DNA of 59,963 nucleotides from an uncultured Bacteroides sp. (GTDB lineage: Bacteria; Bacteroidota; Bacteroidia; Bacteroidales; Muribaculaceae): assembly GCA_964606815.1 (NCBI GenBank), contig CAZSHV010000001.1, positions 9,909-69,871 of the forward strand, given 5' to 3'. The position numbers were made by a program, and so were the translations under genes. The notes below the pieces were generated by a model. It saw only the letters and a program-made list of their open reading frames with translations, was not told the origin of the DNA and did not search any database. Shown here one piece after another: positions 1 through 59,963 of the stretch (positions are counted from its first letter, which is position 1; each line of letters starts with the position of its first letter).

Positions 1-180
1 ATCTGCCGCGAATGGGAGAAGCTGACCGCCGACCCCGCGCAGAATCGCCAAGACGTGGTCGACTACCTCAAGAAAAAGTACGGCGTGCACTCCAGCGGCA
101 CCATCTACACCATCCTCAAGCGAGCCAGATGCAAGGCGCAGGCCGCGGAGGCCAACCAGACGCAAGAAACGGAGGACTGA
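1..180 (+). CDS. Partial (5'-truncated) small phage HTH DNA-binding protein
   Basis: Frame 1 is open from base 1: ICREWEKLTADPAQNRQDVVDYLKKKYGVHSSGTIYTILKRAR...TED*; HTH-like 'KYGVHSSGTIYTILKR'. Confidence 0.55.
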   Translation: MCREWEKLTADPAQNRQDVVDYLKKKYGVHSSGTIYTILKRARCKAQAAEANQTQETED

Positions 181-183
181 GCC

Positions 184-486
184 ATGACAGCGGAACTGAA
201 GAAATACATGGACGAGCGGTTCGACCGCCTCGAGACCACTACCCTCATCGGAACCAAGACGATCCTCACAGCGGAGGAGGCGGCGATCTACATCGGCTAC
301 GCGCTCAGGGGCCTGTACATGCTCACAAGCGAAAGACGAATCCCCCACTTCAAGAAGAACGGCAAGCTCTACTTCAAGAAGGACGAGCTGGACCAGTGGA
401 TGACCGAGAACCGGGTACTGACCGAAGACCAGATCAACAGCCAGGCAGCGACGTACACAACGCTGCGCAGAGGCCGCAGAAGCTAA
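184..486 (+). CDS. Excisionase-like helix-turn-helix protein (HTH_17)
   Basis: 'LTAEEAAIYIG...LYMLTSERRIPHFKKNGKLYFKKDELDQW' fits the Xis/HTH_17 pattern. Confidence 0.85.
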   Translation: MTAELKKYMDERFDRLETTTLIGTKTILTAEEAAIYIGYALRGLYMLTSERRIPHFKKNGKLYFKKDELDQWMTENRVLTEDQINSQAATYTTLRRGRRS

Positions 487-519
487 CCGACAATCAACCC
501 CCTTAACACTACCCAGGAA

Positions 520-1422
520 ATGGCACAAGAAAACCAAATCACACAGTCACAAGCGACATCCGTACCTCAGAAACCGCAAAGCGTAGGCGAACTGATGCGC
601 TCGCCCGGCGTGACAGCCAAAATCAAAGAGATGCTCGGCAGCGAGAAAGTCGCCGCCGGGTTCATCAGCTCCGTCATCAGCGTCACAAGCGGCAGCAAGC
701 TGCTACGCAAGGCCGACCCGATGACCGTGGTGGGAGCGGCCATGGTGGCCGCCACCCTGCAGCTGCCCGTGGTGCCCACCATAGGCCTGGCCTACATCGT
801 GCCCTACAAGGGGCAGGCGCAGTTCCAGATCGGCTACAAGGGCCTGATAGAGCTGGCCGAGCGCAGCGGGCAGTTCCGCAACATCATCGACGAGGTGGTC
901 TACGAGGGCCAGCTCGTGAGCGGCAACCGCTTCACCGGAGAGTACGTCTTCGACGAGTCGGCCAAGAAGAGCGACAAGGTGATAGGCTACATGGCCCGCT
1001 TCGACCTCGTCAACGGATTCTCCAAGACGATCTACTGGACCAGGGAGCAAATCGAGGAACACGCAAAGAAGTTCTCGCAGGCCTACCGCAGCGGCTACGA
1101 CAGCCCCTGGCGCAGCGACTTCGACTCCATGGCGCGAAAGACTGTGCTCAAGGCCCTCTTCAGCAAGTACGCCCCCAAGAGCATACAGATGCAGACGGCT
1201 ATCAGCTACGACCAGGCCTCCGTGCGAGCCGACAGGGAGACGCTGGCCTCCCCCGAAGCCATCAATATCGACGCCTACGACGTCGAATACATCGACAACC
1301 CACAATCCTCCATCCCATCGGAAGAAACGGCTCAGAACGCTCGTGACGCGGCGACAGAGGCATCCGAGCGGGCGGCCGCGGCCATGGCGCAGGCCACAGG
1401 GGACGCGCAGGCCGGAATTTGA
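520..1422 (+). CDS. recT: RecT-family single-strand annealing recombinase
   Basis: Motifs 'GLAYIVPYKGQAQFQIGYKGLIELAERSG' and 'PWRSDFDSMARKTVLK'. Confidence 0.92.
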   Translation: MAQENQITQSQATSVPQKPQSVGELMRSPGVTAKIKEMLGSEKVAAGFISSVISVTSGSKLLRKADPMTVVGAAMVAATLQLPVVPTIGLAYIVPYKGQAQFQIGYKGLIELAERSGQFRNIIDEVVYEGQLVSGNRFTGEYVFDESAKKSDKVIGYMARFDLVNGFSKTIYWTREQIEEHAKKFSQAYRSGYDSPWRSDFDSMARKTVLKALFSKYAPKSIQMQTAISYDQASVRADRETLASPEAINIDAYDVEYIDNPQSSIPSEETAQNARDAATEASERAAAAMAQATGDAQAGI

Positions 1423-1473
1423 CCGCCGGAGCCCACTGACAGCAACACTCGAAAAATCAAAAAAAACACCACC

Positions 1474-1686
1474 ATGACACAGCCCATCATCCCAGCCGCG
1501 TCGCTCACCGACGAGCAGCGGCAGAGCATCGTCAAACTCTACGGAGACGCGCTCTGCCTCATCCACACGGAGGCCACATCCGAGTTCGCGCAGATCATCC
1601 AGTCGCAGGCAGAAGGCATGCTTATAGTCTGCGACGACATCTTCGGCCGCGCCTTCTTTGAAACCGCCCTCAGCCCCTCGGCCTGA
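1474..1686 (+). CDS. Hypothetical phage protein
   Basis: 70 aa ORF after an A-rich initiation region, co-oriented with neighbours. Confidence 0.6.
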   Translation: MTQPIIPAASLTDEQRQSIVKLYGDALCLIHTEATSEFAQIIQSQAEGMLIVCDDIFGRAFFETALSPSA

Positions 1687-1734
1687 CCGCGGCTCCGGAA
1701 ACAGAACAACCAACGACAAAAACAGACAAACGAA

Positions 1735-2202
1735 ATGACAGGAATAATTTTTTTACTGATCGCCATAGCCGGGGGCTGCGCCGCCGCCGTCTACATGCTC
1801 GTCGCCCTTGACACCATGGAGCGCAGCCTCGGAGAGCTGCGCCGAGCGGTCCACGAGCTGCGCCATGGCATCGTCGGCGCGCAGGAGGGGCTGAGGGCCC
1901 ACTCGATACGCATCTCCGCCGCGGAATACGAGCAGGAGAGCCTGCGCGACGCCTTGGGGCGCGTTGTCTACACCCCCGCCCGCGGCATCGTCCGCTACCT
2001 GGGCCAGCGCAACGAGGAGCGCAACCTGCGCGCCGCGGAGAACGCCGGAGCCACCGCCGAGCAGTTCGCCCAGGCCGCCGCCGAGATCGCAGCCCTCTGG
2101 ACGGAGGAAGGCCGCGTGTTCCCCTGCTACCGAGCCTTCGCCGGCGCGCTCACCGCCGCCGCCACCAAGCAACTCGTAAAAACGGACGACCATGGAGAAT
2201 GA
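1735..2202 (+). CDS. Hypothetical protein with N-terminal TM helix and coiled coil
   Basis: Hydrophobic N-terminus, heptad-like segment, A-rich leader. Confidence 0.6.
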   Translation: MTGIIFLLIAIAGGCAAAVYMLVALDTMERSLGELRRAVHELRHGIVGAQEGLRAHSIRISAAEYEQESLRDALGRVVYTPARGIVRYLGQRNEERNLRAAENAGATAEQFAQAAAEIAALWTEEGRVFPCYRAFAGALTAAATKQLVKTDDHGE

Positions 2203-2758
2203 CGCGCTTAACTCGGCCCGGACGCGCAGGCGCATTGAGGAGGTCGCCGCTCTATGCGGCGGCCAAGGCCACGGCAAACCCGTGTGGGACCTCGTGCTCG
2301 GATGCGCCGAGGAGGCATACGCCTTGGCCGCCGCGGCAGGCGAGGACGTGAGCCCCGATAGCTGCCGATCCGCGTATTCAGACGCGGTGCGCCGCTACCT
2401 GCTCGGCCGCAGCTCGTTCGCGGCCCCTACCTGGCTCGAGAGCCTGGACGACGCGAGATTCAGCGACTACTACGCCTGCAACATCCTCGGCACACTCGAC
2501 GACGAGCTTGCCGACATGACCATCTGCTGCGCCCGCTGGCTCGCCGCCGAGGCAAGACGATCAGACCGCGCCGGCGGTCTTGACAAAGACAGCGCGGCCG
2601 CGCTGGGACGCTGCGTCGACGACATAGCTCGGAGGGTGAGCGGCCTCGAAGACAGAGTGCTGATGTACCACCGCGTGCGCCAGCTGGCAGCCCATGTGCG
2701 CATGAAGACGCGCTACAACCGGCTGCATCCCGACCACGCATACGCCCAGCTGCCATGA
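2192..2758 (+). CDS. Hypothetical phage protein
   Basis: Overlaps the upstream ORF; ATGA-coupled to the YqaJ gene. Confidence 0.6.
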   Translation: MENDALNSARTRRRIEEVAALCGGQGHGKPVWDLVLGCAEEAYALAAAAGEDVSPDSCRSAYSDAVRRYLLGRSSFAAPTWLESLDDARFSDYYACNILGTLDDELADMTICCARWLAAEARRSDRAGGLDKDSAAALGRCVDDIARRVSGLEDRVLMYHRVRQLAAHVRMKTRYNRLHPDHAYAQLP

Positions 2759-3702
2759 CACGCACCAGACTGACGTTCAAGGACCGCGACCAATGGCTCG
2801 CGGCGCGCAGGGAGGGCATCGGAGCCTCCGAGGTGGCCACCATCGTGGGGCTCAACCCCTGGGAGACCCCCTACCAGCTGTGGAGGCGCAAGGTCGGCCT
2901 GGACGAGGCCAAACCCATGAGCGCGGCCATGGCGGCCGGCCACATCCTCGAGGACGGCGTGGCCCGCTACTGGGCCGAGGCCACCGGAAGGCAGATAATC
3001 CAGTCAAGCAGAAGCGACTTCATGTTCGTAGACCCCGAGAAGCCATTCCTGCGCGTGAGCCCCGACCGCACTTACTGGCTGGAGGGCGAGCCCCGCAACG
3101 ACGACAACAAGGGCATCCTCGAGTGCAAGACCACCCGCATGGTCGTAGACCCGGCTGACCTGCCAAAGCACTGGTTCGCCCAGGTGCAGATGAACCTCGG
3201 CGTGGCGGGCTACACCAGCGGCAGCCTGGCGTGGCTCTCGGCGGCGGGGGGCTTCGACTTCGGCTACCAGGACATCAAGCTCGTGCCCGACTTCTTCGGC
3301 TGGCTGGCCGAGGAGACCGAGCGGTTCTGGACGGACTGCGTGCAAGGCGGGGCCGAGCCCAGCGCGGAGAGCGTCAAGGACGTGCTGCTGAAATACGCCG
3401 TCCACGCCCCCGGCAAGGTGGTGGAGGCCGACGAGGATCTGCTGAAGCTCTGCGGCGACATCAAGGCCGTGCGGGCGGAGATGGACGCCCTCGCTGCCCG
3501 CAAGGAAGAGCTGGAGGCGAGGCTGAAGACGGCCTTCGGCGACGCCGAGGCCATAGCCCGCGGCGGCGAGACCCTGGCCACGTTCAAGGCCCCCAAGGCC
3601 GGGACGAAGTTCGACGCCAAGGCCTTCCAGGCCGAGCACCCCGACCTCGCCGCCCGCTACAGCAAACCCTCGCAAGGAGCCAGGAGGCTGCTGCTGAAAT
3701 GA
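2755..3702 (+). CDS. YqaJ-like viral recombinase / lambda-type exonuclease
   Basis: 'WLAARREGIGASEVATIVGLNPWETPYQLW', 'SPDR...ILECKT', 'QVQ'; usual partner of RecT. Confidence 0.92.
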   Translation: MTRTRLTFKDRDQWLAARREGIGASEVATIVGLNPWETPYQLWRRKVGLDEAKPMSAAMAAGHILEDGVARYWAEATGRQIIQSSRSDFMFVDPEKPFLRVSPDRTYWLEGEPRNDDNKGILECKTTRMVVDPADLPKHWFAQVQMNLGVAGYTSGSLAWLSAAGGFDFGYQDIKLVPDFFGWLAEETERFWTDCVQGGAEPSAESVKDVLLKYAVHAPGKVVEADEDLLKLCGDIKAVRAEMDALAARKEELEARLKTAFGDAEAIARGGETLATFKAPKAGTKFDAKAFQAEHPDLAARYSKPSQGARRLLLK

Positions 3703-3863
3703 TAGCCGTCTCAAACGCCGACCGCGACAAGATCGCCGCGCTGCTGCGTGCGTTTTCCCGCCAACGGGCGACCAGCACCAAGGAGGCCAACGACCAACGC
3801 ATGGCATCGCTGCTCGCCCGGAAGCTGGAGCGCAAGAAACCATTCAACCCAACGAAACACTAA
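3699..3863 (+). CDS. Small hypothetical phage protein
   Basis: ATGA overlap with the YqaJ stop; MIAVSNADRDK...NPTKH. Confidence 0.55.
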   Translation: MIAVSNADRDKIAALLRAFSRQRATSTKEANDQRMASLLARKLERKKPFNPTKH

Positions 3864-3880
3864 CGAAAAAAAACCACACA

Positions 3881-4816
3881 ATGAGCAAAGAGAGCATTGT
3901 CTTCTACAAAGACTGGTGGAACGCTATAAAGAGCCTCCCGAAGGAGATGCGGATGGATGTGATGGCGGCCATCATGGACTACGGGTTCGAGGGCACTGAG
4001 CCCGAGGACGCTATGCTGAAGTTCGCCACGGCGCAGATGCGCATGTTCATCGACCGACACACCAAGAGATTCGAGGAAACGTGCGAAAGGCGCAAAGCCG
4101 CCATCAAAAAGCGGTGGGATAAGGGCAAGGACGACGAAGGCGTACAAGATAACGCGAATGTGTCCGACAGCATACAAACGAATACAAATGTATCGGACAG
4201 CATACAAACGAATACAAATGTATCGGATAGTATACAAGAGAATACAATTGTATCGGAAACCTCACCTAAGCATACAAAAGGATACAACCCGATACAACCC
4301 GATACAACCCGATACCTAAATGATAATGAGAATGAGAATGATAATGAGAATGATAATGAGAATGATACTACGTCTACAAGTAGCCGTAGTAGATATTCTT
4401 CGCGCGCGAGTGCCGGCGGCTACGACGACGACACCCTGATCGTTGAGTTTTTCGCCCCGGAGAAAGAGCAGACCACGGCGGCTATAGCCATGCAGCTGCA
4501 CATGAGCCTCGACGACCTGCGGCAGATGGCGGAGGAGGTCGTGACCGAATGGAAGCAGACCGGCAAGCGGCACGAAAGCTACAACGACGCCTCCCGCCAC
4601 CTGATCAGCGTGCTGCGAAAGAAAAGGCAATGGACGAAGAAACAGCCGGGAGGCAACAAGGACGACCCCAGGCTGGGCGTGGGAGAGTTCCGTGACTCTC
4701 AAGGCAGGCGCACTTACGGCACCAGCGGCATCGTGGTGCCCGAATCGGCCCCGCCCCGCCCCTCGGCAGGGCATTGGTGGAGCGTGCCGTCTAACGCCTG
4801 GTGCTCGATGATATGA
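3881..4816 (+). CDS. Phage replication initiator (DUF6291-like N-terminus)
   Basis: N-terminal 'SIVFYKDWWNAIKSLP...AIMDYGFEG', internal repeats, NDNEN linker, located upstream of the primase-helicase. Confidence 0.75.
   Translation: MSKESIVFYKDWWNAIKSLPKEMRMDVMAAIMDYGFEGTEPEDAMLKFATAQMRMFIDRHTKRFEETCERRKAAIKKRWDKGKDDEGVQDNANVSDSIQTNTNVSDSIQTNTNVSDSIQENTIVSETSPKHTKGYNPIQPDTTRYLNDNENENDNENDNENDTTSTSSRSRYSSRASAGGYDDDTLIVEFFAPEKEQTTAAIAMQLHMSLDDLRQMAEEVVTEWKQTGKRHESYNDASRHLISVLRKKRQWTKKQPGGNKDDPRLGVGEFRDSQGRRTYGTSGIVVPESAPPRPSAGHWWSVPSNAWCSMI
4141..4367. repeat. Iteron-like tandem repeats inside the initiator gene (putative phage ori)
   Basis: About four imperfect 30-bp units (CATACAAACGAATACAAATGTATCGGACAG), 3x GATACAACCC (4281-4310), then an AATGAT/AATGAG tract. 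Confidence 0.8.
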
Positions 4817-6648
4817 GGGACTACAGAGACTACGGCATCGAGATCCCCGGCGGCCGCTCGGGCGGCAAGGTGAAGTGCTTCTGCCCGCAGTGCCACGACA
4901 CGCGCCGCGACAAGCGCGACAGGAGTCTCTCCGTCGACCTGGACAAAGGCGTGTGGAACTGCCACTACTGCGGCTGGGGCGGCGCACTGGGCCGCTCCGA
5001 CGAGGAGAAGGAGCGGTGGATGCGCTCGCAGCCCTGGTTCCGCCCTGCGCCGATCCGCAGGCAGAAACCTGCGTACAAGCGACCGTCTGCGACAGGGAGT
5101 ACGACCCTGTCTGCGAAAGCGGTGAAGTGGTTTGCTTCCAGGGGCATCTCCCTTGCCACGCTCCGGGCGGCGAAGGTCACGGAAGGGCTGGAATGGATGC
5201 CGCAGAAGAACTGCAAGGCGAACACCGTCCAGTTCAACTATATCCTCAACGGCGCGCTGATAAACACGAAGTTCCGCACGGGCGACAAGTGCTTCAAACT
5301 CGTTTCGGGGGCGGAGCTGCTGCCGTACAACATCGACGCCATCAAGGGCCAGCCCACGTGCGTCATCACCGAGGGCGAGATGGACGCGCTCTCGTTCATG
5401 GAGGCCGGCGTTGCCTCGGTGGTGAGCGTGCCCAACGGAGCGAACGCCAACCTCGACTACCTCGACGACTTCATCGAGGACTACTTCGACGACAAGCAGA
5501 CCATCTACATCGCCGTCGACACCGACACCAAGGGCACGGAGCTGCGAGACGAGCTGCTGCGCCGCTTCGGCCCGGAGAGATGCCGCGTGCTGGACTTCGG
5601 CGACGACTGCAAGGACGCCAACGAGCACCTCATGGCCCACGGAATGGAAAGCCTGCTGCGCTGCCTCGCGGATGCTCCGGAGGTCAAGGTGGAGGGCGTC
5701 TTCTCTGTCTCCGACTTCGAGCAGAGCCTGGACGCTATCTTCGAGGACGGCCTGCAAAGGGGCGTCACCATCGGCCACGAGAACATCGATCGCTTCCTGA
5801 GCTTCGAGACGCGACGCCTTTGCCTGGTCACCGGATACCCCGGCAGCGGAAAGTCGGAGTTCATCGACGAGATGGCCGAACGCCTGAACATCCGCTACGG
5901 CTGGCGATTCGCCTACTTCAGCCCGGAAAACGCTCCCCTGGCCTACCACGCCAGCAAGCTCATCGAGAAGTTCACCGGCCGCAGATTCCACCGCAGCTGC
6001 CTGACCTACGGCGAGTACAAGCAGGTGAAGGAGCACCTGGAGCAGAATTTCTTCTTCATATCCCCCGCCGACTACCGCGTGGACACGATTCTGGAGAAGG
6101 CCCGCTACCTGGTGCGCCGCCGAGGCATAAAGGCTCTCGTGATCGACCCCTACAACCGTCTGGAGGACGAGCGGGGAAGCCGCAAGGAGACGGACTACGT
6201 GAGCCGCCTGCTGGACAAGCTCACCAACTTCGCCCAGCAGAACGACATCCTGGTCATCCTAATGGCCCACCCCGCCAAGCCGGCTAAAAACAAGGACGGC
6301 AAGATCGACCCTCCTTCCCTCTACGACATCAGCGGCTCGGCCCACTTTTTCAACAAGGCCGACTTCGGCATAGTCGTGCACCGCGACAGGGCGAACAACA
6401 CCGTGGAGATCCGAGTGGAGAAGGTCAAGTTCCGCCACCTGGGCGAGCCGGGCGTGGCCGTGATGTGCTACAACCCCGTCAACGGACGCTATGTGGACGT
6501 CGTTGCCGACCTGCCCCCGCATTGGGACAACGCCAACCACCTGATGGAGGCCGAGAAGAGGCGACAATCAGCCGCAGATGGAGCGGCGCGCCTGGATTTT
6601 GACGCGTCTGACCCCTTTGCGCCCATAGAGGGCGATGTGCCTTTCTAA
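4813..6648 (+). CDS. Bifunctional DNA primase/helicase (Zn finger + TOPRIM + SF4 helicase; T7 gp4/Twinkle-like)
   Basis: CPQC...CHYC Zn finger; 'ITEGEMDALS' and 'DTD' TOPRIM motifs; Walker A 'GYPGSGKS'; 'VIDPYN'; ATGA-coupled start at 4813. Confidence 0.92.
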   Translation: MRDYRDYGIEIPGGRSGGKVKCFCPQCHDTRRDKRDRSLSVDLDKGVWNCHYCGWGGALGRSDEEKERWMRSQPWFRPAPIRRQKPAYKRPSATGSTTLSAKAVKWFASRGISLATLRAAKVTEGLEWMPQKNCKANTVQFNYILNGALINTKFRTGDKCFKLVSGAELLPYNIDAIKGQPTCVITEGEMDALSFMEAGVASVVSVPNGANANLDYLDDFIEDYFDDKQTIYIAVDTDTKGTELRDELLRRFGPERCRVLDFGDDCKDANEHLMAHGMESLLRCLADAPEVKVEGVFSVSDFEQSLDAIFEDGLQRGVTIGHENIDRFLSFETRRLCLVTGYPGSGKSEFIDEMAERLNIRYGWRFAYFSPENAPLAYHASKLIEKFTGRRFHRSCLTYGEYKQVKEHLEQNFFFISPADYRVDTILEKARYLVRRRGIKALVIDPYNRLEDERGSRKETDYVSRLLDKLTNFAQQNDILVILMAHPAKPAKNKDGKIDPPSLYDISGSAHFFNKADFGIVVHRDRANNTVEIRVEKVKFRHLGEPGVAVMCYNPVNGRYVDVVADLPPHWDNANHLMEAEKRRQSAADGAARLDFDASDPFAPIEGDVPF

Positions 6649-6666
6649 CCATTCATTCCACCCGAA

Positions 6667-7461
6667 ATGAAAGACTTACCGAATCATTCGTTACCATCGT
6701 TCTTGCCCCCTCTGAACGCAAACGCAAATATTCCGAACGTCGGGAGCAACAGCCGCCTCTGCAGGCTGTTAGCCCTGCAAAAGGGCTCGCAGCCAACCAT
6801 TACCGCAGCCCGATTCAGCGACCTACGCCATGAGCGCCAGAAGAGCCGCGAAGTGCCGGAAATCAACATCTCCAAGCGGCTCACCAAGGACGAGCTTTTC
6901 CGCGTGGCTTACATGCCCTTCGTCATGGCGCAGGTGGTGTGGGACTACGCCGACACGCTCTGCGATCTGTCGGTCATCGCCCGCGAGAGCAGGCTCAAAC
7001 GCCTGTGCCGAGCGGTGAAGGGCCTCCGCAGGGAGTACGACCGCGGCCGAGCACCTTTCATTGACTCCGCGGCGCAGGCCAAGGAGGAGGAGCACATGAT
7101 CGCCTTCCAGGAAGCGCACCGCGACTTCTTCGCGAAGCTCCGACTGGCCGTCACGGAGAGAATCCACACCTCGCACGGCGTCCTCGACCCTGACAGGGAG
7201 ACGCTGGTGGCGGCCTGCTGCATGGGGGTGCTTTGCCACCGGGCATTGCGCAAGTTGGTCGCCTGGGCCGACGCGCTCATTGAGCGAAAGTGCGGCCGCG
7301 CCAGCCACAGCATAATGCCCGACCAGATGCGGCAGCTCGGCACCCTGCTGCCCGAATTCGCCGGCGACTACGGGATTGACCTCGGCACCCCGCAAATGGA
7401 CATGTGGCGCGACACGCTCGTCAACCACGTCCTCTCCGTGGAACTAATCGAAAACAGATAA
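6667..7461 (+). CDS. Hypothetical phage protein
   Basis: 264 aa ORF within the operon; start uncertain. Confidence 0.6.
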   Translation: MKDLPNHSLPSFLPPLNANANIPNVGSNSRLCRLLALQKGSQPTITAARFSDLRHERQKSREVPEINISKRLTKDELFRVAYMPFVMAQVVWDYADTLCDLSVIARESRLKRLCRAVKGLRREYDRGRAPFIDSAAQAKEEEHMIAFQEAHRDFFAKLRLAVTERIHTSHGVLDPDRETLVAACCMGVLCHRALRKLVAWADALIERKCGRASHSIMPDQMRQLGTLLPEFAGDYGIDLGTPQMDMWRDTLVNHVLSVELIENR

Positions 7462-7496
7462 ACATCACTTAATCAACCCTCTAAAACTCAACATCA

Positions 7497-7928
7497 ATGA
7501 GCAATTTCGGAATCAAAATCGACTTCCTCAAACTCAAGGGAGCCGCTGTGACAGAGCTGCAGACGCCGCAAGGCGTGAAGCGTTGCCTGGTCATTCCAGT
7601 GGACGACAACCACCTCTTCGTGGGGCAGAAGGGCTGCTACCTCGACCTGGTGGCCTTCGAGATGCGCAGCCCCAAGTACGAAAGCACGCACACGCTTAAG
7701 CAGAGTCTGCCCAAGGCCGTGCGCGAGGCTATGCCGGAGCAGGAGCGCAACGCCCAGCCCATACTCGGCGACCTCAAACCCCTCGGCGGCAATGCGCCGC
7801 AACTGCCCTCCACAGGCCCCGTACCGGGCGGCGGTGGCTACAGCTACGTGGATCCCACCCGAGGCTTCACCGCGCCGCCGTCCCCTCCCGCTGCCCCGAC
7901 CACCTCCGATGACGGCCTGCCGTTCTGA
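7497..7928 (+). CDS. Putative phage single-stranded DNA-binding protein
   Basis: Beta-rich N-terminal domain, Pro/Gly linker, acidic 'DDGLPF' C-terminal tail typical of SSBs. Confidence 0.65.
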   Translation: MSNFGIKIDFLKLKGAAVTELQTPQGVKRCLVIPVDDNHLFVGQKGCYLDLVAFEMRSPKYESTHTLKQSLPKAVREAMPEQERNAQPILGDLKPLGGNAPQLPSTGPVPGGGGYSYVDPTRGFTAPPSPPAAPTTSDDGLPF

Positions 7929-8026
7929 TCGTCTTAACCCGCGAATCTGACCACGGCCAAAGCACGGCGAGCGGAGAATCCTCGGTGAGATTTTTTTTAG
8001 ATTGTTTGGAAAAAAGTGCCTGAAAA

Positions 8027-8058
8027 TTTGGTTAGTATTATAATTATTACTACATTTG
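8027..8058 (+). promoter_or_regulatory. Bacteroidetes primary-sigma promoter for the DUF5053 gene
   Basis: TTTG (8027-30), 20-nt spacer, TACATTTG (8051-58). Confidence 0.7.
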
Positions 8059-8107
8059 CAATGTAGTTAAACATTTAACCACCAATCAATAACGACATAA
8101 AAATTTC

Positions 8108-8320
8108 ATGAATCATCTTGACGACATCTCCCTTTACATCAAATGGGGCAATATCTCAAAGGACTACTTCGGCTTCTCGAGAGGCTGGATTTATCAGCGG
8201 TTAAACGGCTACGACGGCAACGGCAATGCTTGTGAGTTCACCACTCAACAGAAGGAAACTCTTCGAGAAGCACTACGTGACCTGGCGCGAAAACTAAACG
8301 AGACCGCCGACAAAATATAA
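8108..8320 (+). CDS. DUF5053-like HTH protein
   Basis: 'ISKDYFGFSRGWIYQRLNGYDGNG...FTTQQKETLREALRDLA'. Confidence 0.75.
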   Translation: MNHLDDISLYIKWGNISKDYFGFSRGWIYQRLNGYDGNGNACEFTTQQKETLREALRDLARKLNETADKI

Positions 8321-8523
8321 GGCTCTGTTAAATGTTTGACTACGCCGCTTATTCCTTCAGAGCCGGAATAAGCACCTGGCCCGATTGGCGTCAAAGCCTT
8401 TCGGGCCTCTCTGTTTATCGGGCTGCCGGAGAGCTTCGACAAATAACCAAATTTTTGCTGAAAAACTGACTCAAAGACTCGGGGTAGCGGCTTAATCTCC
8501 CCTGCTCTATCGTTTCCATCGCC

Positions 8524-8925
8524 ATGACTATGAAAACACCAACCAAACACTCAAAATCGCGCGGAAAGGCCGCAAAAACGCCTTCATCGGACTTATTCAC
8601 GGCTCTGTGCAAGTCGGAGCTGCGGGTGGACTGCGTCAAGGAATACCGCTTCCACCCCACTCGCAGATGGCGGTTCGACTACGCCATCCCAGCCCACAAG
8701 ATAGCCGTGGAGGTGGAGGGCGGCGTGTGGACGGGAGGCAGGCACACGTCGCCGCAGGGCTTCCTGAAGGACATGGAGAAGTACAACGCCGCTGCTCTCC
8801 TGGGCTGGCGCCTGTTCCGAGTGACGCCCGAAAGCCAGCTCGCCAACGATACGATTTCCATGCTCCGACAAGCTATTACGGGAGAATATGACAACCAGTA
8901 CGACATTTTCAAGGCAAAATCATGA
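8524..8925 (+). CDS. Phage PD-(D/E)xK endonuclease (Vsr/DUF559-like)
   Basis: 'EYRFHPTRRWRFDYAIPAHKIAVEVEGG...DMEKYNAAALLGW'. Confidence 0.8.
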   Translation: MTMKTPTKHSKSRGKAAKTPSSDLFTALCKSELRVDCVKEYRFHPTRRWRFDYAIPAHKIAVEVEGGVWTGGRHTSPQGFLKDMEKYNAAALLGWRLFRVTPESQLANDTISMLRQAITGEYDNQYDIFKAKS

Positions 8926-8939
8926 TTATATCATAAACA
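8923..8939. promoter_or_regulatory. Palindromic operator copy 1 (TGATTA-N5-TAAACA)
   Basis: 5 bp upstream of the TACCTTTG -7 box at 8945-8952; recurs at 10469, 21331 and 37878. Confidence 0.6.
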
Positions 8940-8956
8940 TTTACTACCTTTGCGCC

Positions 8957-9526
8957 ATGGCAAAAGGCAGCGGATCATTACGAAGCACTAAACCAAGCTC
9001 TAACAGCATAGCGCACAACAGGGGTGTTTTTGATTTTGAAACATCGATGCCCGATGTGCTAATGGGAGAGTCATATTTTTCTGAGTCCAGCGGAGGATTC
9101 GTGTTAGGGATGAAAGGCCACAATTATGATGACATCGAAAGAGAGGCATTTCGGCACATGGCTGACAATGGATTCTTAGTTGTCGCTACTCCCGAAGGCG
9201 GCATGGCGTACATATCCGGAAAGTCAGCAAAGGGCAAGATGCTCTATGCTGACGGACTACTGATGGGGAAAGTTTTCGAGCTTAAATCGCCTTCTCCTCA
9301 ATCGTCCAAAGAAGAAGCACTCGACAATTCGATAAAAAAAGCCTTGAACCACGCGCGTTCCAAGCAGGCAAACGTACCCGTCATCTACGACCGAAACGGC
9401 ATTTACCACAGGGACAACATCGAAAGAGGTCTCGCCGACTACGAAAGCAAGTCCGACGTGCGATTCAGCGCAATTATCGTAATCGACAGGTATGGTCGTG
9501 TATGGGAACACCAACATAACAAGTGA
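8957..9526 (+). CDS. Putative PD-(D/E)xK nuclease, CdiA C-terminal tRNase-like
   Basis: 'ADGLLMGKVFELKS...IKKALNHARSKQANVPVIYD' D-ExK pattern; AT-richer than its neighbours; likely start is ATG 8957 (MAKGSG). Confidence 0.6.
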   Translation: MAKGSGSLRSTKPSSNSIAHNRGVFDFETSMPDVLMGESYFSESSGGFVLGMKGHNYDDIEREAFRHMADNGFLVVATPEGGMAYISGKSAKGKMLYADGLLMGKVFELKSPSPQSSKEEALDNSIKKALNHARSKQANVPVIYDRNGIYHRDNIERGLADYESKSDVRFSAIIVIDRYGRVWEHQHNK

Positions 9527-9644
9527 AGCACGCCAGAATGCCCTGCGTGCTTCGTGTGTACTCGTTCACCGCGGCCTAGGACATTCTACGACCCCCCGGC
9601 TCATAAGTACGCCGCAAAATTATACAAAATATTCTAATCCACAA

Positions 9645-10430
9645 ATGTTGAGCGAAAAAAACGAGGATAATTATTACATTCCCGACAGCCTCTTCCCTTC
9701 GGACAACGAGCTGGAGGTGCCGAGCCTGCGCCTGGACGTGCAGCCGACTGCCGTTACTATCCCGTTCGTTTGCTTCGGCGAACAGAAGCGGACGTTCAAG
9801 ATGAACGGGACGGGGACGTTGCATTTCTACACGGATGATTACCGCTTCAACGCTATCTACGACCACCCTGAACGCATCCTCGCCCATAACCCGATGAACA
9901 TGGTTGAGCCTAACTGGAGCCTGTTTAACGACACGCCGCTGGCCTTCGGCCTGCAGGCAATCTACAAAAAGCGATGGCTCGCCCGCGCCATGCAGGAGCG
10001 CGGCATCGGTGTGTTCGTCGACCTCAACGTGGCCAACAAATTCATAGCGGCCAACCTCCTGGGGGTGCCCCGCGGATACGGAGCATTCTGCACCCGCGGT
10101 TACAGCGACCGCATCCCCGCTCTGGAGATGGAGTATATGGTTGCCATCCGCGTGGCGGCTGGCAATCCTGTAACCTTCGTCGTATACGGCGGGGGCGAGA
10201 ACGTAAAGGCGTGGTGCCGTATGAATGGCTGCGTGTACGTCACCCCGGTAATCACGATCAAGAACAAGCAGAAGGCAATTGCCCGGATGGAAAGAAACAT
10301 CGCACGTCTCAGCGCAGGATCGTTGTTCCCTCCGATTTCCGAACCTGCTCGTGAATACACGAAAGGATTGGGAGTAGTGAGTGATTTCGCGCTTCAAGTT
10401 CTTGATTTCAAACAAAAAAGCCCACAATAA
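9645..10430 (+). CDS. DUF4417-like protein
   Basis: 'HFYTDDYRF...PNWSLFNDTPLAFGLQAIYKKRWLARAMQERGIGV'; likely start is ATG 9645. Confidence 0.7.
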   Translation: MLSEKNEDNYYIPDSLFPSDNELEVPSLRLDVQPTAVTIPFVCFGEQKRTFKMNGTGTLHFYTDDYRFNAIYDHPERILAHNPMNMVEPNWSLFNDTPLAFGLQAIYKKRWLARAMQERGIGVFVDLNVANKFIAANLLGVPRGYGAFCTRGYSDRIPALEMEYMVAIRVAAGNPVTFVVYGGGENVKAWCRMNGCVYVTPVITIKNKQKAIARMERNIARLSAGSLFPPISEPAREYTKGLGVVSDFALQVLDFKQKSPQ

Positions 10431-10468
10431 TTCTTGCGCATATTAAAATAATTGCCGTACTTTGTATG

Positions 10469-10485
10469 TGATTGCATTATAAACA
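10469..10485. promoter_or_regulatory. Palindromic operator copy 2 upstream of the terminase genes
   Basis: TGATTG-CATTA-TAAACA, extended by ATGTG...CACAT. Confidence 0.55.
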
Positions 10486-10570
10486 CATATCAATCCCTTC
10501 GCACTAGTAGTGTGAATACTTCTTTTATGCCGGCTGCAAAGCATCGGAAACAACAAAACAGCATACCATC

Positions 10571-11092
10571 GTGAGTGAGGCACAACAAAATAAGCGCAAC
10601 AAGCTGCGCATCGCAAGGCTGGAGATAGTGGCCGAGCTGCTCAAACGCGGCTACTCGTACAGACGAATACGAGCGGAGGTGATAGGGCGGCTCGACCTGC
10701 CCGCCTACAGCCTGTGCACGGTAAAAACCGACGTGGACGCACTGATGGCGGAATGGCGCGAGGCGAGGCTGACCAACGTGGACGATCTGGTGCAGCTCGA
10801 GCTGGAACGCATCGATGACGCCATCGTGGAGCTGCGCGAGCAGTGGGAGCTATCAAAGGGCGACCGCAAGACTGCCGGAGACGACTGCGAGAACGGGGGC
10901 AAGCGCATAGCGGAGACGCGCTCGCTGGGCAACGTGGCCTATTGGGCGGAGATTCGCGCGCAGCTGGTGGAGAGGCGCAAGCTGCTGGGCCTGTACTCGC
11001 CCGACAGAGCCGTGATCAAGACGGAGGTGGGAATATCGAGGGCCGAAATCGAAGCGGAACTTTCCCGCCTGCAAAACCTGCAGAAAGACTAA
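10571..11092 (+). CDS. Putative terminase small subunit
   Basis: N-terminal HTH, 'ERRKLLGL' motif, directly upstream of TerL. Confidence 0.7.
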   Translation: MSEAQQNKRNKLRIARLEIVAELLKRGYSYRRIRAEVIGRLDLPAYSLCTVKTDVDALMAEWREARLTNVDDLVQLELERIDDAIVELREQWELSKGDRKTAGDDCENGGKRIAETRSLGNVAYWAEIRAQLVERRKLLGLYSPDRAVIKTEVGISRAEIEAELSRLQNLQKD

Positions 11093-11104
11093 ACGAAGGT
11101 CTGA

Positions 11105-12574
11105 ATGGGAACGCCATCGGTAGACACACTGCGCAAAGAGCTGGGCCTGCGCCGGCAGCTGCTTGAACTTGACGCTCGCCGTCAGTTCAGGCAATTCTTG
11201 CCGTATATGGACCCGACGTACTCGCGCCAGTGGTTTCACCGCCTCATCGCCGACCGCTGCCAGGCCCTGCTCGACGGAGACATCAAGAAGCTGATGGTGT
11301 TCGTGCCCCCGCAGCACGGCAAGAGCCAAATCGTGTCGCGCTCGTTCCCGGCCTTCGCCCTCGGCGTCAACCCCGACCTGAAGATTGTCGGCTGCTCCTA
11401 CGCCGCCACCTTGGCGCAGGGATTCAGCCGCTCCATACAGCGCATCATGGACTCGGAGGAGTACGCTCGCATCTTCCCTGAGACCTTCCTCAACGGCTCG
11501 CGCGGCCGCGGCTCGGCCAGAGGCGTGGCACGCACCGCCGACGAGTTCGAGGTGGTGGGCCACAGGGGCTTTTACCGCTCGGCGGGCGTATGCGGCGGTC
11601 TCACCGGCACGGCGGTGGACATCGGCATCATCGACGACCCTGTGAAGGACGCTCTGGAGGCGCAGTCTGCCACCTACCGAGAGCGTGTGTGGGAATGGTA
11701 CAACTCCGTGTTCATGACCCGACTGCACAACAACTCCCGCCAGCTCTTCATCATGACCCGCTGGCACGAGGACGACCTCGCCGGCCGCATCCTGGCCAAG
11801 GAGGGCGACTGGGAGGTGCTGTGCATCCCAGCCATCCGCGAGAGCCTTGACGACGGCAACGCCGAAGACCCCCGGCAGGTGGGCGAAGCCCTGTGGGAGC
11901 AGCGCCACTCATTGGCTCGCCTGCTTGAAGCGCAAAAACGCTCCGAGCGGGTGTTCGCGGCCCTGTACCAGCAGCATCCCACGCCCGACGGCGGCAACAT
12001 CGTGAAGGCGGCGTGGTTCCGGAGTTGCTCACGCTCGGAGTTCGAGCGGCTGCACAACGGCGAGCCCATCGTCTTCTTCATCGACACGGCCTACACCGAC
12101 AAAACCGCCAACGACCCCACTGGCATCATCGCCACCTGCAAAATCGGCGAAGACCTTTACATCGTCGACGCAGAGAAGGTGCACATGAAGTTCCCCGACC
12201 TCATCCGCCACATCCCCGCATACGTCCGGCGCAACGGGTACACGCCGAAGTCCACGATCCGCATAGAGCCGAAAGCCAACGGCATCTCAGTCATAGACCA
12301 GCTCAAGGAGAACACCGGCCTGAACGTCACCCGCACACCTTCGCCCTGCGACAGCAAGGAGACGCGCCTGAACGCTTCCTCTCCCTGCGTGGAGGGCGGC
12401 CGCGTGGTGCTGGTGGAAGGGGGCTGGAACGACGGCTTCGTCGACGAGGTGTGCGGCTTCCCCGCTGCCACCCACGACGAATACGTGGACGTGCTCTGCT
12501 ATGCCATCGACTATCACCTCACAAGCCCCTTCAAGCCCATAGACAAGAAGCGGCTCGCCAGACTGGTGCATTAA
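11105..12574 (+). CDS. terL: Terminase large subunit
   Basis: Walker A 'PPQHGKS', Walker B 'IIDDPVK', 'MTRWHEDDLAG', nuclease motifs 'DTA' and 'HDEYVD'. Confidence 0.95.
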   Translation: MGTPSVDTLRKELGLRRQLLELDARRQFRQFLPYMDPTYSRQWFHRLIADRCQALLDGDIKKLMVFVPPQHGKSQIVSRSFPAFALGVNPDLKIVGCSYAATLAQGFSRSIQRIMDSEEYARIFPETFLNGSRGRGSARGVARTADEFEVVGHRGFYRSAGVCGGLTGTAVDIGIIDDPVKDALEAQSATYRERVWEWYNSVFMTRLHNNSRQLFIMTRWHEDDLAGRILAKEGDWEVLCIPAIRESLDDGNAEDPRQVGEALWEQRHSLARLLEAQKRSERVFAALYQQHPTPDGGNIVKAAWFRSCSRSEFERLHNGEPIVFFIDTAYTDKTANDPTGIIATCKIGEDLYIVDAEKVHMKFPDLIRHIPAYVRRNGYTPKSTIRIEPKANGISVIDQLKENTGLNVTRTPSPCDSKETRLNASSPCVEGGRVVLVEGGWNDGFVDEVCGFPAATHDEYVDVLCYAIDYHLTSPFKPIDKKRLARLVH

Positions 12575-12610
12575 CCCCTCCAGCAATTCACCTCTCAAAT
12601 CCAACACATA

Positions 12611-14002
12611 ATGCCAATCGAAGACATCCTCAACTCCAACGCCTCGGCGGAGGCCAAGATAGCCGCCCTGAAGGAGAAGACCATAGTCGTGCCCTCATGG
12701 GGCGGCGCTAAGGGCTTAAGGCGCGAGTACGACCCCACGCTCCACCCGGTGATGGACAAGGCTCTGTACCCCGACGTCGCCAACGACGACGGCTCCTACG
12801 AGCCGCAGACGCGCATCACCTACGACCTCCAACGCCTCGCCACAAAGCGAATGACGGAGCTGGCCGTGGGAACGCCCGTCAAGCGCATCTACACCCCGCA
12901 GAACGAGCGTCAGCAAGCCGTGGCGCGATACATCGAGAACATCCTCGAGCGCAACCGCATCAACTCCCTCAACACCGAGCGATGCGCAATGCTCTTCGCG
13001 GGCTGCGAGGTGGTCACGCTGTGGTACGCCACGGAGACGCCCAACCCCCTCTACGGCTTTGACTCTCCGCTGAAGCTGCGCTGCCGCAACTTCTCCCCCA
13101 TGCTCGGCGACGAGCTTTATCCTCTCTTCGACGAGTACGGCGACATGATAGCCCTCTCCATCGGCTACCGCCGCCGCGTGGCAGGGAAGAGCGTGCAGTA
13201 CTTCGACGCTTACACCGCCAACCGGCACATCAAGTGGAGCAACGCCGCGGGCGGGGCCATGGCCGTGGTGGAGGACGAGACGACCACGCTGGGGAAGATT
13301 CCCGCCGTGTATGTGTGGCGACCCACCCCGGTGTGGGAGGACACCTCGAAGATCGTCTACGAGATGGAGTGGGCAATGAGCCGCAACGGCAACTACCTGC
13401 GCAAGAACTCCAAGCCCATCTTCGCCGTCTTCGCCGACGACATCGTGGACTACGGCGGCGAGGGCGACGACAAGGAGGCCAGAGCCATCATGCAATTCCC
13501 CAAAGGCACCTCGGCGCAGTACCTGACGTGGGCGCAGGCCGTGGACAACCTCAAGTTCTACATGGCCGAATTGCGCCAGACCTTCTTCACCCAGCTGCAG
13601 TTGCCCGACTGGTCTTACGAGAGCATGAAGTCGGCCCCCATGTCCGGCGAAAGCCGCAAGCAGCTGTTCATCGACGCCCACCTCAAGGTCAAGGACGAGA
13701 GCGGCCGCCTCATCGAGTGCTTCGACCGAGAGGTGAACGTGATAAAGGCATTCCTCAAAACCATGCTCCCCGCCTCCTTCCACAGCGACATCGACGCCCT
13801 GCCCGTGGAGCACGAGGTGTCGGCATTCGTGGTCTCCGATGAAAAGGACACCATCGTCAATCTAATGACGGCCAACGGCGGCAAGCCCGTCATCTCGCAG
13901 CGGGAGTCTATCGAGGTGCTCGGATGGAGCAAGGACGTGGACAAGACCATGGCCGAAATCCAAGAGCAGGACGTGCAAGACGCCTTCGGCTCATATCAGT
14001 AA
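12611..14002 (+). CDS. Portal protein (SPP1 gp6-like)
   Basis: 463 aa directly after TerL; 'LGKIPAVY', 'MSGES'. Confidence 0.85.
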   Translation: MPIEDILNSNASAEAKIAALKEKTIVVPSWGGAKGLRREYDPTLHPVMDKALYPDVANDDGSYEPQTRITYDLQRLATKRMTELAVGTPVKRIYTPQNERQQAVARYIENILERNRINSLNTERCAMLFAGCEVVTLWYATETPNPLYGFDSPLKLRCRNFSPMLGDELYPLFDEYGDMIALSIGYRRRVAGKSVQYFDAYTANRHIKWSNAAGGAMAVVEDETTTLGKIPAVYVWRPTPVWEDTSKIVYEMEWAMSRNGNYLRKNSKPIFAVFADDIVDYGGEGDDKEARAIMQFPKGTSAQYLTWAQAVDNLKFYMAELRQTFFTQLQLPDWSYESMKSAPMSGESRKQLFIDAHLKVKDESGRLIECFDREVNVIKAFLKTMLPASFHSDIDALPVEHEVSAFVVSDEKDTIVNLMTANGGKPVISQRESIEVLGWSKDVDKTMAEIQEQDVQDAFGSYQ

Positions 14003-14015
14003 AACACGCACAGCT

Positions 14016-14258
14016 ATGCCTAGAGAACGCACACAAGCCAGATTATCCCGGATGGCGCGGCCTGAACGCACCGCGCATGCTCAAACGCGCCGGTGCAGAG
14101 ATTGCATCCATTCCTACGACTGGCACGACCTCTCGCTCGAAGGCCGCCCCATCCTCTGCCGCTGCCTTGTGGACGCCAAGAGCAAGCAGGGGCGTTTCTG
14201 CAAGTTCCTCTCCGACCTCGCCTGCGAGCATTTCGCCTCCCGGTCACTGATCAGATAA
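14016..14258 (+). CDS. Small Cys-rich phage protein
   Basis: CRDCIH...LCRC...ACEHF putative Zn-binding motif between portal and MuF. Confidence 0.6.
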   Translation: MPRERTQARLSRMARPERTAHAQTRRCRDCIHSYDWHDLSLEGRPILCRCLVDAKSKQGRFCKFLSDLACEHFASRSLIR

Positions 14259-14274
14259 GACCACGCCTGCGACC

Positions 14275-16104
14275 ATGTCCAAGCCCAGCAAATACGACCG
14301 ACAGCACCTGCGCAACCTCGCCCGCTACCGCAAGCAGATCGAGGCCATATATGACGCCGCCCTGCATGAGGCAGCGGCCATAGGTGGCCTTGTGCCGTCG
14401 CTGGACGAGGGGAAGCTGTTCTCCTTTGACGACTACCCCATCACCCACGACAGGGTGCGCAGGCTGCTCGGCTCGCTGTGTAAGGAGCTTGAGATGTGCG
14501 TCGTCAACGGCGTGCGCTCGGAGTGGACGCTGGCCAACAACAAGAACGACGCTCTGTGCGACCGCGTCTTCGGCAGCCGCAAGTCGCGGCTCCCCTATGA
14601 GGCCGCTCGCCGATACTACGCCACCAACGCCCCCGCCCTCGAGGCCTTCCTCTCCCGCCAGGAGCAGGGGCTCGGGCTCTCCGACAGGGTGTGGCGGTAC
14701 ACCGACATGTTCCGCCGCGAGATAGAACTCGGCCTTGACCTCGGCATCCGCTCAGGGCACGACGCTCGGCAGATGGCAAGCAGCCTCAAACAGTACCTGC
14801 TGCACCACGACAAGCTCTTTCGCCGCGTCAGGGACGAGCACGGCCAGCTCACGCTCTCCCGAGCCGCCGCCGACTTCCACCCCGGAAGGGGCGTCTACCG
14901 CAGCAGCTATATGAACGCCCTGCGACTGACGGCCACGGAGACGAATATGGCCTACCGCACCGCCGACCACGACCGCTGGCAGCAGCTGGACTTCGTGGTT
15001 GGGCAGGACGTGCGCTGCTCCGACACCAACCACACCCAGCCCGACATCTGCGACACGCTGGCTGGCCGGTACCCCAAGGACTTCGTCTTCACGGGGTGGC
15101 ATCCCTTCTGCCGCTGCTACGTCGTGCCTGTGCTCAAGACCGAGGAAGAGGTTGACGCAGACATGCAACGCATCCTGCGTGGGGAAGACCCGCTGCCGCC
15201 CTCGCAGAGCGAGAACGCCGTGGAGGAGGTACCCGACAACTTCGCCGACTGGGTAAGGGAGAACGAAGAGCGCATCGCAGCCGCAACCGACCGCGGCACC
15301 CTCCCCTACTTCATCAGAGACAACGAGAAGTATATTGGTACGTCGCTGGAAGAACATCAGATACATTCATTTCTCAGCGGAGAGAATGTGCTTCTTACCC
15401 CCACCCACGAGCAAGATGTAAGTTTAATCCAGGATAAACTGTTCCAGCTTCAAAAAGACAATCCCTCGTGGTTCCGCAGAGGATACACTGGAATTGAAAC
15501 GACCTCTTCCCAAACAGGCGGATACATGTCAACGGACAGCAAAGGACGGATTACTATTAACTTCGCAAAGGACGTTAATGGCTTCAATGCCGGCGAGAGC
15601 GTACTCTCGGCATTCAAGAAGCTGAAGGAAGGCAGGGAACTAACAGCTCACGAGGAATATTCTATTGAGATGCTCTGGCACGAGATACTTCACAACAAGA
15701 CTCTCAACACAGTTGTACTGCCAGACATAGATACACATTTAGGCTTCCCTCGCTCTGTGGCTGAAACCATCAATCAACTTGTGGCAAGGCATACGTATCC
15801 CGATTTTCTGAAGAAATTAGGAGGAAAAGCTGTTCACCAAAGCTGGGTGCTTGAATATGGAATAAGTTATAGGGAATATGTTGCAAACATTCGTTCGATT
15901 ATAACAAAAGCAAGAATAACTGAAAGCGATTTTGTTACACGAGCACAAAAGATTCTAATGGAGGACTATTCCCAAATTGACGAACGAATCGAGAAACTGC
16001 TAATCAATCTCTGCTCAAACAAACGAAATAAGGAGAATATTGGTTTTATTTTTAGACGAATAGAACTTGAGGATTTTACCGAATATCTAAAAATCTTGAA
16101 ATAA
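14275..16104 (+). CDS. MuF-like minor head protein with C-terminal HExxH metallopeptidase toxin-like tip
   Basis: Downstream of portal; 'RLTATETNMAY...CDTLAGRYP...WHPFCRC' MuF signature; AT-richer C-terminal domain with 'LWHEILH...AETINQ'. Confidence 0.85.
   Translation: MSKPSKYDRQHLRNLARYRKQIEAIYDAALHEAAAIGGLVPSLDEGKLFSFDDYPITHDRVRRLLGSLCKELEMCVVNGVRSEWTLANNKNDALCDRVFGSRKSRLPYEAARRYYATNAPALEAFLSRQEQGLGLSDRVWRYTDMFRREIELGLDLGIRSGHDARQMASSLKQYLLHHDKLFRRVRDEHGQLTLSRAAADFHPGRGVYRSSYMNALRLTATETNMAYRTADHDRWQQLDFVVGQDVRCSDTNHTQPDICDTLAGRYPKDFVFTGWHPFCRCYVVPVLKTEEEVDADMQRILRGEDPLPPSQSENAVEEVPDNFADWVRENEERIAAATDRGTLPYFIRDNEKYIGTSLEEHQIHSFLSGENVLLTPTHEQDVSLIQDKLFQLQKDNPSWFRRGYTGIETTSSQTGGYMSTDSKGRITINFAKDVNGFNAGESVLSAFKKLKEGRELTAHEEYSIEMLWHEILHNKTLNTVVLPDIDTHLGFPRSVAETINQLVARHTYPDFLKKLGGKAVHQSWVLEYGISYREYVANIRSIITKARITESDFVTRAQKILMEDYSQIDERIEKLLINLCSNKRNKENIGFIFRRIELEDFTEYLKILK
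14963..15335 (+). repeat. MuF homology repeat, copy 1 (inside the full-length gene)
   Basis: Near-identical to 17913-18285 (373 bp), 16426-16732 (307 bp) and 19838-19977 (~140 bp). Confidence 0.95.
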
Positions 16105-16320
16105 ATGGGCAATCAAACTTCTATTCTTCACCTTTGCAAAATAGAAGTTCGCTTTCTCCTTGTCATCTCTCATGCTAAATAATAACCCTAGCATAAAATT
16201 TGCATCATCAGGATTAGCGAAAGGATCAATTCCATGCGCACGCTCCCATTCGAATTGCTCTCTCCCTCCGAAACGATTCAGCTCTTCATCGGTAGGGTTA
16301 TGGTCAAATATCGTTTCCAT
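16087..16320 (-). CDS. Putative immunity protein 1
   Basis: 77 aa, convergent, overlaps the toxin stop by 18 bp; own promoter at 16355-16385. Confidence 0.7.
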   Translation of the reverse strand: METIFDHNPTDEELNRFGGREQFEWERAHGIDPFANPDDANFMLGLLFSMRDDKEKANFYFAKVKNRSLIAHLFQDF

Positions 16321-16354
16321 TAGTAAATTTCTTAAACGTTATCGCTTTTCTATG

Positions 16355-16385
16355 CAAATATAGCAAAAACCGCCGAGGCCGCAAA
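16355..16385 (-). promoter_or_regulatory. Promoter of immunity gene 1
   Basis: Minus strand TTTG-N19-TATATTTG. Confidence 0.8.
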
Positions 16386-16421
16386 ACACTACCCGAATCT
16401 TTCGGAACTTTTCTAAATTAA

Positions 16422-17471
16422 GATTCCGACTTCGACCGCTGGCAGCAGCTGGACTTTGTGGTCGGGCAGGACGTGCGATGCTCCGACACCAACCACGCGC
16501 TGCCCGACATCTGCGACACGCTGGCTGGCCGGTACCCCAAGGACTTCGTCTTCACGGGGTGGCATCCCTTCTGCCGCTGCTACGTCGTGCCTGTGCTCAA
16601 GACAGAGGAGGAGGTTGACGCCGACATGCAGCGCATCCTCCGTGGGGAAGACCCGCTGCCGCCCTCGCAGAGCGAGAACGCCGTGGAGGACGTGCCGGAC
16701 AACTTCACCGACTGGGTGCGGGAGAACGAAGAAAGGATTGAACAAGCAAGCCGATTACCTTATTTCATTCGTGATAATATGCGTTTTGTCCAAGTAGACC
16801 TTGGGGTTGGAATAGGCGCACACAAGCGAGGAAAGGGGGCAATAATGAGGGGCCGAGATGATGATCAATATTTGCAGGAGCTACAAGCTGACAAAATTGC
16901 GAATGCACCTATTTCTCTAACCCCAAATCTGCTTGCAAATGCAGAGGAGGCATGTGAAAAGCTTAAAATTAAACGTATTGATATGACATTTGAAATGGCG
17001 GACGGAAGAACTCCAAACCTTAACAAGTTACGAGATAATTGCCAAACCGCCGTCGTAGTTTACGAAGCACGCCGCAGAGGGATTGACGTTATATCCTTAG
17101 GGCATAGCGAAGAAAAAGACTCGCCATCATACCGATTAGGAGAGGATGGCGCAATTGCCTTCAAGGGGAAAGATGGTTTGCCCCCAAAATTTATGTCATT
17201 AGGAGGGAACAAGGCGCGGATTAAATCAAAAATCGAATCGATAACTACAAACGAGGGCAGATACCATCTCGGCATGGAAAGTGGTGAAGATGGCCACATA
17301 ATTGTAGCGGAAAAAATAAAGGGTCACGATGTCGTCTTTTATGACCCTCAAAGTGGCAAAGCTTGGAGTCTCGGTCATATACTTGAAAGCTACGACAAAT
17401 TCTCCATTCTTAAAGTCAGCAATCTCGAACTTGACACGGACTTCCTTTTAGAAATTTGCGAGGTCCGGTAA
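16422..17471 (+). CDS. Orphan MuF C-terminal cassette 2 with papain-fold (Tox-PL-like) tip; probably untranslated until recombined
   Basis: Frame opens after TAA at 16419-21 with no ATG before the repeat; 'DNCQTAVVVYEARRRG...GHIIVAEK...FYDPQSG'. Confidence 0.8.
   Translation, partial: DSDFDRWQQLDFVVGQDVRCSDTNHALPDICDTLAGRYPKDFVFTGWHPFCRCYVVPVLKTEEEVDADMQRILRGEDPLPPSQSENAVEDVPDNFTDWVRENEERIEQASRLPYFIRDNMRFVQVDLGVGIGAHKRGKGAIMRGRDDDQYLQELQADKIANAPISLTPNLLANAEEACEKLKIKRIDMTFEMADGRTPNLNKLRDNCQTAVVVYEARRRGIDVISLGHSEEKDSPSYRLGEDGAIAFKGKDGLPPKFMSLGGNKARIKSKIESITTNEGRYHLGMESGEDGHIIVAEKIKGHDVVFYDPQSGKAWSLGHILESYDKFSILKVSNLELDTDFLLEICEVR
16426..16732 (+). repeat. MuF homology repeat, copy 2
   Basis: Direct copy of 14963-15269. 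Confidence 0.95.
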
Positions 17472-17723
17472 ATTCAACAACGTTCGCCTATAGTGCAGAA
17501 TTTCATCCAAATCATCGATAACTTGACAGTTGGCATCCGCATCTACCAAAACAAAGATAGGCAGTCCGCACTTGTGACGGGGAGGCACATCGAATCTGAA
17601 ACCAAAAAGAGCCTTTCCTTTTTCTTGCCCCATATATTTTCCAATTAGCGGTGTTGTAGATTTGATGGCCGCTTTAGCGACCCTCTCAAACTGTTTAAGC
17701 TGATCTTGTGTGAAGGTTGACAT
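17448..17723 (-). CDS. Putative immunity protein 2
   Basis: 91 aa, convergent, 24-bp overlap; motif 'YMGQEKG..LF...GLPIFVLV' shared with immunity 3. Confidence 0.75.
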   Translation of the reverse strand: MSTFTQDQLKQFERVAKAAIKSTTPLIGKYMGQEKGKALFGFRFDVPPRHKCGLPIFVLVDADANCQVIDDLDEILHYRRTLLNLPDLANF

Positions 17724-17841
17724 CTGAAAAGGAATTATAACGTCAGAACGGCGGTTTTAAGGCGCACCATGCAGTGAATAGCAGCCGAGCCGAGGGTTTT
17801 ATCGTTTCGGCTCAAGAGAGCGAACACGTGGCGTTTGTGCG

Positions 17842-17872
17842 CAAAGGTAGCAAAAACCGCCGAGGCAGCAAA
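17842..17872 (-). promoter_or_regulatory. Promoter of immunity gene 2
   Basis: Minus strand TTTG-N19-TACCTTTG. Confidence 0.8.
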
Positions 17873-17908
17873 ACACTACCCGAATCTTTCGGAACTTTTC
17901 TAAATTAA

Positions 17909-19402
17909 GATTCCGACCATGACCGCTGGCAGCAGCTGGACTTCGTGGTTGGGCAGGACGTGCGCTGCTCCGACACCAACCACACCCAGCCCGACATCTG
18001 CGACACGCTGGCTGGCCGGTACCCCAAGGACTTCGTCTTCACGGGGTGGCATCCCTTCTGCCGCTGCTACGTCGTGCCTGTGCTCAAGACCGAGGAAGAG
18101 GTTGACGCAGACATGCAACGCATCCTGCGTGGGGAAGACCCGCTGCCGCCCTCGCAGAGCGAGAACGCCGTGGAGGACGTGCCGGACAACTTCGCTGACT
18201 GGGTAAGGGAGAACGAGGAGCGCATCGCAGCCGCCACCGACCGCGGCACTCTGCCATACTTCATCAAAGACAACGAGAAGTATATGGACGTGCACAACTA
18301 CCATCGTGCGACAGAGACGCCCTTGAATGGCATTGCTGAATCTTTTCTGAAGAACTACGAGGAGATTGAAACGGCCCTGGGTATTAATCGCGGCGCACCA
18401 ATGAGCTTTGAAGAAGCTAACGAGATGAGAGCAAACCCGAATTACAAAACAGCCGTCGAGTTCCGGCAGAACTGCTCGGGGACGGTGTTCGCCAATGAAC
18501 TACGCCGCAGAGGCTTTGACGTGGAGGCTTTCGGCAACTCTAAAGAGGAATGGCGAATCACGACCATCCTTTCAAAGCGTCCTGAAATCGCATTCATGGA
18601 CGCTGACGGAAATCCGCCCGTGCCTATCAGAATTAAGACTTCTGGCAATTTAATGCGCGACCTCGGCAGCCAGATGACGGAGCCTGGACGCTACCATCTG
18701 AGGTTCAGGTTCAACAACGACAGTGGCACTGGCCACATCATCACGGCAGAACGCCTTGCTGACGGCACTCTGCGAATCTACGACCCGCAGAACGGAAAAA
18801 TAATCAGGAACTTCAGAGAGTACTCCACGGGCGTCACCAACTCAACCTTCGAGTACTACAGGGTGGACAACCTTCGCATCAATCCGGATGTGGCGCGCGG
18901 AGCGGTCAAACCATCGGGCGTCATGGGAGACGCTCCGAAGATGAAACTCCCGCAAATTGCACATCTCATAGATAGAGGATGGTACGGCGAGTTTGACCCT
19001 AATATAAGTGAGTTAAGGAGACAGACCCTAAACTCCAACTACTTCACAATGTCTGACCAGCCGTTAGCGTACGAAAATTTGCGCACGGGAAAATTGCTTT
19101 TAAAACGTAAACCGCTAAGACGAATAATAAATCATTGTATAAACGCAGATGAAATCGATGCCGTTAAGTTCATCTGGAATAACCCTGGGAGCTTGAGGGA
19201 AATTCGCATTAGCCCTTTGGGCGAAGGAAAAGATTTGACGTTAGAATCTGTGCAGACAAACTTGCGCAATAAGAGGGCACGCGGTGTGGTAGAATACATA
19301 ATCTATGAATTCGAGTATAATGGATTAGTTTGGACCTTGAAAACCGAACATCATAGATACGGGTTTGAACAATTCTACCACCTAAGGAAATCTAATGAAT
19401 AA
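17909..19402 (+). CDS. Orphan MuF C-terminal cassette 3 with papain-fold tip plus a second C-terminal (possibly RNase-like) domain
   Basis: In-frame TAA just upstream, no ATG; 'QNCSGTVFANELRRRG...GHIITAER...IYDPQNG', then ~130 extra aa ending 'EYIIYEFEYNG..WTLKTE....EQFYHL'. Confidence 0.8.
   Translation, partial: DSDHDRWQQLDFVVGQDVRCSDTNHTQPDICDTLAGRYPKDFVFTGWHPFCRCYVVPVLKTEEEVDADMQRILRGEDPLPPSQSENAVEDVPDNFADWVRENEERIAAATDRGTLPYFIKDNEKYMDVHNYHRATETPLNGIAESFLKNYEEIETALGINRGAPMSFEEANEMRANPNYKTAVEFRQNCSGTVFANELRRRGFDVEAFGNSKEEWRITTILSKRPEIAFMDADGNPPVPIRIKTSGNLMRDLGSQMTEPGRYHLRFRFNNDSGTGHIITAERLADGTLRIYDPQNGKIIRNFREYSTGVTNSTFEYYRVDNLRINPDVARGAVKPSGVMGDAPKMKLPQIAHLIDRGWYGEFDPNISELRRQTLNSNYFTMSDQPLAYENLRTGKLLLKRKPLRRIINHCINADEIDAVKFIWNNPGSLREIRISPLGEGKDLTLESVQTNLRNKRARGVVEYIIYEFEYNGLVWTLKTEHHRYGFEQFYHLRKSNE
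17913..18285 (+). repeat. MuF homology repeat, copy 3
   Basis: Direct copy of 14963-15335. Confidence 0.95.
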
Positions 19403-19450
19403 AAAAAGGCTCCCGACACAGCGCTCAAATACGCTATATAGCCGAAAGCC
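19402..19450 (-). terminator. Hairpin with U-tract on the minus strand (terminator and/or small RNA)
   Basis: GGCTTTCGG...ATAGCG-TATTTGAG-CGCTGT...TCGGGAGCC followed by TTTTTT. Confidence 0.7.
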
Positions 19451-19510
19451 GTTGCAAATATGAAAATAATTACTCACATATGCAAATGAGAAAAGTGAAT
19501 TTAATTTATT

Positions 19511-19741
19511 TTAATAAAACTCACGCATTATCACACGCCATTCGTCATCCGTCTTGGTCCATCGCAGTCCGTTGGGGCCTGCAATGATGAATTGCGGGAA
19601 GCCGATAAAGCGGGGAGTGTCGTCCGCAAAGACTGGTTCGAATATACCGCAGCCGTTCATTTCGCCGAGGTACCGTACATCGTCGTATATCGACGATTTC
19701 GCCATTTCCGCCGCTCGATTTTGCGTCTTGCTATCATTCAT
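19511..19741 (-). CDS. Putative immunity protein 3
   Basis: 76 aa, convergent; 'YLGEMNG..IF...GFPQFII' resembles immunity 2. Confidence 0.75.
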   Translation of the reverse strand: MNDSKTQNRAAEMAKSSIYDDVRYLGEMNGCGIFEPVFADDTPRFIGFPQFIIAGPNGLRWTKTDDEWRVIMREFY

Positions 19742-19789
19742 GGGAATTTAATTTTTGTCACTATGCTACTGGCTTTTAAGCCTTTTGCG

Positions 19790-19820
19790 CAAAGGTAGCG
19801 AAATCCGCCGAGGTCGCAAA
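19790..19820 (-). promoter_or_regulatory. Promoter of immunity gene 3
   Basis: Minus strand TTTG-N19-TACCTTTG. Confidence 0.8.
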
Positions 19821-19837
19821 ACTTTTCTTGCTCGATT

Positions 19838-19977
19838 TACGTCGTGCCTGTGCTCAAGACAGAGGAGGAGGTTGACGCCGACATGCAGCGCATCCTCCGT
19901 GGGGAAGACCCGCTGCCGCCCTCGCAGAGCGAGAACGCCGTGGAGGACGTGCCCGATAACTTCGCCGACTGGGTGCG
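19838..19977 (+). repeat. MuF homology repeat, copy 4 (short)
   Basis: Direct copy of ~15118-15257. Confidence 0.92.
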
Positions 19978-20782
19978 AGCAAAATCAGCAAAAATAGAAA
20001 ACGCCAGTAGTTTACCGTTTTTTGTCCGTGACAATAAGGATAAAGTTAATCAAATCATAGATGAAAGCAGATACGACAAATTCATTGGCGAGGGTATAAT
20101 CTCTCACCTGAGGGGCTATCCCATAACAGATGAATTCCTGAGGTTAAAATCTCATGCCGCTGTCGCAGAGCTGCTTCAGCATAATCTCTCATCTTCGGGT
20201 ACTCCTGTGAAGGTGGAAGTCGATGCTCGTCTGATACCATTACGAGTTGCAAAAGCTTATGCTTCTACCTTGTCAGAGTTGAACAGAGAATATCTACTAT
20301 TACAAGCACCCCTTGGGGTGGTCAAGCTTGGATACAAACCTGAAGACCCTTTAGAATTTGGTTGTACTTATTTCAACCATGATACGAGAGAACCCAAAAT
20401 TGTAAGCTTAGTTCAATCGCGTGAAACCCGAAACTCAAAACATGCAATTCGTAGTTCACGATGTGATAAACGGAGAAATGGAATAGCAACGGCCACACAT
20501 GAGTTTGCTCACCTGCTATATTCTGTAAGGACGGCAGATGTCTCTATTTCCCCTTTTGAAACTGCTTTACTGGAAATTTGGAAACAATATGAAAATGATA
20601 TTGCTAAATCCATTGCAACAAACAACATTGATGAAATGGCTACATGGTATCTCGGAAATTATGCAAATAATACTGTTGATGAGTTTATGGCAGAGGCATT
20701 CCAAGAATACAAAAACTGCTCAAACCCAACAAAATACGCTACGGCTGTTGGTCTATTAGTTGACCGATTTTTTAAACGGTAA
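19838..20782 (+). CDS. Orphan MuF C-terminal cassette 4 with zincin metallopeptidase tip
   Basis: No ATG upstream of the repeat; 'ATHEFAHLL...YLGNYANNTVDEFMAEAF'. Confidence 0.8.
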   Translation, partial: YVVPVLKTEEEVDADMQRILRGEDPLPPSQSENAVEDVPDNFADWVRAKSAKIENASSLPFFVRDNKDKVNQIIDESRYDKFIGEGIISHLRGYPITDEFLRLKSHAAVAELLQHNLSSSGTPVKVEVDARLIPLRVAKAYASTLSELNREYLLLQAPLGVVKLGYKPEDPLEFGCTYFNHDTREPKIVSLVQSRETRNSKHAIRSSRCDKRRNGIATATHEFAHLLYSVRTADVSISPFETALLEIWKQYENDIAKSIATNNIDEMATWYLGNYANNTVDEFMAEAFQEYKNCSNPTKYATAVGLLVDRFFKR

Positions 20783-21025
20783 TCATATACGTCCTGTCCT
20801 TTTAAGAAATTCCTCGTACTCTCTAAAAGGGGTCATTACGTCTTCCGCTAAAGCCTTAAAAACGAAATCACCAGTTTGCCCCTCTACGACCGTCAAATGA
20901 GTTGTACACCTAAAGCCATATGGGATCCCGTCTGGGAAAGCTCTGCAACCACAGGTTAATCCGTCATAATTGTTCGTACAATAGTGCTCGCATTTGAAAC
21001 AAGGAGCGTTGTCTCCGTAATACAT
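20783..21025 (-). CDS. Putative immunity protein 4 (Cys-rich)
   Basis: 80 aa, abuts the toxin stop; 'CFKCEH...CRAFPDGIP...H...Q.GDFVF'. Confidence 0.75.
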   Translation of the reverse strand: MYYGDNAPCFKCEHYCTNNYDGLTCGCRAFPDGIPYGFRCTTHLTVVEGQTGDFVFKALAEDVMTPFREYEEFLKRTGRI

Positions 21026-21198
21026 ATCTCAACAAAAAAGGTTGGAAGTTGCAAATTGATTTGCCTCACATAATGGAAGAATATTCTTTTAGAATAATAT
21101 CCTAAAAAAGGCACGGGTAATCGCTCAAAAGCGTTCAGAGCAGGAATCGAGGTATTTATCGTTTCGGCTCAAGAGAGCGAACACGTGGCCTTTGCAGG

Positions 21199-21229
21199 CA
21201 AAGGTAGCAAAAACCGCTGAGGCGGCAAA
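21199..21229 (-). promoter_or_regulatory. Promoter of immunity gene 4
   Basis: Minus strand TTTG-N19-TACCTTTG. Confidence 0.8.
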
Positions 21230-21330
21230 ACGCCCCGCGGAGATTTATGCGAAGAATGCGCACGCATCTGATTTTTTCGGTAGTCACCGACGCTGCGAAC
21301 TACGGCGGTGTGATTTCGAAAAGAATTTTA

Positions 21331-21369
21331 TGATTATATTGTAAACACTAAATATTTTAGCTATCTTTG
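21331..21369 (+). promoter_or_regulatory. Operator copy 3 plus -7 box of the head operon promoter
   Basis: TGATTA-TATTG-TAAACA (21331-47) and TATCTTTG (21362-69). Confidence 0.6.
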
Positions 21370-21401
21370 CGCATGACTAACGAAAACACAATCTTACACA
21401 C

Positions 21402-22100
21402 ATGAAAGCGAAAACTTTAGCAGCCCTGAAAACCAAATTCACGGGGGTTCAGGACGCGATACTTGGCCGGGTCGCTGACAAGCTGATTGCCAACGGCAAG
21501 GTCGCCAAGGAGGCGGACGTCGCAACGGCTGTGGCCGGGGTGGAGTTCCAACAGGTTCTGGAGATGTACGGCGACAGCCGCGCGGGTGAGGCCTCCATCA
21601 CCGCCGTGCGCAACTACGAGACTGCGCACAAGCTCAAGGACGGCAAGCCCCTGCAGGAGGGCGTTGCCAAGCACACCGCCGATCCTGCCGCCAACGCCGC
21701 GGGCGGGGGCGAAGAACCCGAGAAAGCCCCCGCGTGGGCAGAGAAGCTCATTGCCGCCAACAAGGCTCTGACCGACCGACTGAACGCGCTGGAGAAGGGG
21801 CGCACCGCCGAGAGCCGCCGCTCGCGTCTGGAAGCCGTGATAGGCACTCTGCCGGAGCACCTGCGCAAGGCTTACGCCCGCACGCCGCTGGAGGCGCAGA
21901 CCGACGACGAGTTCACCGCCCTGCTGGCCGACGTCACCAACGAGGTGGCCGAAATCGAGAAGCAGAGCCGAGCCGCCGGGGCCGTAACCGGACGTCCGCT
22001 GGGAGCAGGCAAGACGGCGGGCGCGGCGCAGAGCGCGGGCAACACCGCCGAGGCCTCCGACGCGGAGGTGGAAGCCGTGGTGGCCAAGCTCAACATCTAA
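21402..22100 (+). CDS. Putative capsid scaffolding protein
   Basis: Ala-rich coiled coil upstream of the decoration and capsid genes. Confidence 0.65.
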   Translation: MKAKTLAALKTKFTGVQDAILGRVADKLIANGKVAKEADVATAVAGVEFQQVLEMYGDSRAGEASITAVRNYETAHKLKDGKPLQEGVAKHTADPAANAAGGGEEPEKAPAWAEKLIAANKALTDRLNALEKGRTAESRRSRLEAVIGTLPEHLRKAYARTPLEAQTDDEFTALLADVTNEVAEIEKQSRAAGAVTGRPLGAGKTAGAAQSAGNTAEASDAEVEAVVAKLNI

Positions 22101-22133
22101 CCCATTTCATTAACCATCAAAACCGATTGAAAA

Positions 22134-22526
22134 ATGACAACTGCAAACCTCAACCGTGAGAAAATCGAACTGAACGACGGTCTCGACGCCATCGTCGTGG
22201 TGCAGGCTGTGTCATGCCTGCCCGGCGGTCGCACTCTTGACGTGTCGGGCGTGGCCGATGACGTGACGGCCATCCGCAGCGGCCACGTGCTGGTGATGGA
22301 CACCGCCACAAAGGCCGTGTCGCCCCTTGGGATCGAGGACGGCGAGTACGTGGCCGTCCCCGAGGGCAAGAAGCCCGTGGGCGTGCTTAAGGCGAGCGTG
22401 CTGAAGCGCGACCCACGCGCCGCCATCGTCACCGCCGGCCAAATCAACGCCGCCGCCAGCCCCGCACCCGTGACGGAGGCCATCAAGGCCGCGCTGCCTC
22501 GCATCGAGTGGCTCTACGAGAAGTGA
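22134..22526 (+). CDS. Head decoration protein
   Basis: 130 aa beta-rich protein ('PGGRTLDV...IRSGHVL...GVL') directly before the capsid gene. Confidence 0.65.
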   Translation: MTTANLNREKIELNDGLDAIVVVQAVSCLPGGRTLDVSGVADDVTAIRSGHVLVMDTATKAVSPLGIEDGEYVAVPEGKKPVGVLKASVLKRDPRAAIVTAGQINAAASPAPVTEAIKAALPRIEWLYEK

Positions 22527-22572
22527 CCACCCGATGGCGAGTAATTATTAACCTCTCAAAAACGCAAACAGA

Positions 22573-23667
22573 ATGATTGCATCACTTTTCGCTGAATACG
22601 TTGACAAATACTTCTCCCGCGTCGTGGGCAAGATTGTGGAGAAGTTCAACGGCAAGCAGAAGGAGGAAACCCTCCTGCACAAGACCATGCTCACGGAGGA
22701 GTACTCGCCCGACCTCAAGTGGGGGTCGACCGAGCTCAACCACTCGGTGGTGTCCGCCGACGTGGTGGCCCTCGACTCGCCCCTGCCCCTGAAGAAGCGC
22801 GACCGCCTGAGCAACGCCACGGGCGACCTGCCCAAACTGGGCGTGAAGTACCGCAAGGGCGAGAAGCTCATCACCGACATCAACGTGGCCAAGGCCCGCA
22901 ACGCCGACGAGGCCACGATCGTGGCCAAAATCTTCGACGACGCCTCCAAATGCATCCGTTCGATGGACGTGCTCAAGGAGGTGCTCTTCCGCCGAGGCCT
23001 GTCCACCGGCCAGCTGCTGGTCACCGAGGACGACACCGACGGCACCGGCGTGCGCGTATCCTACGGCTACCGCGAAGACCACATCTTCAAGTGCGTGGGC
23101 GCGCCTTGGCTCGACACCGACGACGACCCCACCCCGCAGGACGACCTGCAGCAGCTCTTCGACAAAGCGCAGGAAGACGGCAACACCATCGCCCACGTCT
23201 ATCTGACCAAGCGTTATTTCGACGCCTTCCGCCGCTCCAAGCAGGGAAAGCTCCTGGCCGCCAACTACAACCGACAGGTGGTCACAGACGAGGCTCTGCT
23301 CCCCGTCCCAGGCCGCTCGGCGTTCCTCGACATCATCGCCGACGAGTACGGAGCCACGTTCCACATCGTGGAGGGCACGTTCAAGGTGCAGAACCCCGAC
23401 GGCACGGAGAAGAACGCCGAGGCATGGAAAGAGGCCAACGTGGTGGGCGTGCCGGACACCGTCGTGGGTCGCCTCGTCTACGGCACGCTGGCCGAGGAGA
23501 CCAACCCCGTGGCCGCTGTATCCTACCAGAAGGCGGGCTCGCACGTGCTAATCGCCAAATACTCCAAGACCGACCCCTTGGAGGAGTTCACCACCGCGCA
23601 GGCCATCTGCCTGCCCGTGATCGACAACGCCGACGGCATCTACGTGCTGCAGGCTGACATGGCTTAA
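22573..23667 (+). CDS. Major capsid protein
   Basis: 364 aa; 'ADVVALDSPLPLKKR...GDLPKLG'; C-terminal 'ICLPVIDN'; position in the operon. Confidence 0.8.
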   Translation: MIASLFAEYVDKYFSRVVGKIVEKFNGKQKEETLLHKTMLTEEYSPDLKWGSTELNHSVVSADVVALDSPLPLKKRDRLSNATGDLPKLGVKYRKGEKLITDINVAKARNADEATIVAKIFDDASKCIRSMDVLKEVLFRRGLSTGQLLVTEDDTDGTGVRVSYGYREDHIFKCVGAPWLDTDDDPTPQDDLQQLFDKAQEDGNTIAHVYLTKRYFDAFRRSKQGKLLAANYNRQVVTDEALLPVPGRSAFLDIIADEYGATFHIVEGTFKVQNPDGTEKNAEAWKEANVVGVPDTVVGRLVYGTLAEETNPVAAVSYQKAGSHVLIAKYSKTDPLEEFTTAQAICLPVIDNADGIYVLQADMA

Positions 23668-23670
23668 CCT

Positions 23671-24003
23671 ATGGCGAGAACCATCCTCGACGCGCTCAAA
23701 GGCATCAACGCCTACCCCGTGCCCCTCCACGCCCTCGAAGCGATAGCGGAGCGCAGGGGCGTGTGGCTGATGAGCGAGGCCGACGCGCGGATGCTGCGAA
23801 GCAAGGAGTTCAATCTTGCCAAGGCCGACGCGCTGCTATGGCTGTCGCTCGCGCCGAGCGTGGCGCAGGGCGGACAGTCGTATTCCTTCACCGAGGAGCA
23901 GCGCAGGCAGCTCAAAGCCGAGGCTCACGCCCTTTACGCTGCATACGAGGACGCCGACCGCAAACCGAAGCCCGTCTACGGCTACAAAGGCTCAAGGCTA
24001 TGA
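23671..24003 (+). CDS. Head-tail adaptor (DUF6706-like)
   Basis: Follows the capsid gene; 'LAKADALLWLSLAPSVAQGGQSYSF'. Confidence 0.6.
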   Translation: MARTILDALKGINAYPVPLHALEAIAERRGVWLMSEADARMLRSKEFNLAKADALLWLSLAPSVAQGGQSYSFTEEQRRQLKAEAHALYAAYEDADRKPKPVYGYKGSRL

Positions 24004-24329
24004 TTATCGTCAACGGCTACATCCAGGCAAAGGAAAAGGCTCTCACCGCCTCGGCCATCGACCCCGCCACGGGCTACCCCCGGAAGGCTGGCGCGGCGAA
24101 GTGGGGCGAGCCTATCCCATGCCAGTACTACGCCAACAGCTTCAACGCTTTGGCCAAGGCCATGGGCGAGCCGCGGACGCAGAGCTCCTACACAATCCTC
24201 ATCGAGGAGACGCTGCTGGGCTCAGAGCAGCTGCGCCTCTGCGATCTGGAGGGAAACGTCGTGGGTGAATTCTCCATAATCTCGGCCACGCCCTTGGACG
24301 CCGTCGGGCAAATCAAACTGCTCGTCTAA
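24000..24329 (+). CDS. Putative head closure protein
   Basis: ATGA-coupled; MIIVNGYIQ...IDPATGYP...WGEPIPCQY. Confidence 0.6.
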   Translation: MIIVNGYIQAKEKALTASAIDPATGYPRKAGAAKWGEPIPCQYYANSFNALAKAMGEPRTQSSYTILIEETLLGSEQLRLCDLEGNVVGEFSIISATPLDAVGQIKLLV

Positions 24330-24335
24330 CCAGCC

Positions 24336-24776
24336 ATGCCGATCACACAGACCACCCCGCCGCGGCAGATAGACCGCGCCGTCGCCGACTATCTCGCCAA
24401 CGTGCGCCGGGCTATCCTCTACAAGATGCATTACATAGGCGAGCGGTGCGTCATAGAGGCTCGCACGTCGGCCAACTTCACCGACCGCACCGGCAATCTG
24501 CGCTCGTCCATCGGCTATGTCGTGGTAATGGACGGAGAGGTACAGCACAAGGGGCGGTTCGAGGCTGTGAAGAACGGCTCGGCCGGAGCGGCGGAGGGCG
24601 CGAAATTCATTGCGCAGGTGGTGGCGGAGTTTCCCAAGGGCATAGTCCTGATCGTGGCCGCGGGCATGAAATACGCCGCCTATGTGGCCGCCAAGGGATA
24701 CAACGTCACCGACAGCGCGGAGCTGCTCGCCCAGAGGTTAGTGCCGCGGATTCTCACACAGTTAGGACTGAAATAA
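24336..24776 (+). CDS. Tail completion / neck protein (HK97 gp10-like)
   Basis: 'TDRTGNLRSSIGY...AGMKYAAYV'. Confidence 0.75.
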   Translation: MPITQTTPPRQIDRAVADYLANVRRAILYKMHYIGERCVIEARTSANFTDRTGNLRSSIGYVVVMDGEVQHKGRFEAVKNGSAGAAEGAKFIAQVVAEFPKGIVLIVAAGMKYAAYVAAKGYNVTDSAELLAQRLVPRILTQLGLK

Positions 24777-24786
24777 TCGACACGCC

Positions 24787-25206
24787 ATGGCCAAAACAGC
24801 GAAACAGGTTCAAACGGACGTCTACCGCCTGCTGCGGCAGAGCCCCGTCCGCTCGATGATATCGGGCGAGGTGTACCGCCACGGGATGCGCCCCAGGGAC
24901 AGCCGGAAGGAGGACGCCGTGGTCATCTTCACCGCCGGCCTGCCGGGCGAAATCCAGACCGGGGTGGTCACCATCAACATCTTCGTCCCCGACATCGACC
25001 CCTATGACAACGGCGTGCTCGTGGAGGACGGCGAGCGGGCGGCGCAGCTGGAGGCTCTTGCGCAGGCGTGGGTAGACTCGCTGCGATGCGGGCTGTCAAA
25101 CTATCGCTTCAGACTGCAGCAGACCATCTACACAGAGGCCGAGCCTGATATCAAACAGCACTTCGTGGTGGTCAAGCTCGCCTACCAATACTTCGGCGAG
25201 GACTGA
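24787..25206 (+). CDS. Putative tail terminator protein
   Basis: Size and position before the tail tube gene. Confidence 0.6.
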   Translation: MAKTAKQVQTDVYRLLRQSPVRSMISGEVYRHGMRPRDSRKEDAVVIFTAGLPGEIQTGVVTINIFVPDIDPYDNGVLVEDGERAAQLEALAQAWVDSLRCGLSNYRFRLQQTIYTEAEPDIKQHFVVVKLAYQYFGED

Positions 25207-25251
25207 CCGCCGGCAAACACTAATTCATTAACCCTCAAAAACTATAAGACA

Positions 25252-25716
25252 ATGGCAATTCTCTCATGGGGCAAACCCACTCTCGAGACCACTCCCAGCA
25301 TCGGCGGCGAGCCCGCGGCATCCGCGGATTGGAAACAGCTGCCCACGCCCAAGGAGGACTCCACGCAGCTCAACACCACCAAGGGGCAGGAAAAGAAAGC
25401 CACCGAGGAAGGCGGCGAGCTGGTGGACATCCGCTACGGCAAGAACGAGGCGGAGCTCACCTTCGAGCTCTTCGTAAAGAAGGGCGAGGAGCGTCCGTTC
25501 ACCGACTCCGACGGCCTCGTCGCCGGCGAACACGCCATCCGCCTCATCCCCGAGGACGAGGCGTGCGAAGGCCTGCTCATCGAGCGCGCCATCGTGTCGG
25601 CGGAGCAGACCTACACCTCCGCGGACGGCATCACGCTCAAGTACACGTTCAAGGCCGTGAAGCCCAAAGCGGGCAATCTGGTCAAACCCTACGTCAAGAA
25701 CCAGACCGGGGCGTAA
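25252..25716 (+). CDS. Major tail (tube) protein
   Basis: 'LSWGKP...TPKEDSTQLNTTKG'; position upstream of chaperone and tape measure genes. Confidence 0.7.
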   Translation: MAILSWGKPTLETTPSIGGEPAASADWKQLPTPKEDSTQLNTTKGQEKKATEEGGELVDIRYGKNEAELTFELFVKKGEERPFTDSDGLVAGEHAIRLIPEDEACEGLLIERAIVSAEQTYTSADGITLKYTFKAVKPKAGNLVKPYVKNQTGA

Positions 25717-25780
25717 GCACCGGTCGGAACGCCCGACAAGGCTCGCCGCGCGCGGGGGCGAGGAAATACCCGCGCTACAC

Positions 25781-25867
25781 AGGCGATTAGTTCTACGGCT
25801 GAACGCCAAGCCCGGCAGGCACTCGCCCGCGGCTTGGAGGAGCGGTGTTCGACTCCCGCATCGCCGC
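25781..25867 (+). ncRNA. tRNA-like RNA with an extended, non-canonical anticodon arm
   Basis: GGCGAT/ATCGCC acceptor stem, TA, D-stem GTTC/GAAC, CCAAGCC/GGCTTGG stem enclosing 18 nt, T-arm GCGG(T)G-TTCGACT-CCCGC. Confidence 0.6.
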
Positions 25868-25886
25868 CTAACCAAACAACACACCT

Positions 25887-26387
25887 ATGACTCAAACCAT
25901 AGAAGCCCGCGCGGCGCAGACCATACTCCAGACCCCCGTGGAGGTCAGCGTGGGCGGCAAGACCTACACGGCTGCCCCGCCCAGCGTGGCCACCATCATC
26001 CTCGCCTCGCAGTACACGGCCACGCTCCCCCGCATGGAGTTCAGCAAAGAGCGCGTGCTGGAGGACACGCTGCGCAACGCCAAGGACTGCGAGGGCGTGA
26101 GCGCGGTCGTGGCCACTCTGCTGCTGGGAGCGAAGCGCATCAACGCCGACATCGCCCGCCGCCGCCATTGGTGGCGCAGGCTGCTGCTGCCCCGCCTGCC
26201 TCTGCTGCAGCGCACCGCAAAAGAACTCGCCGAGGGCCTGACGCCCAAGGAGCTGCACCGGCTGGCGGGAGAGCTGCTGGCGGGCATGGAGGTCGCCGAT
26301 TTTTTCGGGCTTACCACTTTCCTGACCGAGATCAACATGACGAGGCCGACGAAAGTGGAAACCGAACAGACAGCGTCTGGGCAGTAG
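25887..26387 (+). CDS. Tail assembly chaperone (lambda gpG-like)
   Basis: Between tail tube and tape measure genes; an overlapping -1 frame ORF follows. Confidence 0.65.
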   Translation: MTQTIEARAAQTILQTPVEVSVGGKTYTAAPPSVATIILASQYTATLPRMEFSKERVLEDTLRNAKDCEGVSAVVATLLLGAKRINADIARRRHWWRRLLLPRLPLLQRTAKELAEGLTPKELHRLAGELLAGMEVADFFGLTTFLTEINMTRPTKVETEQTASGQ

Positions 26388-26605
26388 TGGCGGGGATGGT
26401 GAAGGCTCTGGGACTGACCGTCGACTACGTGCTGCACGAGATGAGCTACGCCAACCTCCACCTATACTCCGCCAGCCTCCCAACATATACCCCCAAAAAG
26501 AGGAATGACAAGCACCGGGGCAGCGACAGCGGCGATGACCGCGTAATAAAGGCCGACGACCCCCGCAACCGGCATCTGGTGCGCCAGGTGCTCGAAGAAC
26601 TATAA
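26300..26605 (+). CDS. Tail chaperone extension (gpT-like), probably reached by -1 frameshift
   Basis: -1 frame is open across the end of the chaperone gene ('DSVWAVVAGMVKALGLTVDYVLHEMSYANL'); in-frame T TTT TTC at 26300-26306. Confidence 0.55.
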   Translation, partial: FFRAYHFPDRDQHDEADESGNRTDSVWAVVAGMVKALGLTVDYVLHEMSYANLHLYSASLPTYTPKKRNDKHRGSDSGDDRVIKADDPRNRHLVRQVLEEL

Positions 26606-26617
26606 GATACAACTGCA

Positions 26618-29600
26618 ATGGAAAGCAACGAAGGAAGACTTTATTTCGGCATGGGCCTCGACCTCACCCGTCTGTCGGCAGACGCGCAAGATGCCAAGAG
26701 CATGCTCCGCGGCATTTCCACCGCCGCCATGGCCGAGGGAGGGGCGATTGACAACGCCTTCTCCGGGCAGGCCATACGCTCCATGGCCGACGACCTCAAG
26801 AAGGTGCAGGACAGCATCCGCGGCTTCGAGTTCGGTTCCGCTGAGGAGAAAATCTCCGCCCTGTCGGCCATCATCAAGGAGAACGAGGACGTGATCCTGC
26901 GCTCCAACGAGCAAATCAAGCAATGGCAGCAGCAGGCGCAGGAGGCATTCGCTTCGGGCGACATGGCTGCTTTCGAAGCTCTCACGCAGAAGATCGTGGA
27001 GCAGGGCGACTCCATGCAGGAGCTAATACTCGAGACCGCGGACTACGCCGCCGCTTTGGAGGCCGTCAAGGGCATTTCCGGAGCGACTGCCACAGGGTCA
27101 GTTGAGCCTCCGCGGCTCTACGAGAGCGAGGAGGACATACAGGCCGTGGAGGCGTTGCAGTCGCGCATTACGGAGCTCAACGAGCAAATCCGTTCCGTCA
27201 AGCAGTCGGGCGGCGACACGTCAGCCCTGCAGGCCGACCTCGACGTGGCCACCTCCAAGCTCAACGATATGCTGAACGCCGCCGCGCAGGCCGCCGCCAA
27301 GCTGGGCCACGACCTCGGCAGCCGAGCAGCCGAGGCACAGCAGAACCTCCACGAGCTCAACGCAGCCATCGCGGAGCAGCAGACCCTGATCACCGACCTT
27401 TCCGCGAAGGTGGAGCAGGCGAAGGCAGCGTACGAGCAGATAGCCGCATCGGAGAACGTCTCTGCGGAGGCCACGGCGCAGGCCGCCGCGCAGTACGAAT
27501 ACTTCTCGCAGGCTCTGCAGGACGCCAACGACCGCGTGGCGGCTCTGCAAGGGCTGCAGGTGGACGCGCAGACACAATGGCAGAGCGTCAGCCGAGAGGT
27601 GGAACAGCACGATTCGCTGATGGTGAAGATGCTCGGCGGGTATTCTAATTATCAAGAAATTCTTGGGAAGCTTCCAGCCCCGCTGCAGAGCGTCATCGGT
27701 GGCATTATGGGCATGACCGGGGCGGCGAAGGCCTTCATCGCCACGCCCCTCGGAGCTATAATCGCAGCAATCGTGCTTGCCTTGCAGGCTCTCCACGAGT
27801 GGTTCGGCTCATCGGTGGAAGGTCAGATGGCATTCGCCAAGATTTCGGGCTACGTGAGCGGCGTGCTCGGCCAGCTCAAGGAGGTGGTCTTCGCGGTGGG
27901 CAAAGCAATTTACAAGGCTTTCTCTAATCCGAAGGAGGCCGTCAAGAGCTTGTGGGAATTCATTAAGACCAACCTCCTCAACCGAATCAAGGCAATCGCT
28001 AATATGTTCGGCGATTTAGGCAAGCTGATAAAGGCGGCCCTGAAGCTGGAGTGGGATGACGTGTCGGCAAGCCTCAAAGCCATCGGCAACGACTTCCTAC
28101 AGGCCACCACTGGCGTAGAGAACCTAACCGAAAAGGTAGCAGACTGGACGGAGGAAGTCCACAACGCCGCCAAGGCAACCTCGGAGATAGCGGTGGCCAA
28201 CAAGCAGCTTGAAATCGACGCTGCCGAATGGCAGAAGCGCAACGCGGAGCTGGACAAGCAGAAGGCGCAGGCGCAGGCTAAAATCTACGACTCCTCCCTG
28301 TCAGCCGCAGAGCGCAAGAAGGCCATGGAGGAGTACAAGCGGCTGATAAAGGAGCAGACGGACAAGGAGCTGGAACTGCAGCAGCGGCGCATCGACCTGA
28401 AGGCACGCAGCAACGCCCTGACATCAAGCACCATCGAGGACGAGAACGCCCTGCGCTCCCTCGAAGCGGGCTACAGGCGCATCGAGGCGCAACAGGAGCA
28501 GCAGCTGGCTTCCACGAAGCGCAGGGAGGGTATGCTCAACCGCGCGGGCAACGCTGCCGGCAACGCTGCAGAATCGCGCGCCGCCACGGCTGCCTCCGCA
28601 GCTATGGGCATCTCGGCCTACGAGCGCGACGTGCTGCGCAAACAGCGCGAGCTGGGCTTCCAGATGGAGCAAGCCCGCATCGACGGAATGGACGAAGGCC
28701 TCGAAAAAGCCCTTGCTCTGAACAAGCTCAACTGGGACAAGCTGATGGCCGACAACGAGCAGAGAGCCGAGGAATACACCAAGCAGTACCGCGAGAAGCT
28801 GATGCTCGATTACTTGGCGAAGAACCCCGGCGCGTCAAAGGCCGAGCAGACTAAATACAAGCAATTCCTCGAGACCGAGATCTCGGCCGCCGACCTCCCG
28901 CAGCAGATTAAGGACATGCTCAAGCAATACGAGGACATGGCCACTGAGGCGTTCAACCGCTCCAACGAGAACGCCTTGCAGAACGCGCTGCAGGGCATTC
29001 AGACTTACACCCAGCAGCGTCTCGAAGTCGAGAAGAAATTCAAGGAGCAAGAGGAGGCTCTCTACGACCACGACAAGGACGGCAACCGCACCGGGCTGAA
29101 GAATGGCGTCACGCAAGGCAACATCGATGAGCTGCACCGACAAAGGGACGAGACCTTGGAGGCAGTGGACGAGCAGTTCGCCGCCCGCGAGGAGGAATAC
29201 AAGCGATGGTGCGATTCTCTTGCAAATCTATCGCTCGAACAGCTCGAAGACACTCTATCCAAGGCCGAGCAGGAGCTCGATGCCCTGAAGGATAGCGGCA
29301 AAGCCACCGACCAGCAGCTGGCCACCGCCTCTGCCAAAGTGGCCAAGGCGAGGAAGGCCGTCGACAAAGCCAAGAAGGACAACAACACCAACCCCGGCAA
29401 GCGCACCATAAAGGAGTGGGAAGTCCTGTACAAGACGCTCGGCGAGGTGGAGAAGGAGTTCGAGAGCATCGGCGACACCGTCGGCGGCGTGGTGGGCGAC
29501 ATCGTCAAGGAATGCGGCCGAGTGGCCACGTCCTCGCTGTCCATGATCAACGGCATCGTGCAGCTGGCCAACTGGAGCGCGACGGCCACGAAGATGGCAG

Positions 29601-30847
29601 CCGAGGGAGCGTCCAAGTCCATACAGACGCTGGAGAAGGCTTCGGTGATTCTCACCATCATTTCCGCCGCCATGCAGATTGCCACGCAGATAGCGAGCCT
29701 GTTCAACAGCGACAACAAGCGTCAAAAGGAAATCGACGCCCTGCAGGAGCGCATAGACCAACTGCAGTGGGAGCTGGACAACGCCGAGACTCTGCGCTCG
29801 CAGCGGTTCGCCCTCGGAGGGAGGTACATCGACCAAGTGCGCGTGTCGCTGGCTGCGGCCCGCGGGGAGCTCGCCCGCGGCGCGGCAGAGACGAAGGACT
29901 GGCTGGGCTGGCTCAACGCCGTCTACGCCAAAGCCTCCAAGAACGACGACCTGCTGCGCCGCGGGGCCGACAAGGCAGCGCAGGCCTACGCCAACATGGC
30001 CTACACCGCCGACAAGGCCTTCGGCGACGCCCGCTACGAGAGCAGCATGGACCAGCTGCGCAACATCGCCCAGCAGCAGATTCTCATCCAAGAGCAGTTG
30101 GACGCCGAGCGCAGCAAGAAAAAAGGCGACTCGGCCAAAATCAAGGAATGGGAGCAGAAAATCGAGGAGCTCGGACAGCAGGCTCTGGAGGTGATCAACG
30201 ACATGGTGGAGGAAATCATAGGCGACTCCGCCTCCGGCATCGCCGAGGAGCTGGCTGACGCGTTCTTCGAGGCTTTCGCGGCTGGCGAGGACGCCGCCAA
30301 GGCGTGGGGCGACAAGGTCAACGACATCGTGGGCGACATCCTCAAGCGCATAATGGTGCAGAGGTTCCTCGAGCAGCCGCTGGGCGATATATTCGACCGC
30401 TACAAGGACAAGTGGTTCCCCAACGGCCAGTTCGCTGGGCTGGAGGCCGTGCAGAGCTCCATGCAGGAATTCGCCGGCGACCTAAACGATCAGTTCGCGG
30501 CGTTCCGAGAGGCCATGGACGCGATGCCGGGCGAGCTGAAGCAGTACTTCATCGACTCCTCCGACGACGAACGCGCGGCCTCGCAGGGCGGCATAGCGCA
30601 GGCCTCGCAGGACAGCGTGGACGAGCTCAACGGCCGCGCCACGGCCATCCAAGGCCACACCTTCTCCATCAGCGAGAACACCAAGACGCTCGTGAGCAAC
30701 ACCTCCGCCATCCTCGCATCGGTGATGAACATCGAGGGGCATACGGGCGACATGGCCCGCCAGATGGCCGACATGCGCTCCGACATGCGACAGATGCGCT
30801 CAGCCATCTCCGACATCCAGCTCAAAGGTTTACGTCTCTCTCATTAA
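26618..30847 (+). CDS. Tail tape measure protein
   Basis: 1409 aa, Ala/Gln/Glu-rich helical, central hydrophobic segment, C-terminal 'ASQDSVDELNGR'. Confidence 0.9.
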   Translation: MESNEGRLYFGMGLDLTRLSADAQDAKSMLRGISTAAMAEGGAIDNAFSGQAIRSMADDLKKVQDSIRGFEFGSAEEKISALSAIIKENEDVILRSNEQIKQWQQQAQEAFASGDMAAFEALTQKIVEQGDSMQELILETADYAAALEAVKGISGATATGSVEPPRLYESEEDIQAVEALQSRITELNEQIRSVKQSGGDTSALQADLDVATSKLNDMLNAAAQAAAKLGHDLGSRAAEAQQNLHELNAAIAEQQTLITDLSAKVEQAKAAYEQIAASENVSAEATAQAAAQYEYFSQALQDANDRVAALQGLQVDAQTQWQSVSREVEQHDSLMVKMLGGYSNYQEILGKLPAPLQSVIGGIMGMTGAAKAFIATPLGAIIAAIVLALQALHEWFGSSVEGQMAFAKISGYVSGVLGQLKEVVFAVGKAIYKAFSNPKEAVKSLWEFIKTNLLNRIKAIANMFGDLGKLIKAALKLEWDDVSASLKAIGNDFLQATTGVENLTEKVADWTEEVHNAAKATSEIAVANKQLEIDAAEWQKRNAELDKQKAQAQAKIYDSSLSAAERKKAMEEYKRLIKEQTDKELELQQRRIDLKARSNALTSSTIEDENALRSLEAGYRRIEAQQEQQLASTKRREGMLNRAGNAAGNAAESRAATAASAAMGISAYERDVLRKQRELGFQMEQARIDGMDEGLEKALALNKLNWDKLMADNEQRAEEYTKQYREKLMLDYLAKNPGASKAEQTKYKQFLETEISAADLPQQIKDMLKQYEDMATEAFNRSNENALQNALQGIQTYTQQRLEVEKKFKEQEEALYDHDKDGNRTGLKNGVTQGNIDELHRQRDETLEAVDEQFAAREEEYKRWCDSLANLSLEQLEDTLSKAEQELDALKDSGKATDQQLATASAKVAKARKAVDKAKKDNNTNPGKRTIKEWEVLYKTLGEVEKEFESIGDTVGGVVGDIVKECGRVATSSLSMINGIVQLANWSATATKMAAEGASKSIQTLEKASVILTIISAAMQIATQIASLFNSDNKRQKEIDALQERIDQLQWELDNAETLRSQRFALGGRYIDQVRVSLAAARGELARGAAETKDWLGWLNAVYAKASKNDDLLRRGADKAAQAYANMAYTADKAFGDARYESSMDQLRNIAQQQILIQEQLDAERSKKKGDSAKIKEWEQKIEELGQQALEVINDMVEEIIGDSASGIAEELADAFFEAFAAGEDAAKAWGDKVNDIVGDILKRIMVQRFLEQPLGDIFDRYKDKWFPNGQFAGLEAVQSSMQEFAGDLNDQFAAFREAMDAMPGELKQYFIDSSDDERAASQGGIAQASQDSVDELNGRATAIQGHTFSISENTKTLVSNTSAILASVMNIEGHTGDMARQMADMRSDMRQMRSAISDIQLKGLRLSH

Positions 30848-30860
30848 CACCCCAACTGCA

Positions 30861-31286
30861 ATGGAAAACCTCATCAAGCAGATACGCCGGCAGGCCGACC
30901 TCCTGAGCCAGTGCGGCCTCATGACCGGGCAGGAGGATATGGACGCTCTGGTGGAGCTCTTCACCTCTCCCAGGGGCGCGGAGTTCTGCCTAGCCCACAA
31001 TTTCCCCTCGCTCGCCACCCTCGCCGCCTTCAAGCCCCACGGAGCGCACGAGCGGGGCGTGTTCATCAACTTCGGAGGCCTCGCCGTGAGCGGGCGCAGG
31101 AAGGTCGTCCTCGTGGGTCGCACCTCCGCCACCGTCAACTGCGACGAGACGGCCCGCTACGAGATCATGCTTCTGCACGGCGCGAAATGCGTGGTCAACG
31201 CTTCGGGCTGGGCGGTGGTGTCCGTGCAGGCGGGGCGCGGATGCCAAGTGATCAAGAACGCCTCCGGCAACGCCATAATCCTATGA
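30861..31286 (+). CDS. Hypothetical tail-region protein
   Basis: 141 aa ORF after the tape measure gene. Confidence 0.65.
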   Translation: MENLIKQIRRQADLLSQCGLMTGQEDMDALVELFTSPRGAEFCLAHNFPSLATLAAFKPHGAHERGVFINFGGLAVSGRRKVVLVGRTSATVNCDETARYEIMLLHGAKCVVNASGWAVVSVQAGRGCQVIKNASGNAIIL

Positions 31287-32221
31287 TGACCGGACAGCTG
31301 TACATAGACGGGCTCGACGCGTACATCTCGTTCGGGGCGTACGTCACCGAGGGGGGCTTCAACGACCTCGCCACTTTCCCGCCGCTCAAGACCCCGCCGA
31401 GCAACGACTGGCAAGAGGAGGACGGCATAGAGGTTGACCTGTCCGCGCCGAGGCTGGACACTCGCGAGGTGACGATGAAGTTCGCCTTCGCCGAGCCAAA
31501 CGCTCGCCTGCTGGACTTCATAGAGCTTCTCTCCGACTCAGCATACCATGACTTCAACTGCCGGGCCATAGGCCGCTCCTTCAAGCTGCGCCTCACGCAG
31601 GGCGGCAGCCTCGACATCGTCGGGGGCATACGAGTGGCCACCTTCAAGTTCGCCGACGATTTCCCGATGCCCGCGAGCAAAGTTCAGCCCCCGCAGAGCG
31701 ACTACCCGACCTACGAGGAGTATCTGCTGGACGGCCGTCCGCTCACCGACTACGGATGCCACGTGCTTGAGGGCTCGCTCGCCGAGGTGCTGAAGGCCTC
31801 CTCCGTCAAGCAGAACCTGCTGCGCGACATCCCCTCCATGCAGGGCGCGATCTACGACGGCGACGGCGGCGCGCGGTTCAAGGCCAAGGAGGCGAAGATA
31901 AAGTGCCTGATGCGCGCCTCCTCGCTGCAGCAGCTGTGGCGCAACTGGGACGCTCTGCTGCGCCAGCTCGCCAGCCCCGGCGAGAGGGAGCTGCGCGTGG
32001 GCCTCGGCCTCAACCGCTCGTTCCCGTGCAGATACAAGAGCGCGAGTGTGTCGGCCTTCTATCCCCTCGGGAAGATATGGCTCGAGTTCGCCCTCACGCT
32101 CGTCTTCACCCGCGACTTCGCGCCATCCTCCGCTTGGGGGCTGCTGGCAGCGCAGAGCGGAGACTGCATCGCCGCCGAGGACGGCTCCCTAATCCTCCTG
32201 CGCCCGTTATCACAGTATTAA
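31283..32221 (+). CDS. Distal tail (Dit)-like protein
   Basis: ATGA-coupled; two repeated 'YIDGLD/YLLDGR' modules; position after the tape measure gene. Confidence 0.6.
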   Translation: MMTGQLYIDGLDAYISFGAYVTEGGFNDLATFPPLKTPPSNDWQEEDGIEVDLSAPRLDTREVTMKFAFAEPNARLLDFIELLSDSAYHDFNCRAIGRSFKLRLTQGGSLDIVGGIRVATFKFADDFPMPASKVQPPQSDYPTYEEYLLDGRPLTDYGCHVLEGSLAEVLKASSVKQNLLRDIPSMQGAIYDGDGGARFKAKEAKIKCLMRASSLQQLWRNWDALLRQLASPGERELRVGLGLNRSFPCRYKSASVSAFYPLGKIWLEFALTLVFTRDFAPSSAWGLLAAQSGDCIAAEDGSLILLRPLSQY

Positions 32222-32237
32222 CCTCAACACCATAACC

Positions 32238-33128
32238 ATGGCCGACAACAAAATAAAAATCACCGAGCTCCCGAAATGCGACTCCACGCAGGGGCTGACA
32301 ACGCTGGGAGTGAACAACCTCAACCAGAGCGTGAAGGTGCCTCTGGGCGGCATCATCGCCGCGCTCGAGGAAACTATGGCGGCATTACGGGAAGAGTGCG
32401 CCGAGCTCGCCGAGCAGCTGGGCAAGGTCAAGCAGCAGGCACAGCTCGCCAAGCTCTGCCAGGACGACGGCATATGCCGATACGCCCCGTACATCATCCG
32501 CCCCGACGGCAACATCTACGAGTGGGCGGAGACCGACAGCAACCGCAGCGTGGTGTTCCGCCCGCTCCTGGGTGTCTGCTACGAGCTGTCGCCCGCCCTG
32601 CTTACGACTGGCACCAACGCCATATATTGCAGGCTCGACCCCGCCGCCAGCCACGGCATAGAGGTGGTCAAGGCCGTATGGCAAAACTCCAACCTGCTGC
32701 AAGCACCCGCGGACATCGACTACGACTTCTGCGCCGTGGGCATGGACAAGACCAACCTCGGCATCGCCGAGTGGCCAGCCGAGAGCGAGCTGTACTTCCA
32801 CGCCACATCCCACGACCGCCTGCTGGTGGTGTCCTACGACGCTGCCGAGGACGTGCCTACCGTGGCGCAGCCCAACGCCACCGCCGCCGAGCCCTACGAC
32901 ATCGTGTGGGCGACCAACCGCAAGTATTTCGTGGCCCGCAGGCTGGAGGGCGGGGCTGCCGTGTACTACCGCAACTGGCCGAGCAGAGGCACGTACATGA
33001 CAGGCGTGGACTTATACTCCGCCACCCCCGACTACATAGGCCGCCCCCGCGCGGACGTGATGTACCGCGGCCCGCAGGGGCAACTGCAATGTATCATCGA
33101 CAACGACCTCAAACCCCTTATTTTATGA
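32238..33128 (+). CDS. Putative tail fibre / baseplate-associated protein
   Basis: N-terminal 'KIKITELP...TLGV..NQSVKV' tail-attachment-like motif followed by a coiled coil. Confidence 0.55.
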   Translation: MADNKIKITELPKCDSTQGLTTLGVNNLNQSVKVPLGGIIAALEETMAALREECAELAEQLGKVKQQAQLAKLCQDDGICRYAPYIIRPDGNIYEWAETDSNRSVVFRPLLGVCYELSPALLTTGTNAIYCRLDPAASHGIEVVKAVWQNSNLLQAPADIDYDFCAVGMDKTNLGIAEWPAESELYFHATSHDRLLVVSYDAAEDVPTVAQPNATAAEPYDIVWATNRKYFVARRLEGGAAVYYRNWPSRGTYMTGVDLYSATPDYIGRPRADVMYRGPQGQLQCIIDNDLKPLIL

Positions 33129-34126
33129 TTTGCTCTGATTTCTACCTTCTTCTCAAACCCAGTCTGCCGGGTTCAGCATTAGACACCGCTCTGACGCAGG
33201 ACAACTACGACATCAAGGGCCGCGTGACCACCGACGCGTTCGGCTGCATGCCTTTCGAGTTCGGCCGCGTCGGCGGCGTGTGCCGCTCCTGCCAAGCGCA
33301 GGATGACGGCCTGCTCGTGGCCGTGGACGGCGGCAAGCTGCTCCCCGGCAAAATCTTCGCCGAGCTCACCGTGCGCATCCCGAATAATGACTACCCCGAC
33401 GGCTTCCAAGACGTCATCTCCACCATCGACACTGGCCAGACCCTCACCCCCGACACAGGCACAGGCATGGTGCGCGCTTACGTGCTGTGCTCGCCCCCTA
33501 CAGCCCAGCCACAGCCCGCCGCGCTTAAGGGCAGCGGCATCCACCAGATCTACGCCTATGTGGAGGGCGGCAAGCTCAAGGTGACAGGCCACGCCGAGCT
33601 GCTCAAGGCTGGCTACGTGCCTTATATCTTCCGACGCACCCACAAGCGCAACAAATTCACGAACCGACGTACTCACGAAATCATCGAAAAGAAAAAATAC
33701 AGCCTCCCCCGCAAAGGCTGGAATCTCTTCGGTCATCAGCATTTAGTTAGAATTGTAGACGGCACAGTGCAGTTCATGAACGTTGTTAAACATGCGGAAG
33801 AAGATGGTTATACCATGCAATTTTCGGAAGAGGCCGAGGAGTTCGTCACAGTGCATGAGGACGAGGACGGCTTCCACTCAGTGGCATGGGGGCGGAGCAA
33901 GATATCTTTGCACAAGCGGGAGTACATCCCCGAAGAGGAATGTTGGGGCGACGTGGATACCAAACGCCGTGTGCGCCTGCGCTTCGCCATTGCCTTCGGC
34001 CTTCCTTACAGGCAGAATAACACAAGGATAACTCCGGCGAACATGGTGACCAACCTCGCCGAGTTTTCAGTCGTCTTTACCCCAAACGGCATTAATGGAC
34101 AGGAGTACTGGACGTTCAGCCGTTAA
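33125..34126 (+). CDS. Hypothetical tail-region protein
   Basis: ATGA-coupled start at 33125 (MICSDFYLLL...); AT-richer C-terminal half. Confidence 0.6.
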   Translation: MICSDFYLLLKPSLPGSALDTALTQDNYDIKGRVTTDAFGCMPFEFGRVGGVCRSCQAQDDGLLVAVDGGKLLPGKIFAELTVRIPNNDYPDGFQDVISTIDTGQTLTPDTGTGMVRAYVLCSPPTAQPQPAALKGSGIHQIYAYVEGGKLKVTGHAELLKAGYVPYIFRRTHKRNKFTNRRTHEIIEKKKYSLPRKGWNLFGHQHLVRIVDGTVQFMNVVKHAEEDGYTMQFSEEAEEFVTVHEDEDGFHSVAWGRSKISLHKREYIPEEECWGDVDTKRRVRLRFAIAFGLPYRQNNTRITPANMVTNLAEFSVVFTPNGINGQEYWTFSR

Positions 34127-34305
34127 CGGCCTAAAACTATGATGGCCGCTCGCTGGCGAGCGAGAGGCCATCCCATATTCATTACATGATAGCGAAAGGC
34201 TTCCATGCAATCGTCGCGAGTTCGCTAAAGGGCGAGCAAGAATACACCGCAAAGATACGCAAAAACATCAACATTCGCAAGCCAATACTATTAAAATAAC
34301 TCTGG

Positions 34306-37300
34306 ATGAAGATATACGACGCTAACGACTGCATCATCCTCGACGTGCCGGTGGACGACACCTCATACCGCTACCGAGCCGTGATGGGCGACAACAGCCT
34401 CACCCTCAACTTCTCGCTGCCCGAACACGTGGAAATCCCCACCGGGGCTTACTGCGACTTCGAGGGCGAGAGGTACACGCTGATGCGCCCGCAGCAGCTG
34501 AAGATGCGCCACCGCAGGCTCTACGAGTACACCGCCGTCTTCTCTTCCGAGCAGGACAAGATGAAGATTTGGAAATTCCGCAACCCCGTGGACGGACGGC
34601 TGAAGTTCCCGCTCACCGCCAAGCCGGCGGAGCATCTGCAGATGCTCGTCGACAACCTCAACAGCCGAGAGCAGGGGTGGACGGCGGGGCAGTGCATAGA
34701 CGACACGGAGAAGCTCGTGTGCTACGACCATGACTTCTGCTGGGACGCGCTGGCCAAGATGGCCTCGGAGTTCGGGACGGAGTTCGAGGTAAAGGGCAAG
34801 ACGGTGTCGCTGCGCAAGGTGGAGTACGACAAATCCGACCCGCTGCGGCTCTCTTACGGACGCGGCAACGGACTGCTCCCCGGCGTGGGCCGAGGCAACG
34901 CGAGCGAAGGAGCGGCCGTGGAGATTCTCTACGTGCAGGGCGGCGACCGAAACATAGACCGCTCCAAGTATCCCCCCGAAGAGGAAGAAGCCCAGCGAGC
35001 CGCCTCCAACGGCTGTCTGCTGCTGCCGGCAGGGCAGGTCATAGCCTACGACGGCGAGCATTTCGAGGACGAGGAGAGGTTCAACCCCGAAGCCGCGAAC
35101 CGATACCAAGCGGACGCTCTCGGCCTGTACATACGCAACATTGACCGCTCCCCCTCCACACTCGCCGAGGACAGCCTCGACCGCTCCGAGGACTACCCCA
35201 AGCGCGTTGGCGAGGTGTCGGAAGCATGGGAGGTGGACCCGGACAAGCACTTCTGGGACTTCACCGACAAGGACATCCCGGAGAATCTGGACTATTCGCA
35301 GTGCCTGATCGGCGAGGAGCGCATGAGCGTGGTGTTTCAGAGCGGTATGCTCGCGGGCAGGGAGTTCGAGGTGTTTTACTACCACGAGGAGGAGACGGCG
35401 ATTGACGGCCAGAGCAAAGCCGCGCGCCGCTTCGAGATTGTGCCGCAGGAAGTGGACGGCATGACTATGCCCGGAGGCGACTTCATCCCCCGCCCCGGCG
35501 ACAAGTACGCCGTCTTCAACGTGATGCTCCCGCCCTCCTACATACGCGACGACGAGAGCAAGAGCGGGGCGTCGTGGGATATGTTCCGCGCGGCAGTGCG
35601 CTATCTGCACGACAACGAGGAGCCTAAGCTGACTTTCACTGGCGAGCTGGACGGTCTGTGGGCCAAGAAGGACTGGCTGCGTATCGGGGCGAAGATACGC
35701 CTCGGCGGCTTCGTGCGTTTCGTGGACGAACAGTTCGCCCCGCAGGGCGCGCTCGTGCGCATCGTGGGCATCAAGGACAGCGTCAACTCGCCTCACAGCC
35801 CGCAGATAGAGCTCTCCAACGAGACCGTCAGCCCCTCGGTGGCATCTACCCTCAAGGAGCTCAAAAGCGAGGAGGTGGTGACGGAGGAGAACCACAAGCA
35901 GGCTCTGCAGTTCGCCAAGCGCAGATTCAGCGACGCCAAGGAGACCATGGAGATGATAAGCGCGGCTCTGGCCGACGACTTCTCCGAGCGCATCAACCCC
36001 GTGGCCGTGGAGACGATGTCCATGCTGGTGGGTGACCCGAAGCTGCAGTTCAGATTCGTCACCGGCCCAGGCAGCGATGTGGCCGTGGTTCACCATGTTA
36101 CGTGGGACGCCGCATCCAAGACGCTCATCGTCCCCGGCGGCTGCATCCAGCACATGACCATCGGCATCTCCGACATCGCCGCCTCGCACGCTTCGGATGA
36201 GTACCGCTACTGGACGGCGGGCGCGTATGTAAGCCCTCCGCTCTCCGACCCCGAAGCCAAATACTACCTCTACGTCAAGGCGCAGGCGAAAGCCATAGGC
36301 GCGGGCTTCGCCGTGTTCGCGCTCGAGGAGGAGGCGCAGCCTTTCACAAAGGACGGCTTCTACAACCTGCTCTACGGCATCCTCAACGCCGAGCGCGACG
36401 GTGAGCGCAGCTTCGCCACACTCCACGGATTCACCGAGATTCTGCCGGGGCGCATCACGGCTGACCGCCTCGTGGCCACGGACGGGGAGTCGTGGTTCGA
36501 TATGGCCAACGCCTCGCTCAAGCTCAAGGACAAGCTCGTGTTCAACCACGACGGCAACGGCGAGCTGCGCCTGCGCGGCACTATCGTGCAGAGCCAAGGG
36601 GGCGAGAGCGAGGCTCCGCTGGGCTGCTACAGGGGCATTTGGGACTCCGAGGGATTCTACTACGCCGGCGACGAGGTGACTTACCGCCCCGCCGACGACA
36701 AGCCCCTCTCCACCTACCGCTGCGTGCAGTCGCAGGCTCTCCATAAAATGCCTCCATCATCCTCGCCGAGCTGGCAGGTGCTGGCCGAGGGCGTCAAGGG
36801 CGAGCAGGGCCACAGCCCCGCGCTCGTATACCGCGGCGATTTCAGCCCCGCCGAGACCTACTACGGCACACCCTCCCGCCGCGACTGCGTAAAGAGCGGT
36901 GCCGCTTACTTCGCAGCGCGCACCGACACCCCGGAAGGCGCGAGGGGCTTCCGCGGCCGAGACACGGAGCAGGCAGCCTACTGGGAGCCGTTCGGGGCCT
37001 CGTTCTCGAGCGTGGCCACAGGGCTGCTGCTGGCCGAGCAGGCCTTCATCGACAACCTCGGCGTGAGGGAGCTGATGACGGCCACCGAGGGCAGACGAGT
37101 CCACATATCCCAGGCGCAGAACCGCATGACCGTCCACGACGAGGACGGGGCTTCGAGCATCGTCATCGCCGGAGAGACCTTGTCGGACAGCTCGCTTTTT
37201 GGCGGAGCGAAGGCGGAGTATGTAATAGACCGCGTGCGACTGCAACAGAAAGGCGAGTCTGCCACCTCGGAACGCGTCTGGGGCGAGGAGCGCACGTTCA

Positions 37301-37863
37301 GCTTCGGCCACCGCGGTGCGTTCTCGGCAAAGGTGTGCCTGCACGTGTCCCTCGTGTACATTCAGGGCGTGCTTCCGCAGGAGCAGGAGCATCGCCAAGG
37401 CGAGCAGCCCGCATGGCATCTGCAGGTGTTCCTCGGCGGCAAGGAGATAGCGGTAACCCACAGCACCGAAGAGAATCCCGCATCTGTATCCGACCGGGAG
37501 TTCCTCGTCAACGAGGCAATATCTGCCGGCTCCCACAAAATCACCACGCTGCTAACGTACTCCACGCCGCCGCTTGGCGAAGGGGGCGAGATGAACTTGT
37601 TCGCCGAGGTCATATTCAAGGAATGCTGCGCCGAGAGCGACATCCGCCAGAGCAACTACTTCGCCAACGGAAACGCCGTGGGCTGCAGTTCCTCGCAGTA
37701 CGCCGAGACCATCATGGAGGACGGCAAGCTCATGCACAAGGTGGAAGCTGGCGAGGCGGGCTTCCGCCTCCACGACGGCGAGCTGCGCGTCAAACTCGGC
37801 GGAGCGTGGTACACCGCCGCCCGTCACTCCTCCACCGGCGCGCTGACGCTCACCCCGATATAA
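34306..37863 (+). CDS. Tail tip / baseplate hub protein
   Basis: 1185 aa; N-terminal Tal-like region ('RAVMGDNSLTLNFSLP', 'LSYGRGNGL'); C-terminal 'YRGIWD..YYAGDEVTY' modules. Confidence 0.75.
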   Translation: MKIYDANDCIILDVPVDDTSYRYRAVMGDNSLTLNFSLPEHVEIPTGAYCDFEGERYTLMRPQQLKMRHRRLYEYTAVFSSEQDKMKIWKFRNPVDGRLKFPLTAKPAEHLQMLVDNLNSREQGWTAGQCIDDTEKLVCYDHDFCWDALAKMASEFGTEFEVKGKTVSLRKVEYDKSDPLRLSYGRGNGLLPGVGRGNASEGAAVEILYVQGGDRNIDRSKYPPEEEEAQRAASNGCLLLPAGQVIAYDGEHFEDEERFNPEAANRYQADALGLYIRNIDRSPSTLAEDSLDRSEDYPKRVGEVSEAWEVDPDKHFWDFTDKDIPENLDYSQCLIGEERMSVVFQSGMLAGREFEVFYYHEEETAIDGQSKAARRFEIVPQEVDGMTMPGGDFIPRPGDKYAVFNVMLPPSYIRDDESKSGASWDMFRAAVRYLHDNEEPKLTFTGELDGLWAKKDWLRIGAKIRLGGFVRFVDEQFAPQGALVRIVGIKDSVNSPHSPQIELSNETVSPSVASTLKELKSEEVVTEENHKQALQFAKRRFSDAKETMEMISAALADDFSERINPVAVETMSMLVGDPKLQFRFVTGPGSDVAVVHHVTWDAASKTLIVPGGCIQHMTIGISDIAASHASDEYRYWTAGAYVSPPLSDPEAKYYLYVKAQAKAIGAGFAVFALEEEAQPFTKDGFYNLLYGILNAERDGERSFATLHGFTEILPGRITADRLVATDGESWFDMANASLKLKDKLVFNHDGNGELRLRGTIVQSQGGESEAPLGCYRGIWDSEGFYYAGDEVTYRPADDKPLSTYRCVQSQALHKMPPSSSPSWQVLAEGVKGEQGHSPALVYRGDFSPAETYYGTPSRRDCVKSGAAYFAARTDTPEGARGFRGRDTEQAAYWEPFGASFSSVATGLLLAEQAFIDNLGVRELMTATEGRRVHISQAQNRMTVHDEDGASSIVIAGETLSDSSLFGGAKAEYVIDRVRLQQKGESATSERVWGEERTFSFGHRGAFSAKVCLHVSLVYIQGVLPQEQEHRQGEQPAWHLQVFLGGKEIAVTHSTEENPASVSDREFLVNEAISAGSHKITTLLTYSTPPLGEGGEMNLFAEVIFKECCAESDIRQSNYFANGNAVGCSSSQYAETIMEDGKLMHKVEAGEAGFRLHDGELRVKLGGAWYTAARHSSTGALTLTPI

Positions 37864-37877
37864 AATACACAATTTTA

Positions 37878-37909
37878 CGATTATGATATAAACATTTTAG
37901 CTAACTTTG
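37878..37909 (+). promoter_or_regulatory. Operator copy 4 plus -7 box of the lysis operon promoter
   Basis: CGATTA-TGATA-TAAACA (37878-94) and TAACTTTG (37902-09). Confidence 0.6.
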
Positions 37910-37934
37910 TAACGAAATATAAAAACACGCAGAA

Positions 37935-38417
37935 ATGGCAGAATACATTCCACAGATCCTCACGTTCATAGGCACGATCCTGAGCCTCGGCATCCTGCAG
38001 TGGTACTACAACCGCAAGGCCATCCGCAGGCAGTCGGAGGCGCAGGCCACCGCCGAAGAGTGGCACATCTACAAGGAGCAGCTCGAGGCTGAGCGCGAGC
38101 ACGTCCGCTTTAAGGACGAGCGCATCACCGAGCTTCTGAAGATGAACCAAGACAAGGAGAACCGCTTCGTGGAGCAAACGGCGAGGCTCCGCGCGACGCA
38201 GGCGCGGGAGCTGGAGGTCAACGAGGCGCGCATCAAGATAGCCACGCAGCTGGCCGAGGCCAACGGCCACATCGCAGAGCTCGAAAGGGAGAACGGACAG
38301 CTGAAACTGCGCCTTTCGAACAACGAATGCGTCACCCACTCGTGCATCCACCGCGACCCGCCCAACGAACACACCAAAAAAGCCATCGCCCTGGCCCAGC
38401 ACACACAAAAACCATGA
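37935..38417 (+). CDS. Putative holin-like membrane protein
   Basis: N-terminal TM helix plus coiled coil, directly before the endolysin. Confidence 0.55.
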   Translation: MAEYIPQILTFIGTILSLGILQWYYNRKAIRRQSEAQATAEEWHIYKEQLEAEREHVRFKDERITELLKMNQDKENRFVEQTARLRATQARELEVNEARIKIATQLAEANGHIAELERENGQLKLRLSNNECVTHSCIHRDPPNEHTKKAIALAQHTQKP

Positions 38418-38812
38418 CTTACTTCACGATCGAGGAGCTGACCCGCTCCGACACCGCCGCCCGCAGAGGGCTGGACAACACGCCGACGCCAGCGGCCCTG
38501 CGCAAGCTACATGAGCTGACCGAGGCCGTGCTCGACCCCCTGCGACAGGCGTGGGGGAGGCCCATACACGTCAATAGCGGCTACCGCTCCCCCGCCGTCA
38601 ACAAGGCCGTGGGCGGAGCGGCCAACTCGCAGCACACCCTCGGCGAGGCCGCCGACATCACGGCGGGCAGCCCCGCCCTCAACAAGGAGCTGTACGAGCT
38701 CGCCGTGCGCCTGCGCCTGCCCTACGACCAGCTGATAGACGAGCGCGGCTACCGCTGGCTGCACATCTCATACCGCCGCGGCAACAACCGCCGCCAAACC
38801 TTGCACCAATGA
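38414..38812 (+). CDS. Endolysin, peptidase M15 family
   Basis: 'YFTIEELTRS...LDPLR...VNSGYRS...SQHTLGEAADI...WLHISY'; ATGA-coupled. Confidence 0.9.
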   Translation: MTYFTIEELTRSDTAARRGLDNTPTPAALRKLHELTEAVLDPLRQAWGRPIHVNSGYRSPAVNKAVGGAANSQHTLGEAADITAGSPALNKELYELAVRLRLPYDQLIDERGYRWLHISYRRGNNRRQTLHQ

Positions 38813-39189
38813 GAGCCCTCGCCTGCCTGCTGCTGTGCGCCCTGCTGACGGGGTGTGCGGCCCGTAAGGAGTTAATCACCGAGCAAGTGCCTGTCGTGCT
38901 GCGCGACACGCTCGTGGTCAAAGAGGCGCGGCTCGACAGCGTGCGGGTGCTGGAGCGCGTCGAGCGGCTCGGCGACACCGTCCACCACTGGCACACCGTC
39001 TACCGAGAGCGCAGAGCCTCCGACACCGTCCTGCGCGTGCGAACGGACACCATCACCGTGACCAGGACCCGCACCGTGGAGGTGGAGCGGCGCGCACCGT
39101 GGTGGCAGACCGCCCTCGGATGGGTAGGGGGCATCGGTGTCCCCATTCTCGCCGCCATCGGGGTGCTGATAGCCCTCCGTCGCCGATAA
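38809..39189 (+). CDS. Putative unimolecular spanin
   Basis: Lipobox LLTG|C, beta-rich middle, C-terminal TM helix followed by RRR. Confidence 0.65.
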   Translation: MRALACLLLCALLTGCAARKELITEQVPVVLRDTLVVKEARLDSVRVLERVERLGDTVHHWHTVYRERRASDTVLRVRTDTITVTRTRTVEVERRAPWWQTALGWVGGIGVPILAAIGVLIALRRR

Positions 39190-39255
39190 CAATTATTGCT
39201 TGACGATTCATTTGAAAGATACATCAAAGGTAAGAAAGGATGATTTTGTTCCCAT

Positions 39256-39293
39256 AGAGCTACCCGTTCTTTAGGATAGGTAGCTCTCATTTT
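39256..39293 (+). terminator. Hairpin after the lysis operon
   Basis: AGAGCTACC...GGTAGCTCT followed by CATTTT. Confidence 0.45.
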
Positions 39294-39501
39294 CAGACAA
39301 TCCAAACAAACCTCAAACACAGATTTTCACAACTGGATAAAAGTTCGTATCTTTGTCAAGGCAAACGGAAAAAATGAGTCAAATTTTTACATTTTTGTTG
39401 TTACTTTGTTACTCATCACCCAACCTCACCTGCGCAACATATTAATCAACAACAACATACATCTCTAACACCACATTCTGCGTCGGAAAGTGAATAAGAG
39501 C

Positions 39502-39740
39502 CTTGGGCATAATTTAGTAAACGCTGTTGGATGCAGGACGAGGGACGAGCGTCCGCGATAACGTGGCTTGAATCTTGATTTCTTTGTAGCCGTCACAAAG
39601 TATGGCTCGACCAATGCCTTGGAGGATTTTGCCGAAAGCATGATGCTATTTTCAACGATCGTGCGAAATTCAAACTCCGATTTCCGCACCGCGAAGCATT
39701 CCTGAGTGGTCTGCCTACTGCTGCTCCTCGTCGCCGATGA
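39502..39740 (+). pseudogene. Remnant of a metallopeptidase toxin tip
   Basis: 'VTKYGSTNALEDFAESM', then a frameshift at TTTT (39649-52) into 'NDRAKFKLRFPHREAFL'; resembles the cassette 4 Y...EFMAE motif. Confidence 0.55.
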
Positions 39741-40010
39741 TTCCGTATACTTCATTCAAGCGCAAACCATCGCGTGTAAACTCAATGATGTTCATCGAGA
39801 CGGCATCCTCCTTACGACAGGGATTGCCTCAGCGTCATAGAAATACGCGGTGGAGTAAACTCCTCCACTGGGAGTTGGGCCTATATGGCTCTCACAGAAC
39901 TCATCGTCTACCGGAGGAAATGGAGCGACTACTTTAACAGATGGTTCTATCAGCTCTTCCAACGTCATTTCTTTTATCCTTCTTATAAATTCATGATCTA
40001 TTTGAGACAT
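39715..40010 (-). pseudogene. Frameshifted putative immunity gene 5
   Basis: 'GPTPSGGVYSTAYFYDAE' continues as 'GNPCRKEDAVSMNIIEFTRDG...EEQQ*' if one G is restored near 39827; convergent with the toxin remnant. Confidence 0.6.
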
Positions 40011-40123
40011 ATTTTTTATCGATGTTTAAAGCCGCAAGTAGTTGTATGGCTTGGTTATATAATATAATCCTGTCTGCGATTTCTATTGTCAAATGTTAGT
40101 GGTATAGTCGCCTGTTTGGGCAA

Positions 40124-40273
40124 TTTAAGGCCCACCGTGCCGTGAATAGAAGCCGAGCCAAGGGTGTTATCGTTTCGGCTCAAGAGAGCGAACACCTGGC
40201 CTTTGTGCGCAAAGGTAGCAAAAACCGCCGAGGCGGCTAAACGTCACGCGGAGATTTATGCGAAGAATGCGCA
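40124..40273 (-). repeat. Fifth copy of the immunity leader/promoter module
   Basis: Matches 17756-17866 and 21156-21262, including the TACCTTTG box at 40210-40217. Confidence 0.9.
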
Positions 40274-40671
40274 CTTGTCTGCATACTATTGCATTGCAGA
40301 ATCTTACGTCACACAATTCTGGTGATTGTATTATTCATCACCCTCAAACCACCCGCCCGCGCCGGATCCACCATTTTCATGGGAGAATGTTGATCTCCGT
40401 TGTCTCGTCGAGGGATATCGGGGAGCATACTTTTATTACGGACGCAAAGACCGTCCTTACAACCAGACATCCTCTTAAGTCTCTGGCAATCAGTCAGTCG
40501 TCAGAATTATCACCTTAACAATCTAATTATCAAATATATGACTTCTGACAGATGACGGAAGCATCCCCCACCCTCTTTTTTGAAACTTGCCGAGCGGGCT
40601 TTGCGTATTACCCCGATTTTCGCTAATTTTGTACGCATGAATCTAATTTCCTAATCCTTAACGTCTGATAT

Positions 40672-41205
40672 ATGACGAAGACAAGTGTGAAGAAGGTGCT
40701 TCAAACGCTGACCAAAGAAAGACTCGTTAACCTTGTGCTGAAGCTCTACGACGGCAGCAAGGAGGCCAAGGATTGGCTCGAATTTCGCATTGAGCGGAGC
40801 TCCGCAGCCCCGCTGGAAAAGTATAGGAAAGAAATTAGCGCCCAGTTCTTTAAGCGCAACGGTGGCTTCATTTACCCCAGCTTCAGGACATGCAACTCCC
40901 TCATATCCGCCTTCAAAAAGTTCGTGCCCGACCCCATGGCTGTGGCCGACTTGATGCTCTACTATGTAGAGCAGGGATGCCTGCACACCAACTACTTCGG
41001 CGACGCTGGCTTTCCCTTCTACAACTCAGTGAGCAATAACTTCTCGAAAGCTGCCAAATACATCTCCGACAATGACATATGGCACGGCTTTGACAAGCGC
41101 ATAGTGAAGATGATCAGGAGCTTGGACTGGTGTGGGTGGCGCTTCCCCGACGTCCTTTGAGACACCTACTATCAATACGCTGACCCTGAAGTCCCGGCCG
41201 AATAA
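40672..41205 (+). CDS. DUF6155-like protein, possibly with a premature TGA at 41158-41160
   Basis: 'LTKERLVNLVLKLY...DLMLYYVEQG...FGD...FYNSV'; frame continues 14 codons past the TGA. Confidence 0.55.
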
Positions 41206-41214
41206 CCTGCGAGC

Positions 41215-41649
41215 ATGGAAATCGGATTCATAAGCTTTGACCAAACAGCTCTGAGCCGTGCCAACCGCGTGCTGAAGCAGCTCCAGGGCCAAGGGGCTAT
41301 CGACGAGCTGGGCCTGGGCCGCATCCGCGACGCCTTTTCCAACATGATGTTCCCCGGCCTGTCCACCCTGCAATTCCATGCGAAGTACTTTCTGCTACTG
41401 CCTGCCTTATACGCCTATGCCGAGCGGCAGCGTATATCCAGCAGTCGCGAACCCCGCGCCAAAGTGCGGGAGCATGAAATACAGCTCACGCGTCGACTTA
41501 TGCAGGGCTCACCCGAGGGAACTACCAATATCATCGGGGCAGACAGCCTGGACAAGGGATACGTGAAGTACGACCCAACATATATATACCACGCCGGCAT
41601 GCAGATGTACGGACTGATACCCATCAAAAAAAAAGTAACAATTGAATAA
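41215..41649 (+). pseudogene. Truncated DUF6361-like gene
   Basis: 'GAIDELGLGRIRDAFSNMMFPGLSTLQFHAKYF'; ends at an A9 run joined to AT-rich DNA. Confidence 0.55.
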
Positions 41650-42403
41650 ATCGGTATTTATGGACATCAAACTGTTTGTGTTTCTGGAATTAATTCGAAT
41701 CGGAGAAACAAAATCACTTAACCTCATAGGAAAGATTTCGAATATTTTCCCTGAAGGCACAAGTCACGCTTGGGAATTGTACATACCTGCTTTGGCTAAA
41801 GCACTAAACGCAGAAGCATTAATTAATCTATTCAAAGGCCTGGTAATCTGCGAGAAAGAGTTGCAATGGAAATGTGGCTCTACAACTCCAGCAGCTCATT
41901 ACTATCATCACATCGGCGAACTTGGCCTTGATCCTGACTACTCGCTTGCCGACTGGGCGTTTCAACTATCCGATAACCAATATATTCCATTTGGCTTCAT
42001 TAGACGCGGTAATAAGACGGCATACGAATACGTTCAGTGGAGAGAAGATTTGTATGGAAGGTTAGCGCGTGAAAAAGAAGCCAAGAAAGAACGTAAGAGA
42101 CTTCAATTAGAGCGAGCTAAAAAGATAGCCGACGAGAAGAAAAAGCGGGTGGATGGGATCCATGCTCTCTACTCAAACATTATGGGAATGTCCACAAGCA
42201 AACAAGTTGCGGCAATTGTTGCTGACAGACAGCAACTAATTTATTTCTACATGCCCGTAATCGTTTCTCTATTGAAAAGAACAGATGTAACAAAAGGAGA
42301 ATTAGATAAACTACTCACTAAACTGATTGAAATGAAGGCGACTCCGTTTCGGAGAAAAGTCACCAAACTTATAGAGGATAAAATCAATTCTTTAACCTCT
42401 TGA
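41642..42403 (+). CDS. Hypothetical AT-rich protein
   Basis: 253 aa ORF with composition distinct from host genes. Confidence 0.6.
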   Translation: MNKSVFMDIKLFVFLELIRIGETKSLNLIGKISNIFPEGTSHAWELYIPALAKALNAEALINLFKGLVICEKELQWKCGSTTPAAHYYHHIGELGLDPDYSLADWAFQLSDNQYIPFGFIRRGNKTAYEYVQWREDLYGRLAREKEAKKERKRLQLERAKKIADEKKKRVDGIHALYSNIMGMSTSKQVAAIVADRQQLIYFYMPVIVSLLKRTDVTKGELDKLLTKLIEMKATPFRRKVTKLIEDKINSLTS

Positions 42404-43245
42404 TTATGCGATTATTTTGTATCATTCTTTCCATCTGCTTTTGCCTCGGGGCGGGGGCGCAGGGGGCCGTGAGCTTCCACCGCGGCGAGGCTCCTGAGGT
42501 ATATGACTACATTCTTTATGTGCCTACCTCGGCCGACACTGCAGCCGCATCACTGCCATTGGTGATTACTCTGCACAGCCGGAGCGCCTCGGGAGGCGAC
42601 CTTAGCAAAGTGGACTTGTTCGGCACCATCGACGCCATAGAGTCTGGAATGCCCCTCAACGCAGTCGTCGTAGCACCGCAAGCTACGGGCGCGCAGTGGG
42701 ATGCTGAGCGTGTGATGAAGACAGCCATGCATGTGGCGGCAAGCTGCCCTGTGGACACAAACCGAGTCTATGCCATAGGTATGAGCATGGGAGGCAATGG
42801 TGTGGCTGACCTCGCTGCTGCCTATCCCGAGCGGATTGCCGCTGCGGTAGTCCTCGCAGGCTCGATTGACAAAGGGAGGACGGAAAGCCTATGCCAGATG
42901 CCCTTGTGGGTGATCCGAGGCACCAACGACAGTCCCGGGGCAATACAACGCACAGTGACTATGGTGGAGGATATTCTCCAAGCCGATGGCTTGCGCCTGG
43001 TGTATACTCCCCTCAAAGGAGTTGACCACCGCCAGCATGAGCGGTTGCTATACATGCCACAGGTATACGCCTGGCTGCTGCAACACAAGCTCCGAGACCC
43101 CGGCCGCCCAGCTGCGGCTGTCCCGACAATTACGAGCAAGATGCTGAAGGACGCCTACAAGGGTCTGCGCCTGCGCGATGGCTCGGCTGCGAAACGCAAG
43201 AGCCGCGGAGGCAATCGCCCCCGCGGCCCAAGAAGGGGTCGGTAA
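42400..43245 (+). CDS. Secreted alpha/beta hydrolase (esterase/peptidase)
   Basis: Signal peptide; 'RVYAIGMSMGG' nucleophile elbow. Confidence 0.85.
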   Translation: MIMRLFCIILSICFCLGAGAQGAVSFHRGEAPEVYDYILYVPTSADTAAASLPLVITLHSRSASGGDLSKVDLFGTIDAIESGMPLNAVVVAPQATGAQWDAERVMKTAMHVAASCPVDTNRVYAIGMSMGGNGVADLAAAYPERIAAAVVLAGSIDKGRTESLCQMPLWVIRGTNDSPGAIQRTVTMVEDILQADGLRLVYTPLKGVDHRQHERLLYMPQVYAWLLQHKLRDPGRPAAAVPTITSKMLKDAYKGLRLRDGSAAKRKSRGGNRPRGPRRGR

Positions 43246-43267
43246 CTATTTATTTTAGCTATTTTTG

Positions 43268-43633
43268 CTATATTGCTTGCCCAGTGGAGGGAGTGGCGGG
43301 AGCTGCGGGGAACCAAGCGTCGAGCTGGGCGTCGGCGCGAGCTTCGATCTCGGGGGTGATGTGCTGCGCCATCTTGCGTATGAGCAGCGACAGGGACACT
43401 ACCTCGTCAAGCCATCCGAGGATGGGGAGGCGCTTGGCGCTGAGCAGGTCTATGGGTAACACCAGATAGGCAAGCGATGCGAAGATGGCCCACTTATCCT
43501 TGGTGGGGGTGCTCTTGCTAGTCATCACGAGCCACATCAGCAGCACGGGGCGCGCGGCGGCGCGACCTGCTCGCAGGCTCCAGGTGTATATGCCTTGCCA
43601 GAGAGCGTCAAAGTTGAAATTCATGATTTTCAT
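43268..43633 (-). CDS. YkvA/DUF1232 membrane protein
   Basis: 'LAYLVLPIDLL...PILGWLDE'. Confidence 0.85.
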   Translation of the reverse strand: MKIMNFNFDALWQGIYTWSLRAGRAAARPVLLMWLVMTSKSTPTKDKWAIFASLAYLVLPIDLLSAKRLPILGWLDEVVSLSLLIRKMAQHITPEIEARADAQLDAWFPAAPATPSTGQAI

Positions 43634-43780
43634 TGCGGAAATGTGTGTTTAGTGGGTGTGTTTTCAATAATGATTATACAAATGTAGCTTTTCTATCGCA
43701 AATGCACACATTTTCGCTGCGTTTTTTCAACTATTTAAGAAATATGGTGTATATTTGCAAAACGTTAACCTTAGATACTC

Positions 43781-44029
43781 ATGAATCATAACTCCTCCAC
43801 CCGATTGGTGCATCTGGCCAGCTACGCCTCCGATGCCCAGGCCCACATAGTGCAAGGCATGCTTGACAGCAACGGAATACCCAGCGTGCTCAACGGCGAA
43901 ATTATCTCCGGCGTGATGGGCATCCAGCTGCTCCCTAACGACAGTATACGCCTGATGGTGCGCGAATGCGACGCAGACCGCGCCCTGCAGCTGCTGGCCG
44001 AGCATGGCGACGATAACCAAAGCTTTTGA
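43781..44029 (+). CDS. DUF2007-like putative signal-transducing protein
   Basis: 'AHIVQGMLDSNGIPS...IRLMVRECDADRALQLL'. Confidence 0.8.
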   Translation: MNHNSSTRLVHLASYASDAQAHIVQGMLDSNGIPSVLNGEIISGVMGIQLLPNDSIRLMVRECDADRALQLLAEHGDDNQSF

Positions 44030-44033
44030 CGGC

Positions 44034-45230
44034 ATGAAAAAGAACCTTCTTCTGCTCCTGGTCCTCACCCTCGGCCTCCCCTATGGTGTAAAGGCACAAA
44101 GCTTGGGCGACATCATCAACGTGCTGGAGGGGGCCAGCCCCTTTGCAGCCGAGGCTCGCTTTGAGTCGGGCATGACCCAGAGCGGCGAGCCGGCCCAATA
44201 TACAGTGCGCCTAATGAGCGAAGCCAGTCCGGCCGACATCTATGCGCCGTGCCGTTACCTGCTGGAATGGGAGGCTCCAATGGCCGATACAACGAGTGGA
44301 TTCACAGCGTATTATGATGGAAACTTCTACCGATACCGCGAAGGCGGACTGATGCAGGAATACCACGCCTCGACCCAGCCGTGGCACTTCGCCCCAGGAG
44401 ACGACCCCGACCGCGGAGTGCAGTCGCAGACGCTCTTTGCCAACCTGCTGCCCCAGTTCCTGTGCGAACGCCTCGGAGACCTTGACCGCTCCACCGTGCG
44501 CACTGACTTAACCACGGTTGACGGCCGGCAATGCGTCACCATCAGCGGCGACATCGTGCGCGGGGGCTACACTGCGGCCCAAGCCACCTACACTTTTGAT
44601 GCCGAGTCGCTGCTGCCCTTGCATTGGCGCCAGCTCTCCAACCCAGACGCGCCCAGCGAACAGCTCACCGAGGCCTGGTACAGCTACCCGGGCGCCGTGA
44701 AGATGCCAACCTCGTTTACCGACGATGGCATGGCCGCTCTTCACCCCGATGCCTTCGGGCCGCTGCGAGAGAGTACCTTCAGCGTGGAAAATCTGCCCGG
44801 ACTGCCGCTGCCCGCCTTCTCTTGCCGCATGGCCGGTCCTAACGAGGAGCGTATGCACCACGCCGCGGGCGAACCTTTGGAAAAGCCCACGGTGATAGTC
44901 TTCCTGGCCCGTGACACTCCCGGATGCATAGATGCTTCCGATGCCGTGCGCAAGGCCGTGGACGCCGCCGATGGTGACATCAGTGTATGGTGGGCTTTCC
45001 CTTCTTCGGGGGTCGTCGACTACATCGTCGAGCCGTTGAGACACATCATCAGGAGCAACGAAATGGAGCTCATTTACGCCCGCTCGCTGGCTGCTGCCTG
45101 CCGGGTGAAGAGCTGCCCCACTACAATATTGGTTGGCACCGACGGAGTGGTGAAAGAAATCGCCGTGGGAGTCAACAACGATGCCTTCAGAAGCGTTATA
45201 AAGGAAATAGAAAATTATAACGCAGATTAA
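44034..45230 (+). CDS. Exported protein with C-terminal thioredoxin-like domain
   Basis: Signal peptide MKKNLLLLL; C-terminal 'LPAFSC...PTVIVF...CPTTILVGTDGVV'. Confidence 0.65.
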   Translation: MKKNLLLLLVLTLGLPYGVKAQSLGDIINVLEGASPFAAEARFESGMTQSGEPAQYTVRLMSEASPADIYAPCRYLLEWEAPMADTTSGFTAYYDGNFYRYREGGLMQEYHASTQPWHFAPGDDPDRGVQSQTLFANLLPQFLCERLGDLDRSTVRTDLTTVDGRQCVTISGDIVRGGYTAAQATYTFDAESLLPLHWRQLSNPDAPSEQLTEAWYSYPGAVKMPTSFTDDGMAALHPDAFGPLRESTFSVENLPGLPLPAFSCRMAGPNEERMHHAAGEPLEKPTVIVFLARDTPGCIDASDAVRKAVDAADGDISVWWAFPSSGVVDYIVEPLRHIIRSNEMELIYARSLAAACRVKSCPTTILVGTDGVVKEIAVGVNNDAFRSVIKEIENYNAD

Positions 45231-45232
45231 TT

Positions 45233-45736
45233 ATGGAAACAGTTTACTTCGCAGGCAACGCCTGCCATACCAGCGGCACCGTCCCCGCAGCGGGCGATGT
45301 GGCTCCCGGCTTCAGCCTGGTGAGCAAAGACCTTAAGGACGTGACCATGGCCGACTTCGAGGGTCAGCGCATAGTGCTCAACGTCTTCCCCAGCCTCGAC
45401 ACCCCCGTGTGCGCAGCCAGCGTGCACCGCTTCAACAAGGAGGCCGCCTCGCTGCCTAACACCACTGTGGTGTGCGTGTCGATGGACCTGCCCTTCGCCG
45501 AGGCGCGCTTCTGCGCCGCCAACGGCATTGACGACTGCGTGGTCACTTCGGCCTTCCGCTCGCCCGAATTCGGTGAGAAATACGGCCTGCAGCTCGTCGA
45601 CGGCCCCCTGAAAGGCCTTCTGGCCCGCGCCGTGATCGTGATTGACGAGAACCACCGCGTGATTTACCGCGAGCTGGTGGAAGACATCACCCACGAGCCC
45701 GACTACGAGGCCGCCCTCTCCGTGCTGAAGAAATAA
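45233..45736 (+). CDS. tpx: Thiol peroxidase
   Basis: 'VFPSLDTPVCA...SMDLPFA..RFC...GLLARAV'. Confidence 0.95.
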   Translation: METVYFAGNACHTSGTVPAAGDVAPGFSLVSKDLKDVTMADFEGQRIVLNVFPSLDTPVCAASVHRFNKEAASLPNTTVVCVSMDLPFAEARFCAANGIDDCVVTSAFRSPEFGEKYGLQLVDGPLKGLLARAVIVIDENHRVIYRELVEDITHEPDYEAALSVLKK

Positions 45737-45762
45737 GATTTATTTCATAGCTAATGACTTTT

Positions 45763-45803
45763 CGCTCGTTGCGGATTCCAATCCGCAGCGGGCGTTTGTC
45801 TTT
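45763..45803 (+). terminator. Rho-independent terminator after tpx
   Basis: CGCTCGTTGCGGATT-CC-AATCCGCAGCGGGCG hairpin followed by TTTGTCTTT. Confidence 0.7.
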
Positions 45804-45979
45804 AAGCTAAGATAGCTAAGTTAGCTACTTTAGCTAATTTAGCTAATTTTTGCTACTATTGCTGATTTAGCCGGGAATTATCCGGGGCGGAAAATGAATT
45901 TGTAATATTCGTCAAAAAATCGTAACTTTGCGCCGCTCGGATTCGCACATTGCGAAATGTACTTTTTTGACTGCATCTC

Positions 45980-47977
45980 ATGAAGGCAAAAATCATCAAA
46001 TATATAAAGGAAAAAGTCCTTAACACTCTGTATTCCTCCTCTCTGGTGCGGCGCTTCCAAGCGTCGCCATCGCCGTGGTGGATGGTATGGCTCTGCGATA
46101 TGGCTATAGTGGTGATGGCTGCCCTGCTCACCATGGCCATGCACGGCAACAGCACGGCCGACATGCACGGCTTCATCTATAGCGGCACTGCGAAGGTGCT
46201 CCTGGTGGTCCTGGCCTACTGTGTCACCAGCATCATCTTCAAGTCGCACCGCTACATAGTGCGTCTCTCGGCCCTGAGCGACGTGGCCCGCACGATGAAG
46301 CTCGTGGGCACCGTCAGCGCCATCCTCATTGCCATTGCCCTGATTTCCGAGGCTGCCACGGGCGTGCGCTACGTGAGCATATGGAATGTGGTGATGATCG
46401 GCGTCATAGCCTTCGCGATGATGATCGTGGTGCGCCTCTTCATCAAATACGTCTACGCCGCCCTGCAGAGCCGCGGGCTCAACCGCAAGCGCGTGATCAT
46501 ACTGGGCACCAACATCAATGCCGTTAACCTTAGCACAGCCCTGCGCGAGGAGGTGGGCGGGCAGTACGAGCCCGTGGCCCTGCTGAGCCTGGGCCGCGAG
46601 ACGCGCGGCTCGGTGAGCGGCATGCCCATTGAGAAATTCGACCGTACGACGGTCTCCGACGTCTTCAACAGCTATGGCTGCGACACTGTGATGTTCACCA
46701 ACTCGCAGCTGCGCGCCGTAAAGGGCGAGATGGCCGACTGCTTCATGCAGGCGGGCATACACATGCTCATGTCGCAGAACGTCTCAGAGTTCAGCGGCAA
46801 GGACGAAGGCGCCGCGTCGGCCTCCGTGCGTAATATCCGCATCGAGGACCTGCTCGGCCGCGACACCATACGCACCCGCAACCCGAAGATTCAGGAGGTG
46901 TTCCAGCACCAGACGGTGCTCGTCACTGGAGCGGCCGGCTCCATAGGCTCGGAGATTGCCACCCAGCTTGCGCGCCTGGGCACGAAGAGCCTCGTGCTCA
47001 TCGACCAAGCCGAGACGCCCATGCACGACCTACAACTGCGCATGCAAGAGGAATTCCCGGGACTGGAGATCCACTACTTCGTGGGCGACATCACCAACCG
47101 CGAGCGCATGGAGGTGGCCTTCTCCAAGTACAAGCCCCGCTACGTCTTCCATGCCGCAGCCTACAAGCATGTGCCTATGATGGAGAACAATCCCACCGAG
47201 GCTGTCGGCACCAACGTCTTCGGCACGCGCATTATAGCCGACCTGGCCGTGGCCCACGGCGTGGAGAAATTCGTGATGGTTTCGACCGACAAGGCCGTCA
47301 ACCCCACCAACATCATGGGTGCTTCGAAGCGCATCGCAGAGATATACGTGCAGTCGCTCTTCTTCCACCACCGTCGCACCACCGACGGTCCTGTCACGCA
47401 ATTCATCACCACGCGCTTCGGCAACGTGCTGGGTAGCAACGGCTCTGTGATACCTCTGTTCAAGCGCCAGATCGAGGAGGGCGGTCCGTTGACCGTGACT
47501 CACCGCGACATAATCCGCTATTTCATGACCATCCCCGAGGCCTGCTCGCTGGTGCTGGAGGCGGCGTGCATGGGCCGCGGAGGCGAGATATACATCTTCG
47601 ACATGGGCAAACCGGTGAAAATCTACGACATGGCCCGCAAGATGATTTCGCTGGCTGGCCTGCGCCCCGACGTGGACATCAAAATTGTGGAAACGGGCCT
47701 GCGCCCCGGCGAGAAGCTATATGAGGAGCTGCTGAGCGACCGCGAAAACACCACTGCCACCATCCACAGCCAAATCATGGTGGCCAAGGTTGTCGTCTAT
47801 GACTACGACTCTGTGCGCGAGCAGCTGCACACGCTCCACGACTACCTGCATCGTAGCAACCTGCACGACATCGTGGCGCAGATGAAGCGCATCGTGCCCG
47901 AATACCACTCCAACAACTCGCGCTGGGAAGAGATCGACCGCGAAATCGAGGCCGAACGCGTCCAGCAAAGCAACTAA
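45980..47977 (+). CDS. CapD/PglF-like UDP-GlcNAc 4,6-dehydratase (polysaccharide biosynthesis)
   Basis: N-terminal TMs; 'TGAAGSIGSE', 'HAAAYKHVP', 'STDKAVNP', 'RFGNVLGSNGSV'. Confidence 0.92.
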   Translation: MKAKIIKYIKEKVLNTLYSSSLVRRFQASPSPWWMVWLCDMAIVVMAALLTMAMHGNSTADMHGFIYSGTAKVLLVVLAYCVTSIIFKSHRYIVRLSALSDVARTMKLVGTVSAILIAIALISEAATGVRYVSIWNVVMIGVIAFAMMIVVRLFIKYVYAALQSRGLNRKRVIILGTNINAVNLSTALREEVGGQYEPVALLSLGRETRGSVSGMPIEKFDRTTVSDVFNSYGCDTVMFTNSQLRAVKGEMADCFMQAGIHMLMSQNVSEFSGKDEGAASASVRNIRIEDLLGRDTIRTRNPKIQEVFQHQTVLVTGAAGSIGSEIATQLARLGTKSLVLIDQAETPMHDLQLRMQEEFPGLEIHYFVGDITNRERMEVAFSKYKPRYVFHAAAYKHVPMMENNPTEAVGTNVFGTRIIADLAVAHGVEKFVMVSTDKAVNPTNIMGASKRIAEIYVQSLFFHHRRTTDGPVTQFITTRFGNVLGSNGSVIPLFKRQIEEGGPLTVTHRDIIRYFMTIPEACSLVLEAACMGRGGEIYIFDMGKPVKIYDMARKMISLAGLRPDVDIKIVETGLRPGEKLYEELLSDRENTTATIHSQIMVAKVVVYDYDSVREQLHTLHDYLHRSNLHDIVAQMKRIVPEYHSNNSRWEEIDREIEAERVQQSN

Positions 47978-48023
47978 CCCCATTCCCGCCGGCAGGCAGG
48001 CTGCTGCTTGCCGTCCCTTAACT

Positions 48024-49868
48024 ATGGCCCGACACCCGAGCGTATCCTATATACTTACAAAGATGCGATATGCCTACACGCGCCTATGGGCTCAGTTCGG
48101 CGTGGGCATATCTCGCGCGGGCAAAGTACTGGAGGTAGCCTCTGTGGTGATGGCTCTGGCCTGCGTGGTGGTGATCCTGCTACGCACGGGCTATAACCTA
48201 CAGCCCGCTGGCGAAAGAGCATCCATGGCGGTGCTCCGCGCTTGCCAGTGCGTCTTCGCCGTCAACATCCTCTTCCAGTGGGTGTTCCTGCGCAAGCAGA
48301 ATAGCCGCTACGCCCGATGGATGAAGTGGGTGGCCGACGGCTGCGTGCTCCTCACCCTTGTGCCCTTGCTGCTGCCCCATCACAGCCACGCGGGCTGGCC
48401 GTGGCTGGTTCACCTTCTCTGCTCCCCCGGCTTCTCACAGCTCCTGTTGGGGGTGTACTCCTTGGTGGAGATTTCCTACGCCCTGAGCTGCGTGGCCGGC
48501 AGGCACACCAACCCGTCGCTGATCATGGGTGTGACGTTCCTATTCTTCATCATCTGCGGGTCGCTGGTGCTGATGCTTCCGAAATTCACCTACGGAGGCA
48601 TCGCCTACATCGACTCGCTCTTTGTCTCGGCCAGCGCCGTGTGTATCACGGGCCTGAGCACCGTTGATATCCCCTCCACCTTCACGCCGCGGGGCATCGT
48701 GGCCTTAGCCGTGCTGGTGCAGCTCGGAGGCTTGGGCGTGATCACGTTCACCAGCTTCTTCGCCCTCTTCTTCACAGGCAATACATCCATCTACAACCAG
48801 CTGCTAATCAAGGACATGGTATACTCCAAGAGCATGAACGCCCTTGTGCCCACGCTGCTTTATGTGCTGGGCTTCACCGTCACGGTGGAGGCCATAGGGG
48901 CCGTGGCCGTATACCTGACCGTGCCAGCCGAGCTGGGCTTGGACTGGGAGCAGAAGGCGATGTTCGCCGCGTTCCACTCCATGTCGTCGTTCTGCAACGC
49001 CGGCTTCTCCACCCTTCCGGGCGGCATGAGCAACCCCGTGCTAATGGCCCAGTCGCGATCCATCTACGTCATTACATCAGCCCTGATTTTCGCTGGGGCC
49101 GTGGGATTCCCTATACTGGTGAATATGAAGGAAATACTCCACAACTACGCCCTGCGTCTGCTGCGCCGACACCGCAAAGGCCAGAGCCCCGTGCATATCT
49201 ACGACCTCAACACCAAGATGGTGCTCACCGTCACGCTCAGCGTGCTTGCCATAGGCGCGGTGGGATTCTTCGTCCTGGAGTACGACAACACCCTGCGCGG
49301 CATGAGCCTGACGGACAAGGCCGTGCAGTCTCTCTTCAACGCCCTGACACCCCGCAGCGCAGGCTTCGCATCGGTGTCGCCTTCTGCTTTCCTCGACGCC
49401 ACGCTGGTGCTGGTGGTGGCGCAGATGATCGTGGGCGGTGCCTCGCAGTCGATGGCCGGCGGCATTAAGGTAAACACCCTGGGCACTATGGCTTTGGCCG
49501 TGCGCTCGGTGATCCATGGCCACGACGGCGTGGAGGCCTTCGGCCGCAGACTCAACCCCGCGTCGGTGCGCCGCGCTTTCGCCGTGCTCAGTCTGGCTTT
49601 CGGTGGGCTGCTGGTCTATACAGTAGCTCTGATGGTGCTGGAGCCGGGTCTGCCGGCCAAGGCTCTGGGATTCGAGGCCGTGTCGGCATTCTTCACCGTG
49701 GGCTCGTCGCTGGGAATCACCGACCAGTTGTCGGCTGCATCCAAGGGCCTGCTGTGCACGGCCATGTTCATAGGCCGAGTGGGCATCGTGTCGCTGCTGT
49801 GCGGCATCATAGGCTCGAAGCCAGACCTCAGCCCTCACCTGCCCGAGGACAACGTAATAATAAACTAA
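48024..49868 (+). CDS. trkH: Trk/Ktr potassium uptake membrane subunit
   Basis: 'SASAVCITGL', 'SFCNAGFS', 'PRSAGF', 'MFIGRVG'. Confidence 0.9.
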   Translation: MARHPSVSYILTKMRYAYTRLWAQFGVGISRAGKVLEVASVVMALACVVVILLRTGYNLQPAGERASMAVLRACQCVFAVNILFQWVFLRKQNSRYARWMKWVADGCVLLTLVPLLLPHHSHAGWPWLVHLLCSPGFSQLLLGVYSLVEISYALSCVAGRHTNPSLIMGVTFLFFIICGSLVLMLPKFTYGGIAYIDSLFVSASAVCITGLSTVDIPSTFTPRGIVALAVLVQLGGLGVITFTSFFALFFTGNTSIYNQLLIKDMVYSKSMNALVPTLLYVLGFTVTVEAIGAVAVYLTVPAELGLDWEQKAMFAAFHSMSSFCNAGFSTLPGGMSNPVLMAQSRSIYVITSALIFAGAVGFPILVNMKEILHNYALRLLRRHRKGQSPVHIYDLNTKMVLTVTLSVLAIGAVGFFVLEYDNTLRGMSLTDKAVQSLFNALTPRSAGFASVSPSAFLDATLVLVVAQMIVGGASQSMAGGIKVNTLGTMALAVRSVIHGHDGVEAFGRRLNPASVRRAFAVLSLAFGGLLVYTVALMVLEPGLPAKALGFEAVSAFFTVGSSLGITDQLSAASKGLLCTAMFIGRVGIVSLLCGIIGSKPDLSPHLPEDNVIIN

Positions 49869-49893
49869 CCCCTACCATTCACACCCGCCTCAT

Positions 49894-50592
49894 ATGCGAT
49901 ACCTTATAATCGGACTCGGAATTTACGGCTCCAACCTGGCCCGCGACCTCACGGCTATGGGCCACGAGATAATCGGCGTGGACAACCGCCGCCAGAATGT
50001 CGACGCTCTCAAGGACTACATCTCGGCCACATACCTCATCGACTCCACCGACGAGGGGGCGCTGGCCCTGCTTCCACTTAACAATGTTGACCTGGCCATC
50101 GTGGCCATCGGTGAGAATTTCGGCGCCAGCATTAAGACGGTGGCTCTCCTCAAGAAGATGGGCGTGGAGCACATCTATGCCCGCGCTATCGACAGCCTGC
50201 ACCACTCCATACTCGAGAGCTTCGAGCTTGACCGCATCGTCACCCCCGAGCAGCGCGCCGCCTCCGACCTCAGCCACGAGATGAGCCTGGGCACCCGTGT
50301 GCAGACCCTGGGCATCGACCACGACCACTACGTGATGCGCTTTGCGGCCCCGAAGCTTTTCCACGGGCTGCTCTACGCCGACCTCAAGCTGGATAGCACC
50401 TACAATCTGCGGCTGATCGCTGCCACGCGCCCCACACGCAAGGCCAACATCATGGGCATAGCCCACGACGAGGACGAGATGCTCGACGTGCAGGCCCCCG
50501 GAGCCGAGGTGCAAGAAGGCGACGTGCTGGTGTGTCTGGGCTCCAAGCGCGCATTCTCTGTCCTTTACCGTCAAACCAGCCAAATGCGCTGA
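49894..50592 (+). CDS. trkA: Trk/Ktr potassium uptake RCK subunit
   Basis: 'IIGLGIYG' Rossmann motif; adjacent to trkH. Confidence 0.88.
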   Translation: MRYLIIGLGIYGSNLARDLTAMGHEIIGVDNRRQNVDALKDYISATYLIDSTDEGALALLPLNNVDLAIVAIGENFGASIKTVALLKKMGVEHIYARAIDSLHHSILESFELDRIVTPEQRAASDLSHEMSLGTRVQTLGIDHDHYVMRFAAPKLFHGLLYADLKLDSTYNLRLIAATRPTRKANIMGIAHDEDEMLDVQAPGAEVQEGDVLVCLGSKRAFSVLYRQTSQMR

Positions 50593-50603
50593 GGCCAGAG
50601 CCT

Positions 50604-51860
50604 ATGAACTTCCCTCTTTTCATATCTCGCCGCCTGCGTCTGCGCGGCCCCGGCCAGAGAGCCGGAGCCACTGGCGTGGCCATAGCCGTGGCTGGCGTGG
50701 CTCTTGCCCTGGTGGTGATGGAGCTCACCATCGCCGTCGTGGGCGGATTCCGCGACGGAATCACCTCCAAGCTCACGGGCTTTGAGAATCAGATATCCGT
50801 GCAAGCCCCGCGCGACGCTGTCTCCGGCGGCCAATTAGCCACGCTTGAGCCTGACTCCGCGCTAATGAGCGTCATCGCCGCTGCCCTGCCGCCGCAAGCC
50901 ACGATTACTCCGCGCTTTGACCAGCCGGCCCTGCTGAAGACGCCCAACGACTTCGCAGCCGTGGTGTTCACGGCCTACGGCCCCGGTCACGACGACGCCT
51001 TCGAGCGCGGCAACATAGTGGAGGGCGAGTTGCCAGATTTCTTTGACACTGAGGCTAAAAACAGCATCGTGGTGTCGCGCGCCTGCGCCTCATCGCTGCA
51101 GCTAGAGACCGGGAGCAAGATTGACGCCTGCTTCTTCATCGACGGCGCCCTGCGCATGCGTCGCTACACCGTGGCGGGTATCTACGACAGCGGCTTCGCG
51201 CAGTACGACAACGTCGTGGCACTTGCCTCCCTCCCTGCCCTGCAGTCTGCTGCCGCCGCCGACTCCGTGCAGTGCACATCCCTGGCCATCACCGGGCTGC
51301 CCATAGAAAGCGTTAGCGATGCTGCCGCTGCCCTGCAGACGGATCTGCTGCGGGCCTACAACACGGGGGAGCTTCCCTATCTCTACCCCGTGGATAACGT
51401 CACCCACACCGGCGCGCTGTATTTCGCATGGCTCTCGCTGCTCGACACCAACGTCACTGTCATCTTCATACTCATGCTCTGCGTGGCCGCCTTCACGCTG
51501 ATTTCCAGCATGTTCATCATCATCCTCGACCGCATCGCGGCCATAGGCGTGATGCGCGCCCTGGGAGCCACCAAGGGGCAGATTCGCGCGGTGTTTGTGC
51601 TGGTGGCCCTTCGCGTCGCCGCCCTGGGAATGCTTATCGGCAACGTCGCCGCCCTGGCATTAATCTTCCTTCAGTGGCGCTACCAGATCGTGCCGCTCGA
51701 CCCCGAGGCCTACTACCTCTCCGCCGTGCCCGTGCTTATCACGCCGTGGCAGGTTATCGCGCTCAATATCGGGGTGCTCGCGGCCACCGTCGCCGTGCTC
51801 ATCATCCCCTCGGCCCTCGCAGCCAAAATCAGCCCCGCCCGCACCATGAGGTATGAATAA
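50604..51860 (+). CDS. LolC/E-like ABC transporter permease
   Basis: 'FISRRL...AVVGGF', 'IGVMRALGA', 'LDPEAYYL'. Confidence 0.85.
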   Translation: MNFPLFISRRLRLRGPGQRAGATGVAIAVAGVALALVVMELTIAVVGGFRDGITSKLTGFENQISVQAPRDAVSGGQLATLEPDSALMSVIAAALPPQATITPRFDQPALLKTPNDFAAVVFTAYGPGHDDAFERGNIVEGELPDFFDTEAKNSIVVSRACASSLQLETGSKIDACFFIDGALRMRRYTVAGIYDSGFAQYDNVVALASLPALQSAAAADSVQCTSLAITGLPIESVSDAAAALQTDLLRAYNTGELPYLYPVDNVTHTGALYFAWLSLLDTNVTVIFILMLCVAAFTLISSMFIIILDRIAAIGVMRALGATKGQIRAVFVLVALRVAALGMLIGNVAALALIFLQWRYQIVPLDPEAYYLSAVPVLITPWQVIALNIGVLAATVAVLIIPSALAAKISPARTMRYE

Positions 51861-51958
51861 CGGAACTTTTCGCGCAGTTAATTGTTTTTAAGATAACATT
51901 TTTAACTCTTTAGCGAAAATTTCACTAAATTTGCCCGATAATTACATTTTGAATATAT

Positions 51959-52318
51959 ATGACAGAAACAAAAGATATCTCACAACTCATCATCGAGGGC
52001 ATCCAAGAGCGCAAGGGCCGCGGAATCACCGTGGTGGACATGAGCGCCATTGAGTCGGCCCCCGTGCAGAAATTCATCATCGCCCAGGGCACCTCGTCTA
52101 TGCAGGTGGCCGGCATCGCCGACAGCGTCCGCGAATACGTGCAGGAGCAAAGCGGCCAGAAGCCTTTCAACTACGACGGCTACGCCAACTCTGATTGGAT
52201 CGTGATTGACTACGGCTCGGTGCTGGCTCATATCTTCGTGCCGCAGGCTCGCGAGCGTTACAACCTCGAGGACCTCTGGAGCGACGCCGAGATCACCCTG
52301 GTGCCAGACCTCGACTAA
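51959..52318 (+). CDS. rsfS: Ribosome silencing factor
   Basis: 'WIVIDYGSVLAHIF...RERYNLEDLW'. Confidence 0.95.
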   Translation: MTETKDISQLIIEGIQERKGRGITVVDMSAIESAPVQKFIIAQGTSSMQVAGIADSVREYVQEQSGQKPFNYDGYANSDWIVIDYGSVLAHIFVPQARERYNLEDLWSDAEITLVPDLD

Positions 52319-52365
52319 CCCCAGCATTTTCATCACATTTATACACTCAAATCTGCATCTAATCT

Positions 52366-54546
52366 ATGCCACTATCATCGCCCCAGGGCAACAAAAACCC
52401 CAACAATAAGGGCAAGAAGGGCGGAATCTTCGGGTTCAACCTCTTCTGGATGTACGCCATCATCTTCCTGGTGCTGGCGGGCATCTTCTATCTTGACGAC
52501 AACTCGGTGACCAAGGAAGTCAACTACACTGCCTTTGAGCAATATGTGGAGCGCGACCACGGCATCAAGAAAATCATAGTGTTCTCCGACAAGAACGAGG
52601 CCCAGGGTGTGCTAACCGACTCCTTGGCGCAGGTGGTCTTCGGCTCGTCGTACAACCCCGCCGACAATATCGAAGCCACGGTGCTCACCAAGATTCCCTC
52701 TGCCGATAAGTTCAGCGACAAGATCGAGCAATGGCGTGCGAGCGGCGCCTTCCCCGCCGACGGCGAGGTGAAGTACGAGCGTTCCGGCCAGCTCGGCTCC
52801 ATACTCTGGAGCTTCGGCCCCATCGTGCTCATCATCGTCTTCTGGATCTGGATGATGCGTCGCATGTCTGGCGGTGGCGGCGGTGGCGGCGGCGTCTTCA
52901 GCGTGGGCAAGTCAAAGGCCCAGGTGTTTGACAAGGACGCCCCCAACAAGGTGACGTTCGCTGATGTGGCCGGTCTTTCAGAGGCTAAGACAGAGATTGA
53001 AGAGATAGTGGAGTTCCTCAAGAACCCCAAACGCTACACAGACCTGGGCGGCAAAATTCCCAAGGGAGCCCTGCTTGTGGGCCCTCCCGGCACAGGTAAG
53101 ACCCTGCTGGCCAAGGCTGTGGCAGGCGAGGCTAATGTGCCATTCTTCTCCATGTCGGGCTCCGACTTCGTGGAGATGTTCGTGGGCGTGGGTGCTTCGC
53201 GTGTCCGCGACCTCTTCAGCCAGGCCAAAGAGAAAGCTCCGTGCATCGTCTTTATCGACGAAATCGACGCCGTGGGCCGCGCCCGCGGCAAGAACCCCAA
53301 CATGGGCGCCAACGACGAGCGCGAGAACACACTCAACCAGCTCCTCACCGAGATGGACGGCTTCGGCTCTAACAGCGGCGTCATCATCCTCGCCGCCACC
53401 AACCGCGTGGACATCCTCGACAAGGCCCTGCTCCGCGCAGGCCGATTCGACCGCCAGATATTCGTGGACCTGCCCGATGTCAACGACCGCGTGGCCATCT
53501 TCAAGGTGCACCTACGCAAAATCAAATACGACCCCGCTCTCGACATCGAGCTGCTGGCACGCCAGACTGCCGGATTCTCCGGTGCTGACATCGCCAACGT
53601 CTGCAACGAGGCCGCCCTCATCGCTGCCCGCCACAACAAGAAGACCGTCACCATTGAGGACTTCAACGCTGCCGTTGACCGCATCATCGGAGGTCTGGAG
53701 AAAAAGAACAAGCTCACCACCAACGAAGAGAAGCGCAGCGTGGCCATCCACGAGGCCGGACACGCCACAGTGTCGTGGCATCTGGAGTTCGGCGACCCGC
53801 TGATCAAGGTCACCATCGTGCCCCGCGGCAAAGCCCTCGGCGCTGCCTGGTATCTGCCAGAGGAACGCCAGCGCGTGCCGGCCCAGGCTCTGCTCGACCA
53901 GATCTGCTCGCTGATGGCCGGTCGCGCCGCGGAGGATATCGAGCTCGGCAGCGTGGCCACCGGTGCACTCAACGACCTGGAGCGCGCCACGAAAATCGCA
54001 TACGCCCTGGTTGTGTACTACGGCATGAGCGAGCGTCTGCCCAACATCAGCTACTACGACTCCACAGGCCAGAACTACGCCTTCTCCAAGCCCTACAGCG
54101 AGGAGCGCGCCAGGATCATCGACGAGGAGGTGTCTCGCATCCTCTCCGAGCAATATCAGCGAGCCAAGGACATCCTGCTCAAGTACAAACCGCAGATGGA
54201 GCAGCTGGCCAACGAACTTTACACCCGCGAGGTAATCTTCACGGCAGACGTTGAGGCCATCTTCGGCAAACGCAAATGGGCATCCCGCACCGACGAAATC
54301 CTCGCCGAGCAGGCCCGCGCCAATGCCGCTGCCGCTGCCGACCCCGCCGTCACCTCTGTTTCGGCTCCCTTCCCCACCTCCGCCGACGACAAGCCCGCCG
54401 ACGCTTCAGAGACTAAGCCTGCCGACGCAGCCGACGCCCCCAAGGACGATGTGCCAGCCCCTCCGGCTCCGCTGGACGTTGACCCTTCCAAGGCCGACGA
54501 TGACGACGACGCCGTGCCCCCTCCCTTCGACATCGACATCAAATAA
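52366..54546 (+). CDS. ftsH: ATP-dependent zinc metalloprotease FtsH
   Basis: 'GPPGTGKT', 'FIDEIDA', SRH motif, 'HEAGH'. Confidence 0.97.
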
Positions 54547-54560
54547 TCCCACCCACTTAA

Positions 54561-54598
54561 TCACCCTCCTCGCTTTCTGGGGAGGGTGAATTTTTTTT
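54561..54598 (+). terminator. Terminator after ftsH
   Basis: TCACCCTCC...GGAGGGTGA followed by T8. Confidence 0.85.
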
Positions 54599-54699
54599 AT
54601 AAAACACTGAATTTCAAAGTTTTCTTTGTCCAGGTGAACATACACACGGACTCCGCTGGTTATGTAGACGTTACCTTGGGCGTTATCTGCGGCCGAAAC

Positions 54700-54798
54700 G
54701 AACTTTCGGCTCTACAATCGGGGGAATCGTGGATGATGTCGTGGACGGTAGCAGCGGCCGGAACGGAACTTTCGGCTCTACAATCGGGGGAATCGTGG
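54700..54798. repeat. Two identical 33-bp direct repeats (66-bp period), intergenic
   Basis: GAACTTTCGGCTCTACAATCGGGGGAATCGTGG at 54700 and 54766. Confidence 0.9.
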
Positions 54799-54970
54799 GC
54801 GTCTTCTTGGGCGTTTGGCTGGGATAAGAGGGTTTGCGGGCATTTTGTGCCACTTTTGCCGAAGTTTTTAGAATATTTAATTCAAAAAACTTGACATCGC
54901 TATTCGGAATTGCTAAATTTGCCAAATATTTCAGAAATTCCGCGTTTCGCGCATTCACAACACTGCAAAA

Positions 54971-55855
54971 GTGGCCAAAAAGAAGATTTCCAAAATATCC
55001 ACGCTCGGCTCGCGCATCACGGCCATCGTGAGCGTGACCCTCGTGCTCCTGCTTTTAGGAATGATGATGATAGGTGCTCTGGTGGCCGGCGAGGCTTCCC
55101 GCGCGCTGCGTTCGGAGGTGGCTCTCATCGTTAAGCTCGACCTCCAGACCTCCGACCAAGAGGTAGCACTCTTCAAGCGCTACGTCGATGAGGTGCCTTG
55201 GGCCGCGTCGTCGATGTATACCTCCCCCGCCGATGTGCTGGCAAAGGAGATGGAGCACAACGCCGATATAATAGAGCTCCTCGACGAAAATCCTTACAGC
55301 GGTGAGTTTGAGATCAAGCTCGCTCCAGCGTACGCATGCTCCGACAGCATCGCCAAGGTGTGCCGCCTGGTGGAGAGCTTGGAGTATGTTGACCACGTGG
55401 TGGCCCCGGCCGAGATAGCCGACGGCATCTCGCGCGTGGTGAGCCGCGGCCAGCTGATACTTGGATGCGCCGCCGCTGCGCTTCTGCTCATCTCTGTAGT
55501 GCTGATTTACAACACTGTAAGTCTTTCCGTCTACTCCCGCCGCATGGTGATTCAGTCCATGAAGCTCGTGGGAGCGACCCCCGCTTTCATACGCGCGCCT
55601 TTCGTATGGTCTGGCATAGCCTCTGGCCTGATTGCAGCCACAGCGGCCAGCGCCCTGCTCTGCGCCTTGCGCTTATGGGCCGACGCTCCCGCCGCCCAGG
55701 TGGGCGTCGAGGCTCTGGAGTTCGCGCTGCCCTGGACGCATGTAGCCGGCATCTGCGCCGCCCTGTATGTGGCCGGAGCAGCCATCTGCGGCTTGTCGTC
55801 GCTCTTGGCTGCAAACCGCTACATCAGCGCCACCACCGACGATTATTATAAGTAA
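54971..55855 (+). CDS. ftsX: Cell division permease FtsX
   Basis: 'IYNTVSLSVYSRRMVIQSMKLVGATPAFIRAPF'. Confidence 0.9.
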   Translation: MAKKKISKISTLGSRITAIVSVTLVLLLLGMMMIGALVAGEASRALRSEVALIVKLDLQTSDQEVALFKRYVDEVPWAASSMYTSPADVLAKEMEHNADIIELLDENPYSGEFEIKLAPAYACSDSIAKVCRLVESLEYVDHVVAPAEIADGISRVVSRGQLILGCAAAALLLISVVLIYNTVSLSVYSRRMVIQSMKLVGATPAFIRAPFVWSGIASGLIAATAASALLCALRLWADAPAAQVGVEALEFALPWTHVAGICAALYVAGAAICGLSSLLAANRYISATTDDYYK

Positions 55856-55882
55856 CCCCCCACACCAACAACTGCACCGACA

Positions 55883-56146
55883 ATGAATCCCAACCCTCTC
55901 GGACGCCGCAACTTCATAGCCATGGCGGCAGCCGGCCTGCTCATCATAGTGGGCTTCGCCTTGATGTTAGGCGGAAGCACCACCACCGACACGTTCAACC
56001 CCGACATCTTCAGCACCCGCCGCATAGTGGTGGGCCCGATGCTGTGCTTCATCGGCTATGTGGCTATGGCCGCAGCCATCATCATCAAGCCCGGTGGCAA
56101 AGCCGACACCCCCGCTGCGGAGGACAACAGCAAAGACGTAAAATAA
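55883..56146 (+). CDS. DUF3098 membrane protein
   Basis: 'NFIAM...GFALM.GG...FNPDIFSTRRIVVGP'; lies between ftsX and uppP. Confidence 0.85.
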   Translation: MNPNPLGRRNFIAMAAAGLLIIVGFALMLGGSTTTDTFNPDIFSTRRIVVGPMLCFIGYVAMAAAIIIKPGGKADTPAAEDNSKDVK

Positions 56147-56159
56147 TCACATTATACCT

Positions 56160-56990
56160 ATGGATTGGATTGACGCCCTCATTTTAGGCATAGTGCAAGG
56201 CCTGGCGGAGTACCTGCCCATCAGCTCGTCGGGCCATCTGGAAATCTTCCAGGACATCCTCGGCCTTAACCTCCCGGGCAAAGACGCTCTGGAGTTTGAC
56301 CTCGCGCTGCATGTGGCCACAGTGCTTAGCACCCTGGTGGTGCTGTGGAAGGAATTCGTGCCCCTGTGCCAGTCATTCTTCACTTTCCGCAACGACGACA
56401 ACACCCGCTACGTGCTGAAGATTCTGCTCTCGTGCGTGCCTGTGGCCGTCGTGGGTCTGTGCTTTAAAGACGTGATAGAGAAGTTCTTCGGCGGAAACCT
56501 GCTGGTGGTGGGCATATGCCTGTGCGTCACCGCCGCGCTGCTGGCTTTCACCTATTTCTACCGCACCGACAGCTCTACCGCCGCTCCCTACCGCCCTCGC
56601 CAGATTTCGTGGCTCGACGCCTTCATCATCGGCTGCGCCCAGGCTGTAGCCGTTCTTCCGGGCCTTAGCCGTTCGGGCTCCACAATCGCCACGGGCATCC
56701 TGCTTGGCGACCGCAAGGAGCAGGTGGCCCAGTTCTCGTTCTTCATGGTCATCATCCCCATCCTCGGTGAGGCCCTGCTCGACTGCAAAGACATGCTCAA
56801 GCCCGCGGCTGACGCGGCTGCCTCTGTCAGCGTCGGGATTCTACCCCTGGCCATTGGCTTCGTAGCCGCCTTCCTGGTGGGTTGCGCGGCATGCCGCTGG
56901 ATGCTCGAGATCGTGAAGAAAGGCAAGCTCGTATGGTTCGCCCTTTACTGCGTGCTCGCCGGCGCCGCTTGCATCATCTTCAGCCTCTAA
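56160..56990 (+). CDS. uppP: Undecaprenyl-diphosphate phosphatase
   Basis: 'VQGLAEYLPISSSGHL', 'PGLSRSGSTI'. Confidence 0.95.
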   Translation: MDWIDALILGIVQGLAEYLPISSSGHLEIFQDILGLNLPGKDALEFDLALHVATVLSTLVVLWKEFVPLCQSFFTFRNDDNTRYVLKILLSCVPVAVVGLCFKDVIEKFFGGNLLVVGICLCVTAALLAFTYFYRTDSSTAAPYRPRQISWLDAFIIGCAQAVAVLPGLSRSGSTIATGILLGDRKEQVAQFSFFMVIIPILGEALLDCKDMLKPAADAAASVSVGILPLAIGFVAAFLVGCAACRWMLEIVKKGKLVWFALYCVLAGAACIIFSL

Positions 56991-57011
56991 ACAGTAACCA
57001 CACTCCCGCTT

Positions 57012-57746
57012 ATGAACTTCATCGACGGCGAAATCCTGCTCATCGACAAGCCTCTTGGCTGGACCTCGTTCGACACCTGCAAGCGTCTGCGCTCGGCCAT
57101 GTGCCGCCGCATGGGCGTGAAGAAGGTGAAGGTGGGCCACGCCGGCACGCTCGACCCTCTGGCCACAGGCGTGATGATGATATGCACGGGCCGCGCCACC
57201 AAGCGCATCGAGGAGCTCCAGAGCGGCGTGAAGGAATACGTGGCCACCATGCGCCTGGGTGCCACCACGCCCAGCTTCGACCTCGAGACAGCCGTGGACG
57301 CCACCTACCCCACCGAGCACATCACCCGCGAGCTCGTGGAGGAAGCGCTCACGCGCTTCGTGGGCCGCATCGAGCAGGTGCCACCTGCCTTCTCTGCCTG
57401 CAAGGTCGACGGCCACCGCGCCTATAAAAAAGCCCGCCAAGGGCAGGCCGTGGAGCTCAAGCCCAAGACGCTGGTGATTGACGCCATTGAGCTCCTAGAC
57501 TTCCAGCCCGAGCAGATCACCGTGCGCGTGGTGTGCAGCAAGGGCACGTACATCCGCGCCCTGGCCCGCGACATCGGCCAGGCTCTGGGCTCCGGAGCCC
57601 ACCTCACAGCCCTGCGCCGCACGCGCGTGGGCGACGTCCGCGTGGAGGACTGCCTCACCGTGGACCAAGCAGCATCTCTCATAAACACAACTCCTATCGA
57701 ATATCCCGAAGGCTTCCAGGCCCCCGGGCAACAACAGCAAGCATGA
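57012..57746 (+). CDS. truB: tRNA pseudouridine(55) synthase
   Basis: '[14 protein letters not shown]', '[13 protein letters not shown]'. Confidence 0.96.
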
Positions 57747-58795
57747 AACTCTCACAATTCAAATTCCGCCTCCCCGAGGAGCTGATCGCGCAATATCCCG
57801 CCCCGCAAGCCGACGAGTGCAAGCTCATGGTGGTGCACAAGCGCACTGGCGAGATCGAGCACCGCATCTTCAAAGACCTGCTCGAATACTTCAACGACGG
57901 CGACCTGATGGTGTACAACGACACTCGCGTCTTCCCCGCCCGTCTCTATGGCAACAAGGAGAAGACCGGCGCGCGCATCGAGGTGTTCCTCCTTCGCGAG
58001 CTCAACGCCGAAAGCAAACTCTGGGACGTGCTCGTGGAGCCCGCGCGCAAAATCCGCATCGGCAACAAGCTCTACTTCGGCGAGGACGACTCGATGGTGG
58101 CCGAGGTGATCGACAACACCACCTCCCGCGGCCGCACGCTGCGATTCCTCTACGACGGCCCCCACGACGAATTCAAGGCTGCTCTCTACGCCCTGGGCGA
58201 GACCCCGCTGCCCGCCTACATCACCCGCCCCGTGGAGGAAGCCGACGCCGACGCCTACCAGTGCTTCTACGCCTCGAAAGAGGGCGCAGTGATGGCCCCG
58301 GCTGCCGGTCTGCACTTCACCCGCGAGCTGCTCAAGCGCTTGGAGATCAAGGGCGTGAACCAGGCATTCCTCACCGCGCACTGCGGCTTGGGCAATTTCC
58401 GCGAGATTGACGTGGAAGACCTCACCAAGCATCGCATGGACTCCGAGCAGATCATCATCACCCCGCAGCTCGTTGACCAAGTGAACGCCACCAACGACGC
58501 CCAGCACGTGGTCTGCGCCGTGGGCACCTCTGTGCTCCGCGCCATGGCCACAGCCGCCAGCATGGGAGGCCACATCCAGGCATACGACGGATGGACCAAC
58601 AAATTCATCTTCCCGCCCTACGAATTCACCGTGGCACGAGCCCTGGTCACCAACTTCCACATGCCCCTGTCAACTATGCTCATGATCACCGCTGCCTTCG
58701 GAGGCTACGACCTGGTGATGAAAGCATATGCAGAAGCTGTGAAGGAGCAATACCGCTTCGGGGCCTACGGCGATGCCATGCTCATACTCGACTAA
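57743..58795 (+). CDS. queA: S-adenosylmethionine:tRNA ribosyltransferase-isomerase
   Basis: '[10 protein letters not shown]', '[10 protein letters not shown]', 'APAAGLHF', 'TNFH', '[12 protein letters not shown]'. Confidence 0.95.
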
Positions 58796-58872
58796 CAACT
58801 GAATAGCACTTGCGGACGCGGATGTCCCACCTGCTCGCAGGCCTGCCCCGCTCCGCGCAAATCATATAGATT

Positions 58873-59898
58873 ATGGAAACTCAAATTGACTGGAAATCGC
58901 TGTCGTTCGGCTATATGCCCACCGACTACAACGTGCGCGCCCACTACAAAGACGGCAAATGGGGGCCTATAGAAGTTAGCGACTCGCCCTACATCCCCAT
59001 GCACATCGCCGCCACGTGTCTGCACTACGGACAGGAGATCTTCGAGGGACTGAAGGCCTTCCGCGGCGTGGACGGCAAAGTGAGAATATTCCGCCTGGAG
59101 GAGAACGCCAAGCGCATCATCGACTCTGCCAAGGGCCTGCTCATGGCCCCCGTCACAGTAGAGCTCTTCACAGAGATGGTGAAGAAATGCGTGGAGCTCA
59201 ACGCTCGCTTCATACCGCCATACGGCACCGGCGCCTCGCTCTACATCCGACCCCTGGAAGTGGGCATGAGCCCGCAGGTGGGTGTAAAGCCCGGCACAGA
59301 GTATACGTTCATCGTGTTCGTGTCGCCCGTCGGCCCCTACTTCAAGACTGGCTTCCGCCCCACTAATATATGCATCATGCGGCAGTATGACCGCGTGGCC
59401 CCCCAGGGCACCGGCCGCTGGAAAGCAGGCGGCAACTATGCTGCCTCGCTCGCATCCGGCGAGAAAGCCCACGCCATGGGCTATAGCGCCGTGCTTTTCC
59501 TCGACCCCAAGGAGAAGAAATACCTCGACGAGTGCGGCCCTGCCAATTTCTTTGCTATCAAGGACGGCAAGTACATCACCCCGGCTTCTGAGTCTATCCT
59601 TCCCTCAATCACCAATAAGAGCCTGATGCAGCTGGCCAAGGATATGGGCATAGAGGTGGAGCAGCGACACATCACCGTCGACGAGATTCCCTCCTTCACC
59701 GAAGCGGCTGCTTGCGGCACCGCCGCTGTGACATCCCCCGTGGGCGAAATCGACGACCTCGACACTGGAGAGAAATACGTCATGGCTCGCGACGGACAGC
59801 CCGGCCCCATCACCACGGCCCTCTACCACGCCCTGCAAGACATCCAGTATGGTCGTGCCGAAGACAAGTACGGCTGGAACACCATCCTCGATATTTAG
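58873..59898 (+). CDS. ilvE: Branched-chain amino acid aminotransferase
   Basis: 'LHYGQEIFEGLKA', 'KAGGNYAASL', 'ILPSIT', 'GTAA'. Confidence 0.95.
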   Translation: METQIDWKSLSFGYMPTDYNVRAHYKDGKWGPIEVSDSPYIPMHIAATCLHYGQEIFEGLKAFRGVDGKVRIFRLEENAKRIIDSAKGLLMAPVTVELFTEMVKKCVELNARFIPPYGTGASLYIRPLEVGMSPQVGVKPGTEYTFIVFVSPVGPYFKTGFRPTNICIMRQYDRVAPQGTGRWKAGGNYAASLASGEKAHAMGYSAVLFLDPKEKKYLDECGPANFFAIKDGKYITPASESILPSITNKSLMQLAKDMGIEVEQRHITVDEIPSFTEAAACGTAAVTSPVGEIDDLDTGEKYVMARDGQPGPITTALYHALQDIQYGRAEDKYGWNTILDI

Positions 59899-59963
59899 AG
59901 CCTGTCCTATAAAATCTGTTAACGCTGAGGCGGTCAGCCATTGAGCAGAGTTGTTCGTGTGAT

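Follow-up and report, generated by a model that had tools for sequence, protein, structure and literature searches.

Among the closest described counterparts of the locus reported here are the MuF polymorphic toxins (PMC3482391, PMC5576092, PMC11699363), in which, as here, a muf gene follows the portal gene of a temperate phage, encodes a variable C-terminal enzyme and is accompanied by a partner ORF. The text of Jamet 2017 (PMC5576092) counts 614 muf genes in 611 phage genomes and treats the purpose of the MuF-toxin fusion as debated, lysis-lysogeny control being set against the killing of competitors. For the Bxa/Apk2 family of Bacteroidales, the text of Alexei 2024 (PMC11699363) describes glutamine-deamidase/Tox-PL1 tips with small partner ORFs and a modelled inhibitor. 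According to these texts a phage has one muf gene with at most extra immunity genes, whereas the phage studied here carries an array of orphan tips. Truncated MuF-tip cassettes are absent from the text consulted of Zhang 2012, Jamet 2017 and Alexei 2024, and in our search of the open-access PMC and bioRxiv literature no account of orphan arrays behind MuF came up. The novelty lies in the orphan array only, the MuF toxin family having already been described in Bacteroidales.

Orphan arrays are known from Rhs and CDI systems (Poole 2011, PMC3150448), which share with this locus 5'-truncated tips, a variable length of homology, immunity genes for each tip and the same deletion-versus-duplication problem in reloading. 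Here, however, the carrier is a phage head protein rather than an Rhs/CdiA substrate of T5SS/T6SS export, the partner genes run convergently, each behind a copy of a repeated promoter, and the array lies in the late operon of a RecT-encoding phage; no Rhs/YD or CdiA-type Pfam domain was found in the MuF carrier or the cassettes. By analogy, the array would resemble Rhs/CDI arrays in its working, and it is not a member of that group. The rAID arrays (Ross 2019, 10.1101/471110) are likewise low-GC Bacteroidales immunity cassettes with a repeated intergenic sequence, but they hold immunity genes only and have a XerD-type recombinase, whereas each cassette here retains an intact tip and no recombinase adjoins.

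The window, by which we mean the whole 59,963-nucleotide stretch of DNA analysed, holds the array within a complete prophage of 45.8 kb. The phage has the marks of a temperate one, with 19-bp att sites, an integrase and a repressor-like gene on G000:C1; attL (G000:C1:3575-3593) is found at the 3' terminus of an mnmE-like gene and its repeat attR at 39476..39494 (plus strand). In the head module the terminase (11105-12574) is followed by the portal gene (12611..14002, plus strand; PF05133, E 1e-25), one 80-aa ORF and the MuF gene, with the capsid at 22573. The right border of the array is a gene at 21402..22100 on the plus strand, accompanied by a TAnnTTTGC box (21362) of like orientation and regarded as a putative scaffold gene judging by its position ahead of the capsid gene. 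Upstream, the phage encodes a RecT annealase (520..1422, plus strand; PF03837, E 3e-48) and a YqaJ-type exonuclease (2755..3702, plus strand; PF09588, E 1.5e-22) that is likely its partner, and RecT is a candidate recombinase for tip exchanges. No tyrosine recombinase ORF lies between portal and scaffold, the integrase being about 19 kb upstream, and Rfam matched nothing in 14000-21500.

A first-pass annotation had placed a full-length MuF gene with an HExxH tip behind the portal, and this gene is present at 14275..16104 (plus strand), with the motif HEILH. The N-terminal part of its product matches the PHROG families for head morphogenesis, minor head proteins and Bxa at E 1e-22 to 1e-96, the best being head morphogenesis/Bxa; Pfam MuF1 and MuF2 gave no match to the carrier protein at E<=0.1. 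The PHROG matches and the variable C-terminal domains among relatives support the assignment made in that annotation to the MuF polymorphic toxins, with toxicity as a prediction. Tip1 is a predicted gluzincin metallopeptidase (HExxH...E), whose H, E, H and E residues are invariant in an alignment of 17 tips of the family and whose model (pLDDT 94) best matches M1/thermolysin-type structures (Z 8.5, rmsd 4.2, 187 aligned).

Searched against the whole window by BLASTN, the MuF gene has exactly three extra copies of its 3' region (E 1e-56 to 1e-180), as the first-pass annotation had proposed with lengths of 307, 373 and about 140 bp. All are on the plus strand: repeat 2 at 16426-16732 (307 bp, 93.8% identical to the MuF gene), repeat 3 at 17913-18285 (373 bp, 97.1%) and repeat 4 at 19838-19974 (137 bp, 94.2%). 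Repeat 1, at 14963..15335 (plus strand), is the 3'-terminal stretch of the conserved MuF core and would serve as the left homology arm. The long repeats are all direct, and no inverted pair within the locus exceeds 29 nt and 81%. Since 30 of the 35 differences among the repeats fall at third codon positions, the copies derive from functional MuF alleles. Repeat 3 is a mosaic: its junction is common with repeat 2, yet 257 bp are identical to repeat 1.

Each copy continues, stop-free and in frame, into a distinct tip, and the lower GC content claimed for the tips was also found (MuF core 64.5%, tips 40-48%, partners 39-51%). Cassette 2 (16422..17471, plus strand) joins repeat 2 to a Tox-PL1 papain-fold tip (PF15644, E 2e-9), cassette 3 (17909..19402, plus strand) joins repeat 3 to Tox-PL1 (PF15644, E 1e-6) and a further C-terminal domain, and cassette 4 (19799..20782, plus strand) joins repeat 4 to a metallopeptidase-like tip. 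The motifs read earlier, NC/H/DPQ in tips 2 and 3 and HEFAH...EFMAE in tip 4, are likewise present. The orphan frames open at 16422, 17909 and 19799, after TAA, TAA and TAG stops respectively. The claim that they lack an ATG holds for the frame starts, near each of which there is an in-frame GTG, but not further in: in-frame ATGs occur within repeats 2, 3 and 4 (16626, 18113, 19883), with another at the border of repeat and tip in cassettes 2 and 3 (16779 and 18284), behind leaders of 75% and 65% AT. The silence ascribed to the orphans in that annotation is therefore a conjecture.

Tips 2 to 4 are intact and, like tip1, predicted toxins, with middling fold matches for the two tips modelled, 1 and 3 (Z 8.5-9.3). 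Tox-PL1 scores above cut-off in tips 2 and 3; the C/H/D triad is invariant in 22 Tox-PL1 sequences, and the triads of all three orphans are intact. The tip3 model (pLDDT 88) matches papain effectors (Z 9.3, rmsd 3.6, 156 aligned), and its C-terminal domain has a weak RelE/BrnT-like fold (BrnT Z 5.8, rmsd 2.9, 74 aligned). Foldseek returned no match at E<=0.001 for the tip1 and tip3 models. Tip4 matches PF15887 below cut-off and is called metallopeptidase-like by its motif.

One small convergent ORF per tip had also been claimed, and four minus-strand ORFs of 77, 91, 76 and 80 aa do follow the four tips. Partner 1 (16087..16320) is likely the immunity protein to tip1, a homologue adjoining 9/14 tip1-type loci. 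Partner 2 (17448..17723) belongs to a G-x-P family common with partner 3 (19511..19741), a predicted inhibitor of the Tox-PL1 active site on co-occurrence and a complex model. Partner 4 (20783..21025) has a CxxCxH motif and a homologue convergent to tip4-like genes in two relatives (L189, L261). Convergent partner genes are not specific to arrays, as most single-tip relatives carry them. Among relatives, partners accompany 23/26 Tox-PL1 tips (21/24 without the two copies of the studied locus) and 9/14 tip1-type tips, as against 3/104 other tips; by tabulated count, an ORF of the partner family is present at 63/79 further Tox-PL1 loci. Partner 3, used as a query for homologues, retrieved nothing but itself.

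Pair 3, the only pair modelled, scored ipSAE 0.88 against 0.30 for the best control; the mark attained was reached by 116/157 solved pairs and 2/215 mismatched pairs. The modelled partner (pLDDT at least 89) makes contacts at C48 and H135 of the tip, and at least 96% of contacts are common to the runs. This score may stem from a resemblance to papain toxin/immunity pairs of solved structure (9l5u was among the Foldseek results), and it does not tell cognate from cousin partners. Co-occurrence and the complex model make it likely that the partners are cognate immunity genes of their tips, as had been proposed, and the locus would then hold three unannotated immunity families.

A second repeat of 40-160 bp, overlooked in the first-pass annotation, carries a promoter-like TAnnTTTG box on the minus strand, which precedes each partner gene by 42-181 bp. 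The four copies lie on the minus strand at 16354..16425 (box 16362, facing partner 1, with a junction common with cassette 3), 17756..17912 (box 17849, partner 2, with its junction), 19783..19837 (box 19797, partner 3, with a junction common with a remnant on contig C33) and 21148..21231 (box 21206, partner 4). The spacers ahead of the orphan cassettes contain no exact plus-strand TAnnTTTG box. A sigma-70 scan came out near chance, and the sigma-70 model does not cover Bacteroidales promoters.

Relatives show how variable the tips are. Of 219 tips, the 208 of at least 30 aa form 44 C-terminal clusters, some of these being contig-end fragments; of the closest phages, L001-L003 have an ART-like tip and L224 has none. 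The tip3 domain is found on a full-length MuF (P0002, 65%), as is a tip4 homologue (P0156, 40%), in line with the Rhs/CDI orphans that occur on full-length genes elsewhere (PMC3150448). The earlier concern that no relative would carry tips 2-4 on a full-length MuF is thus answered for tip3- and tip4-type domains and stands for the exact tips, which were found on no full-length MuF among relatives (best 65% for tip3, 40% for tip4).

Traces of exchange are more direct. Partner 3, its promoter repeat and repeat 4 (19545-20035) match G000:C33 at 90% over 491 bp, where the block leads not into tip4 but into a tip2-like gene interrupted by an in-frame stop. G059 and G006 share an orthologous locus at which one and the same tip (95% aa, pS 0.14) stands as an orphan in the former and is joined to the MuF body in the latter, a further likeness to Rhs/CDI; this locus has no portal and, unlike the studied array, carries its own tyrosine recombinase, as rAID arrays do. 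The tipless MuF of L224 is accompanied by a convergent partner-2 homologue, and G000:C13 holds a solitary partner-4 homologue (84% aa). Because of the mosaic repeats, the C33 block with its other tip and the G059/G006 swap, it is evident from sequence comparison that tips have been exchanged at the repeat by recombination over evolutionary time.

Arrays occur in 3/124 portal-linked relatives; the layout is shared by L299 (with two orphans), L144 and L219, all distant prophages. The count excludes four contigs matching the studied genome's own loci and L058, which has a protein match of 29% but neither a DNA repeat nor, when inspected, a cassette, and supersedes a whole-core profile survey (175 loci, 2 positive) that missed short repeats. 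In L219, on a contig of 5 kb, the repeat shows 100% identity along 191 bp, for which an assembly artefact might account. Short-read assemblies break at the repeats, as in G096 and G450. No MuF orphan array was found in 27 GenBank phage records, and exact DNA patterns of both repeats, searched in viral contigs, matched no relative and one unrelated sequence. This rarity argues against a strong general advantage.

We favor, at a probability of roughly 0.6, the reading that the locus is a MuF gene whose tip is a predicted toxin, together with three headless spare tips with likely cognate immunity, the stack having probably been built and reshuffled by ordinary homologous recombination where the 3' part of the MuF core is repeated. 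MuF-tip1 would be packed in the head and enter the next cell together with the DNA. Incoming phage or remnant DNA carrying a repeat, a new tip and its partner would recombine into the 3' end of MuF and move the previous tip downstream, where it would stay as an orphan. If every partner has a minus-strand promoter to itself, a lysogen would be protected against four tip types as long as its late genes are off. The RecT/YqaJ pair, of a kind that acts on diverged short homologies according to the text of PMC3945230, might occasionally reload an orphan onto MuF, by deletion between repeats or by exchange using the flanking repeat and the promoter repeat, and a dedicated switch enzyme would be unnecessary. 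The annotation had proposed that recombination between repeat 1 and repeat n rebuilds MuF while keeping the cognate immunity gene; past exchange of tips at the repeat supports this in part, but a simple crossover would keep the new tip's partner and lose the partners in between. More tentatively, RecT-driven reloading in lytic growth of this gut-type temperate phage could let one lysogen shed virions that differ in their toxins, with the lysogen itself protected against every one, and, together with such reloading, chromosomal MuF remnants may form a second, host-held cassette pool.

An unlikely alternative is that selection acts on the partners alone, the locus being a stack of immunity genes with displaced tips as passengers that are never reloaded in practice. 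Partners do outlast intact tips (L224, G000:C13, the broken gene on C33) and arrays are rare, but all three orphans are intact and in frame with their repeat, and the G059/G006 tip is seen in both states. Intact orphan tips could also stem from recent acquisition.

Frequent switching in the manner of phase variation, with mixed tips in each lytic burst, is rather improbable. It would fit long repeats of 94-97% identity, the RecT/YqaJ pair and a contig of a separate assembly (L223) in which the MuF body is continued by repeat-3-type bases (15228-15234). That contig is explained equally well, however, if the 257 identical bp collapsed during assembly; the array has no recombinase gene in or next to it, repeats that retain 3-6% divergence are not rapidly homogenised, and deletion-type exchange is one-way and costs immunity.

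That the orphans are expressed from start codons within them, as toxin-antitoxin or anti-phage modules in their own right, has a precedent in Salmonella rhs orphans according to the text of PMC7043789, and the border ATGs with AT-rich leaders (16779, 18284) would suit it. We consider it doubtful, as no exact plus-strand box precedes any orphan and convergent transcription of the partners would counter that of the tips. Similarly doubtful is a role of the tips as head-processing peptidases or as enzymes against the animal host rather than as antibacterial toxins. Zhang 2012 (PMC3482391) proposes in its text a processing role for MuF-fused Tox-PL1, the papain domain of tip3 sits before a second domain, and Bxa, by the text of PMC11699363, also modifies an epithelial protein; yet tips are freely exchanged among 44 clusters, and a partner that tracks each peptidase family, with a predicted block of the active site, would not be required by a processing enzyme.

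A dedicated recombinase or integron in the window was rejected, there being no recombinase ORF from portal to scaffold and the toxin tips being retained. Shufflons have inverted recombination sites and an adjacent invertase; an inversion switch of this kind was rejected on the direct orientation of all long repeats.

In a separate assembly, three contigs match 11957-15245, 15800-18126 and 18057-20409 at 99.3-99.4% and cross the partner1-repeat2, partner2-repeat3 and partner3-repeat4 junctions. It breaks inside the near-identical long repeats 1 and 3, so the link from repeat 1 to tip1 comes from the studied assembly. Misassembly is unlikely, and the suspicion that the repeats are misassembled strain variants was not borne out in this comparison of assemblies. 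That allelic MuF variants of mixed strains were joined into a tandem array is scarcely credible, even with 183 contigs, 3% contamination and the absence of 15246-15799 from the separate assembly, as joining full alleles cannot create the unique partner-promoter-truncated-repeat junctions, which recur there, on C33 and in distant phages.

The locus offers a test set of four pairs with defined junctions and, in G059/G006, a natural before-and-after pair. It would also carry C-terminal displacement, which reportedly goes back to Jackson (2009), beyond bacterial export systems and into a protein of the virion. Since retained immunity to old tips is of benefit only when those toxins come in from elsewhere, the stack of four tip/partner pairs, its partners under separate promoters, suggests that related phages or lysogens are engaged in an arms race.

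The array lies in the head module of a complete 45.8-kb prophage whose ends are a 19-bp repeat at C1:3575-3593 and at 39476-39494 of the window, which covers G000:C1:9909-69871 and has its first 39.5 kb inside the prophage. The left end carries an integrase gene and a repressor-like gene, and the prophage genes include RecT and YqaJ. The head module comprises terminase, portal, an 80-aa ORF and, at 14275-16104, a 609-aa gene, which a low-GC stretch of 5.3 kb separates from a putative scaffold gene and the capsid gene. A Pfam search with the 609-aa protein gave no match; PHROG head-morphogenesis and Bxa families matched it with E down to 1e-96, and by every testable feature the gene belongs to the MuF polymorphic toxins. 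A separate low-GC ORF (8888-9526) before the terminase module ends in a CdiA_C-like domain, matched below cut-off by PF18451, and is followed by a DUF4417 gene.

As the first-pass annotation had described, the MuF 3' core recurs in three direct copies of 307, 373 and 137 bp (93.8%, 97.1% and 94.2% identity), each continuing in frame into a different C-terminal domain, or tip, and every tip is followed by a small convergent partner gene, a minus-strand ORF of 76-91 aa. Its account of the orphan frames held in part: they do start after a stop, but they are not free of ATG, and because they hold internal GTG and ATG codons the label "silent" is not established. A second repeat upstream of every partner gene carries TAnnTTTG, the consensus of the Bacteroidetes -7 promoter box; four of the nine minus-strand TAnnTTTGC sites in the 39.5 kb are located 42-181 bp before the four partner starts. 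From the positions of repeat, partner and box, the unit is therefore MuF repeat, tip, convergent partner and promoter repeat. The promoter repeat (17756-17850) has about 16 bases in common, below BLAST significance, with a small minus-strand gene (L052:6197-6529) of a kind that sits between MuF and scaffold in relatives, and may be a decayed remnant of that gene. Just outside attR (39792-40274) there is one more copy of the promoter repeat, 92% identical over 108-119 bp and directed towards a minus-strand ORF of 72 aa without a match in a Pfam search; an earlier prophage's array may have left this pair behind as a scar.

Starting from the four partners, profiles were built and run over 8,545 small ORFs with position ignored. 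With duplicates and loci with <400 bp downstream excluded, a matching partner adjoins 23 of 26 Tox-PL1 tips, the class of tips 2 and 3 (21/24 excluding two copies of the window's locus); partner-1-type ORFs adjoin 9 of 14 tip1-type tips, the figure for tip4-type is 1/1, and a partner-profile match stands beside 3 of 104 other tips. Because kin are not independent, these counts do not amount to statistical tests. At 79 further Tox-PL1 loci, many of them near-duplicates, a partner-family ORF in either orientation was found in 63. Partners 2 and 3 form a single family with a conserved G-x-P. For pair 3 of the four pairs, the complex modelled from partner 3 and the tip3 papain domain scored 0.88 against 0.30 for the best control, with at least 96% of contacts agreeing between runs and a partner pLDDT of at least 89, and it places the G-x-P loop on the catalytic Cys and His; the mark for this score was reached by 116 of 157 solved pairs and 2 of 215 mismatched pairs. 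The model supports binding of partner 3 to the tip3 papain domain, and the score may come from likeness to solved papain toxin/immunity pairs.

Partner genes and MuF genes are also found in reduced settings. Extra partner-3-family genes, in pairs or after non-cognate tips, form orphan immunity without tips at three loci (L205, L195, L159). A short MuF gene without a tip (L224:306-1657) yet keeps a convergent partner-2 homologue, and short MuF genes ending just past the core occur at L084, L085, L087, L088, L164, L171 and L192. A lone chromosomal partner-4 homologue (G000:C13:5791-6030; 84% aa, pS 0.51, pN 0.08) has a tRNA-like stretch and a gyrase gene nearby, and its start codon looks lost.

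Tip swapping has happened over evolutionary time, and to that extent the earlier proposal of exchange by recombination at the repeat is upheld by four lines of evidence. The repeats are mosaic: repeat 3 has the junction of repeat 2, yet 257 bp identical to repeat 1, and repeat differences fall mainly at third codon positions (13/17, 9/10, 8/8). Contig C33 of the same genome holds a decayed array, without head genes and beside a restriction-modification locus, where a block with 90% identity over 491 bp to partner 3, promoter and repeat 4 runs into a tip2-like gene that a stop interrupts, rather than into tip 4. At an orthologous chromosomal locus with no portal and its own tyrosine recombinase, genome G059 has a CdiA_C-like tip as an orphan after a 299-bp repeat, and in G006 this tip is joined to the MuF body (95% aa; pS 0.14, similar to the neighbouring gene); on the G059 body stands a tip3-like domain, accompanied by a partner-3 homologue, and the G006 orphan is a tip1/partner-1 pair. 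Finally, the closest phages have an ART-like tip (MuF identity 69%) or no tip (68%).

The C33 array (G000:C33:15700-19750; L040, L043) has a transposase and a type III restriction-modification-like locus as neighbours. It contains three MuF fragments, each broken at a different point, together with homologues of partners 2 and 3, another partner-like ORF standing alone and a remnant resembling CdiA_C. The chromosomal MuF remnant arrays of G059 (C2; L044:9400-13800) and G006 (C9; L045:3800-10250) have the recombinase embedded and a 17-bp site repeated before it and after the cassettes, layouts that fit a mobile circle able to integrate at the MuF repeat or the 17-bp site.

We favor, with a probability of about 0.62, C-terminal displacement by ordinary homologous recombination. 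New repeat-tip-partner units would enter at the MuF 3' end and push old tips downstream, every partner retaining its own antisense promoter. Reloading could proceed by deletion between repeats, at the cost of intervening partners, or by exchange between the two flanking repeats. Recombinases of the RecT/YqaJ class recombine diverged short homologies with prophage remnants, according to the accessible text of PMC3945230; RecT would take part here, the partners would be expressed, and the tips would be toxic and delivered by the virion. A stack serving immunity alone is unlikely, and frequent switching is less likely again.

Tips 2 and 3 match Tox-PL1 (PF15644) above cut-off, with Cys, His and Asp invariant across 22 aligned sequences, and tip 1 keeps HExxH and a distal Glu in 17/17. 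The best structural match of the tip3 model (pLDDT 88) to papain-fold enzymes has Z 9.3 (rmsd 3.6, 156 aligned) and that of the tip1 model (pLDDT 94) to gluzincin peptidases Z 8.5 (rmsd 4.2, 187 aligned), both middling values; Foldseek with the two models found nothing at E<=0.001. The last domain of the predicted tip3 model weakly resembles RelE/BrnT-type RNases (Z 5.8, rmsd 2.9, 74 aligned), and tip 4 is putatively identified by motif. The MuF core in relatives carries 44 clusters of C-terminal domains. Among the best 150 matches of the tip3 papain domain, 51 are on full-length MuF (best 65%), 41 on partial MuF and 58 without a MuF core, and two of the five longer tip4 matches (40-41%) lie on full-length MuF. 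Stand-alone expression of the orphans as toxin-antitoxin pairs, an alternative taken from the accessible text of Starsta 2020 (PMC7043789), could use the internal start codons and is improbable; a non-toxin or host-directed role is just as improbable.

Three contigs of a separate metagenome assembly match 11957-15245, 15800-18126 and 18057-20409 at 99.3-99.4% and cross three cassette junctions, and a fourth matches the C33 remnant. They hold a few true substitutions and are therefore no copy of the window's assembly; the two may have a common source population. Misassembly is very improbable, even with these contigs ending within repeats 1/3 and 15246-15799 without coverage. Contig L223 has the MuF body followed by repeat-3-type bases at its end, which is either a recombinant or a repeat collapse.

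The feature is real, recurrent and uncommon. Among 158 distinct MuF cores whose downstream DNA extends for at least 1.5 kb, orphan copies occur in 3 of 124 with a portal (L144, L219, L299) and 2 of 34 without, a rough rate, since samples are best matches and short-read assemblies break at such repeats. The L299 phage (36% GC, MuF identity 49%) has the same layout as the present array: portal, MuF-tip, a convergent ORF, two orphans preceded by repeats of 53-69 bp that have a common junction, and scaffold. In 401 sampled genomes of the host family, 72 have a MuF core; neighboring copies share a contig in G000, G006, G059, G433, G280 and G468, while in G096 and G450 copies located at the ends of contigs share the repeat. 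Each of the 27 matching GenBank phage records contains a single copy. Of 80 genome loci, 12 hold MuF-tip genes truncated at the 5' end, without a portal match in the retrieved flank and often accompanied by a partner (L145, L155, L158, L159, L162, L175, L182, L189, L194, L204, L207, L211), and such remnants seem common on Bacteroidales chromosomes.

In the accessible parts of these sources, MuF-Tox-PL1 fusions were noted by Zhang 2012 (PMC3482391), and Jamet 2017 (PMC5576092) defined the MuF toxin family, with muf almost always one per phage and, in the accessible main text, no mention of orphans or recombination. Alexei 2024 (PMC11699363) showed Bxa toxicity and immunity and listed homologues from Bacteroidales that have partner ORFs and glutamine-deamidase tips, its speculation, in the text available, being limited to extra immunity genes. 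The accessible text of Poole 2011 (PMC3150448) defines CDI/Rhs orphans, that of Ross 2019 (10.1101/471110) defines rAID, and that of Iyer 2017 (PMC5512222) notes, for Verrucomicrobium, cassette-like ORFs in the vicinity of phage polyvalent proteins; the available portions of PMC12226406 and PMC10083569 do not mention MuF cassettes. In the main texts of open-access PMC and bioRxiv papers, we found no published description of MuF orphan arrays. By analogy, the array would work like an Rhs/CDI orphan array without being one. With antisense promoters of their own, the partners would make a lysogen immune to several tips during the time when the late genes are off.

What the first reader, a model, noticed from the sequence alone, without database searches (positions are those of the whole stretch)
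16087..21229. Putative immunity genes are antisense to the late operon, each with its own copy of a consensus promoter
Seen: all four partner genes are on the minus strand, tail-to-tail with the toxin tip (overlaps of 18, 24 and 0 bp; one 108-bp gap). Each has TTTG-N19-TAnnTTTG at identical spacing within a shared module (16355, 17842, 19790, 21199). In canonical polymorphic toxin loci, immunity genes are co-oriented with the toxin. Inference: the lysogen expresses the whole immunity library while the head operon is silent, protecting against toxins of related phages; convergent transcription may also damp leaky toxin expression.
Basis: partly seen in the sequence, partly recalled or inferred. 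Interest (0 to 1): 0.82.

Follow-up and report, generated by a model that had tools for sequence, protein, structure and literature searches.

The report
Phage toxin cassettes with RNA antidote
This prophage carries a head protein ending in a likely toxin plus three spare toxin ends, each facing a backwards-running partner gene with its own promoter-like site; the one ribonuclease-like end faces a predicted small hairpin RNA as well, a pairing repeated in about a hundred related loci, which suggests an undescribed RNA-based immunity.

Summary
Observation confirmed: four minus-strand genes lie tail-to-tail with four MuF tips, each behind TTTG-N19-TAnnTTTG, the Bacteroidetes housekeeping promoter consensus. 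The locus is a Bxa-family MuF gene with three orphan cassettes. Antisense partners are not special to it: 85 of 113 related loci have one, including a Bxa-type locus. Partner family follows tip family, and tip 1 is predicted to bind its partner (0.78, best control 0.00). Three orphans are rare.

The new part is the '108-bp gap'. It holds a fifth, near-consensus promoter and a 50-base hairpin behind a BECR/LPD3-like nuclease domain. The same promoter-plus-short-RNA arrangement follows 41 of 44 homologues of that domain, and 16 of 16 LPD3 and 16 of 17 CdiA_C genes chosen by Pfam alone, against 38 of 987 ordinary genes. Peptidase, amidase and ADP-ribosyltransferase tips have protein partners; dual tips mostly have both. 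No Rfam family or paper was found. Best reading: nuclease tips are neutralised by a small RNA, like a type III antitoxin. Expression, toxicity and protection are all unmeasured.

The parts
14275..16104 (+). Full-length muf gene (609 aa): Bxa-type MuF N-part (residues 1-355) plus tip 1, a zinc metallopeptidase-like domain (WHExxH...E)
   Evidence: PHROG 16625 'Bxa' N-part E 1.5e-96; between portal 12611-14002 and the gene before the capsid genes; motif invariant in 12 relatives; model matches M1/thermolysin-type peptidases, Z 8.6, rmsd 8.6, 206 aligned
16087..16320 (-). Partner p1 (77 aa), likely immunity to tip 1
   Evidence: Family of 9, all beside tip-1-family tips; predicted complex 0.78, best control 0.00
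16355..16385 (-). Promoter-like site 1, TTTG-N19-TAnnTTTG
16426..17471 (+). Orphan cassette 2: copy of muf 14963-15269 (93.8% identical), then a papain-fold Gln-amidase tip; a stop codon lies just before the repeat
   Evidence: PF15644 E 2.3e-9; N-C and H columns kept
17448..17723 (-). Partner p2 (91 aa), amidase-partner family
   Evidence: family-0 profile E 4.9e-7; 46% homologue on contig C33
17842..17872 (-). Promoter-like site 2
17913..18967 (+). Orphan cassette 3, first part: copy of muf 14963-15335 (97.1%), then a Gln-amidase domain
   Evidence: PF15644 E 1.3e-6
18968..19402 (+). Orphan cassette 3, last domain: BECR/LPD3-like predicted ribonuclease
   Evidence: His kept in 43 of 44 homologues; 1 of 9 aligned members hits LPD3, E 1.4e-8; model pLDDT 92; top structural rows are BrnT (Z 5.7, rmsd 2.9, 74 aligned), RelE and CDI tRNases
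19401..19452 (-). Predicted small RNA: a long hairpin with loop TATTTGAG and a run of 7 U ending in the tip-3 stop codon; candidate RNA antitoxin; it would also terminate the p3 transcript
   Evidence: -24.1 kcal/mol, z -5.8 against base shuffles; counterpart behind homologues
19455..19486 (-). Fifth, near-consensus promoter-like site (TTTG-N20-CAtaTTTG; one mismatch in the -7 box)
   Evidence: 41 of 44 homologues have a full TAnnTTTG[CT] here
19511..19741 (-). Partner p3 (76 aa), amidase-partner family; likely immunity to the amidase domain of tip 3
   Evidence: family 0, 21 members; follows the amidase domain, not the nuclease
19790..19820 (-). Promoter-like site 3
19838..20782 (+). Orphan cassette 4: shorter copy of muf 15118-15254 (94.2%), then an HExxH...E metallopeptidase-like tip
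   Evidence: no Pfam match
20783..21025 (-). Partner p4 (80 aa, Cys-rich CxxCxH...CxAFPxGIP)
   Evidence: same motif beside a tip-4 relative (L012, co-oriented there); 82.5% homologue on contig C13
21199..21229 (-). Promoter-like site 4, back-to-back with a plus-strand site at 21339-21369 before the next head gene

Best explanation
This is a prophage head-protein (MuF) toxin gene with three spare toxin ends, in which every toxin-like domain has its own backwards-running, separately promoted partner that likely neutralises it: a small protein for the peptidase and amidase domains, and a predicted small hairpin RNA for the ribonuclease-like domain. Shown: the layout, the repeats, the motif, the family-wide orientation, and the strict sorting of partner type by domain. 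Inferred: the host's housekeeping sigma factor transcribes all five units while the late operon is silent, so that lysogens and newly infected cells resist their own tip and matching tips brought in by other phage heads; the RNA binds the nuclease as a stoichiometric decoy or inhibitor, as type III antitoxins do; because each partner carries its own promoter on the far side of the tip, tip plus partner plus promoter moves as one unit, and recombination in the shared muf stretch can put a spare tip on the head protein.
For: Orientation: 85 of 113 dereplicated long-tip loci have a tail-to-tail minus ORF, 8 a co-oriented one; other plus-strand genes of the same loci 74 and 296 of 401. TAnnTTTGC before 47 of these 85 partners, 4 on the other strand, 2.2 expected. 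Partner family follows tip family. Tip1-p1 model 0.78, best of 3 controls 0.00; the mark was reached by 116 of 157 solved complexes and 2 of 215 mismatched pairs; runs agree in at least 0% of contacts, partner pLDDT at least 80. Phage Versailles: full-length Bxa-family gene with ADP-ribosylglycohydrolase and small genes on the opposite strand; BAH and Bsi protect against Bxa (PMC11699363). RNA: back-pointing TAnnTTTG[CT] behind 41 of 44 tip-3-domain homologues (4 on the other strand, 3.2 expected), 16 of 17 CdiA_C and 16 of 16 terminal LPD3 genes chosen by Pfam (1.5 and 1.7 expected), against 38 of 987 long ORFs of this genome. Among the 113 MuF loci, 20 of 22 nuclease-ended tips have promoter-plus-RNA, 4 of 91 others; on the MuF tree the nuclease state changes 15 times, and in 7 independent pairs the RNA goes the same way in 5.5 and the other way in none (sign test median p 0.031). 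Amidase-plus-nuclease tips: 6 of 8 carry the amidase partner protein behind the RNA, 0 of 57 nuclease-only tips. Stems: where both bases changed, 29 of 40 pairs are kept (41% by chance). Three LPD3 loci hold the RNA unit twice (L439, L440, L455).
Against: No transcript, toxicity or protection was measured. The window's own RNA promoter has a mismatch, and its hairpin can simply be the p3 terminator. The RNAs share little sequence: MAFFT plus RNAalifold found no consensus structure in 13 of them; only 22 of 44 fold better than shuffles by 2 SD; where one base changed, 44 of 76 pairs broke. Terminators also covary. The nuclease assignment rests on Z under 6 and one Pfam hit; Foldseek found nothing. 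One of the three complex runs scored 0.15. Four relatives carry a co-oriented partner (L012, L054, L133, L137). No natural tip swap of this phage was seen. PMC7366714 warns that antisense promoters arise by chance in AT-rich genomes.
Confidence: 0.58

Rival explanations
1. The small RNA is a cis-antisense regulator (type I-like): it, or transcription from its promoter, lowers the muf mRNA or its read-through, and does not touch the protein.
For: It lies exactly opposite the 3' end of the toxin message; convergent type I antitoxins exist (txpA/RatA, recalled); B. thetaiotaomicron has type I-like pairs (PMC7366714); low sequence conservation fits.
Against: It ends at the stop codon and folds into a closed hairpin; it would serve any tip, yet occurs only with nuclease domains; it could not protect against protein carried in a phage head; tandem copies suit a titrated binder.
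Confidence: 0.2
2. The hairpin is only a terminator, and the promoter a leftover or an insulator; nuclease tips have no dedicated immunity because they are inactive or aim at foreign RNA (anti-defence).
For: Stem plus U-run is terminator-shaped; in the window it ends the p3 transcript; Iyer 2017 proposes PBECR domains may cut host-defence RNAs.
Against: The promoter is kept in 41 of 44, 16 of 16 and 16 of 17 cases, mostly with no gene between it and the hairpin; the spacing is tight (44-77 nt in 41 of 44); a [CT]GA motif is enriched in the loop, 22 of 44 against 9.8.
Confidence: 0.1
3. The orphan cassettes are kept only for their immunity units (a poly-immunity array) or act as stand-alone toxin-antitoxin or abortive-infection modules; they are never swapped onto the head protein.
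For: Truncated muf-tip-partner units lie away from head genes on contig C33 and in other genomes of the family; C13 keeps a p4 homologue with only a scrap of tip; Alexei 2024 suggests spare immunity genes at MuF loci.
Against: All three orphan tips have open frames, in frame with the muf repeat, with catalytic motifs intact; cassette 3 is nearly identical to the resident muf over about 250 nt. This rival is compatible with the RNA reading.
Confidence: 0.3
4. The peptidase-type tips are processing or anti-defence enzymes rather than toxins, and their partners are inhibitors or chaperones for virion assembly.
For: Iyer 2017 reads MPTase domains as processing enzymes, and Zhang 2012 notes some Tox-PL1 are releasing peptidases; the predicted p1 interface is mainly the C-terminal helices, touching E142 but not the HExxH residues.
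Against: Tips are terminal and interchangeable with ADP-ribosyltransferase, zeta-toxin and nuclease tips; a host-type promoter opposite the late operon is not what an assembly factor needs.
Confidence: 0.12
5. The tandem array is a mis-assembly of strain variants.
For: The genome is a 183-contig draft and such arrays are rare.
Against: The repeats differ by 3-6%; the same junction types occur on C33; a separate metagenome contig (L319) matches 18057-20409 at 99.3% across the cassette 3-4 junction. The other two junctions have no outside support.
Confidence: 0.03

Closest known systems
Bxa-type MuF toxins of Bacteroidales prophages with BAH and Bsi immunity (PMC11699363; parts 1, 2, 4 of 7 and passages read, figures not seen)
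   Same: Same MuF N-part and position after the portal; amidase tips with a small partner already noted and modelled there; a Bxa-type phage locus has its immunity-type genes antisense.
   Different: The text has no 'orientation', 'opposite', 'strand' or 'cassette', though its gene maps may show the arrows; no orphan tip cassettes, promoters, or RNA partners are described; tips here are peptidase, amidase and nuclease types.
MuF polymorphic toxins (PMC5576092, part 1 of 6 and passages; PMC3482391, passages)
   Same: muf behind the portal, variable C-terminal domain, small gene downstream.
   Different: Centred on Firmicutes ('Bacteroidetes' 0 times); immunity is always taken to be protein.
Type III toxin-antitoxin systems ToxIN, CptIN, TenpIN, AbiQ (PMC5086642, passages); AbiF with its small RNA (PMC12373285, search listing only)
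   Same: An endoribonuclease paired with a non-coding RNA, sometimes repeated.
   Different: There: one operon, RNA repeats upstream, a terminator between, pseudoknots. Here: RNA downstream, convergent, own promoter, mostly one hairpin; toxin is a BECR/LPD3-like or CdiA_C domain fused to a virion protein.
Orphan toxin-immunity cassettes of CDI and Rhs loci (recalled; general statement in the PMC3482391 abstract)
   Same: Truncated copies of the gene's 3' part, each with a new tip and partner.
   Different: Partners are antisense with their own promoter; in a phage head module.
rAID-1 orphan immunity arrays of Bacteroidales (10.1101/471110, passages)
   Same: Arrays of spare immunity genes with repeated intergenic DNA.
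   Different: No recombinase gene in the array; tips are kept; the repeat is muf coding sequence plus a promoter.

Membership tests
MuF polymorphic toxin (Bxa-type) | MuF domain gene directly downstream of the portal in a temperate phage | tested here: met
   one 80-aa ORF lies between; integrase-like and repressor-like ORFs upstream on the contig (labels recalled)
MuF polymorphic toxin (Bxa-type) | Variable C-terminal domain across relatives | tested here: met
   23 tip clusters among 110 relatives plus 4 window tips; Pfam on 70 of the 110
MuF polymorphic toxin (Bxa-type) | Adjacent small partner specific to the tip | tested here: met
MuF polymorphic toxin (Bxa-type) | Tip is toxic and partner neutralises it | not testable with these tools
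   motifs intact; activity unmeasured
Type III toxin-antitoxin | Toxin is an endoribonuclease | tested here: inconclusive
   BECR-like model, Z 5.7 at best; conserved His
Type III toxin-antitoxin | One operon: RNA upstream, terminator, then toxin | tested here: not met
   RNA is downstream and convergent
Type III toxin-antitoxin | Tandem RNA repeats | tested here: not met
   single unit in the window; two units seen by eye in 3 of 16 LPD3 loci
Type III toxin-antitoxin | Pseudoknotted RNA | tested here: inconclusive
   crude scan: possible in 2 of 44 tip-3-type and 11 of 30 CdiA_C-type RNAs, no control
Type III toxin-antitoxin | RNA binds and inhibits the protein | not testable with these tools
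   the complex tool takes proteins only
Type I toxin-antitoxin | Antisense RNA overlapping the message of a small (under about 60 aa) toxin | tested here: not met
   toxin is a domain of a long protein; RNA ends at the stop codon
rAID-1 | XerD-type recombinase gene at the array | tested here: not met
   no such ORF between muf and the next head gene
Known Rfam RNA family | Match to an Rfam 15 model | tested here: not met
   0 hits in window 7000-22000 and in 15 loci; 1 sub-threshold hit (E 0.27) in 20 loci

The most novel reading that the evidence does not exclude
Bacteroidetes phages use small RNAs as immunity for a whole class of virion-borne nuclease toxins. LPD3/BECR-like and CdiA_C (PF18451) domains, two unrelated folds, each carry a convergent, host-promoted 40-160-base RNA that binds and blocks the nuclease, while every other toxin domain has a protein. 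The cassettes are self-expressing units that phages stack and hosts capture: a polymorphic toxin system with RNA antitoxins.
Probability: 0.5. Interest if true: 0.9.

Novelty: new variant of a known kind. Interest (0 to 1): 0.8.

Why it matters
Immunity in polymorphic toxin systems is described as protein. A widespread RNA immunity would join MuF toxins to type III toxin-antitoxin systems, give the uncharacterised LPD3 domain a function and a partner, and add at least two small-RNA classes absent from Rfam. The convergent host-type promoter also bears on an open question, what MuF toxins are for: immunity wired apart from the late operon fits protection of lysogens against incoming virions. 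Each unit is small and can be tested in a laboratory strain.

Tried and rejected
Sequencing runs: none was listed, so no reads were laid. Sigma-70 promoter scan uninformative. RNA alignment by MAFFT: 36% column identity in 34 RNAs; no RNAalifold structure in a subset of 13; the model built from it had no pairs and was not used. Idea that CdiA_C RNAs mimic a tRNA NCCA end: 19 of 30 against 16.3 expected, rejected. Idea that the [CT]GA loop mimics a Ser anticodon: not tested beyond the loop count. Idea that the p2/p4 leader is a CdiA_C-type RNA: no profile hit, fold z -0.4 and -1.5, rejected. Foldseek on the nuclease model: no match. Protein atlas gave no answer. The promoter module was not found in viral contigs; single-protein scans for the tip-3 domain and the 8888-9526 gene found nothing there; neither nuclease type was found in the cultured-phage collection. 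Looking for such an RNA in the B. thetaiotaomicron small-RNA table failed: part 1 of 7 gives coordinates only and that genome was not at hand. The first tree run timed out. Earlier-findings look-ups gave nothing on this system. Literature searches without a description of antisense MuF immunity or of RNA partners of LPD3/CdiA_C; subscription papers (among them the first Bxa paper), figures and bioRxiv supplements were not visible.
Full report
Setting. The stretch lies in the head module of a prophage: terminase 11105-12574, portal 12611-14002, a 609-aa gene 14275-16104, then after 21402 the genes up to the major capsid 22573-23667. The 609-aa gene matches the N-part of PHROG 16625, named Bxa (E 1.5e-96). 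Titles of relatives and the promoter type point to Bacteroidales. Three truncated copies of its middle follow, 94-97% identical to it, each in frame with a new tip and lacking the first 229 or about 280 codons. Tips 2 and 3 hold a papain-fold Gln-amidase domain; tips 1 and 4 have HExxH plus a downstream Glu, and the tip 1 model resembles M1 and thermolysin-type peptidases (Z 8.6, rmsd 8.6).

Observation. The motif is the consensus of the primary sigma factor of Bacteroidetes (PMC7366714, passage) and occurs 75 times in this genome. The four copies are homologous.

Is antisense immunity special here? No. I gathered 196 loci with this MuF; 164 had a complete gene and 900 bases downstream, 119 remained at 80% identity, 113 with a tip of 100 residues or more. 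Of these 85 have an ATG ORF tail-to-tail on the minus strand and 8 a co-oriented ORF; for 401 other plus-strand genes the figures are 74 and 296, so some of the 85 are chance ORFs. TAnnTTTGC precedes 47 of the 85 (4 on the other strand, 2.2 expected); the strict two-box form only 13. Partner families sort with tip families: p1 with eight relatives beside tip-1-type peptidases, p2 and p3 in the family beside amidases. Phage Versailles carries a full-length Bxa-family gene with an ADP-ribosylglycohydrolase and small genes on the opposite strand, and a Porphyromonas phage the same; the hydrolase type and a small protein were shown to protect against Bxa (PMC11699363). Four relatives have a co-oriented partner. 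A model of tip 1 with p1 scored 0.78, best of 3 controls 0.00; the mark was reached by 116 of 157 solved and 2 of 215 mismatched pairs; runs agree in at least 0% of contacts, one run scored 0.15, partner pLDDT at least 80. So the partners are very likely immunity, and their orientation is a family trait that the texts I could read do not mention.

The array. Only 3 of the 196 loci (not dereplicated, 0-11 kb downstream) show one orphan cassette, none two; drafts may break at such repeats, and four of twenty partial hits start at a contig edge. The array looks real: L319 matches 18057-20409 at 99.3%, and contig C33 of this genome holds a second, non-identical set with the same promoter module and junctions. 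Of 20 regions chosen for having only the 3' part of muf, 18 had no match to this phage's portal, terminase, scaffold or capsid genes within the 5-14 kb fetched; in most of the 10 listed gene by gene the neighbours look like housekeeping genes (labels recalled). Tip, partner and promoter evidently move as a unit.

The gap. Loci without a protein partner had a back-pointing promoter 40-180 bases after the stop, followed by hairpins and a U-run. The window's 108-bp gap has the same: TTTG-N20-CAtaTTTG at 19455-19486 and a hairpin at 19408-19450 (z -5.8). The domain before it has an invariant His, one homologue in LPD3, and a model whose best structural matches are BECR ribonucleases (Z 5.7 at best; Foldseek none). 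Among 165 loci with this domain, 44 were non-redundant; 41 have TAnnTTTG[CT] pointing back (4 on the other strand, 3.2 expected), and the predicted RNA is 44-77 bases in 41. To avoid my own selection I took Pfam hits from 301 genomes of the order: 16 of 17 CdiA_C genes (one is this window's 8888-9526, two are near-twins) and 16 of 16 terminal LPD3 genes (5 of 21 left out as internal or short-flanked; one also in the set of 44) have it. Ordinary long ORFs of this genome: 38 of 987. Within the 113 MuF loci, 20 of 22 nuclease-ended tips and 4 of 91 others are of this type (the profiles were seeded on Pfam hits from 70 of 110 tips and run on all 113). On a tree of 107 MuF N-parts the nuclease state changes 15 times; 7 independent pairs give 5.5 with, 0 against. 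Tips with both amidase and nuclease carry the RNA next to the gene and, in 6 of 8, the amidase partner behind it; 0 of 57 nuclease-only tips do (6 of the 65 had short upstream context). Cassette 3 is such a dual tip, which explains the gap.

How good is the RNA? In 27 disjoint pairs of similar RNAs, with the structure predicted from one member, 29 of 40 doubly changed pairs are kept (41% by chance, transition bias ignored) and 32 of 76 singly changed (22%). [CT]GA lies in the loop in 22 of 44 (9.8 expected), but only 22 of 44 fold 2 SD better than shuffles, and no consensus structure came from a plain alignment. Three LPD3 loci carry the unit twice. Rfam has no match. In the window the hairpin would also end the p3 transcript.

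Mechanism. Shown: one separately promoted, convergent partner per domain, protein or RNA by domain type. Inferred: host polymerase makes the partners in the lysogen; proteins bind peptidase and amidase tips; the RNA binds the nuclease. I prefer binding over antisense action because the RNA sorts with the domain rather than the message, stops at the stop codon, is sometimes duplicated, and takes the very place that protein immunity takes elsewhere. It fails the layout tests of type III systems (PMC5086642), so it may work like one without being a member. Tip swapping through the repeats is inferred from open frames and near-identity; no swap was seen.

Verdict. The finding is real; its immunity reading is probably right but family-wide. 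The surprise is the predicted RNA partner of nuclease tips, not found in ten literature searches (listed under Tried and rejected), with figures, subscription papers and bioRxiv supplements unseen. Interest 0.8; new variant of a known kind; nothing yet measured.

Noticed in passing
window 8888-9645: A stand-alone CdiA_C-like gene (8888-9526, Pfam E 4e-5, below cut-off) is followed by a strict back-pointing promoter (9615-9645) and a 90-base two-hairpin RNA (about 9520-9612) that lie inside the long ORF 9492-10430 (DUF4417), whose true start is probably later.
   Followed up: partly
G000:C33:15700-19750: Second array of truncated muf cassettes with homologues of p2, p3 and tip 2, a CdiA_C-like tip broken by a stop but keeping its promoter and RNA, beside restriction-modification-like genes and a transposase (labels recalled), at the contig end.
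   Followed up: partly
G000:C13:5098-6061: Orphan p4 homologue (82.5%) with 30 bases of tip-4 end and a second small gene behind a promoter motif, next to a tRNA-like stretch in a housekeeping region.
   Followed up: partly
L399, L403, L405, L407, L408, L410-L414: Single truncated muf-tip-partner units of 1.5-3 kb between chromosomal genes, mostly with the tip pointing away from a minus-strand host gene; truncation points vary (residues 215-310), no shared junction seen.
   Followed up: partly
window 17791-17835 and 21148-21192; C33 16183-16232: The long leaders of p2 and p4 share a conserved 45-base stretch; function unknown, fold not better than shuffles.
   Followed up: partly
L011:11452-11528, L220:10707-10806, L442: Some LPD3 RNAs have a 7-base loop (TTGCAGT, CTGTAGT or TTGTAGT) shaped like an anticodon loop; L065's RNA has a T-arm-like hairpin. 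Possible tRNA decoys, untested.
   Followed up: no
L243-L398: Most homologues of the tip-3 nuclease domain did not match the Bxa-type MuF profile in the stretch held (6 of 44 did) and sit before other morphogenesis-like genes, yet keep the RNA: it travels with the domain.
   Followed up: partly
window 21339-21369: Plus-strand host-type promoter motif before the 232-aa head gene, back-to-back with site 4; seen at the same place in several relatives.
   Followed up: no
L046:9585-15071; L047:8703-15041: In two cultured phages a long block of small minus-strand genes follows the immunity-type genes inside the head module.
   Followed up: no
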